From: an uncultured Candidatus Saccharimonadales bacterium | GTDB taxonomy: Bacteria; Patescibacteriota; Saccharimonadia; UBA4664 | Length of the DNA stretch: 24,000 bases | Assembly: GCA_964530365.1 (NCBI GenBank) | Contig: CAZGZY010000001.1 | Location: 6,348-30,347 of the forward strand | Direction of reading: 5' to 3' | The notes under the pieces: generated by a model | What the model saw: the letters and a program-made list of their open reading frames with translations, nothing else | Databases searched by the model: none | What the model was told of the DNA's origin: nothing | Made by a program: the position numbers and the translations under genes | Part shown: positions 1 to 24,000 of the stretch, in pieces | Layout: every line of letters starts with the position of its first letter | How positions within the stretch are numbered: position 1 is the stretch's first letter

Positions 1-1376
1 CGGCCACCACGGGGCTGGCGGCGAGCCACCTGGGAGGCAGTACGATCCATTCGTGGGCGGGTATTGGGATCGCCGACGAGTTGCCGGCGCATTTTGTGGC
101 GAATTTGAGCAAAGCGCGTCACGACATTATTACCAAAACCGACGTGCTAATTATTGACGAGATCTCGATGCTGCATGATTTTCGGCTAGACATGGTGGAC
201 CAGGCGGCGCGAATGGTGCGCGGGAGCGATGAGCCGTTTGGCGGCATTCAGGTGATTTTGTGCGGCGACTTTTTCCAGTTGCCGCCGGTGAGCCGGAATG
301 ATGCGCGAGCCGGCGGCTTTGTAACGGATTCGGCCGCCTGGCGCGAGCTGGACCCGGTGATTTGCCGGCTGGAAGAGCAGCACCGGCAAGACGACGCGGA
401 TTTTTTGGCGGTGCTGGGCGCGCTGCGGGCGGGCGATATTCGTCGCGGGCACGCTGAAGCGCTGATGAGTCGGTTGAACGCGCCGCTTTCGGGTGCCGTG
501 ACCGAATTGCATACCACCAACGTGGACGTTGACCGCATCAACGAGGCGCAGCTGGCGACGATTGACGGTGAGGCGCAAGTCTACCTGATGACGACCACAG
601 GTAAAGAAAACTACGTGGAGTCGCTCAAGCGGTCGTGTTTGGCGCCGGAGACCTTGGTGCTGAAGGTGGGGGCGCTGGTGATGTGCATTAAAAATTCGCC
701 GGACCGCCGGTATGTGAACGGGTCGCTGGGGGTGGTGACCGGGTTCGAGGTGCTCACCGGGTACCCGGAGGTGGAGTTGCGCAGCGGCCGGACCATTACG
801 GTGACGCCCGATGCCTGGGAGCTGCGTGACGGTGATAAAAAGCGCGCGTCGCTCACGCAATTGCCGTTGCGGCTAGCGTGGGCTATTACGGTCCATAAGA
901 GCCAGGGCATGACGCTCGATGCCGCGCGCATCGACCTGCGGCGGGCGTTTGTGCCGGGGATGGGGTATGTGGCGTTGAGCCGCGTACGGGGGCTGTCGAG
1001 CCTGAGCTTGGTGGGGATTAATCAGATGGCGCTCAAAGTGGCGCCGGAAGCGTTGGCGATGGACGGCGTGCTAGCGGCCAAGGGCGCGGCCGATGCCAAG
1101 CGGTTTGCGCAGCTGGCCGAAGCGGCCGAGCAGCGGCAAAACGCGCCCGAAGCGCCGTCTGGGGACAAGAGTTGGGGTGGCAAGCTCGAGGTGATGCGGG
1201 CGGTTTACCCGAACGCGTTTAGGCCTTGGCCGGCGGCCGACGATGCCAAATTGCGCGAATTGTTTGAGGGAGGCGCGGGGCTGGCGAGTTTGAGCGAGAC
1301 GTTTGGCCGTCATCCCGGCTCGATCCGGTCGCGGCTCAGGAAGCATTTTGGTGAGGATGTTTCGGTTCCCCGGTAG
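1..1376 (+). CDS. Pif1/RecD-family SF1B DNA helicase, 5'-truncated by the window edge
   Basis: Frame 3 is open from base 3: ATTGLAASHLGGSTIHSWAGIGIADE precedes the TTG at 81 that the ORF track uses, so the gene starts upstream of the window. Helicase motifs are VLIIDEISML (Walker B / motif II), ILCGDFFQLPPV (motif III), WAITVHKSQGMTLD and GYVALSRVR (motifs V/VI). The C-terminal ~90 aa (…DDAKLRELFEGGAGLASLSETFGRHPGSIRSRLRK) resembles the HTH-like tail seen on bacterial Pif1-like helicases. Confidence 0.85.
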   Translation, partial: ATTGLAASHLGGSTIHSWAGIGIADELPAHFVANLSKARHDIITKTDVLIIDEISMLHDFRLDMVDQAARMVRGSDEPFGGIQVILCGDFFQLPPVSRNDARAGGFVTDSAAWRELDPVICRLEEQHRQDDADFLAVLGALRAGDIRRGHAEALMSRLNAPLSGAVTELHTTNVDVDRINEAQLATIDGEAQVYLMTTTGKENYVESLKRSCLAPETLVLKVGALVMCIKNSPDRRYVNGSLGVVTGFEVLTGYPEVELRSGRTITVTPDAWELRDGDKKRASLTQLPLRLAWAITVHKSQGMTLDAARIDLRRAFVPGMGYVALSRVRGLSSLSLVGINQMALKVAPEALAMDGVLAAKGAADAKRFAQLAEAAEQRQNAPEAPSGDKSWGGKLEVMRAVYPNAFRPWPAADDAKLRELFEGGAGLASLSETFGRHPGSIRSRLRKHFGEDVSVPR

Positions 1377-1487
1377 GGTTCGTTAATCCTCTGCTGGGTT
1401 ATCGCGCCGCACGGGGTGGGTTGGTTTCGTGGAATTATTACACGCTCTCTCTCGCGCCCAGGTAGTGCAAGGACTATAGTGTAGGGT

Positions 1488-2399
1488 ATGAGCCACTCCC
1501 CCATTGTCTCAATCTCGAATTTCCGGATGCGGTTTGGTGACCATGTAGTGATCGATGATTTGTCGTTTGACGTTCAGCCGGGCGAGACATTCGCGTTTTT
1601 GGGGTCGAATGGGTCGGGCAAGACCACCACGATCCGCACGCTTTTGGGGATTTTTGAGCCGACGGCCGGAACGCTACTGGTCAACGGGAAGAAGTATACG
1701 CCCGAAATGAGCTCAATGCTGGGGTATTTACCGGAAGAGCGGGGATTGTACAAAAAGGAATCGGTGCTGGCCACCATGCTTTACTTTGCCGAATTGCGCC
1801 GGATGGATCGGGCGGCGGCACGGGCGTGGAGCTTGGCTTACCTGGAGCGGATTGGGTTGGGTGATAAGGCCAACACGCCGATCGAGCAATTATCCGGCGG
1901 AGAGCAGCAAAAAATCCAGCTAGGGGTCACGATCATGAACGACCCCGAGCTGATGATTTTAGATGAGCCAACCAAGGGGTTTGACCCAGTCAACCGCCGG
2001 CTGCTAATGGAGATCGTGGAGGAACATAGCAAACGCGGCGCCACGGTTATTTTGGTGACGCACCAGATGGAAGAGGTGGAACGGTTGTGCGACCGGGTGA
2101 TCTTGCTCAAAGACGGTAAGCGACGGTTATACGGCACCGTTGGCGCGATTCGCGCGGAGTACGGCGCGGAGGTGGTCGAGTTGGAGTTCGACGGCCCGCT
2201 CCCTCATTCGTCCAAGCTATACACGGTGAGCCAATCTGGTAAGCGGACGGCCGAATTGAGCCTGGCGGACGGGGTCACGGCCCCCGACGTGCTGCGAGAG
2301 CTTGTAGCGCACAGAGGGCTTTCAATTAGTAAATTTGAATTGCGGCGGTCGTCGCTTGATGATATTTTCGTCAGCATTTATAACGAGGGACAGGTATGA
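1488..2399 (+). CDS. ABC transporter ATP-binding subunit (ABC-2 / NatA-like)
   Basis: Walker A GSNGSGKTT, ABC signature LSGGEQQK, Walker B LMILDEPT and an H-loop VTHQ. A C-terminal extra domain is present, as in ABC-2 ATPases. The stop overlaps the start of the next gene (ATGA at 2396-2399). Confidence 0.9.
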   Translation: MSHSPIVSISNFRMRFGDHVVIDDLSFDVQPGETFAFLGSNGSGKTTTIRTLLGIFEPTAGTLLVNGKKYTPEMSSMLGYLPEERGLYKKESVLATMLYFAELRRMDRAAARAWSLAYLERIGLGDKANTPIEQLSGGEQQKIQLGVTIMNDPELMILDEPTKGFDPVNRRLLMEIVEEHSKRGATVILVTHQMEEVERLCDRVILLKDGKRRLYGTVGAIRAEYGAEVVELEFDGPLPHSSKLYTVSQSGKRTAELSLADGVTAPDVLRELVAHRGLSISKFELRRSSLDDIFVSIYNEGQV

Positions 2400-3613
2400 G
2401 CGCGTTGGGGACGGTCTTCCGATTTGAATTTTCCCGCACCCTCACTAAGCGCAGCTTTTGGATTCGGACTTTGTCGATTCCCGTGCTGATCGCGGCGGTG
2501 GTGATGCTGTCGTATTTTTCGAGCAAGGCGGCTCAAAACAAGGCGGGCGAACAGGTTAAGAACGCGCATTTTTCGATTGCCATCATGGACGATTCGAAAC
2601 TGGTGCTGCCTCAGGTGCTGACGGCCGTGCACGCCCAAACGGTAACCAACAAGCAAGCCGGCATTAACCTGGTGCGGTCAGGCGGTGTGGACGCGTTTTT
2701 CTACTACCCATCCAAGCCATCGCGAACGCCGGTGCAAGTGTACGCCAAGGATGTCGGGCTGGTCGACAGTGGCAAATACGCGGGCGTGGCCAGTGAACTT
2801 TTACGGACCAGCCTGGTGGCGGCGTCCGGTAGTGGTGAGCGGGCGGCGTTGCTGCAGGCGCCGGCTAGCACCACCCTCATCACCTACAAAGACGGTCAGG
2901 TAACTAAGGGTATCGGCCGGGTTGTGGCGCCGGGACTGTTTTTGGTGCTGTTTTACGCTGTCATTGTGCTGCTAGGCAACCAAATGCTTACGAGCACCAC
3001 TGAAGAAAAAGAGAACCGGGTAATTGAGATGATTTTGACCTCGGTTACTGCCCAGAGCGTGATTGTGGGCAAGATTTTGGCGCTGATGGCGCTGGGCATC
3101 ATTCAGATCGCGGCTATTTTGGCGCCGGTGCTGGTGGCGTACTTTGGCTTCCACGATCAGCTGCATATTCAGCAATTTGACCTGAGTCAAGTTAGCCTGG
3201 CGCCGTGGCCGATCATTGTAGGCGCCGCGCTGTTTGTGGGCGGGTTTACTTTGTTTACGGCGCTGCTCGTGGCCATTGGTTCGGCTGTGCCGACGGCTAA
3301 AGAGGCTAGCGGGTATTTTGGTGTGGCCGTGATAAGCATTATTATCCCGGTTTATGCGCTGGGGGTAATTATTTCGTCACCGGATCAGCTAATGGTGCGG
3401 GTGATGACGTTTTTCCCGCTGACGGCGCCGATTACCCTGATGCTGCGTAATGCCGTGGGTAACTTGAGTGTGCCGGATACAGTCATAGGCTTGGCGATTT
3501 TATATGTGTCGGGTGCCGCGCTGATGGCGCTGGCGATCCGGGTATTTCGCTTCGGATCGCTGGAATACGCCCGCAAGCTGAGCTTACGCGAGGTGTTGAC
3601 CCGGCGAGCCTAG
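2396..3613 (+). CDS. ABC-2 type transporter permease (NatB-like)
   Basis: Translationally coupled to the ATPase. It has an N-terminal TM helix, a ~130 aa extracytoplasmic loop, then about 5 hydrophobic helices (e.g. LFLVLFYAVIVLLGNQ, ILALMALGIIQIAAILAPVLVAYF). This topology is typical of NatB/ABC-2 permeases. Confidence 0.8.
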   Translation: MSALGTVFRFEFSRTLTKRSFWIRTLSIPVLIAAVVMLSYFSSKAAQNKAGEQVKNAHFSIAIMDDSKLVLPQVLTAVHAQTVTNKQAGINLVRSGGVDAFFYYPSKPSRTPVQVYAKDVGLVDSGKYAGVASELLRTSLVAASGSGERAALLQAPASTTLITYKDGQVTKGIGRVVAPGLFLVLFYAVIVLLGNQMLTSTTEEKENRVIEMILTSVTAQSVIVGKILALMALGIIQIAAILAPVLVAYFGFHDQLHIQQFDLSQVSLAPWPIIVGAALFVGGFTLFTALLVAIGSAVPTAKEASGYFGVAVISIIIPVYALGVIISSPDQLMVRVMTFFPLTAPITLMLRNAVGNLSVPDTVIGLAILYVSGAALMALAIRVFRFGSLEYARKLSLREVLTRRA

Positions 3614-3984
3614 TCGGTTGCAGCGTTCTTGTATTCAGTGTATTTTGCATGGTTGCCGCGGGCCTTGTGAGGCGGGTACTTGGCCTCATTTTTGTCGATT
3701 TTGGCGTGGGTGGCGGCGATGAGGTCGATGTCGAAATACTGGCACATGAGTAAGACATTGTAGAATACGTCGGCTAGCTCATCACTCACTGCGGTTTTGT
3801 GCACGCGCAAGTGCTCGGCCATTTCGGCTGGGTTTTTCCAGAGGAAATGCTCGAGCACTTCGGAGGCTTCCAGTGAGAGGGAGATGGCGAGGTCCTTGGG
3901 GTTGTGGAACTGCGCCCAGTCTCGGGCCTCGTTGAAGGCTTTGATGCGGTCGAGTATCGGGCCGATTTGGGAGCCGTTTGTCAT
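3610..3984 (-). CDS. MazG-type nucleoside triphosphate pyrophosphohydrolase (YpjD/DCTPP1-like, single domain)
   Basis: 124 aa all-helical protein with the paired acidic motifs of the MazG fold: SLEASEVLEHF (ExxE) and SDELADVFYNVLLM (ExxD). An N-terminal 'FNEARDWAQFHNPKDL' segment is typical of this family. Last gene of the minus-strand pspC operon. Confidence 0.75.
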   Translation of the reverse strand: MTNGSQIGPILDRIKAFNEARDWAQFHNPKDLAISLSLEASEVLEHFLWKNPAEMAEHLRVHKTAVSDELADVFYNVLLMCQYFDIDLIAATHAKIDKNEAKYPPHKARGNHAKYTEYKNAATD

Positions 3985-4006
3985 TGGCTTTAGTGTAACA
4001 TTTCCG

Positions 4007-4429
4007 CTAATGGCCGCCTTCTACTCGGAAGCCGAGCTGCCGCAGATGCAGGGCCCAGGAGGATTCGAGCGCCTCGGCTTCGGATTGCCGAAAGAAGCAC
4101 GGGAGATGGGCGTAAAGATCGGGCCGGAGGGCGCCCCCGACGCCGCGTTTGAAGATGCGGGCCGCGTGGAAGATGGCCAGGCCGGTGAGGTGTTGTTGCA
4201 GCCGTTCTTCCGGCGTGTACCAGGTTTGGCCAACGTAGACGTGGTTGCTATTGCCGTCTAGCTCGATTACGTAGACGCCGTAGGTGCGGCGGCCGGATAT
4301 GAATTGAGCTCGGGTGATGAGGTTGTAGCCGAATTCGAATTGGTCGCGCAGTCGCTCCACGTAGTCTTCGTGGACGGCGTAACGGTAGAGGCGTTGGGGC
4401 ACGAGGTGTCCCCTCTCGGGCTCGAACAA
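4007..4429 (-). CDS. GIY-YIG-like domain protein (start codon uncertain)
   Basis: GVYVIELDGNSNHVYVGQTWYTPEERLQQH fits GIY-(11 aa)-YVG followed by a conserved Arg/His, with an acidic stretch (SEAEALE) further on. The TTG start at 4429 is the only canonical start, but the frame stays open for 41 more sensible-looking codons up to 4552. Confidence 0.45.
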   Translation of the reverse strand: MFEPERGHLVPQRLYRYAVHEDYVERLRDQFEFGYNLITRAQFISGRRTYGVYVIELDGNSNHVYVGQTWYTPEERLQQHLTGLAIFHAARIFKRGVGGALRPDLYAHLPCFFRQSEAEALESSWALHLRQLGFRVEGGH

Positions 4430-4536
4430 ATAGTCGATGAGGATACCGTGGCGCGTTTTTTGGGCAGCGCGGGCAAACGCGGCTAGTTCGGCGTGCCATT
4501 GCGGCTCGGTTTGGTGGAGCCAGATGGTCTCTTTAA

Positions 4537-5433
4537 TTAGTAGCGCTCGACGTTAATGGTTGAGGCGCCGCCGTCGACGCTGATGGTAATTTGGGTGGCG
4601 GCTGTGTCGAACCCTGGCGAGGTGTAGGTGTCGCCGCTCTGGTCTAGGCCGAGCGTGCCAAGGTTGTCGGTGATGAGGCCGCCGTTTTTGGTGATTTTGA
4701 GCGCGGCCGATTTCGGGGCGCGAATCTTCAGGCTGGAAGCGCCGCCGTTAACGCTGACCTTCTGGCGCGGGCTGGCACTGCCGAGGGTAATTGTGGTGTT
4801 GCTTGCGCCACCATCCAGGGTGAACGACGCGAAGTTGAGGTGAGACAGGTCGATGCGAGAGCGGCTAGCCCCGGAGTTTAGCGTGAGGTCAAGGGCGGGC
4901 CCCTGCGCGATGGCCAGGTCAAACTGGCGGTTGGCCCCGAACCACCAGTTGGAGTTGTTTGAATCGAGTTTGGCGGTGGCGGCGTCTGAGGTGCGGTGGA
5001 AGGATTGGCTAAGGGTGAACCCGTGGGTTGCGGCGGTGTAGAGCGCCGAGTCTGACGCGCCTAGAGCGGTGAGGTCGAAGTTGGTGGCGCCGGCCGAGAC
5101 GGTTAGCGTTAGCCGGGCGAGGCCCTGGCCGTCTGTTTGGGTGATGGATGAGGAGGGGTTTCCGTGTGCGTGCTGCCCGGTGACGGCGTCACGGAAGGGC
5201 TGGGGCGCGACCACCACGCCCACAATACTAATCGCCATGAGGCCGCCGAGCAGCCAGTCGGCCCAGGCGGTTGGGGGTAGCATTAGCCGCAGCCCGCCCA
5301 CAATGAGCAGGGCCGGCCAGAGCATAATTAGGAACCGCCAATCGAGCTGCCACCAGTGGTTGGTTACCCCCAAGAAGAGTACGCCCAGGCCTACGAGGAA
5401 AATGCCCGATAGAATCGAGTTTCGCGACCTCAT
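4537..5433 (-). CDS. LiaF/toastrack-like membrane protein
   Basis: Three N-terminal TM helices are followed by a beta-rich region with a periodic repeat: SAGATNFDL, NSGASRSRIDL, DGGASNTTITL, NGGASSLKIRA, DGGASTINV. It sits 4 nt downstream of a PspC-domain gene. PspC plus LiaF/toastrack is a well-known association. Confidence 0.6.
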   Translation of the reverse strand: MRSRNSILSGIFLVGLGVLFLGVTNHWWQLDWRFLIMLWPALLIVGGLRLMLPPTAWADWLLGGLMAISIVGVVVAPQPFRDAVTGQHAHGNPSSSITQTDGQGLARLTLTVSAGATNFDLTALGASDSALYTAATHGFTLSQSFHRTSDAATAKLDSNNSNWWFGANRQFDLAIAQGPALDLTLNSGASRSRIDLSHLNFASFTLDGGASNTTITLGSASPRQKVSVNGGASSLKIRAPKSAALKITKNGGLITDNLGTLGLDQSGDTYTSPGFDTAATQITISVDGGASTINVERY

Positions 5434-5437
5434 CGCG

Positions 5438-5875
5438 CTACCGCCGTTTCATAATGATGAACAGGCCGATGATAATGAGGATCATGGGCCAAGCGTAGCG
5501 CCAGACATCAAAACCGATGGTCTCCTGGATGAAAAACGCGACGCCGAGGCCAATTAGAATGATGCCGCCGAGCATCCGGCCTTGTGGGGAGCGTTCGTGG
5601 TAGTGCCGGTGGTCATGGGTGGCAGGGCGGTCGGTGGTTGTTTTGGTTTCGTCTGGTTCGGGCATGGCGGCCTCCTGGGGGGTTAATGGCGCTTCCGGGA
5701 TAATGATCCAGCCGACGGCGTAAACAAGCACGCCGGCGCCCCCGGCAATGGTCAGGACCAGAAACACGAGGCGGATGATGGTGGGGTCGATATTGAAGTA
5801 TTCGGCGATACCACCAGCGACGCCGGCGAGCATCCGGTTTGAGCGTGAGCGGTAGAGTATTTGGTGAGTTCCCAT
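5438..5875 (-). CDS. PspC-domain membrane protein
   Basis: The N-terminus LYRSRSNRMLAGVAGGIAEYFNIDPTIIRLVFLVLTIAGGAGVLVYAVGWIIIPE is the canonical PspC domain. It is followed by a His-rich linker and a second TM segment. Confidence 0.85.
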   Translation of the reverse strand: MGTHQILYRSRSNRMLAGVAGGIAEYFNIDPTIIRLVFLVLTIAGGAGVLVYAVGWIIIPEAPLTPQEAAMPEPDETKTTTDRPATHDHRHYHERSPQGRMLGGIILIGLGVAFFIQETIGFDVWRYAWPMILIIIGLFIIMKRR

Positions 5876-5970
5876 GATAGTTCCATGCTACATCGCCAGA
5901 CGCAATTGCGCTATGAGGTTGGTCACATAGGCTTTCCGCCCAGCAAAACCGCTCGACGCCGGCTGTTTAC

Positions 5971-6032
5971 AAAAACCCCGGCGGTGGCCGGTGGCTAGGG
6001 GTTGATGGCCTCGGGGTGCGACCCCCGAAGCC
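5971..6032 (-). promoter_or_regulatory. Two GC-rich hairpins in the pspC leader; the second is terminator/attenuator-like
   Basis: Read on the minus strand: GGCUUCGGGG-GUCGCA-CCCCGAGGCC (6032-6007) is a 10 bp stem that is perfect on this strand only (G-U), with a C-A mismatch on the plus strand. It is followed by CCGGC-CACC-GCCGG (5991-5978), then GG and UUUUU (5975-5971). The pair lies about 95 nt upstream of the pspC ATG. Confidence 0.4.
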
Positions 6033-6346
6033 AACGAAGCTATCTTACCAACACACTCTCGTTCGGCCGTTGTTATCACTCTTGCTGCAAGACAAAAGTG
6101 AGAGAACGACTACGAACAGGTGCTTGGGGGCCTCGCCGCCGTTGCTGAAGTGAGCGCATTCTGTCATTTGGGCAGTGTGACGAATATAGGTAAAACTCCA
6201 GACATTGCCCTGTTAAAAATGTTTGTTTTGATTATGAGCCAATGTTGGCGATGTTTGCGCAAGATACGGCCCTAGTAAAGGAGAATAGGCTTTGCCCTGC
6301 CAACCTTCTTATGCTTAGCCCGTGGAACGTAGTATTATGAGGAGTA

Positions 6347-8785
6347 ATGGGGCAGCCAAAGGCGAATAACATAACCAGCCCGAAGAAGCGGGCCGATTCC
6401 TGGGAGGGCGTCGGCGTGAGCCAATGGCTGGGGGTGGCTCTTGCCGGAGTTGTGTCGGCATTGTTGTTTGTGGGGCTGACCAAGCTGGGGATGGATTGGC
6501 ACGTTTTTGACTTCCGGTTTAATCCCTACGCGTTGTTCTCGTTGGCGGCGGTCGCCAGCAACCTGGTTTTGTTGGTCCTGATCGGGCGGGTAAAAGAGAA
6601 AACGCACGATATGGTGTGGTTGTCGCTCTACATCACTTGTTTGCTGATGTGGGCGATCGTTGAGTTCTTTACCCGGATTAGCGCCAACACGGAAACATTT
6701 TTGTTCTGGTGGCCGATTTCGACGCTGCCGTCGTTTTTTATGCCCGTCATGCTGTTCATGTTTGTTTTGTCCTACACGAAGCCAAAACAGGGTCGGAACA
6801 TTTGGACTATCGTGCCGTTGTTTGTGGCGGCCATGCTGATGGTGTTCTTTGACCTGCGCACGCCCCTGTTTAACCACTATATCGCCCGGGAGGTGATAGC
6901 GACGCCCTGGAACGGGGCGGTGGCCCCAGGTATTTTTTACAACATGGTGGCGCTATGGATCGTTGGACTTACCGTACTCTCGATTGTGATGCTGGTGCTG
7001 TATTACCGGCGAACTCTGGAACCAACCCTCAAGCGGCAGGCGAGGCTTCTGATTATCGCGACGCTGGTGCCCGTTTCTGTCGGGATTGTGACCGATGCCC
7101 TGTTGCCGGCGCTAGGTATCTTTGACGTCCTGCCGCTGGCGGTGATGCTGACGGCTTTGTCGGGCGCGCTTTACACTTATGCAATTTTACGCTACCGGTT
7201 CCTGACCTTTAGTTCGTCGGTGGTGGCAGCGAATATCCTCGAGACCATCAACGAGGCGGTGATTGGGGTCGGCTCGGATTTGAGTATTAATTACGTGAAC
7301 CAGGGCGCCGAGAATTTATTGGGTTATTCGCGCGGGCAAATGGCAAAGCAGCATTTTAGCGACTTCCTGAGCCAAGATTGGTCCCAGGAGGATCTAAAGA
7401 AGTTCCTGCTTGTCCCCATGGTGCCGGGCCATCGGAGCGAGTTTGGGTCGATCGACTTACGGACGGCTGGGGGCGGGATCTTAACCGTGAAGCTATCCAT
7501 TTCGCAGGTCTCGGAAGACGGCATGCAACGGGGATATTTGGTAGTAATGACCGATATTAGCGAGATGGCCCGGGCCGCCGAGATGGTCGAGAAGGAGGTG
7601 CGGCAACGGACGCGGGAGGTGCGGGAGGCCGAAGCGACGCTCGTGACATCAATTAACAGTTTGAGGCTCGGGTTTATTATTACCAACGCGAAACCCGAGG
7701 TGATCCGGCTCAATACCGTGGCGCATGATTTGTTCTGCGGGAGCCATGAGCACACTGCGGGAGAATGCCGGGAGGTGACAGTCGCGAAGGTTCAGGCGGT
7801 GATGGGCAAGAGCATCGCGGTAGCCCAGGGCATCAACGAGTGTTTGCGGCGGCAATTGCCCAGCGAGTTTAATAATGTGGCTTCCCAGAATCGAAATTGG
7901 CGCGTGTACCTGTCGCCGATGGTGGTGGACCATAAATCGATTGGTTGCGCGGTCTTGCTGCAAGATACGACAGATGAGCAAATCTTGGAGCGTTCCCGGG
8001 ACGAGTTTTTCTCGATCGCCTCCCATGAGTTGCGGACTCCCCTGACCTCAATTAAGGGGAACTCCTCCCTCATCTTGGAGTACTACAAGGATGTCCTAAA
8101 AGACGCGACGCTCAAAGAAATGGTGACCGACATCCATGAATCGAGCGATCGGTTGATTGAGATTGTGAACGATTTCCTTGATGTCTCGCGGTTGGAGCAG
8201 GGTCGGATCGAGTTCCATTTGGAGCAGCTGTTGCTGCCGAAGGTAGTGGAGGAGGTGGCCTATGGGATGGGCGCCCTCATTAAGCAGAAAAACTTGCACT
8301 TGGTGTTGTCGCACAGCTTGGCGCGGTTGGACCAGATACCGGCGGTGGTGGCCGATAAAAACCGCCTGAAGCAAATATTGTTCAACTTGGTTGGCAACGC
8401 GGTTAAGTTTACGAACAAGGGCGGGCGGATCACCATTGGCGCATCGGTGTTGCCCGGGTTTGTTGAGGTGACGGTGGCGGATACAGGAGCGGGCATCTCG
8501 GCTGAATACCAGGCTTTGCTGTTCCATAAGTTTCAGCAGGCCAGCGACAGTATCCTGACGCGGGACTCGTCTAACGGGACCGGGCTTGGTCTGTACATCT
8601 CGCGGCTTTTGGCGGTTGGGATGGGCGGCACGCTTGAGCTTAGGAAATCGGAACTTGGTAAAGGCAGCGTGTTTGCGCTGCGGATATTGCTGGCGACGCC
8701 GGAGCGGCTCAAGCACTTGGGCGACTCGGCCAAGGTGCTTGATACCAAAAGCGGCTTGATGGTCGATAAAGAGTCTAGTAAGTAG
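6347..8785 (+). CDS. Sensor histidine kinase: multi-TM N-terminal sensor, PAS, HisKA, HATPase_c; no receiver domain
   Basis: About 7-8 hydrophobic helices in aa 20-285. A PAS-like segment (ILETINEAVIGVGSDLSINYVNQGAENLLGYSRGQM) is followed by a second sensory domain. H-box FSIASHELRTPLTSI, N-box LKQILFNLVGNAVKFT, G1 DTGAGIS, G2 GTGLGLYISR. GAGGAG lies 5-10 nt upstream of the ATG. Confidence 0.9.
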   Translation: MGQPKANNITSPKKRADSWEGVGVSQWLGVALAGVVSALLFVGLTKLGMDWHVFDFRFNPYALFSLAAVASNLVLLVLIGRVKEKTHDMVWLSLYITCLLMWAIVEFFTRISANTETFLFWWPISTLPSFFMPVMLFMFVLSYTKPKQGRNIWTIVPLFVAAMLMVFFDLRTPLFNHYIAREVIATPWNGAVAPGIFYNMVALWIVGLTVLSIVMLVLYYRRTLEPTLKRQARLLIIATLVPVSVGIVTDALLPALGIFDVLPLAVMLTALSGALYTYAILRYRFLTFSSSVVAANILETINEAVIGVGSDLSINYVNQGAENLLGYSRGQMAKQHFSDFLSQDWSQEDLKKFLLVPMVPGHRSEFGSIDLRTAGGGILTVKLSISQVSEDGMQRGYLVVMTDISEMARAAEMVEKEVRQRTREVREAEATLVTSINSLRLGFIITNAKPEVIRLNTVAHDLFCGSHEHTAGECREVTVAKVQAVMGKSIAVAQGINECLRRQLPSEFNNVASQNRNWRVYLSPMVVDHKSIGCAVLLQDTTDEQILERSRDEFFSIASHELRTPLTSIKGNSSLILEYYKDVLKDATLKEMVTDIHESSDRLIEIVNDFLDVSRLEQGRIEFHLEQLLLPKVVEEVAYGMGALIKQKNLHLVLSHSLARLDQIPAVVADKNRLKQILFNLVGNAVKFTNKGGRITIGASVLPGFVEVTVADTGAGISAEYQALLFHKFQQASDSILTRDSSNGTGLGLYISRLLAVGMGGTLELRKSELGKGSVFALRILLATPERLKHLGDSAKVLDTKSGLMVDKESSK

Positions 8786-9449
8786 CGCTGTCGTACCCGG
8801 AGAAGGTGTCCTGCTTGAGCCGGCGGGCTGGTAGGCTGATGGGCGGCACTAGCAGGCCGATCATGGAGGTGGGCCCAGATACATACACCAGCCGGGTGGG
8901 TAGGTCGGGGATGAGATCGGCCAGGCGGGCGGCCGTGAACGGCTCGGCCTGCTGGGTGAACGTGAGGCCGGTGGGGGCAGCGGCCCAGGCCTGGAGCTCA
9001 GCTGTGAAGGCGGCCGGGGTGTCGTGGCGGGAAGAATAAAACAGCTCGGCGCCCAGCGGGAGGCCCCGGTGGGCCCGGTCTTTGAGCAGACTAAAAAACG
9101 GTGTGATGCCGATGCCTTGGGCCACGAACACGAGCGGCCGGGCGGAGTCTTGCCAGACGAAGTCGCCGGCAGGCTCATCGAGCAGCTGGAGCTCGCCGCC
9201 TACTGGGAGCGCGGCCAGAGCCTGCTTGAAGCTACTAGCGGACAGGCGGGTGGTAATGTGTACAGCTCCCTCGTGCGGGGCTGATGAGATGGTGAAGCGG
9301 CGGCTAGTGCCCGCGAGGTCCGGGTGTGAGTGCGGCAGGCCGACGCGAATAAACTGGCCGGCGGTCCAGCTCAGAGGGGTTTCGGGTTCGAACACGAATG
9401 TCCAGATGTTTCCGGTGATGTGGTGTTTGCGGAGAAGCTTGAGGGTCAC
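8775..9449 (-). CDS. FNR-family FAD/NAD(P)-binding oxidoreductase
   Basis: RRFTISS (the RxYS FAD motif), a GELQLLDEPAGDF barrel end, LVFVAQGIGITPFFSLL (the GxGxxP NAD(P) motif) and YVSGPTSM. The ORF track starts at 9482, but that codon lies inside the terminator hairpin of the upstream gene. I therefore prefer the in-frame GTG at 9449; the start is uncertain. The 3' end overlaps the kinase gene by 11 nt (convergent). Confidence 0.7.
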   Translation of the reverse strand: MTLKLLRKHHITGNIWTFVFEPETPLSWTAGQFIRVGLPHSHPDLAGTSRRFTISSAPHEGAVHITTRLSASSFKQALAALPVGGELQLLDEPAGDFVWQDSARPLVFVAQGIGITPFFSLLKDRAHRGLPLGAELFYSSRHDTPAAFTAELQAWAAAPTGLTFTQQAEPFTAARLADLIPDLPTRLVYVSGPTSMIGLLVPPISLPARRLKQDTFSGYDSATY

Positions 9450-9474
9450 GGTACTATTATGCGCCCGCGCACAC

Positions 9475-9502
9475 AAAAACACCCCGCGGGCGGGGTGTTT
9501 TT
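9475..9502 (-). terminator. Intrinsic terminator downstream of the RRM gene (symmetric A-run/T-run)
   Basis: AAAAACACCCCG-CGGG-CGGGGTGTTTTT. It is a 7 bp GC-rich stem extendable through the flanking A/T runs, located 20 nt after the RRM gene stop (9522). Confidence 0.7.
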
Positions 9503-9521
9503 GGTTCAGGCTGACGCTAGA

Positions 9522-9800
9522 TTAGTAGCGAGGGCGAGAGTTGCGCTCAGGCATAGGCTTGGCGATGTTCACCGTCAAGCGGCGGCCATCGAGCTCCTGG
9601 TCGGCCATGAGGCGAATGGCGTTCTGAGCCTCTTCGTCGGTGCTCATCTCGACAAAGCCGAAGCCCTTCGAGCGGCCAGAGTCGCGGTCCATGATGACCT
9701 TAGCAGAAACAACGGTACCACACTTGGCAAAAGCCTCGGCGAGGGACTCGTCGGTGACGCTAAAGGGCAAGGAACCTACGAACAATTTGTTAGCTGACAT
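9522..9800 (-). CDS. RRM-type (RNP-1/RNP-2) RNA-binding protein
   Basis: RNP-2 KLFVGSL and RNP-1 KGFGFVEM at canonical spacing. 92 aa with a short basic tail. AGGAGA lies 9-14 nt upstream of the ATG. Confidence 0.9.
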   Translation of the reverse strand: MSANKLFVGSLPFSVTDESLAEAFAKCGTVVSAKVIMDRDSGRSKGFGFVEMSTDEEAQNAIRLMADQELDGRRLTVNIAKPMPERNSRPRY

Positions 9801-9832
9801 TTAATATATCTCCTATCGTCTACGGTCTTTTC

Positions 9833-9868
9833 AAAAAAATCCGGAAACTCTTAATGTTGTTCTCCGGA
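9833..9868 (-). promoter_or_regulatory. Terminator-like hairpin plus U7 inside the 5' UTR of the RRM gene
   Basis: Minus strand: UCCGGAGA-(13 nt)-UUUCCGGA, about 8 bp including one G-U, followed directly by UUUUUUU (9839-9833). It lies 33 nt upstream of the ATG and downstream of the predicted promoter. Confidence 0.35.
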
Positions 9869-9941
9869 ATGAGATTACGTTGTTGCGGAGTTACCCGCTC
9901 GACTAAACCGACAGGCAAAAGCCTGCTCCAAGATTGAGTCG

Positions 9942-9970
9942 AGTATAACACACCATGCAGGAAAACGCAA
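9942..9970 (-). promoter_or_regulatory. Sigma70-type promoter for the RRM gene
   Basis: Minus strand: TTGCGT (9970-9965), 17 nt spacer, TATACT (9947-9942), preceded by TGT (extended -10). This implies a ~135 nt 5' UTR. Confidence 0.5.
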
Positions 9971-9984
9971 CAAGCCAAGTGCGA

Positions 9985-10614
9985 TCAAGCCGGCGCTGGG
10001 ATGATAGGAATCTTTCGGACGTCTTTGCCCTTGACCCGGCCCTGCCGGTCCATCTCATACACAATTACCTCGCCGAATGGCATTTCTAAACTTTGGACTT
10101 GCTCGTCCGAGAGGCCGTCTAGATGTTTGATGAGCGCGCGTAGGGTGTTGCCATGAGCTACCAGCAGGACATTTTTGCCATGTTTGAGGTTGGGTAGGAC
10201 GCGTTTTTGGAAGTATGGGACCGCGCGGTGGTAGACATCTTGGAGGGTTTCGCCGTCGGGCACCGGCTCATTCCAGCCGCGCCGCCATTTGCTAAATTGT
10301 TCCTTGCCGTATTGCTCCTCGACGGTCCATTTGTTCATGCCGGTGAGGTCGCCGTAGTCGCGCTCGTTTAAGGCGGCGTCGGCGGCAACGGCCGGCTTCC
10401 AGTGGTTGTCTCCTAGGATGATCGACAGGGTTTCGGTGGCACGGGAGAGGGCCGAGGTGTAGGCGCGGGCGGGTTTGACATCGGCGATGGCTCTCGCCAT
10501 GAGGCTGGCTTCGTGGCGACCTTTTTTGGTGAGCGGTACGTCCCAGATGCCGGTCCAAAGCGATTTAGCGTTAAATTGCGACTCGCCATGGCGGGCTAAG
10601 ATGAGGTAAGACAT
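9985..10614 (-). CDS. gpmA: 2,3-bisphosphoglycerate-dependent phosphoglycerate mutase (histidine phosphatase superfamily)
   Basis: LILARHGESQFNAKSLWTGIWDVPLTKKG (the RHGES/N catalytic motif), SALSRATETL, and VLLVAHGNTLRAL (the second catalytic His). At 209 aa it is shorter than E. coli GpmA, so the exact substrate is less certain than the family assignment. Confidence 0.75.
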   Translation of the reverse strand: MSYLILARHGESQFNAKSLWTGIWDVPLTKKGRHEASLMARAIADVKPARAYTSALSRATETLSIILGDNHWKPAVAADAALNERDYGDLTGMNKWTVEEQYGKEQFSKWRRGWNEPVPDGETLQDVYHRAVPYFQKRVLPNLKHGKNVLLVAHGNTLRALIKHLDGLSDEQVQSLEMPFGEVIVYEMDRQGRVKGKDVRKIPIIPAPA

Positions 10615-10641
10615 ACGCTTATGCTAGCACATTTGCGGGGG

Positions 10642-11766
10642 TTAACTGTGATGTTGGTTGGTGGTGCGGATTTGCTCCCAGGGGAACTCGGCGCGGCCGA
10701 AGTGGCCGTAGGCAGCGGTGGCGCGGTAGATGGGCCGCCTGAGGTCGAGGCCGTGGATGATGCCGGCTACGGAGGTGTCGAGCAATTGGTGCATGAACGC
10801 GGTGATTTCTTCGGAGGTTGCGTGCTCGGTGCCGAAGGTTTCAACTTCTTGCATCACCGGCTTTTTGGCGCCAATGAAATAGGCTAGGGCCACTTCGGCG
10901 CGGCTGCTCAAGCCGGCGGCGACGAGGTTCTTGGCGAGATACCGGGCGGCGTAAGCGCCGGAGCGGTCGACTTTGCTGGGGTCCTTGCCGCTGAAGGCTC
11001 CCCCGCCCACGCGGGCATAGCCGCCGTAGCCGTCAACCACGATTTTGCGCCCGGTGAGGCCGGCGTCACTCTTGGGGCCGGGCTGGTGCCAGACGCCGGT
11101 GCCGTTGACCACCAGGTTGGCCGCGGTGACGTGGAAGCCGTATTCGGCGAGGATGGGCGCCACAACCTGTTGGTGGAGGTCGGCGCGCACCTGGGCCAGC
11201 GGGGTGTCCTCGTGGTGCGGCACGGCGACGGTGACGTGCGTAACTTCAACTGGCTGGTCGTTCTCGTAGCGCACCGTGACTTGGGCTTTGCCGTCGGGGC
11301 GGAGGTACTTGAGCGTGCCGGACTCGCGGGCGGTGTCGAGCGCGCGGGTGAGGCGGTGGGCCAGGGTGATGGGCATCGGCATGAACTCGGGGGTCTCGCG
11401 GCAAGCGTAGCCAAACATCATGCCCTGGTCCCCTGCCCCGTCGGCGTCGGCGCCCTGGGCGATTTCGGCCGATTGTGTGCCGAGGTAGACGTCGATTTGC
11501 GCGTTGTCGGCAAACCCCAGCGCCGGGTCGGTGTAGCCGAGGCGAGTGATCTCGGCCCGCGCAACGGCCTCGTAGTCGACCTTGGCGGTGGTTTTGATCT
11601 CGCCGAGCAGCATGAGCCGGCCCTCGGTGGCGGTGGTTTCGACGGCGGTGTGGGCGTTCGGGTCTTGCGCTAGCACGGCATCGACGATGGCGTCGCTAAT
11701 TTGGTCGCAGAGCTTGTCGGGGTGACCGGCGCAGACGGACTCGGAGGTAAACGATTGGTAGGGCAT
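10642..11766 (-). CDS. metK: S-adenosylmethionine synthetase
   Basis: MPYQSFTSESVCAGHPDKLCDQISDAIVDAVL aligns from residue 1 with MetK. Further motifs are GAGDQGMMFGYA, GGGAFSGKDPSKVDRSGAY and a TAAYGHFGR tail. I use the ATG at 11766, preceded by GAAAGGA, not the track's 11844 start, which would run through the riboswitch. Confidence 0.95.
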   Translation of the reverse strand: MPYQSFTSESVCAGHPDKLCDQISDAIVDAVLAQDPNAHTAVETTATEGRLMLLGEIKTTAKVDYEAVARAEITRLGYTDPALGFADNAQIDVYLGTQSAEIAQGADADGAGDQGMMFGYACRETPEFMPMPITLAHRLTRALDTARESGTLKYLRPDGKAQVTVRYENDQPVEVTHVTVAVPHHEDTPLAQVRADLHQQVVAPILAEYGFHVTAANLVVNGTGVWHQPGPKSDAGLTGRKIVVDGYGGYARVGGGAFSGKDPSKVDRSGAYAARYLAKNLVAAGLSSRAEVALAYFIGAKKPVMQEVETFGTEHATSEEITAFMHQLLDTSVAGIIHGLDLRRPIYRATAAYGHFGRAEFPWEQIRTTNQHHS

Positions 11767-11915
11767 GAAAAATCCTTTCATCCGGCTAGGAAGAAAGGCG
11801 CGTATGTAATCCATATCTTCCCGTGACCGGGCTAGATGTACCACCGTCGGATGGCTCCGTGGTTGGCGGCAGGTCGACGGGCTAGGTCCCTCGCTGCGCT
11901 CTTGATATTGCTATT
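11767..11915 (-). promoter_or_regulatory. SAM-I-clan riboswitch with an SD-sequestering expression platform
   Basis: Minus strand: AUAUCAAGAG-CGCAGCGAGGGAC-CUAGCCCGUCGA-CCUGCCGCCAACC-ACGGAGCCAUCCGACGGUGGUAC-AUCUAG-CCCGGUCACGGG-AAGAUAU. It matches the SAM-I landmarks AUCAAGAG, GAGGGA, GCCCGAUGA, GCAACC, GGUGC and GAAAGAU, with P1 ATATC/GATAT and a P4 hairpin CCCG-GUCA-CGGG. Downstream, CCUUUC-U-UCC-uagcc-GGA-U-GAAAGG (11798-11774) would sequester the SD GAAAGG. GGAAGA next to P1 can alternatively pair with UCUUCC. Confidence 0.75.
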
Positions 11916-11928
11916 TAGTTGTGAGGGC

Positions 11929-11957
11929 ATCATAAAGGCTTTGAGCGAATGGCGCAA
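11929..11957 (-). promoter_or_regulatory. Sigma70-type promoter driving the riboswitch-metK-gpmA unit
   Basis: Minus strand: TTGCGC (11957-11952), 17 nt spacer, TATGAT (11934-11929). It sits just after the pyrB-like stop and about 15 nt upstream of the riboswitch P1. Confidence 0.5.
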
Positions 11958-11960
11958 CGG

Positions 11961-12935
11961 CTAGTCCAAATACCCCAACACCCACTCGATGAGCGCCATG
12001 CGCGTCACCATGCCGTAATGCATTTGGCGAATGTAGGCGGCGCTGGGGGCGGTGTCGACCTCGGTTTTAATCTCACCGATACGCGGGAAGGGGTCGAGCA
12101 GTCGGGCGTGGGCGGGCAAGGCGGCGATTTCTTTGAGGCCAATAATGTATTTATCAATTGTCCCAGGATGGGCCGCCAAATACTTCTTTTGTAGATCGGT
12201 GTGGCGTTCAGCTTGGAATCTGTTCCAATAAACAATATCGGCGGTTTTGAACGCTGCTAGTGGCTCGGAGGTCTCTTCGTACTTAACGCCGGCCTTATCT
12301 AAGGTGCTCTTGATGTCGCTTTGCAATTCGAAGTTGGGGGGCGAAACGAAAGTGAAGTGGTTACCCGGGAATTTTGTTAGGACGAGAGCCAGGCTACGGA
12401 TAGTGCGGCTCTGGTTGGGGTCGATGCCGAAAACCACGTGCAGGCCTTGGAGCCGCCCAATCTCTTGCTGGATGGTGTAGAGGTCGAGCAGCGCTTGGGT
12501 GGGGTGCTCGCCGGAGCCGTCGCCGGCGTTGATAATGGGTGCGTCTGAGACGACGGCAGCCTGGGCGGCCTCGCCGGCGTTGGCGGACCGTAGCACGATT
12601 GAGCTTGGGCCATAGCAATTGATGGTGCGGATGGTGTCCTCGAGCGACTCGCCTTTAGACACCGAGGTAAACTGCACGCTCTGGGTACCGAGCACCGGCA
12701 TGCCCAGGTGGGTGGCGGCGAAGCCGAACGATTCGTAGGTGCGGGTGGACTCCTTGTAGAACAGGCGGTAGAGGATGTGCCCTGCCGGCGAGTCTCGCTC
12801 GGGGTGGCGGTGCGGCTGGTGGTGTTCGAGGTTGTATTGGATTTGGTCGGCGTGGGCAAATAAAACCCGGACGAGATCCGGGGTGAATTGGTCGGCGGAG
12901 AGGATGTGGCGAGGGCCTGTCGCGGGTGTGGGCAT
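11961..12935 (-). CDS. pyrB: Aspartate carbamoyltransferase catalytic-chain homologue
   Basis: ESTRT (carbamoyl-phosphate site), GSGEHPTQALLDLYTI (HPTQ), SRTIRS and WNRFQAER (ATCase R-x-Q-x-ER). The usual HPLPR is replaced by DPFPR. Strong GGAGG SD upstream. No other pyr gene is in the window. Confidence 0.8.
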   Translation of the reverse strand: MPTPATGPRHILSADQFTPDLVRVLFAHADQIQYNLEHHQPHRHPERDSPAGHILYRLFYKESTRTYESFGFAATHLGMPVLGTQSVQFTSVSKGESLEDTIRTINCYGPSSIVLRSANAGEAAQAAVVSDAPIINAGDGSGEHPTQALLDLYTIQQEIGRLQGLHVVFGIDPNQSRTIRSLALVLTKFPGNHFTFVSPPNFELQSDIKSTLDKAGVKYEETSEPLAAFKTADIVYWNRFQAERHTDLQKKYLAAHPGTIDKYIIGLKEIAALPAHARLLDPFPRIGEIKTEVDTAPSAAYIRQMHYGMVTRMALIEWVLGYLD

Positions 12936-13043
12936 AATACCTCCGTAAGTTGCATAAACTATACTCGGAAACGGTTTTGGCTACTAGTGACACGCCTCAC
13001 AGGTCGATGTTTAACTGAGAATTACGCCTTGCTGCTGCTCTTT

Positions 13044-13194
13044 TTCGCAAAAGTCTTTTCTTTGTCGGATTTAGGTGTACTATTTGTACCGTACAATTAG
13101 CATTTGCGACATTTAAATAAACTTTGCATTTTCGATACGTAATAATTTCCAAATTGTATTGCGAAGGGTTGAGCAAAGTTTGTGGGTTTCGCAA
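13044..13194. promoter_or_regulatory. AT-rich divergent control region with four copies of a TTGCGAA/TTCGCAA heptamer
   Basis: TTCGCAA at 13044-13050, TTGCGA(c) at 13104-13109, TTGCGAA at 13159-13165 and TTCGCAA at 13188-13194. The last two form an inverted repeat with a 22 nt spacer, 40 nt upstream of the first gene of the Hyf-like operon. The region is far more AT-rich than its flanks. Confidence 0.3.
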
Positions 13195-13233
13195 GGATGA
13201 TAAGGATAATAGCCACGTAAGGCTGCTCGGTTT

Positions 13234-13776
13234 ATGCGCGCTTTTTTAGCTAAAATTTTGTCGACACCCAAGAGTGTCATACCGGCCAACCAGATCTCTG
13301 AGACTGATCTTGAGGTGACCGAAGTTGGGGCCAAGATCCAAAGTCATGTGAAGCGGCTGTTTGGCGGCTCGCTGGCTATCCGGCAAGTGAACGCCGGTTC
13401 CGATGACGCTGCCGAGCACGAGCTCACGGCTCTCACGAACGCTTTTTACGACGTTGAGCGCTTTGGCGTGCACTTTGTGGCCTCGCCGCGCCACGCCGAT
13501 ATGCTGATGGTAACCGGACCGGTAACGCGCAACATGGCCGAGCCGCTGCGCCACGCCTACGATGCCACGCCTGAGCCGCGCATCGTGGTGGCCGTGGGTG
13601 ACGACGCGATTGACGGCGGGATTTTCCGTGGTTCGTACGCCGTCCACGATGGCGTGGAGCCGGTGATTCCAGTGCATTTTCGGATTCCTGGGGACCCGCC
13701 GTCGCCTAAGGCTATAATGGCTGGCCTACTTGAGATTCTCGGCCGGCTCGAAGTTGCCCGCGGAGAGCACAAATAA
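13234..13776 (+). CDS. hyfI: NuoB/HycG/HyfI-like 'hydrogenase small subunit' homologue, cysteine-free
   Basis: ERFGVHFVASPRHADMLMVTGPVTRNM, GGIFRGSYAV and VIPVHFRIPGDPPSP align with HycG/NuoB. The four cluster-ligand positions read GSDDAAE (vs GSCNGCE), GDDAIDGG (vs GACGNSGG) and PGDPP (vs PGCPP). The whole 180 aa protein contains no Cys. Confidence 0.85.
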   Translation: MRAFLAKILSTPKSVIPANQISETDLEVTEVGAKIQSHVKRLFGGSLAIRQVNAGSDDAAEHELTALTNAFYDVERFGVHFVASPRHADMLMVTGPVTRNMAEPLRHAYDATPEPRIVVAVGDDAIDGGIFRGSYAVHDGVEPVIPVHFRIPGDPPSPKAIMAGLLEILGRLEVARGEHK

Positions 13777-15827
13777 TGCTGTCGGCCCTCGCGAATTCTT
13801 CGAGCTTCCTCGCTCTTATTGGGATCTTTGTGGCCGGCGCGGTCGGCTCGCTCATTGTTCGCCGCAACGACCGTTTGGCCAACAGGTGGGGCAACTTCTT
13901 TGCGATTGTCGGCTCGCTGTGGGGGCTAGCCTTTGCCTCCGCGGTGCTTATTTCGGGCCACAATGTGGCAATACAGGGTATTGTTTCGGACTTTCCCTTC
14001 CTGTCGTTAACGTTTCAGATCGATAAATTGGGCGCGTTCTTCATTCTGGCCATTAGCTTGATCGCGCTGTTTTGCTCGGTTTACGCCGTTGACTACATAA
14101 AGGACTATTACCACCGTTATAGCATTGGCGGCTTGGGCTTCTTCTACAATTTGTTTATTGCCGCGATGGTCCTGGTGGTGGGCGCGGCCAACGGTATCGT
14201 GTTTTTGATTGCCTGGGAAGTAATGTCGTTGGCGTCGTATTTTTTGGTGACCTACGACCGGCGCGACCCCAATAACGTGAAGGCTGGTTATTTGTATTTG
14301 GTGATGACGCACGTGGGGACGGCCTTTATTCTGCTCGCGTTCATTTTGCTCTACGCTTCCACTGGATCGTTCGATTTTGACGCCATTAAGGCCGGTGCCG
14401 CGGCAATGCCGCAATTGCTCAAGGATGCGGTGTTCGGGCTGGCTTTTATTGGTTTTGGCACCAAGGCCGGCGTGATTCCGGTTCACATTTGGCTGCCCTC
14501 GGCCCATCCGGCCGCGCCGTCGCACGTGTCGGCCCTGATGAGTGGCGTGATGATCAAGATGGGCATCTACATGATGGTCCGGATGTTCCTCGATATTCTC
14601 CAGCCCGTGCCAACCTGGTGGGGAGTGGCGGTGCTCGTGGTGGGCGCGGTGTCGTGTGTGCTAGGCGTGCTGTATGCGCTCACCGAGCATGATATTAAGC
14701 GCTTGCTGGCATACCACAGCATCGAGAACATTGGCATTATTTTGCTCGGGGTGGGTGGTGCGCTGGTCTTTTCCTCGCTGCACCTGCCGGCGTTGATGAT
14801 GCTCTCGCTGGGCGCCGCGCTGTTTCACACCCTCAACCACGCCATTTTTAAATCGCTGCTGTTCTTGGGCGCCGGCTCGGTGATCCACGCCATGCATACG
14901 CGCAACATCGAGGAGTACGGCGGATTGGCTCGGCTCATGCCGGTCACGGCGGTGTTCTTCCTGATTGGCTCGATGGCCATCTCGGCATTGCCACCGTTTA
15001 ACGGGTTCTTTAGCGAGTGGTTTACCTTCCAGGCCTTGTTCCATGGCGCAATGTCGGGGGACTTGGTGGTGAAGTGGGCGTTTTTGATCGCGATTGGCGC
15101 ATTGGCGCTCACCGGGGGCCTAGCGCTGGCCTGTTTCGTGAAGGCCTACGGCGCCACTTTCCAGGCCCGCCCGCGCAGTGAGGCCGCCAAACACGCCCAC
15201 GAAGTGCCATTCGGCATGAAGGCCGCGATGGCCGGCCTAGCGCTATTGTGCGTGGCGGTGGGCGCGACGGCCGCGCCGGTGCTCACGGCGCTGTCAGACA
15301 TCGCCCGGCAGGTGGTGGGCGTCCCTCAGGTGGCCGCCATTACCAGCGTTTCGGCCACCCAAGTACTCACTGTGGCTCACGGTTATGCCGCGGTGTGGCC
15401 GCCAGCTTTGCTCGGCCTCCTGTTGGCGGTGCCGATATTGGTGTGGCTGGTGGTGCGCTTTGGCGTGAACGCCAAGCAAAAGGTGGTGATTGGCTCCACC
15501 TGGGACTGTGGCACGGAGTTGACCGAGCGGATGGAGATTACCTCGACCGGCTTTGCTCGCTCAATCATAATGATTTTCCGCGGCGTTCTGAAGCCGACCA
15601 TCCAGCACCAGATCGAGTACGACGACTCCGCTAGCCGCTACATGCCCACATCCCGGACAGTTTCGCTCGGAGTAGACGACGTTTACCACAAGTACTCATA
15701 TGGGCCAATGTATGACTCCGCGGTAGCGGTTTCCCGGTTTATCAAACGTATCCAAAATGGCAACATCAATTCATACGTGTTGTATATATTCATTGTTTTG
15801 GTCATTACCTTGCTGGTGGGAGTGTAG
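13776..15827 (+). CDS. hyfB: HyfB/HycC-like (NuoL/MrpA-type) antiporter-like membrane subunit
   Basis: 683 aa polytopic protein. Motifs: IAWEVMSLASYFLV, GFGTKAGVIPVHIWLPSAHPAAPSHVSALMSGVMIK, LLAYHSIENIG, HAIFKSLLFLGAG and PPFNGFFSEW. The start overlaps the upstream stop (TAATG). Confidence 0.9.
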   Translation: MLSALANSSSFLALIGIFVAGAVGSLIVRRNDRLANRWGNFFAIVGSLWGLAFASAVLISGHNVAIQGIVSDFPFLSLTFQIDKLGAFFILAISLIALFCSVYAVDYIKDYYHRYSIGGLGFFYNLFIAAMVLVVGAANGIVFLIAWEVMSLASYFLVTYDRRDPNNVKAGYLYLVMTHVGTAFILLAFILLYASTGSFDFDAIKAGAAAMPQLLKDAVFGLAFIGFGTKAGVIPVHIWLPSAHPAAPSHVSALMSGVMIKMGIYMMVRMFLDILQPVPTWWGVAVLVVGAVSCVLGVLYALTEHDIKRLLAYHSIENIGIILLGVGGALVFSSLHLPALMMLSLGAALFHTLNHAIFKSLLFLGAGSVIHAMHTRNIEEYGGLARLMPVTAVFFLIGSMAISALPPFNGFFSEWFTFQALFHGAMSGDLVVKWAFLIAIGALALTGGLALACFVKAYGATFQARPRSEAAKHAHEVPFGMKAAMAGLALLCVAVGATAAPVLTALSDIARQVVGVPQVAAITSVSATQVLTVAHGYAAVWPPALLGLLLAVPILVWLVVRFGVNAKQKVVIGSTWDCGTELTERMEITSTGFARSIIMIFRGVLKPTIQHQIEYDDSASRYMPTSRTVSLGVDDVYHKYSYGPMYDSAVAVSRFIKRIQNGNINSYVLYIFIVLVITLLVGV

Positions 15828-15829
15828 TT

Positions 15830-16753
15830 ATGCAGTATTTGTTATGGGCTATTCAAGTGGCGCTCGTGCCGGTAATGTCGCCGCTCATCATCGGTATTAT
15901 CAACAATCTCAAAGCCAAGCTGCAGAAGCGTCAGGGGCCGAGTGTTTTCCAGCCATACCGCAATATCGCCAAACTCTTGCGCAAAGACGAAGTCATTAGC
16001 CGCGACGCGTCGTTTATGACGCGCATTGCGCCGGCCATCGTGTTTGGGGTGACGCTGGTGGTGGGCGCGAGCATTCCGTTGTTCGCGTCGTTTTTGCGGA
16101 CGCCCTCAGGTGATTTGGTTACGGTGGTGTATATGTTGGCTTTGGGGACGTTCTTTCTGGCGCTCGTGGGCATGGACGTGGGCGGCGCGTTCGGGGGTTT
16201 TGGCTCCAGCCGCGAGATGACAGTATCGGCGCTGGCTGAAGGGTCGTTTATCTTCTCGATCTTCGCGCTGGCGCTGGTGTCGGGCGCCACCAACTTGTCG
16301 GCGATTTCTGAGGGCGTCATGAGTAACTACGGCCATTTTTTGGTGCCGGTGGTGCTGGCGTTTATCGGGTTCTTTATTGTGCTATTGGCCGAGACTAGCC
16401 GCTACCCGTTTGATAACCCCGACACCCACTTGGAGTTGACCATGATCCACGAAGCCATGCTGCTTGAGCTGTCGGGTAAGAAATTGGCCCTCATGGAGTG
16501 GGCGGCGGCCAACAAGTTCTTCATTTTTGCCGCGCTGGCCGCGAACTTGTTCTTGCCGTTTGGCATCGCCACGACCGCGACGGTGGGTGGCGTGGTCATC
16601 GGGCTACTCGCGCTCATGGCTAAGTTGCTCGTGATTTGCGTGGTGGTGGCGGTGTTGGAGTCGGTGACGGCCAAGCTGCGGTTCTTCCGCCTTCCCGACT
16701 TGCTCTTGGTGGCGTCTATTTTTAACATCTTCGCGATCGGGTTAATTAAATGA
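15830..16753 (+). CDS. hyfC: HyfC/HycD-like (NuoH-type) membrane subunit
   Basis: 307 aa, the same length as E. coli HycD. The N-terminus SPLIIGIINNLKAKLQKRQGPSVFQPYRNIAKLLRKDEV parallels the HycD/NuoH 'RRGP..LQ.Y.D..KL' segment. Multiple TM helices. Confidence 0.9.
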   Translation: MQYLLWAIQVALVPVMSPLIIGIINNLKAKLQKRQGPSVFQPYRNIAKLLRKDEVISRDASFMTRIAPAIVFGVTLVVGASIPLFASFLRTPSGDLVTVVYMLALGTFFLALVGMDVGGAFGGFGSSREMTVSALAEGSFIFSIFALALVSGATNLSAISEGVMSNYGHFLVPVVLAFIGFFIVLLAETSRYPFDNPDTHLELTMIHEAMLLELSGKKLALMEWAAANKFFIFAALAANLFLPFGIATTATVGGVVIGLLALMAKLLVICVVVAVLESVTAKLRFFRLPDLLLVASIFNIFAIGLIK

Positions 16754-17403
16754 TTATGAACGCGCTCTTCTCCCAGTTTTTCATTACGCTTATTTTCATC
16801 ATGGCGGTTTACTTTCACATCGCAAAAAAGAACTTTAGCGTGGCGGTAATGTATGGGGTGCAGTCGGTGGCGATCGTGGCGCTATTGCTCGCCTCATTCC
16901 TGGAGCGAGGGTCGTTATCGCTCCTGCTGATCGCGCTCGTGACGTTTGTGGTGAAGGTGGTGCTGGCGCCGGTGTTTTTCATGCGGCTTGTAAAGCAGCA
17001 CCAGCTTAAGTTTACGGTGAGCTCATACCTGAGCACCCCGCTCACGCTCGTGATTGTGGCGGCCATCGCGGCTCTGACCAACTCGCGGATCTTTGCTCCC
17101 GTGACGCGCATTATGCCGGCCAATGAGGCCTACTTGGCGCTGGCGCTGTCGGCCATGCTGATCTCGATTTTCCTCATGATTAACCGCAAGAGCGCTTTGT
17201 CGCAAATTGTTGGTATATTGTCGTTGGAAAACAGCATCGTGGCGTTTGCCATTTTTTCCGGCTTGGAGCAGTCCCCAACCTTGCAGCTGGGGATTATCTT
17301 CGACATTTTCGTGTGGTTGATGATCGCGGTGGTGTTTGTGTCGATGATTTACCGCCACTTTGGGTCGCTGGATGTAACCTCTATGAAACACTTGAAGGAC
17401 TAA
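16750..17403 (+). CDS. hyfE: HyfE-like small membrane subunit
   Basis: 217 aa (E. coli HyfE is 216 aa) with 6-7 TM helices. It sits between the NuoH-like and NuoM/N-like genes exactly as in hyf operons. ATGA overlap with hyfC-like. Confidence 0.8.
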   Translation: MIMNALFSQFFITLIFIMAVYFHIAKKNFSVAVMYGVQSVAIVALLLASFLERGSLSLLLIALVTFVVKVVLAPVFFMRLVKQHQLKFTVSSYLSTPLTLVIVAAIAALTNSRIFAPVTRIMPANEAYLALALSAMLISIFLMINRKSALSQIVGILSLENSIVAFAIFSGLEQSPTLQLGIIFDIFVWLMIAVVFVSMIYRHFGSLDVTSMKHLKD

Positions 17404-17406
17404 CCT

Positions 17407-18849
17407 ATGGAACTGTTACTTATCTTCGCGGCTTTCGTTATTGCTGCTGTTACCGGGCTGGTGGCGCGGCGCAAGATCTTTTTTGAAACCGCGTCGGTCG
17501 CTGCGGGGATGGTGGCGCTGGCGGTGTCGGTGGACGTGGCCCTAAAAGTAGCTAGGGGTGGAGCGTACGAGCCGGCGGTATTCTTCTCGGTTGATTCGCT
17601 GGGCGCGATTATGATGCTTATTATTGCCTGCGTGGGGCTAGCCGCTACGGCCTACTCGGTGGCGTATTTGCATCGGGAGCTAGCCAAGGGCATCATTGGC
17701 ATGACCCGGGTGCGGCAGTTTTTTGTTCTCCTGAACGTGTTTTTGGCCGCCATGTTCTTGGCCATTACTTCCAGCAGCCCAATCGTGACCTGGGTTTCGG
17801 TGGAAGCCACTACCCTCTCGACCGCCTTCTTGATTAGCTTCTACAACAAGCCGTCGGCGATGGAGGCAGCCTGGAAGTACCTCATTATCAACTCCGTGGG
17901 CTTGCTGCTGGGCTTTTTTGGCACGCTATTGTACTTCACCTCCATTCACACCTCACTTGCCACCGAGTTTGTGACCTGGCACTCGCTGGCCTACAACGCG
18001 GCGCATTTGGACCCAGTGATTGCCAAGATGGCGTTCATTTTCGTGCTCATTGGTTACGGCACCAAAGTGGGTCTCGCGCCGATGCACACCTGGCTGCCCG
18101 ACGCGCACAGCAAGGCTCCGGTGCCGGTGAGCGCGTTGTTGTCCGGTGTGCTACTCAACGTGGCGCTGGTGGTGGTACTGCGGTTTAAGGTGATTACTGA
18201 CGCCGTAGCCGGCCAGTCGTTCTCGCAGAGCCTGCTGTTGGTGTTTGGGTTGCTGTCGGTGTTGTTCGCGGCGCTGATCATCATGACCCAAAAGAACTAC
18301 AAACGGCTGCTGGCTTACTCGTCAATCGAGAATATGGGCATTATGGCGCTTGGGTTCGGGTTTGGTGGCCTCGGGGTGTTTGCCGCGGTCCTGCACATGA
18401 TCTACCACGCGTTAGTGAAGTCGGCGCTGTTTTTGACCTCTGGCACGATCTTCCTGAAATATAGCTCCACCAAGCTCGTCAACGTGACCGGCGTGCTCAA
18501 GGCGCTGCCGGTGACGGGCGTATTGTTCTTGCTCGGCTTCTTTGCCATTGCCGGCATGCCGCCGTTTGGAATCTTTCTCACCAAGATCTTGATTTTGACT
18601 GCCGGCATTAAAGCCAACCCGGTTGTGGCGGTTGTCGCGTTGCTGCTCGTGGCCGTGTTGTTTATCGGCTTCTTCAAACATGTGTCGGCGATGGTGTCCG
18701 GCGAGAAGCCGGCCGACGTCGCGGCTGGCGAGACGAGCATTTGGCTCATTTTGCCGCCCCTGGCGCTGATTCTGACGGCTCTTGTCTTTAGTATTCATAT
18801 CCCCCAATTCTTACAAACATTGCTGCATGACGCAGCGGCGAGGTATTAA
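17407..18849 (+). CDS. hyfF: HyfF/HyfD-like (NuoM/N-type) antiporter-like membrane subunit
   Basis: Motifs: WVSVEATTLSTAFLI, GYGTKVGLAPMHTWLPDAHSKAPVPVSALLSGVLLNVAL, LLAYSSIENMG, HALVKSALFLTSG and PPFGIFLTKIL. 480 aa. Confidence 0.85.
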   Translation: MELLLIFAAFVIAAVTGLVARRKIFFETASVAAGMVALAVSVDVALKVARGGAYEPAVFFSVDSLGAIMMLIIACVGLAATAYSVAYLHRELAKGIIGMTRVRQFFVLLNVFLAAMFLAITSSSPIVTWVSVEATTLSTAFLISFYNKPSAMEAAWKYLIINSVGLLLGFFGTLLYFTSIHTSLATEFVTWHSLAYNAAHLDPVIAKMAFIFVLIGYGTKVGLAPMHTWLPDAHSKAPVPVSALLSGVLLNVALVVVLRFKVITDAVAGQSFSQSLLLVFGLLSVLFAALIIMTQKNYKRLLAYSSIENMGIMALGFGFGGLGVFAAVLHMIYHALVKSALFLTSGTIFLKYSSTKLVNVTGVLKALPVTGVLFLLGFFAIAGMPPFGIFLTKILILTAGIKANPVVAVVALLLVAVLFIGFFKHVSAMVSGEKPADVAAGETSIWLILPPLALILTALVFSIHIPQFLQTLLHDAAARY

Positions 18850-20417
18850 TGGCTACAATCAATTTGCAACAATATATCCCAGATAGCGCTCAGATGGAGC
18901 AGTATGGCAATGTGGTGGCTTTTGAGGTTCCGACGAGCGAGATTGTGGCGTTGGTGACGGATTGGTACGCTAACCAGCATTTGTCCCTCAAGCTCATTGA
19001 CGCGACCGACGAGACTGCGGACGGCGATGGGTTTAAGGTGTGGTACGTGTTTGGCGTGCCGGGGGCGGCGAAGTTCTTGGCGGCGTATATTCGCATTGGA
19101 AAAGACGGGCAATTCCCGTCTTTGGCCGGCGCGGTACATGAGGCTGGCGCCTACGAGAAGAAGATTCGGACATTTTTCGGGCTCAACCCGGTGGGCTACC
19201 CGGATCCCCGTCCGGCGCTGCTACACGAAAATTGGCCAACCACGCTACATCCGTTGCGCAAGGGCTTTGCCGGTACAATGCGACCCAAAGATGCCCACGG
19301 CACGTATAAGATGCAGGTTGTGGAGGGCGAAGGCATTTACGAGATTCCGGTGGGGCCAATTCATGCCGGCATCATTGGCCCGGGGCACTTCCGGTTTAGC
19401 GTGGCCGGTGAAGAGATTATCTTGCTCGACCCGAAGCTGGGGTGGTCGCACCGTGGCGTTGAGAAGCTGTTTGAAGGGTTTGAGCTGGCCGACCAAATTC
19501 GGTTGTCGGAGAAGGTGTCGGGTGATAGTTCGTTTGGCCACTCGCTGGCATTTTGCCAAGCGGTGGAGGCTCTGGGCGGCATTGCGGTGCCGGAGCGGGC
19601 GAAGTTCCTGCGCGTGATCTACGCCGAGCTGGAACGCCTGGCCAACCACTTTGGCGACATTGGCTTTATTATGCTCGATACTGGTTTCAATTTCGGCGGT
19701 TCTCAGGGTGCGCGGTTGCGTGAGGCTATCATGCAGATCAACGGTCGGCTGACCGGCAGCCGGTTCCTGCGCGGCGTGAACGTGGTGGGTGGTGTGGCTC
19801 GCGATATTACCAAAGACGAGCGCTTGGACTTGCCGCGCGAGCCGCGGATGGCCAAGGATTTCACCGAGCTCATTGAGATCGCCGAGAGTAGCATCTCGGT
19901 GCTAAACCGCCTCAAGGGCACCGGCCGCTTGCCGCGCGACATCGCCGAAGACCATGGCGTGGTAGGCGTTGGGGCTCGGGCGGTAGGCCTGGCAGCCGAT
20001 GTGCGCGCCGACCACCCTTACGCGGCTTATGGCGAGCTGGGGCCAATCGACGTGGCCGTGGAGCAAAGCGGCGACGTGTACGCCCGATTCCGAGTACGGG
20101 TGAAGGAGGTCATTGCCTCGCTGGAGCTCATTCGGGGCGCAGTGGCAGCTCTGCCTGAGGGCGAGATCGTCAGCCGTCACGCGGATAAGCCTCTGGCGAA
20201 GAGCGCGGTGGCCATTGGCTTGGTAGAGGGCTGGCGCGGCGAGATCGCCTACTTTGTGCGTACCGACGCGAAGGGCGCCATTAGCCGGGTGGCTGTGCGC
20301 GACCCTTCGGCCGCCAACTGGCAGGCGGTGCCGTATTGCGCCCCCGGCATGATGGTGCCCGACTTCCCGCTCATCAACAAGAGTTTCAACTTGTCTTACT
20401 CGGGTAACGACCTTTAG
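18849..20417 (+). CDS. hyfG: HyfG/HycE-like (NuoC-NuoD fusion) 'large subunit' homologue lacking Ni-Fe ligands
   Basis: NuoC-like N-domain: YEKKIRTFFGLNPVGYPDPRPALLHENWPTTLHPLRKGF. NuoD/large-subunit core: IPVGPIHAGIIGPGHFRFSVAGEEIILLDPKLGWSHRGVEKL. The L1 motif reads EKVSGDSSFGHS (vs ERxCGxCxxxHS). The C-terminus reads FNLSYSGNDL-stop (vs DPCxxCxxR plus a cleavable tail). Confidence 0.9.
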   Translation: MATINLQQYIPDSAQMEQYGNVVAFEVPTSEIVALVTDWYANQHLSLKLIDATDETADGDGFKVWYVFGVPGAAKFLAAYIRIGKDGQFPSLAGAVHEAGAYEKKIRTFFGLNPVGYPDPRPALLHENWPTTLHPLRKGFAGTMRPKDAHGTYKMQVVEGEGIYEIPVGPIHAGIIGPGHFRFSVAGEEIILLDPKLGWSHRGVEKLFEGFELADQIRLSEKVSGDSSFGHSLAFCQAVEALGGIAVPERAKFLRVIYAELERLANHFGDIGFIMLDTGFNFGGSQGARLREAIMQINGRLTGSRFLRGVNVVGGVARDITKDERLDLPREPRMAKDFTELIEIAESSISVLNRLKGTGRLPRDIAEDHGVVGVGARAVGLAADVRADHPYAAYGELGPIDVAVEQSGDVYARFRVRVKEVIASLELIRGAVAALPEGEIVSRHADKPLAKSAVAIGLVEGWRGEIAYFVRTDAKGAISRVAVRDPSAANWQAVPYCAPGMMVPDFPLINKSFNLSYSGNDL

Positions 20418-20466
20418 CGTTTTCCGAATCGACAAACGCTGCTAAAGCCGGGATAATAATATTGCT

Positions 20467-21393
20467 ATGATTACGTTTTATTATCGCAGTATGCGCGAGG
20501 ACAAGTTGGTTAAGCTGCCGGCGTTTAAGGCCGGGGCGTGGGTGCACGTGGAGGCGCCCAGCCGCGCTGAACTGCAAGGACTCACCGAGAAATTCGGGCT
20601 TGACCCCGACCTTTTGGGCGATGCCCTGGACCCCGACGAGATCCCCCGCGCCGAGGTGGAGGGCGAAGTGGTGTATCTGTATATGCGCTACGCCTACCGC
20701 CAAGGCGACATCGTGGAGACCGACCCCGTGCTGCTGGCCGTGGGCGCTAATTTTGTGGTGACGGTGGCGCGCAATCCGCTGCCCGGCCTGGAGCGGTTCT
20801 TGGCTTCAGCGGTGCTGTTTACGACCCAGCGGGCCAAATTGCTACTGTTGCTCATGAGATACCTGGTGCTCAGCTATGAATCGAATGTGAAGTACCTAGA
20901 CCGCCAGATTCGCGGTGTGCGAGCCAAGATGAACGTGGCAACGGTCAACAACCGCGATTTCGTGCAGTTTGTGGTAATTGAAGACGCCCTTAACTCATTT
21001 TTGGCCGAGCTCGTGCCGGAAACGCTATTGCTCCAGAGCTTGCTGTCGGGCCGACAGAAGCTGACGTTCCACGAGGACGACAAAGACTTAATTGAAGACC
21101 TAGTGCAAGCTACCCGCCAGCTCGATGAATCGAGTCGGTCGAGCTTGCGTACCATCGTGAACATCCGCGAAGCCTATTCGAACATCATGACCAACAACCT
21201 AAACCGGCGCGTGGAATTGCTCACGTCACTGACGGTGGTGCTCACGATCCCGACCATCGTTTTTAGCCTCTGGGGCGTCAATGTGCCGGTGCCAGGCGCC
21301 GGCAATCCCCACGCTTTCGCGTTCTTGGGGATGGGCACTCTGGCGATGATTATCGCCGTGCTGTATTGGTTGTATCGCAGACGCTGGCTGTAA
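20467..21393 (+). CDS. corA: CorA-family divalent-cation channel (GVN variant of the GMN motif)
   Basis: Cytoplasmic alpha/beta plus coiled-coil region, then LTVVLTIPTIVFSLWGVNVPVPG, a second TM helix and the basic tail YRRRWL. This is the canonical CorA C-terminal architecture. It lies 49 nt downstream of hyfG-like on the same strand. Confidence 0.85.
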   Translation: MITFYYRSMREDKLVKLPAFKAGAWVHVEAPSRAELQGLTEKFGLDPDLLGDALDPDEIPRAEVEGEVVYLYMRYAYRQGDIVETDPVLLAVGANFVVTVARNPLPGLERFLASAVLFTTQRAKLLLLLMRYLVLSYESNVKYLDRQIRGVRAKMNVATVNNRDFVQFVVIEDALNSFLAELVPETLLLQSLLSGRQKLTFHEDDKDLIEDLVQATRQLDESSRSSLRTIVNIREAYSNIMTNNLNRRVELLTSLTVVLTIPTIVFSLWGVNVPVPGAGNPHAFAFLGMGTLAMIIAVLYWLYRRRWL

Positions 21394-21408
21394 TCGTCTG
21401 AGTTTGCC

Positions 21409-22509
21409 CTAAGGACAGAGGTTAGCCAGGTCGCCGTAGTAGGCCATGGCCGACTTTGTGATGGCGCAAGCGGTAACGGCGCTCGCGGGGGCCGACGAGG
21501 TGGCTTGGGTCTGCGGGCGGCCGGTAATAGCCCCGAGTAGGCTCGCTACTAGGCCCTTGGGGGTTTGCTCGCGCATCACCACGTAGTTGTCGCCTAGGCC
21601 AGCGGCTTTGGCTAGCGCCTGGTAGGTGACTTCGCGGCTGGCGGTGCCGTCGATGAGCTTGAGGTCGGTGGCGGATTTATTGTCGTAAGCCATGGCGCCG
21701 ATGGTGTTTTTAATGGTGTCTGTCGGGATGCCGCGGCGCTCGCTCACATACTGCACGAACAGGTCGTAATCGTTGTTGACTTGCTTTTGGAGCGCGGCGA
21801 TTTCGTCGGTGGTGAGGCGGCGGTAGGGGTTGCCGAGGTCCTTGGATTTGCCGGCCGTGATGTTGTACTGCGTGATGCCGTTTTGCGTCACTACTCCCCC
21901 GCCGAGCAGGCCGCTGTCTTGGGCTACTACCTTGTCGTAATACTCGAACGGCCCCATGATGACGCCGATGCTGCCGACGTCCGAGCCGTAGTCGGCCATG
22001 ACTTTGTCGGCGCTCACGGCGGCCCAATAGGCGCCCGAGGCTCCGAGGCCGGACACGAACGCGTACACCGGCCGGTGTGTGGCCGCTTTGTAGTACTTTA
22101 CCCCGTCGGCGATGGCGTGTGCGCCGTAGATGGTGCCGCCGGGTGAGTTAATCTCTAGCACCACGCCCTTAATGCTGTCGTCGTCGGCCGCGGCGTAGAG
22201 CTTTTGCTTCACCTCGTAGCCGGAGGTGTCGTTGTTGCCGAAGCCGAGCGGTGAGGCTTCGTCGGAGTCGCCCACAATTACTCCGCTCACCTTAATGGAT
22301 AGCAGCTGGTTCGTGCCTTTGCCGAACACCGTTTGGAGGTTCGAGATGTTTGAGGTGGATGCTCCCCCGCCCAACGCCAGGCCGATGACCACTAGCAGGA
22401 TGAGCGGAAACAGCAGGCAGAGCGCCAGCGCGTTGTAGCCGACGAAGATGTAGCCGGTGAGCTTGAGCAGGTTTTTGTAGTAGGGGTGACGGGTGAGAAA
22501 CTTTGCCAT
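21409..22509 (-). CDS. sppA: Signal peptide peptidase SppA (S49 family, 36K type)
   Basis: N-terminal TM anchor, GVVLEINSPGGTIYGAHAI, VSGLGASGAYWAAVSADKVMA (Ser nucleophile region) and GSIGVIMG. Confidence 0.85.
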   Translation of the reverse strand: MAKFLTRHPYYKNLLKLTGYIFVGYNALALCLLFPLILLVVIGLALGGGASTSNISNLQTVFGKGTNQLLSIKVSGVIVGDSDEASPLGFGNNDTSGYEVKQKLYAAADDDSIKGVVLEINSPGGTIYGAHAIADGVKYYKAATHRPVYAFVSGLGASGAYWAAVSADKVMADYGSDVGSIGVIMGPFEYYDKVVAQDSGLLGGGVVTQNGITQYNITAGKSKDLGNPYRRLTTDEIAALQKQVNNDYDLFVQYVSERRGIPTDTIKNTIGAMAYDNKSATDLKLIDGTASREVTYQALAKAAGLGDNYVVMREQTPKGLVASLLGAITGRPQTQATSSAPASAVTACAITKSAMAYYGDLANLCP

Positions 22510-22609
22510 ATACCGCTATTTTGCGGTAACGGTTATGGTTATTCAAGGCTAAGATTAGCGGCGGGGCCGTTGACTTGTTGTGTACCTAATGTTATTGTAT
22601 TGTTTGAAT

Positions 22610-23605
22610 ATGAAATTTTCTTCCCTACCCAAGGCATTCCCTTCCTATTTGAGAGCCGCCGTTTTAGTTGCGGCTGGTGCAATTGTGGCTGGTCTATTCA
22701 CTTGGGCAACCGTAGCTGTGGGTGGCAGCGTGCGCGGGATGGCGTGGGTGGCAATTGGCCCAGCTGTCATCAACAAGGTCGACGGCAAGGCGACTGCCCT
22801 GATTGGCTCTTCTCCAACATCAACGCCAAGCGCAATCACTCCTAAGCCGGCCGCGGACGATCCACGCCCGCCGGATAACGCGAATCCGCGGTACGCGGTA
22901 CACCCCGTGACCATCGGTGGCAACACCTACGGGGCCGAGGTCGTTCCGGGCGAAGCGGGTAGTGCTTCTTGGCCGTCAAACGAGCCGCTGGTACTTTCTG
23001 CTACACAGGTCAGCTACGGCCAGGGCGGACATAGTGCCGAGATTACGGCCAGTTCGCCTGACGGCTATGATATTTGTAATGTTAGCCAATATAACCTCAA
23101 CTTGGTGGCGGCCACTAACTACCCTGGTTGTGGCGCGCACAGTGTTTTCTTTGTAGACGGCCACCCAGCTCCGGGGGCTTATGTACTTCATGTTTTTGCT
23201 GACACCAGGGACAAAGTCCATGCCGGCAAGTACATCCGGTACGACGGCTATATCACCGTCACTATCACAAATTCACCACCAAGCTTTTACTTAGCAGCCG
23301 GCAATTATTCTTTGACACGCGAATCCGGTAACCCTGCGGGCACCTATTTCTACCATCTAGACGTCCCTCTGATCATAACCACCGATATGGGCTACATATC
23401 TTCTCCGCCTATTTACTTAGTAGCTGCAAGTGGGACAGAAGCTTGTGAAAGCCAAAGTGTACCTCCAGTGGGGTCCCTAATGGATCAGAACAAATGGGAC
23501 TGCGCGATCGAAGACGGCCCGCAGCCGCACGCCCATGTTTCTTTGACTTTCCGGGCTAACGACACGGTTACGACGCGCGAGATTACCGTTCCGATTTCGT
23601 TCTAG
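22610..23605 (+). CDS. Hypothetical exported / membrane-anchored protein
   Basis: I prefer the ATG at 22610 (MKFSSLPKAFPSYLRAAVLVAAGAIVAGLF, a signal-anchor) over the track's GTG at 22580. A Pro/Ser/Thr-rich linker is followed by a ~230 aa beta-rich domain with 4 Cys. I recognise no family. Confidence 0.5.
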   Translation: MKFSSLPKAFPSYLRAAVLVAAGAIVAGLFTWATVAVGGSVRGMAWVAIGPAVINKVDGKATALIGSSPTSTPSAITPKPAADDPRPPDNANPRYAVHPVTIGGNTYGAEVVPGEAGSASWPSNEPLVLSATQVSYGQGGHSAEITASSPDGYDICNVSQYNLNLVAATNYPGCGAHSVFFVDGHPAPGAYVLHVFADTRDKVHAGKYIRYDGYITVTITNSPPSFYLAAGNYSLTRESGNPAGTYFYHLDVPLIITTDMGYISSPPIYLVAASGTEACESQSVPPVGSLMDQNKWDCAIEDGPQPHAHVSLTFRANDTVTTREITVPISF

Positions 23606-23658
23606 GACCAGCTTGAGAGAACTCATGCTCAAAGTTGGCGTATGGAGTAGGTGGCTTA

Positions 23659-23999
23659 CTTAGGCCTTAGGGGGCAAAGCTACCGTCCACCCATCGTATT
23701 GGGCTTCATAAAGGCTTGCAACTCTATCGAAGAGCGCTTCATCATGCAACAGACCGTCTTTTTGAAGAACGTAATTTGCTTTCTCGGACTGGACCCAATA
23801 CTTGTTTGCGGATTCATCGTGGGTAATGTGACTTTTCCATCCTTCCTTATCTAGATACTCTTTGATAGCAGCCTCGGCGATTTGAGGGTTGTTGAATCCC
23901 TTTATTGCAAAGATGATTTTCTTGGGCGTTTCTAGGGGTTGCCCTGAGACTTTGAAGATTCTCGTCAGTAATACTTTATTCGTATTGTCATCTTGTAAT
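23659..23999 (-). CDS. 3' end of a gene entering from the right edge; RraB-like (regulator of ribonuclease activity B fold) C-terminus
   Basis: Absent from the ORF track because the fragment has no Met. The minus-strand frame is open from the window edge to TAA at 23661-23659: …KKIIFAIKGFNNPQIAEAAIKEYLDKEGWKSHITHDESANKYWVQSEKANYVLQKDGLLHDEALFDRVASLYEAQYDGWTVALPPKA. The terminal 'YDGW' context resembles the RraB/DUF1260 family. Family assignment is weak. Confidence 0.4.
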
Positions 24000-24000
24000 C

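Follow-up and report, generated by a model that had tools for sequence, protein, structure and literature searches.

The window is the whole stretch of 24,000 nucleotides analysed, from an uncultured Candidatus Saccharimonadales bacterium. Positions 13234-20417 hold six tightly coupled genes on the + strand, in the order NuoB-like, HyfB-like, NuoH-like, HyfE-like, HyfF-like and a NuoC+D/HycE-like fusion (Table 1). The junctions are TAATG at 13776 and 18849, ATGA at 16750 and gaps of 2-3 nt elsewhere. The subunits were assigned by Pfam and NCBIfam profile matches and the cofactor sites by alignment to solved structures; the ORFs and profile matches confirm the gene content, coordinates and junctions given in an earlier note on this DNA. 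An intergenic region separates the cluster from a divergent carbamoyltransferase gene and is presumed to hold the cluster promoter. A scan of this region for consensus sigma-70 promoters gave no match. It contains the motif TAGGTGTACTAT..CGTA.AA, which is common to the upstream region of locus L085 in an alignment of upstream regions. A 7TM-PAS histidine kinase is encoded near the cluster in the window and in loci L005 and L008.

Table 1. Features of the six-gene cluster and its upstream region (positions in the window)
Feature	Position	Strand	Basis
Intergenic region, 298 bp, AT-rich, presumed promoter region	12936..13233	+	Sequence and upstream alignment
NuoB/HycG-type small subunit, 180 aa	13234..13776	+	PF01058, E=3e-23
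Stretch with the four former N2-ligand codons	13402..13695	+	Positions computed from ORF start
HyfB/NuoL-type antiporter-like subunit, 683 aa	13776..15827	+	PF00361; NF005086
NuoH/HycD/HyfC-type subunit, 307 aa	15830..16753	+	PF00146, E=6e-40
HyfE-type membrane subunit, 217 aa	16750..17403	+	PF00420; NF008556
HyfF/NuoM-N-type antiporter-like subunit, 480 aa	17407..18849	+	PF00361; NF005044
NuoC+NuoD / HycE-type large subunit, 522 aa	18849..20417	+	PF00329 + PF00346

The small subunit contains no cysteine, as the earlier note had stated. Alignment to MbhJ (6cfw_J) and HycG (7z0s_G) places Asp57 (codon 13402-13404), Ala60 (13411-13413), Asp124 (13603-13605) and Asp154 (13693-13695) at the ligand positions of the N2 [4Fe-4S] cluster. 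Three of the four cysteines are thus replaced specifically by aspartate, and these residues are kept across the family: among the 120 closest small subunits, Asp occurs at position 57 in 106, at 124 in 118 and at 154 in 104, and the adjoining Asp123 is invariant. Position 60 retains a cysteine in 97 of the 120, the total absence of cysteine being confined to the window genome and a minority of relatives. Acid-rich replacements of the N2 ligands recur among representatives of clusters at 50% identity.

The large subunit aligns at residue level with HycE (7z0s_E, E=1.5e-73), and its C-terminus coincides with that of the mature hydrogenase. The HycE motifs RVCGICGF and DPCYSCTD become KVSGDSSF and NLSYSGND. 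The four Ni-Fe cysteine positions are therefore occupied by Ser224, Ser227, Ser516 and Gly519, in agreement with the Ser/Ser and Ser/Gly pairs reported before, and no ligand cysteine was found at a shifted position in the alignments. The quinone ligands of complex I (Nqo4 His38 and Tyr87) correspond to Ile176 and Gly225. The window protein is the most derived of 120 large subunits, with eight deviations at conserved columns that include a lineage-specific Glu177 to Gly change (codon 19377-19379) at an otherwise universal position, whereas the membrane subunits of the window deviate at 0-1 conserved columns. This difference suggests, from conservation patterns, that the core function lies in the membrane arm.

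The charged residues of the membrane arm are intact. The HyfB-type subunit matches NF005086, 'hydrogenase 4 subunit B', with 693 bits (cut-off 667 bits), and its Glu148, Lys230, Lys261, His351/His355, Lys359 and Glu414 are 93-100% conserved. The NuoH-type subunit conserves the acidic residues Glu129, 137, 188, 202, 208, 213, 223 and 277, which are taken by homology to be the counterpart of the complex I 'E-channel'. Lys69 and Glu160 are conserved in the HyfE-type subunit, which has a NuoK-like C-terminal half, as are Glu133, Lys220, His330/His334 and Lys338 in the HyfF-type subunit. Membrane charged residues are 91-100% conserved in the clades with and without the N2 cysteines.

No real ORF of the whole window carries a CxxCxxCxxxC motif, the sole match being a stop-to-stop stretch of 22 codons, and hyp, hycI and formate dehydrogenase domains were not found in its other ORFs; the absences listed earlier hold for all window ORFs. 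No HycF-type or electron-input gene is co-located at the loci lacking the N2 cysteines (N2-less loci). A HycF/NuoI-type gene is often missing from clusters of the energy-converting hydrogenase-related (Ehr) kind, and ferredoxin subunits are present in some sister Ehr clades that keep N2. Group-3-type NiFe hydrogenase genes lie 9 kb away in one N2-less neighbourhood.

The assignment to Ehr stands. The large subunit bears the signature SGD(S/T/N/E) ... SYSGNDL instead of CGxC ... CYSCxD and groups with the Cys-less Ehr of Nitrospira, Methanoperedens, Methanomassiliicoccales and Rokubacteria (41-49% identity), whose clusters have the same gene set. In the tree, the locus falls within a monophyletic branch of Ehr complexes, mainly from the ultra-small Patescibacteria (CPR). 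The loss of N2 maps to one monophyletic clade and is thereafter maintained; all sampled Ehr clusters outside the CPR-type branch keep the four cysteines. Within the N2-less clade the ligand patterns are TEGD/SEGD, TCDD, DCDD and DADD, D-C-D-D being the commonest. The loss of the NuoB cluster without a ferredoxin subunit, first noticed in the window, is thus real. Judging by the sampled sequences, the loss of N2 characterises the CPR-type clade as a whole and is no chance event in a single genome. The N2-less and N2-containing clades are separated by three fixed differences only (R45G and C154D in the NuoB-like subunit, D353N in the NuoCD-like subunit).

The earlier note had also left room for a known family with exactly this architecture. 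In part there is one: Ehr clusters ordinarily have these six genes and no HycF, and a clade of Cys-less large subunits from CPR bacteria has been published (Jaffe et al. 2020, PMC7304191). Neither the N2 loss nor the ATP synthase linkage described below was found in published work. Beside that linkage, only the N2-less state appears new, together with the total lack of redox sites that results when it is added to a Cys-less large subunit.

Genes of the F1Fo ATP synthase flank 11/47 N2-less loci and 0/43 N2-containing Ehr loci (Fisher p=6e-4); by chance, with a genome size taken as 1 Mb, adjacency is expected at about 2% of loci. The 47 loci comprise 37 from species-representative genomes (six atp-flanked) and 10 more fetched with 10-kb flanks (five atp-flanked). 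L008, a Saccharibacteria locus placed together with the window in the tree, has the whole cluster inserted between atpG and atpD, separated from them by 5 and 24 nt. In L077, the genes directly upstream of the cluster are an additional atpB-E-F set, whose c subunit is of the H+ type, and the main atp operon encodes a Na+-type c subunit (ESTGIY), a pair whose motifs would fit H+/Na+ interconversion. In linked loci the atpC-to-B gaps of 108-250 nt suggest a separate promoter region for the cluster in most cases. The association with ATP synthase operons narrows the range of possible driving forces, a point raised in the earlier note.

Ni-Fe ligands, N2 ligands and a ferredoxin-type ORF are all missing, which points to ion movement free of electrons. 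The reading preferred here, given a probability of about 40%, is that the complex is a cation/proton translocator that needs no redox reaction and cooperates with the ATPase, with the acidic former N2 pocket acting as a protonation or cation switch. The six genes would encode an Ehr-kind membrane complex that has wholly abandoned electron transfer. The two antiporter-like, the NuoH-like and the HyfE-like subunits keep the full buried Lys/Glu/His chain by which complex I, MBH and Mrp transport ions, and this chain would move ions here. The complex would be driven by existing ion gradients, or interconvert them, as an Mrp-like secondary transporter or gradient converter, unlike a redox pump. Its partner would be the F1Fo ATP synthase; in organisms without an electron transport chain, ATP hydrolysis by this enzyme is assumed to set up the proton gradient. 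Such chains are reportedly missing in Patescibacteria (Beam et al. 2020, PMC7507113). The NuoB-like and NuoCD-like subunits may be retained to cap or gate the ion path by their conformation. The conserved carboxylates of the former N2 cavity (Asp57, Asp123, Asp124, Asp127 and Asp154) would bind a cation or titrate with the cytoplasmic pH, in place of the N2 redox switch. The direction and identity of the ion, the gating by this pocket and the cooperation with the ATPase are what we infer from these residues and gene neighbourhoods.

Several observations speak against a translocator. About 700 peripheral residues are kept, at 54-59% mean pairwise identity, in genome-reduced bacteria; Mrp antiporters do without a peripheral arm, so that the role of the arm here probably goes beyond capping the ion path. 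The MrpB/E/F/G-type subunits, which are tied to Na+ handling in Mrp, MBH and MBS, are missing. In addition, atp genes are missing from the window, which covers 13 kb upstream and 3.6 kb downstream of the cluster, and most atp-linked clusters, as noted, seem to be served by a separate promoter.

A decaying, functionless remnant of a hydrogenase or Ehr operon might be suspected from the loss of every cofactor ligand and from the window large subunit, which lost Glu177 and deviates more than its 119 relatives. This is exceedingly improbable: the six ORFs are intact and translationally coupled in the window, and none of the six is disrupted in any of the complete N2-less loci examined (about 47 loci, many candidate phyla). 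Mean pairwise identities in the N2-less clade are 0.59 for the NuoB-like, 0.54 for the NuoCD-like and 0.44-0.56 for the membrane subunits, with a similar picture in the N2-containing clade; 71/180 small-subunit and 183/522 large-subunit columns are at least 95% conserved. By these measures selection is strong, not relaxed, and acts on both arms, peripheral and membrane, to the same degree. It is quite improbable that the complex is still redox-active, either through another metal centre at a carboxylate/thiolate site (e.g. mono- or dinuclear Fe or Mn) or through an unlinked Fe-S or flavoprotein partner that docks and passes electrons to some acceptor. The non-random N2 replacements, conserved Asp/Glu with one Cys in 97/120, make a plausible hard-metal site; sister Ehr clades with N2, some with ferredoxin subunits, imply a probably redox ancestral function, and the group-3-type hydrogenase genes 9 kb away in one neighbourhood would agree. 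On the other hand, the ligand set is not fixed, the window having no Cys and basal members showing S-E-G-D or T-E-G-D; the Ni-Fe site, quinone ligands and relay cluster are missing from all six proteins; no Fe-S or flavin gene is conserved near the clusters in the loci examined; and no 3-Asp/1-Cys iron-sulfur site is known to us. Very unlikely, too, is a gradient consumer, in which an ATPase-made H+/Na+ gradient drives a task of the peripheral arm, or a complex that senses or regulates membrane energisation or the ATP synthase. The atp linkage, including the insertion within an atp operon, the conserved peripheral arm and the nearby histidine kinase would suit it, but none of the six subunits matches an output, DNA-binding or enzyme domain in Pfam or NCBIfam, and two complete antiporter-like modules are costly for a sensor.

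A primary ion pump is rather unlikely. The former Ni-Fe pocket (Ser224, Asp226, Ser227, His231, Glu177 and Ser516) would bind and convert a cytoplasmic substrate, and non-redox chemistry or ligand binding there would drive a conformational change that pumps ions, from which the neighbouring ATP synthase would make ATP. The pocket residues are 94-100% conserved in the N2-less clade, the constraint on the peripheral arm equals that on the membrane arm, and an atp operon followed by the cluster is a layout suited to generator and consumer of one gradient. Complex-I-type modules coupled to non-redox chemistry have a precedent in the CO2 hydration of CupA/NDH-1MS and DabAB. However, the catalytic metal ligands are missing, there is no candidate substrate and no conserved accessory enzyme gene was found near the clusters in the loci examined. 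The window large subunit, with the most deviations of 120, lacks Glu177, an unexpected loss if this pocket powered the pump; the pocket is also common to all other Ehr, including those that carry N2, and so is no adaptation to cofactor loss. If the complex did prove to be a primary pump, it and the ATP synthase would make up a minimal chemiosmotic system of one generator and one consumer, in bacteria regarded as purely fermentative.

The cluster consists of six closely spaced genes on one strand (table), with junctions that agree with those described in the earlier note: TAATG at 13776 and 18849, ATGA at 16750 and gaps of 2-3 nt otherwise. The note had interpreted the genes as a module of the energy-converting-hydrogenase-related type (Ehr) with no recognisable redox-cofactor site and no evident electron path. 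The ORFs, the Pfam and NCBIfam searches, the structure-based alignments and a motif scan all bear this out. The cluster is a member of the known Ehr kind, and a variant in which no redox site is left. The fold of both peripheral subunits is settled by their homology to the solved structures of HycG, MbhJ and HycE.

Genes of the Ehr-like cluster in the window and their family matches
Product	Position	Strand	Domain or family match
NuoB-type small subunit	13234-13776	same strand as other five	PF01058
HyfB-like subunit	13776-15827	same strand	NF005086 (693 bits vs cut-off 667); PF00361
NuoH/HycD-like subunit	15830-16753	same strand	PF00146
HyfE-like subunit	16750-17403	same strand	PF00420, NF008556
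HyfF-like subunit	17407-18849	same strand	PF00361
Large subunit, NuoC+NuoD fusion of the HycE kind	18849-20417	same strand	PF00329 plus PF00346

The large subunit aligns to E. coli HycE (7z0s_E, E=1.5e-73), and the four positions of the Ni-Fe cysteines are occupied by Ser224, Ser227, Ser516 and Gly519, as had been claimed. The HycE segments RVCGICGF and DPCYSCTD read KVSGDSSF and NLSYSGND, and the Ni-Fe CxxC motifs L1 and L2 that define group 4 hydrogenases are missing. Ligands at shifted positions are excluded, the only two cysteines of the protein (236 and 497) being both off the ligand positions. The Ser/Ser/Ser/Gly replacement is common to 119-120 of the 120 closest homologues. The protein carries the Cys-less Ehr motifs SGDx ... 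SYSGNDL and terminates at ...SGNDL, with no C-terminal extension. These pocket motifs are found in all Ehr, and depart from those of true hydrogenases solely at the ligand positions and their direct neighbours. In place of His38 and Tyr87, the quinone ligands of Thermus Nqo4, the alignment shows Ile176 and Gly225.

The small subunit, as previously noted, contains no cysteine at all, which rules out displaced ligands for N2, the [4Fe-4S] cluster of NuoB-type subunits. Its best matches among solved structures are HycG (2.6e-27) and MbhJ (3e-28). In the alignment to MbhJ (6cfw_J) and HycG (7z0s_G) the N2 ligand positions are Asp57, Ala60, Asp124 and Asp154, the motif GSCNGCE being changed to GSDDAAE, GACxxGG to GDDAIDGG and PGCPP to PGDPP. 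The four-cysteine site of the proximal [4Fe-4S] cluster, which is a criterion for group 4 hydrogenases, is absent. A conserved carboxylate cluster sits where N2 would be: among the 120 closest small subunits, position 57 is Asp in 106, Thr in 11 and Ser in 3, position 124 is Asp in 118, position 154 is Asp in 104 and Asn in 16, and Asp123 is invariant. Position 60 holds the sole surviving cysteine of the former N2 site, present in 97 of these 120 proteins (Ala in 14, Glu in 4, others in 5), and is Ala in the window (13411-13413). The nearest small subunit, P0122, with 75% identity, retains Cys60, and the total loss of cysteine is therefore recent in the window lineage. Covariation of Cys60 with Cys61 of the large subunit, considered as the mark of a possible inter-subunit site, showed no consistent pairing. 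A wider search, among 1.84 billion cluster representatives, found 150 proteins with E<=1e-30; 88 of them are CCCC, and about 25 of the complete ones carry acid-rich replacements. Five NuoB-like representatives of 234-272 aa (P0447, P0462, P0472, P0486 and P0503) show DDDS, DEDS, DVDS or TDES at the N2 positions and may be further, separate N2-less lineages.

The claims on other cofactor genes held as well. The motif CxxCxxCxxxC is absent from every real ORF in a six-frame scan of the whole window; the only match is an out-of-frame stretch of 22 codons, and a hidden ferredoxin ORF was discarded. Domain searches detected no hyp, hycI or formate dehydrogenase genes in the 24 kb. The remaining window genes encode a PIF1-type helicase, an ABC transporter, MazG-like, PspC and LiaF-like proteins, a 7TM-PAS histidine kinase, a weakly matched FNR-like NAD-binding protein, a histidine phosphatase, MetK, a carbamoyltransferase, CorA and an S49 peptidase. 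The sole redox-flavoured gene is the 235-aa ORF at 8775-9482 (-), with a weak match to the oxidoreductase NAD-binding domain PF00175 (E=2e-5). Encoded on the opposite strand, it is 3.7 kb upstream of the cluster and has no counterpart near the related loci.

Three further features concern the surroundings and possible regulation of the cluster. A histidine kinase with an N-terminal 7TM region and a PAS domain is encoded a few kb at most from the cluster, both in the window (6347-8785, +) and in the related loci L005 and L008; it is a possible regulator, and no adjoining response regulator was seen in the window. A gene for a CorA-type Mg2+ channel (20467-21393, +) begins 50 nt downstream of the cluster. 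A role of CorA as a general functional partner, supplying Mg2+ to the acidic pocket, was rejected: the gene is equipped with a promoter-like site of its own (TCGACA-17-GATAAT, 20429-20457), and no CorA homologue adjoins any of the 80 related loci, which makes the adjacency particular to this genome. The region upstream of the cluster gave zero Rfam matches in the search for a conserved RNA element. These upstream regions do not align among loci, except for one motif of about 28 nt, TAGGTGTACTAT..GT..CGTA.AA, which is shared only by the window (13075-13110) and locus L085 (about 9880-9910) and may be a lineage-specific promoter or operator.

Relatives of the cluster were collected by scanning one genome per species, which gave more than 591 loci with relatives, and 80 of them were kept. 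The six-gene set of the window recurs in these 80 loci. For both peripheral subunits and for MetK, the nearest homologues that bear a name are labelled Patescibacteria (CPR), namely Saccharimonadales/Saccharimonadia, Paceibacterota, Magasanikiibacteriota, Gracilibacteria and the like, and on this ground the window is assigned to Patescibacteria, probably Saccharimonadia. The order HyfB-H-HyfE-HyfF-CD is constant in all complete loci, with the NuoB-like gene either first (CPR, and genomes labelled Rokubacteria, Acidobacteriota, Chloroflexia, Bdellovibrionales and Thermoleophilia) or last (Nitrospira, Methanoperedens, Methanomassiliicoccales, Brocadia and Bacillota). Only three of the scored loci are true hydrogenases (Brocadia, Thermincola and Planctomycetota), with CCCC at both sites, and all others have S-x-S-G in the large subunit. 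The N2 ligands are CCCC in all 37 small subunits recovered from N2-containing Ehr and in the three from true hydrogenases. On the other hand, the window and all 25 CPR-type small subunits show D/T/S-C/E/A-D/G-D/N. When the loci were scored one by one, N2 was lost only in the clade of the window, with the patterns DCDD, TCDD, DADD, SEGD and TEGD.

A ferredoxin-type component is variable in the family. The Ehr of Methanoperedens and Methanomassiliicoccales contain a gene of about 110 aa for a 2x[4Fe-4S] protein between CD and B, and the same domain is fused to B in some Bacillota-labelled Ehr loci and in the three true hydrogenases. The clusters of Nitrospira and of the Rokubacteria group include no ferredoxin gene. 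The absence of any such gene extends to many N2-containing Ehr clusters (the Nitrospira- and Rokubacteria-type loci and L052, L064, L076 and L080), where N2 then stands alone, with no relay.

A neighbour-joining (distance) tree was built from the NuoD-like part, with the true hydrogenases as root and no support values. In it the N2-less sequences form one clade, with TEGD/SEGD basal and DCDD/DADD in the crown, which suggests that N2 was lost a single time. In this same tree the clade is sister to the Ehr of Rokubacteria, Acidobacteria, Chloroflexia and Nitrospira, and the window large subunit groups with the Saccharibacteria locus L008. N2-less CPR-type clusters also occur on genomes with other labels (L002, L007, L012, L021, L023-L026, L028, L029 and L032), which include Firestonebacteria, Fibrobacteria, Ignavibacteria, Thermoleophilia, Bdellovibrionales and Thermodesulfobacteriota; these reflect either lateral transfer out of Patescibacteria or errors of binning or labelling. 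Locus L007 carries two clusters on one contig (62-5711 and 10505-15708), one of CPR type with 54-63% identity across the subunits and, 5 kb downstream, a distant second one with 28-39%.

Selection acts as strongly on the peripheral arm as on the membrane arm. The mean pairwise identity within the N2-less clade is 0.59 for B, 0.54 for CD, 0.56 for H, 0.52 for HyfF, 0.49 for HyfB and 0.44 for HyfE, and the N2-containing clade follows the same pattern (B 0.61, CD 0.48). Only three fixed differences separate the two clades: R45G and C154D in B, and D353N in CD. In both clades the buried charged residues show 91-100% conservation; they comprise Glu148, Lys230, Lys261, Lys359 and Glu414 of the HyfB-like subunit, Glu133, Lys220 and Lys338 of the HyfF-like subunit, eight Glu of the NuoH-like subunit, and Lys69 and Glu160 of the HyfE-like subunit.

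The N2-less clusters are linked to ATP synthase. The 354 ORFs flanking 37 N2-less loci were clustered into families, and subunits of the F1Fo ATP synthase (atp) were the only meaningful recurrent neighbours. ABC exporters, a sigma factor, type IV pilus genes and a histidine kinase appear in 3-8 loci only and at variable positions, and were rejected as conserved accessory genes. The atp genes flank 6/37 N2-less versus 0/43 N2-containing loci. In L008 (1-13377) the six Ehr-like genes are placed inside the operon, between atpB-E-F-H-A-G and atpD-C, on one strand and with gaps of 5 and 24 nt. In L010, L020 and L030 atpC is found just upstream of the cluster. L077 (Moraniibacteriota) has an extra atpB-atpE-atpF set directly upstream (2436-4157) and a complete second atp operon downstream (13095-20099). 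The c subunits adjoining the cluster are of the H+ type, whereas the c subunit of the downstream, main operon of L077 bears the signature ESTGIY and a helix-1 Glu, which we take to be Na+-type by the Ilyobacter motif.

Ten further loci, reached through their small subunits and selected only by the length of available sequence, were inspected with 10-kb flanks. The operon atp(I)BEFHAGDC lies directly upstream on the same strand in four of them (L081/L082, L085, L087 and L091), and L088 has it downstream and convergent. The flanks of the other five are free of atp genes. With a chance expectation of about 2% per locus, assuming a 1-Mb genome, the probabilities are P ~7e-7 for the 37-locus sample and ~3e-5 for the ten-locus sample, values that ignore phylogenetic non-independence, though the arrangements vary by lineage. 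Taken together, the linkage is found in 11/47 N2-less versus 0/43 N2-containing loci (Fisher p=6e-4, again with phylogenetic non-independence ignored). No atp genes occur within the 24 kb of the window. Three other neighbours of N2-less clusters were recorded: a pair of group-3-like NiFe hydrogenase genes 9 kb upstream (L089, 1-1464), a heliorhodopsin gene 10 kb upstream (L083, 12-797) and a small gene with a Pro_CA_2 domain between the cluster and atpC (L088, 17258-17596).

One reference on Ehr is Marreiros et al. 2013. The literature defines Ehr by the Cys-less large subunit and calls their function unknown. The window agrees with Ehr, including the described Geobacter complex, in its gene set (HyfB-, NuoH-, HyfE- and HyfF-like subunits with a NuoCD-like large and a NuoB-like small subunit), in the Cys-less motifs, with 41-49% identity of the large subunit, and in its placement in the tree (no support values). 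It differs in that the sampled non-CPR-type Ehr keep the four N2 cysteines, and some add a 2x[4Fe-4S] subunit or a B-fused ferredoxin, none of which is found in the clade of the window, and in the atp genes, often beside the clusters of this clade. Retention of N2 is a feature of every non-CPR-type Ehr sampled and, in the portions of the literature available here, apparently lies outside the published definition. A monophyletic CPR group within Ehr, lacking the metal-binding cysteines and one that 'likely cannot interact with H2', is reported by Jaffe et al. 2020 (BMC Biol 18:69, PMC7304191). The window large subunit almost certainly belongs to this clade. The sections of the paper covered here are confined to the large subunit and its phylogeny and make no mention of the NuoB-type cluster, the missing electron path, the Asp replacements or the atp linkage. 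The large subunit has been described before. For the loss of N2 in the clade and the linkage to ATP synthase, a full-text search of the available literature found no report, and an earlier priority is possible.

The hydrogenases Hyc/Hyf, MBH and Ech share the modular architecture, HycE, HycG and MbhJ being the best structure matches and the HyfB model scoring above its curated cut-off. They differ from the window in having the Ni-Fe cysteines, N2, ferredoxin subunits (HycF/HyfH or HyfA) and HyfD, and no formate dehydrogenase or hyp/hycI genes lie in the window. Formate hydrogenlyase-2 (Hyf) comprises the Fe-S subunits HyfA, HyfH and HyfI, three antiporter-like subunits (HyfB, D and F) and an associated formate dehydrogenase; the window has only HyfB-, C-, E- and F-like proteins with the large and small subunits, and neither Fe-S motifs nor FdhF. 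With complex I (Nuo/NDH-1) and the photosynthetic NDH-1 the cluster shares the L-shaped module logic, and its products include counterparts of NuoB, C, D, H, K and L/M/N. However, the window contains no NuoE/F/G, NuoI, NuoA or NuoJ genes, no N2 and no quinone His/Tyr, and its proteins score far below the cut-offs of all NCBIfam Nuo equivalog models. The Mrp (Mnh/Sha) antiporters are redox-independent and possess PF00361 subunits, a NuoK-like subunit and conserved Lys/Glu chains. Their seven subunits (MrpA-G) include none of the NuoH-, NuoB- or NuoD-like kind, in contrast to the NuoH-, NuoB- and NuoCD-like subunits of the window, where MrpB/E/F/G have no match and only the PF00361 and PF00420 modules are common. 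Mrp is the closest functional analogy for the mechanism proposed here, as opposed to a family to which the cluster would belong.

Sites for Ni-Fe, N2, relay clusters and quinone are all absent from the complex, whose ion-path residues are intact. The favoured reading, to which a probability of about 0.4 is given, is a redox-independent cation/proton translocator. The complex would act on a gradient made or used by the ATPase, and its conserved coupling apparatus would be switched at the former N2 pocket, by protonation or by a cation. That the ion-path residues are conserved agrees with redox-independent cation/proton antiport, and is no proof of it. The main weakness of this translocator model is the question of why a mere antiporter keeps about 700 well-conserved peripheral residues. 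A primary pump, powered by non-redox chemistry in the pocket that all Ehr conserve, is unlikely. A PF00361-type subunit is coupled to a reaction other than electron transfer in the cyanobacterial NDH-1MS/CupA and in the DabAB/MpsAB inorganic-carbon pumps. These systems rely on a carbonic-anhydrase-like partner with a zinc site, whereas no such partner is conserved here, the Pro_CA_2-domain gene being near one locus only.

A cryptic redox enzyme would have either a non-Cys metal site or an unlinked partner, and is considered improbable. A gradient-consuming or regulatory device is rated slightly lower still. Decay has some particulars of the window on its side. Its large subunit shows 8 deviations over 183 highly conserved columns, the maximum of the 120 homologues (median 2), and residue 177 is Gly (GGC, 19377-19379) where 119/120 relatives, and all aligned representatives inspected, true [NiFe] hydrogenases included, have Glu. 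A simple sequencing error does not account for it, two changes being needed to turn GGC into a Glu codon. The four membrane subunits of the window, on the other hand, have 0-1 deviations at conserved columns, and conservation across relatives contradicts pseudogenisation of the cluster, which leaves decay scarcely credible.

A wider, tentative reading is that of a whole complex-I-type branch in which the last Fe-S cluster was swapped for a conserved carboxylate pocket and which, with zero electron transfer, would form a two-part chemiosmotic circuit with the F1Fo ATP synthase in Patescibacteria. In one version the complex would be an ATP-powered converter of H+ and Na+ gradients, with the former N2 site as a gate that responds to pH or cations. 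In the other, non-redox chemistry in the former Ni-Fe pocket would power a primary pump.

If either version is true, a switch of protonation, cation or ligand can trigger the coupling of complex I in place of N2 or quinone reduction. It has long been asked of complex I how the N2/quinone site can drive the translocation of ions at a distance of tens of ångströms. The N2-less clade is a natural variant that has no redox centre and keeps the whole coupling apparatus, namely the NuoB/D/H interface, the acidic residues of the NuoH-like subunit and the antiporter-like Lys/Glu chains, and thus offers a clean system for the minimal trigger of the mechanism. Given the three fixed differences between the clades, the core activity of all Ehr may depend less on electron transfer than has been assumed, which would concern other bearers such as Nitrospira, ammonia oxidisers, Methanoperedens and M. 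tuberculosis. Patescibacteria account for much of bacterial diversity and reportedly have no electron transport chains. The N2-less variant is conserved across them and linked to ATP synthase, and an ion-translocating complex of this kind, repeatedly associated with the atp genes, bears on how these bacteria energise their membrane and control pH and sodium.

Follow-up and report, generated by a model that had tools for sequence, protein, structure and literature searches.

A Six-Gene Operon and Its Surroundings

The window, by which we mean the whole stretch of 24,000 nucleotides that was analyzed, carries an operon of six genes that encode, in this order, a small subunit of the NuoB/HycG kind, membrane proteins resembling HyfB, HyfC, HyfE, and HyfF, and a NuoC–NuoD fusion (Table 1). 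All six reading frames are intact, and their junctions either overlap or measure 1 to 4 bp. The identical gene order was found in all 23 loci examined from Patescibacteria (CPR), one of them being interrupted by a contig end. The MetK encoded in the window is 83% identical to a protein from a Patescibacteria MAG, which places the host within CPR.

Table 1. Position and properties of the operon genes, the residues discussed, and the upstream neighbors
Feature	Position in window	Strand	Properties
pyrB	11961-12935	-	divergent neighbor upstream of the operon
Intergenic region, presumed promoter region	12936..13233	.	298 bp, between divergent pyrB and the small-subunit gene
Small subunit (NuoB/HycG/MbhJ homolog, EhrS-like)	13234..13776	+	180 aa, Cys-free
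D57, former [4Fe-4S] ligand column 1	13402..13404	+	GAT; Cys in MbhJ and HycG; D 106, T 11, S 3 (n = 120)
A60, former ligand column 2	13411..13413	+	GCC; aligned to Cys; C 97, A 14, E 4, others 5 (n = 120)
D123 and D124 (former ligand column 3: D124)	13600..13605	+	D123 in 120/120, D124 in 118/120; codon of D124 is GAC (13603-13605)
D127, acidic/amide residue in the same loop as D123 and D124	13612..13614	+	D 76, N 36, other 8 (n = 120)
D154, former ligand column 4 (PGCPP to PGDPP)	13693..13695	+	GAC; D 104, N 16 (n = 120)
HyfB-like antiporter-type membrane subunit	13776..15827	+	683 aa; NCBIfam hydrogenase 4 subunit B
HyfC/HycD/NuoH-like membrane subunit	15830..16753	+	307 aa; Pfam NADHdh; HycD 7z0s_D, E 6e-40
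HyfE-like membrane subunit	16750..17403	+	217 aa; E160 invariant
HyfF-like antiporter-type membrane subunit	17407..18849	+	480 aa; profile matches
Large subunit, NuoC–NuoD (HycE-like) fusion without NiFe ligands	18849..20417	+	522 aa; HycE 7z0s_E, E 1.5e-73
S224, NiFe Cys column of the large subunit	19518-19520	+	HycE alignment
S227, NiFe Cys column of the large subunit	19527-19529	+	HycE alignment
S516, NiFe Cys column of the large subunit	20394-20396	+	HycE alignment
G519, NiFe Cys column of the large subunit	20403-20405	+	HycE alignment

The HyfB-like protein scores 693 bits against NF005086, for which the cutoff is 667; the HyfC-, HyfE-, and HyfF-like proteins match their profiles, yet remain under the equivalog cutoffs. 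Charged positions of the HyfB-like subunit (E148, K230, K261, K359, and E414, together with H351) are invariant among 17 CPR orthologs. In the HyfC-like subunit, E188, R191, D195, E202, and E208 are likewise invariant and E213 is found in 18 of 19 sequences, and the HyfF-like subunit has invariant E133, K220, and K338, with Lys in nine and Glu in nine orthologs at position 393. We take the conserved residues of the antiporter-type subunits to be the Glu of TM5 and the Lys or Glu of TM7 and TM12, the helices being labeled after family motifs and not from a structural alignment.

When the region upstream of the operon was scanned for promoters and terminators, neither a match to the sigma-70 consensus nor a terminator turned up, and the promoter role of the region between pyrB and the operon is therefore presumptive. 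In 9 of the 23 CPR loci, an F1Fo ATP synthase operon directly adjoins and has the same orientation; it is missing from that place in the other 14, the window included. A gene for a CorA Mg2+ channel lies 50 bp downstream of the operon in the window and has a promoter-like site of its own. This gene was considered as support for cation binding by the complex and was dropped as evidence because CorA is no conserved neighbor, occurring near the operon in none of the 23 related CPR loci.

A Cysteine-Free Member of the NuoB/HycG Family

The first-pass annotation had described the product of the first gene as a NuoB/HycG homolog devoid of cysteine in which the motifs flanking the cluster ligands are intact, and every part of that description held. 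The protein matches Pfam Oxidored_q6 (PF01058) over residues 61-167 with 82.4 bits (cutoff 27), and in phmmer searches against PDB sequences its residues 41-172 align with MbhJ of Pyrococcus furiosus (6cfw_J, E 3e-28) and residues 32-174 with HycG of Escherichia coli (7z0s_G, E 2.6e-27). The translation of the reading frame has zero Cys in 180 residues, and the family motifs SPRHADMLMVTGPVT, GGIF, and IPGDPP are kept. The protein stays under the NuoB cutoffs of NCBIfam (NF005012, 108.1 against 116; TIGR01957, 102.8 against 142.7), and its scores against all equivalog models are far too low. Nearly all matches with organism names come from CPR. The structure prediction that the annotation had proposed was carried out with AF2 and gave a model with a pLDDT of 85.3 that contains the flavodoxin-like small-subunit fold; its top Foldseek match is MbhJ (6cfw_J, TM 0.89, rmsd 2.0 Å), and many PSST chains of complex I are matched as well.

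Aspartates at the Former Cluster Ligands

An alignment by eye had placed D57, A60, D124, and D154 at the four [4Fe-4S] ligand columns. The same assignment was obtained from HMMER alignments that are free of gaps at the ligands, where GSDDAAE stands against GSCNGCD or GGCNGCE, GDDAIDGG against GACPTGG or GACGNSGG, and PGDPP against PGCPP, and a MAFFT alignment with 120 orthologs (62-75% identity, almost all from Patescibacteria) gave identical ligand columns. With Asp making up 7% of residues in the family, three Asp in four named columns would arise by chance with a probability of about 1e-3, a figure that applies to one sequence. Conservation of the D/A/D/D pattern among orthologs was upheld in part: Asp prevails at columns 57, 124, and 154 (106, 118, and 104 of 120), but Ala at position 60 is a minority state, the usual residue there being Cys. 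Across the orthologs the four columns read D/T/S, C/A/E, D, and D/N, with DCDD as the usual combination; DADD is found in nine of the 120 and in one further related locus (L007). The family is thus not Cys-free in general, since position 60 is Cys in 97 of 120 orthologs (81%) and only nine are without any cysteine.

Two further aspartates, D123 and D127, also line the predicted pocket and were overlooked in the first-pass annotation. By homology to the four ligands of a single cubane, the side chains should converge into one cavity. Counted over the six pocket columns, 3-5 carboxylates are present in all 120 orthologs. Substitutions at 57, 127, and 154 are confined to oxygen-bearing residues (D/T/S or D/N), and hydrophobic residues never occur at 57, 124, 127, or 154. 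In 8 of 11 cases with Gly at column 124, position 60 is Glu, the carboxylate having moved from one column to the other in a compensating manner. The pocket columns thus bear signs of selection, and the suggestion that the replacements are not random is borne out by the retention of Asp among the 120 orthologs, the restriction to oxygen-bearing substitutes, and the E60/G124 compensation. Conservation is uneven across the pocket: only D123 and D124 are near-invariant, and D57, D154, and position 60, with an entropy of 0.6-1.0 bit where the core median is 0.25, are average for the small subunit. The nearest relatives with a full set of four cysteines already have D123 and D127 (pattern CCDCDC), which leaves only three carboxylates as new.

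Loss of the Remaining Redox Sites

The large subunit lacks the NiFe cysteines of both the L1 (RxCGxCxxxH) and the L2 (DPCxxCxxH/R) motif, as do 17 further CPR orthologs. In the HycE-based alignment, the columns of the quinone-site His and Tyr of complex I (H38 and Y87 of Nqo4) are occupied by I176 and G225. The former NiFe region is nevertheless highly conserved, with E221, D226, H172, and H180 invariant, which hints at some activity there and not at a mere scaffold. Basic residues conserved in the large subunit are K/R/H222 and R308, and they could provide a metal-free route to neutralizing the charge of the pocket. A column-by-column contrast with 53-55 Cys-bearing relatives revealed no CPR-specific gain of a basic residue in either subunit, so that K/R/H222 and R308 are the sole candidates for such compensation. 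One change, E177G, is private to the large subunit of the window, the residue being Glu in all 80 related loci.

Genes for other electron carriers were searched for as well. The motif CxxCxxCxxxC occurs in no ORF of the window, its sole match lying in a noncoding frame, and the 20 CPR loci screened have no ORF on the operon strand for a two-cluster ferredoxin (HycF/HyfH/EchF/MbhN/NuoI). The operon has no NuoI or NuoE-G genes, and the 24-kb window has no Hyp maturation genes. As the large subunit is without NiFe cysteines and the operon without a ferredoxin subunit, the loss of the Fe-S cluster belongs to a wholesale disappearance of redox sites; and as NiFe ligands, quinone-site His/Tyr, and electron-input subunit are all missing, the complex would have neither an electron donor nor an electron acceptor. 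Judged from its sequence, the operon encodes an Ehr-type (energy-converting hydrogenase-related) complex that is still built like group 4 [NiFe]-hydrogenases and the Q and P modules of complex I and has no predicted redox cofactor site left.

Purifying Selection and the Origin of the Cys-Free Clades

Private changes at otherwise invariant columns number 0, 2, 1, 0, 0, and 4 in the six proteins of the window, which is the range typical of other members, and the window copy is thus not decaying. The comparison of dN with dS that had been proposed was run by the Nei–Gojobori method between the window and five CPR loci for all six genes and gave pN of 0.23-0.34 and pS of 0.68-1.02; as synonymous sites are saturated, these values support the qualitative statement dN << dS and no finer one. 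On these codon and residue comparisons, the whole six-subunit architecture, including the charged transmembrane residues, is under purifying selection.

A second Cys-free clade consists of sequences from Methanosarcina, Methanomicrobiales, and Dehalococcoidales MAGs, whose pocket reads D-x-D-D-D-N. Its gene order is the other one and not that of CPR, and the Methanosarcina-type locus L036 has no ATP synthase neighbor. In a neighbor-joining (NJ) tree from BLOSUM distances, the CPR clade is placed beside a Cys-bearing clade that has the small-subunit gene first, but bootstrapping with Kimura distances recovered this grouping in only 1 of 100 replicates and did not resolve the deep nodes. The Cys-free lineages all fell into one clade in 4 of 100 replicates of the same analysis, and in 89 of 100 the splits that unite the CPR and Methanosarcina-type clades take in Cys-bearing taxa too. 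Given these 89 replicates without an exclusive grouping, a separate origin of the Cys-free clades, and thus convergence, is likely though not proven.

What the Carboxylate Pocket May Do

Four alternatives to the reading that we prefer were weighed. Decay of the gene or operon into a pseudogene in the genome of the window, to which the minority state A60 (where 81% of orthologs have Cys) and the private E177G of the large subunit would lend themselves, is hardly credible in view of six intact reading frames with tight junctions, a number of private changes typical of the family, and a DADD combination shared with nine of 120 orthologs and L007. It is also very improbable that the protein still binds a redox-active metal center, Fe-S or other, through Asp, aided by Cys60 in most orthologs, and that the complex still transfers electrons from some partner. 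[4Fe-4S] clusters with one Asp among their ligands do occur, for example in the ferredoxin of P. furiosus, one pocket cysteine is present in 81% of the orthologs, and the sister Ehr and Hyq complexes, which keep four Cys, are likewise without a ferredoxin gene; yet the protein of the window has no cysteine at all, the complex lacks NiFe ligands, quinone-site His/Tyr, and an electron-input subunit, and we know of no [4Fe-4S] cluster that is bound by three or four carboxylates. As most orthologs keep one Cys at column 2, an alternative metal site of one Cys and three Asp is possible in these.

The pocket could also be a neutral relic, in which the cysteines drifted to hydrophilic fillers of a cavity, the small subunit serves as a mere assembly scaffold, and the identity of the Asp residues has no function. 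The variability of column 60 (C/A/E/V/T/L), the average entropy at D57 and D154, the frequent Asn at 127, and the greater age of D123 and D127 compared with the cysteine loss are all consistent with drift, but we regard it as a rather unlikely explanation: D123 and D124 are retained in 120 and 118 of 120 orthologs at only 62-75% identity, hydrophobic residues are absent from 57, 124, 127, and 154, E60 and G124 covary, and a similar Asp pattern is found in the second clade. Buried like charges are, moreover, costly, and drift would not preserve them. A putative specific site for ions or metals with a part in sensing, gating, or driving transport, which extends the divalent-cation hypothesis of the first-pass annotation, is possible though on the doubtful side. 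Binding and release of a divalent cation or protons at D57, D123, D124, D127, and D154 would then replace the charge change of N2 and quinone as the conformational trigger to the membrane arm. The constant presence of 3-5 pocket carboxylates with only oxygen-ligand substitutions, the Asp residues at the same columns of the second clade, the fact that the large subunit of CPR, compared with Cys-bearing relatives, has gained no basic residue that would compensate, and the polar, strongly conserved former NiFe site next to it argue for such a site. The tolerance of columns 57, 60, and 154 for T/S, A/V/L, and N is, on the other hand, loose for a tight metal site, and K/R/H222 and R308 could partly offset the charge with no metal involved; the CorA gene 50 bp downstream, which would fit a cation site, has no counterpart beside the operon in any of the 23 related loci and comes with a separate promoter-like site.

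The reading we prefer, with a probability of roughly 0.55, is that the six-subunit Ehr-type complex of Patescibacteria is a redox-independent ion translocator in which the cavity of the former cluster is now a selected carboxylate cluster. Ion movement without electron transfer is probable because every redox cofactor site is gone and the ligand positions are mostly conserved aspartates. Electron transfer would have been lost from the complex, which would act, most simply, as an Mrp-like exchanger of cations and protons jointly with the H+-type F1Fo ATP synthase that is often encoded alongside. Where the small and large subunits meet, the cavity would hold 3-5 carboxylates (D57, D123, D124, D127, and D154, or E60 where column 124 is Gly). 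Their negative charge would have to be balanced, be it by a bound hard cation, whether Mg2+, Ca2+, or monovalent, by protons, or by salt bridges with K/R/H222 and R308, and this balance may keep the interface folded and charged at the old position of the cubane. Several observations sit less easily with this reading: a plain antiporter has no obvious need for a conserved peripheral arm, D57, D154, and position 60 are averagely conserved, the ATP synthase synteny is missing in 14 of 23 loci, and the strong conservation of the former NiFe region hints at more than a scaffold. A more elaborate version, which we consider unlikely, is a redox-free machine of the complex I/hydrogenase type in which the putative carboxylate cluster, at the exact place of the former N2 or proximal cluster, and the conserved polar site that once held NiFe together bind and release a cation or protons and thereby drive or gate translocation by the unchanged antiporter arm, forming one unit with the CPR F1Fo ATP synthase.

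The lack of any predicted redox site, the purifying selection, and the frequent adjacency of the ATP synthase suggest that the hydrogenase/complex I scaffold may be put to good use, probably in moving ions, when no electrons are transferred. CPR bacteria lack respiratory chains, and the complex bears on how they manage their membrane potential. It also bears on the way in which complex I and membrane-bound hydrogenases couple charge changes in the N2 or active-site region to their antiporter modules. If the redox-free reading is true, these operons would offer a natural "redox-free" model of complex I coupling and represent a core of the CPR energy economy. The replacement of Cys by Asp provides defined residues to mutate and a defined pocket to probe for ions.

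Comparison with Known Complexes

With NuoB/Nqo6/PSST/NDUFS7 of complex I, which bind cluster N2, the small subunit shares PF01058, the fold and, by homology, the interface to NuoD- and NuoH-like partners; in contrast to complex I, the window lacks the N2 ligands, the N module, and NuoI, and has Ile and Gly at the quinone-site His and Tyr columns. HycG (7Z0S chain G) and MbhJ (6CFW chain J) agree with it in family motifs, length, and the partners HycC/D/E. Like group 4 [NiFe]-hydrogenases (Hyc/Hyf/Ech/Mbh), the window has Hyf-type membrane subunits (HyfB, C, E, and F); it differs from them in lacking the four [4Fe-4S] cysteines, the NiFe site, and the HycF/MbhN ferredoxin subunit, and in having the small-subunit gene first in the operon, where theirs is last.

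The closest functional analogy would be the Mrp-type multisubunit antiporter, which likewise has two MrpA/MrpD-like subunits with conserved transmembrane Glu and Lys and no redox cofactor. Mrp, for its part, has MrpE/F/G, for which no genes were seen in the operon, and is without homologs of NuoB, NuoD, and NuoH. Rhizobial Hyq and the Cys-retaining Ehr-like clusters of Bradyrhizobium, Mesorhizobium, Nitrospirae, Rokubacteria, and Chloroflexi (L023-L083) share the subunit set with the window and, as there, read S/S/S/G at the NiFe columns, usually have no ferredoxin gene, and have equivalents of D123 and D127 (CCDCDC). Unlike the window, they have Cys at all four cluster ligands, and in most of them the small-subunit gene is last.

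Ehr complexes are defined as group-4-like clusters whose large subunit is without the NiFe cysteines (PMC6349859, PMC7304191, PMC10284858), following a 2013 description as quoted in PMC4758237, PMC6349859, and PMC7894505. The window has in common with them the NiFe-cysteine-free large subunit, the NuoC–NuoD fusion, HyfB, HyfF, and the NuoH-like and HyfE subunits, and CPR sequences form a clade of their own among Ehr, as also noted by Jaffe et al. 2020 (PMC7304191). The Ehr of Margulisbacteria, Firmicutes, and thermophiles are described in Supplementary Note 4 of PMC6349859 as having a NuoB–NuoI fusion with Fe-S motifs, a fusion that we found in three of the related loci compared (L045, L064, and L074); the small subunit of the window differs in having no NuoI domain and D/A/D/D at the ligands. 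Most non-CPR relatives keep the four small-subunit cysteines. The Ehr papers covered here, with Marreiros 2013 and Coppi 2005 outside that scope, mention the loss of large-subunit cysteines only and no ligand change in the small subunit. Ehr complexes are widespread, and the CPR type is the extreme case in which every predicted redox site is gone.

Aspartates at the Former Cluster Ligands

The small-subunit reading frame is intact and encodes 180 aa with, as the first-pass annotation stated, no cysteine. The protein matches the Pfam NuoB family Oxidored_q6 at 82.4 bits (cut-off 27) and scores below the NCBI curated NuoB cut-offs (108.1 vs. 116 and 102.8 vs. 142.7). Its top phmmer matches among all PDB sequences were MbhJ of P. 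furiosus (6cfw_J, E = 3e-28) and HycG of E. coli (7z0s_G, E = 2.6e-27). Both alignments are gap-free around the ligands: GSDDAAE faces GSCNGCD in MbhJ and GGCNGCE in HycG, GDDAIDGG faces GACPTGG and GACGNSGG, respectively, and PGDPP faces PGCPP. D57, A60, D124, and D154 thus occupy the four [4Fe-4S] ligand columns, their codons lying exactly where they had been placed by eye. The AlphaFold2 model (27 homologues, mean pLDDT 85.3) is closest to MbhJ among solved structures (TM 0.89, rmsd 2.0 Å over 137 columns), and the modeled fold is intact. The subunit cannot hold a [4Fe-4S] cluster by the known mode of ligation.

From a search of 5.8 billion proteins, we took the best 120 of thousands of relatives, 62-75% identical to the small subunit; named members are nearly all Patescibacteria/CPR (Parcubacteria, Magasanikbacteria, Saccharimonadales, Staskawiczbacteria). 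The Asp pattern at the ligand columns is a family trait with the consensus DCDD; DADD, as in the window, occurs in 9 of the 120, and 9 of the 120 are wholly Cys-free. Of the four residues in the window, the three aspartates are those most common in orthologues, and A60 is a minority residue where Cys predominates (see table). D123 and D124 are near-invariant (entropy 0 and 0.12 bit; core median of the subunit 0.25 bit), and conservation is no better than average for the subunit at D57 and D154 (~0.6 bit) and at position 60 (1.0 bit). Replacements at columns 57 and 154 are nevertheless limited to oxygen-bearing side chains (D/T/S and D/N), and every one of the 120 orthologues carries three to five carboxylates across the six pocket columns. 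Gly at column 124 goes with Glu at column 60 in 8 of 11 cases, a compensating carboxylate shift between two positions that bound one cubane in the ancestor. A sub-family with Glu at ligand column 2 and Gly at column 3 (S/T/N-E-D-G-x-D; loci L006, L014, L016, L018, L022, L031, and L037, proteins P0121, P0123, and P0129) appears to have moved the carboxylate between former ligand positions.

Locations of features (window coordinates unless a related locus, L, is named) and residue counts at pocket columns in the best 120 orthologues
Feature	Position	Remarks
Pif1-like helicase	81-1376 (+)
PspC/LiaF-like membrane stress pair	4537-5875 (-)
Histidine kinase	6347-8785 (+)	812 aa; 7TM, PAS domain
Small subunit	13234-13776 (+)
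HyfB-like	13776-15827
HyfC/NuoH-like	15830-16753
HyfE-like	16750-17403
HyfF-like	17407-18849
HyfF-like residue 393	18583-18585	putative TM12 charge
NuoC-NuoD fusion, HycE-like large subunit	18849-20417
Large-subunit residue 177	19377-19379	Gly
Sigma-70-like site	20429-20457	10/12 matches
CorA-family Mg2+/Co2+ channel	20467-21393	50 bp downstream of operon
Column 57	13402-13404	D 106, T 11, S 3
Column 60	13411-13413	C 97, A 14, E 4, other 5
Column 123		D 120
Column 124	13603-13605	D 118, G 2
Column 127		D 76, N 36, other 8
Column 154	13693-13695	D 104, N 16
ATP synthase adjacency	L001 3179-9428; L084 3053-9750; L085 3329-9892	also L004, L005, L009, L011, L013, L016
Second Cys-free clade	L036 9995-10510	Methanosarcina sp. 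Mfa9 chromosome NZ_CP195119.1; also L020, L021, L024, L030, L042
Extra HyfF-like gene	L010 17205-18680	Kaiserbacteria; after large-subunit gene

A Conserved Operon without Predicted Redox Sites

The small-subunit gene opens a compact run of six genes. In the large subunit, the NiFe Cys columns read S224, S227, S516, and G519 (alignment to HycE, E = 1.5e-73), and Ile and Gly stand where complex I has the quinone-site residues H38 and Y87 of Nqo4. No window ORF contains a ferredoxin-type CxxCxxCxxxC motif, the sole match lying in a noncoding frame. The complex is without a NiFe site, quinone-site residues, and an electron-input subunit. The former NiFe region is polar and highly conserved (VGPxHAGIIEPGHFRF, ExxSGDSSFxHS, and LINKSFNLSYSGND). 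Residue 177 is Gly in the window only, at an otherwise invariant site; the 17 remaining CPR orthologues, like every further related locus that covers the region, have Glu (GIIEPGHF), which corresponds to the Glu in HycE 'DEPGHF' and MbhL 'EEPEKF'.

Among 17-19 CPR orthologues, the membrane subunits keep invariant the charged residues that typify antiporter-like subunits and NuoH: E148, K230, K261, H351, K359, and E414 in HyfB-like, E133, K220, and K338 in HyfF-like, E188, R191, D195, E202, and E208 in HyfC-like, and E160 in HyfE-like; their TM helices are presumed from NuoL/M/N motifs. HyfF-like residue 393 is Lys in nine and Glu in nine CPR orthologues, resembling the NuoN/NuoL vs. NuoM difference. 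The extra HyfF-like protein of L010 resembles that of the window more closely (64%) than does the in-operon copy of L010 (56%).

In comparisons of the window with CPR loci elsewhere, pN is ~0.25-0.3 in all six genes and synonymous sites are saturated (pS 0.7-1.0), and the window copy is not enriched in private changes at invariant columns; together, this indicates purifying selection on an operon that is no pseudogene. The low pN against saturated pS, with the Asp pattern recurring across the 120 orthologues, bears out the earlier suggestion of nonrandom change. Selection maintains the acidic pocket where the cluster once sat, the architecture, and the transmembrane charges.

Cys-Free Small Subunits in Related Loci

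Across 185,579 species genomes scanned, 80 loci were recovered; none of the 80 large subunits has NiFe cysteines, and all loci are thus of Ehr/Hyq type. In CPR loci the small-subunit gene comes first and the small subunits are classed as Cys-free, yet column 60 is C in 97/120 best orthologues. Most other lineages, including rhizobial Hyq-like clusters, Nitrospirae, Acidobacteria, Rokubacteria, and Chloroflexi, keep CCxCxC across the pocket columns and usually have the gene last. Many Cys-bearing relatives already have Asp at the 123 and 127 equivalents (CCDCDC), so only D57, D124, and D154 are new in the CPR clade. Clusters with all four small-subunit cysteines (L023, L043, L046, L065, and most rhizobial/Nitrospirae loci) also lack a ferredoxin (HycF/NuoI) gene and NiFe ligands, leaving no obvious electron donor or acceptor for their single Fe-S cluster.

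A second Cys-free clade (Methanosarcina, Methanomicrobiales, and Dehalococcoidales MAGs) ends its operons with the small-subunit gene, shows the pattern DPDDDN or DTDDDN, and has S/E/S/G at the large-subunit NiFe columns; a third, small clade reads TEDG(D/T)(D/E). Each of the three has 100% bootstrap support, and the deep branches are not resolved. All Cys-free lineages group together in 4/100 replicates, and Cys-bearing taxa separate the CPR and Methanosarcina-type clades in 89/100; given this and the differing gene order, Cys-to-Asp replacement was likely convergent.

Genomic Neighborhood and Proposed Function

Nine of 23 CPR loci, spread over different sub-clades, have a complete F1Fo ATP synthase operon as the immediate same-strand neighbor of the Ehr-like operon, upstream in eight and downstream in one. 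In upstream cases, the distance from the end of atpC, the last gene, to the small-subunit gene ranges from roughly 0-500 bp (L004, L009, L001) to ~4 kb (L011). The c subunits at these loci have a single Asp or Glu and no Na+ motif and thus look H+-type. The Methanosarcina-type locus L036 has no ATP synthase neighbor. The window operon is flanked by pyrB upstream, on the opposite strand, and by the CorA gene downstream, itself preceded by a sigma-70-like site; CorA is absent as operon neighbor at all related loci examined. The window MetK is 83% identical to a Patescibacteria MAG protein and 66% to a Saccharimonadia one, and the host is a Patescibacteria bacterium. G+C is ~57%, high for a CPR genome, with GC skew positive almost throughout.

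From gene content and conserved residues, we infer that the complex would move ions without redox chemistry, most simply as an Mrp-like translocator that shares an ion circuit with the ATP synthase. Such redox independence fits CPR bacteria, in which respiratory chains are generally absent. Several buried carboxylates would need neutralizing, by a hard cation, protons, or conserved large-subunit basic residues. The candidate basics are K/R/H222, equivalent to the Arg of RxCGxC, and the invariant R308; contrasting CPR with Cys-bearing relatives revealed no newly acquired basic residue. A divalent cation at a putative site in the acidic pocket, as the first-pass annotation proposed, is a reasonable hypothesis. 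An Fe-S cluster held by an all-carboxylate site has no precedent to our knowledge and would lack redox partners in this complex.

Comparison with Known Ehr Complexes

The Cys-to-Asp observation is solid and should come as some surprise to a specialist in complex I or hydrogenases; the mechanism is a proposal, and the parent Ehr family was already known as non-hydrogenase. In literature other than the founding papers (Coppi 2005, Marreiros 2013), we found no description of the small-subunit conversion, of CPR Ehr clusters lacking NuoI, or of Ehr/ATP synthase synteny. Ehr complexes have been described as group-4-like clusters of unknown function whose large subunit lacks CxxC motifs (PMC6349859, PMC4378227, PMC10284858, PMC10432482), and Jaffe et al. 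2020 reported a monophyletic CPR Ehr clade without metal-binding cysteines in the large subunit (PMC7304191). The CPR type lacks NuoI; in the Ehr type described for Margulisbacteria/Firmicutes, NuoB and NuoI are fused (PMC6349859 Suppl. Note 4).
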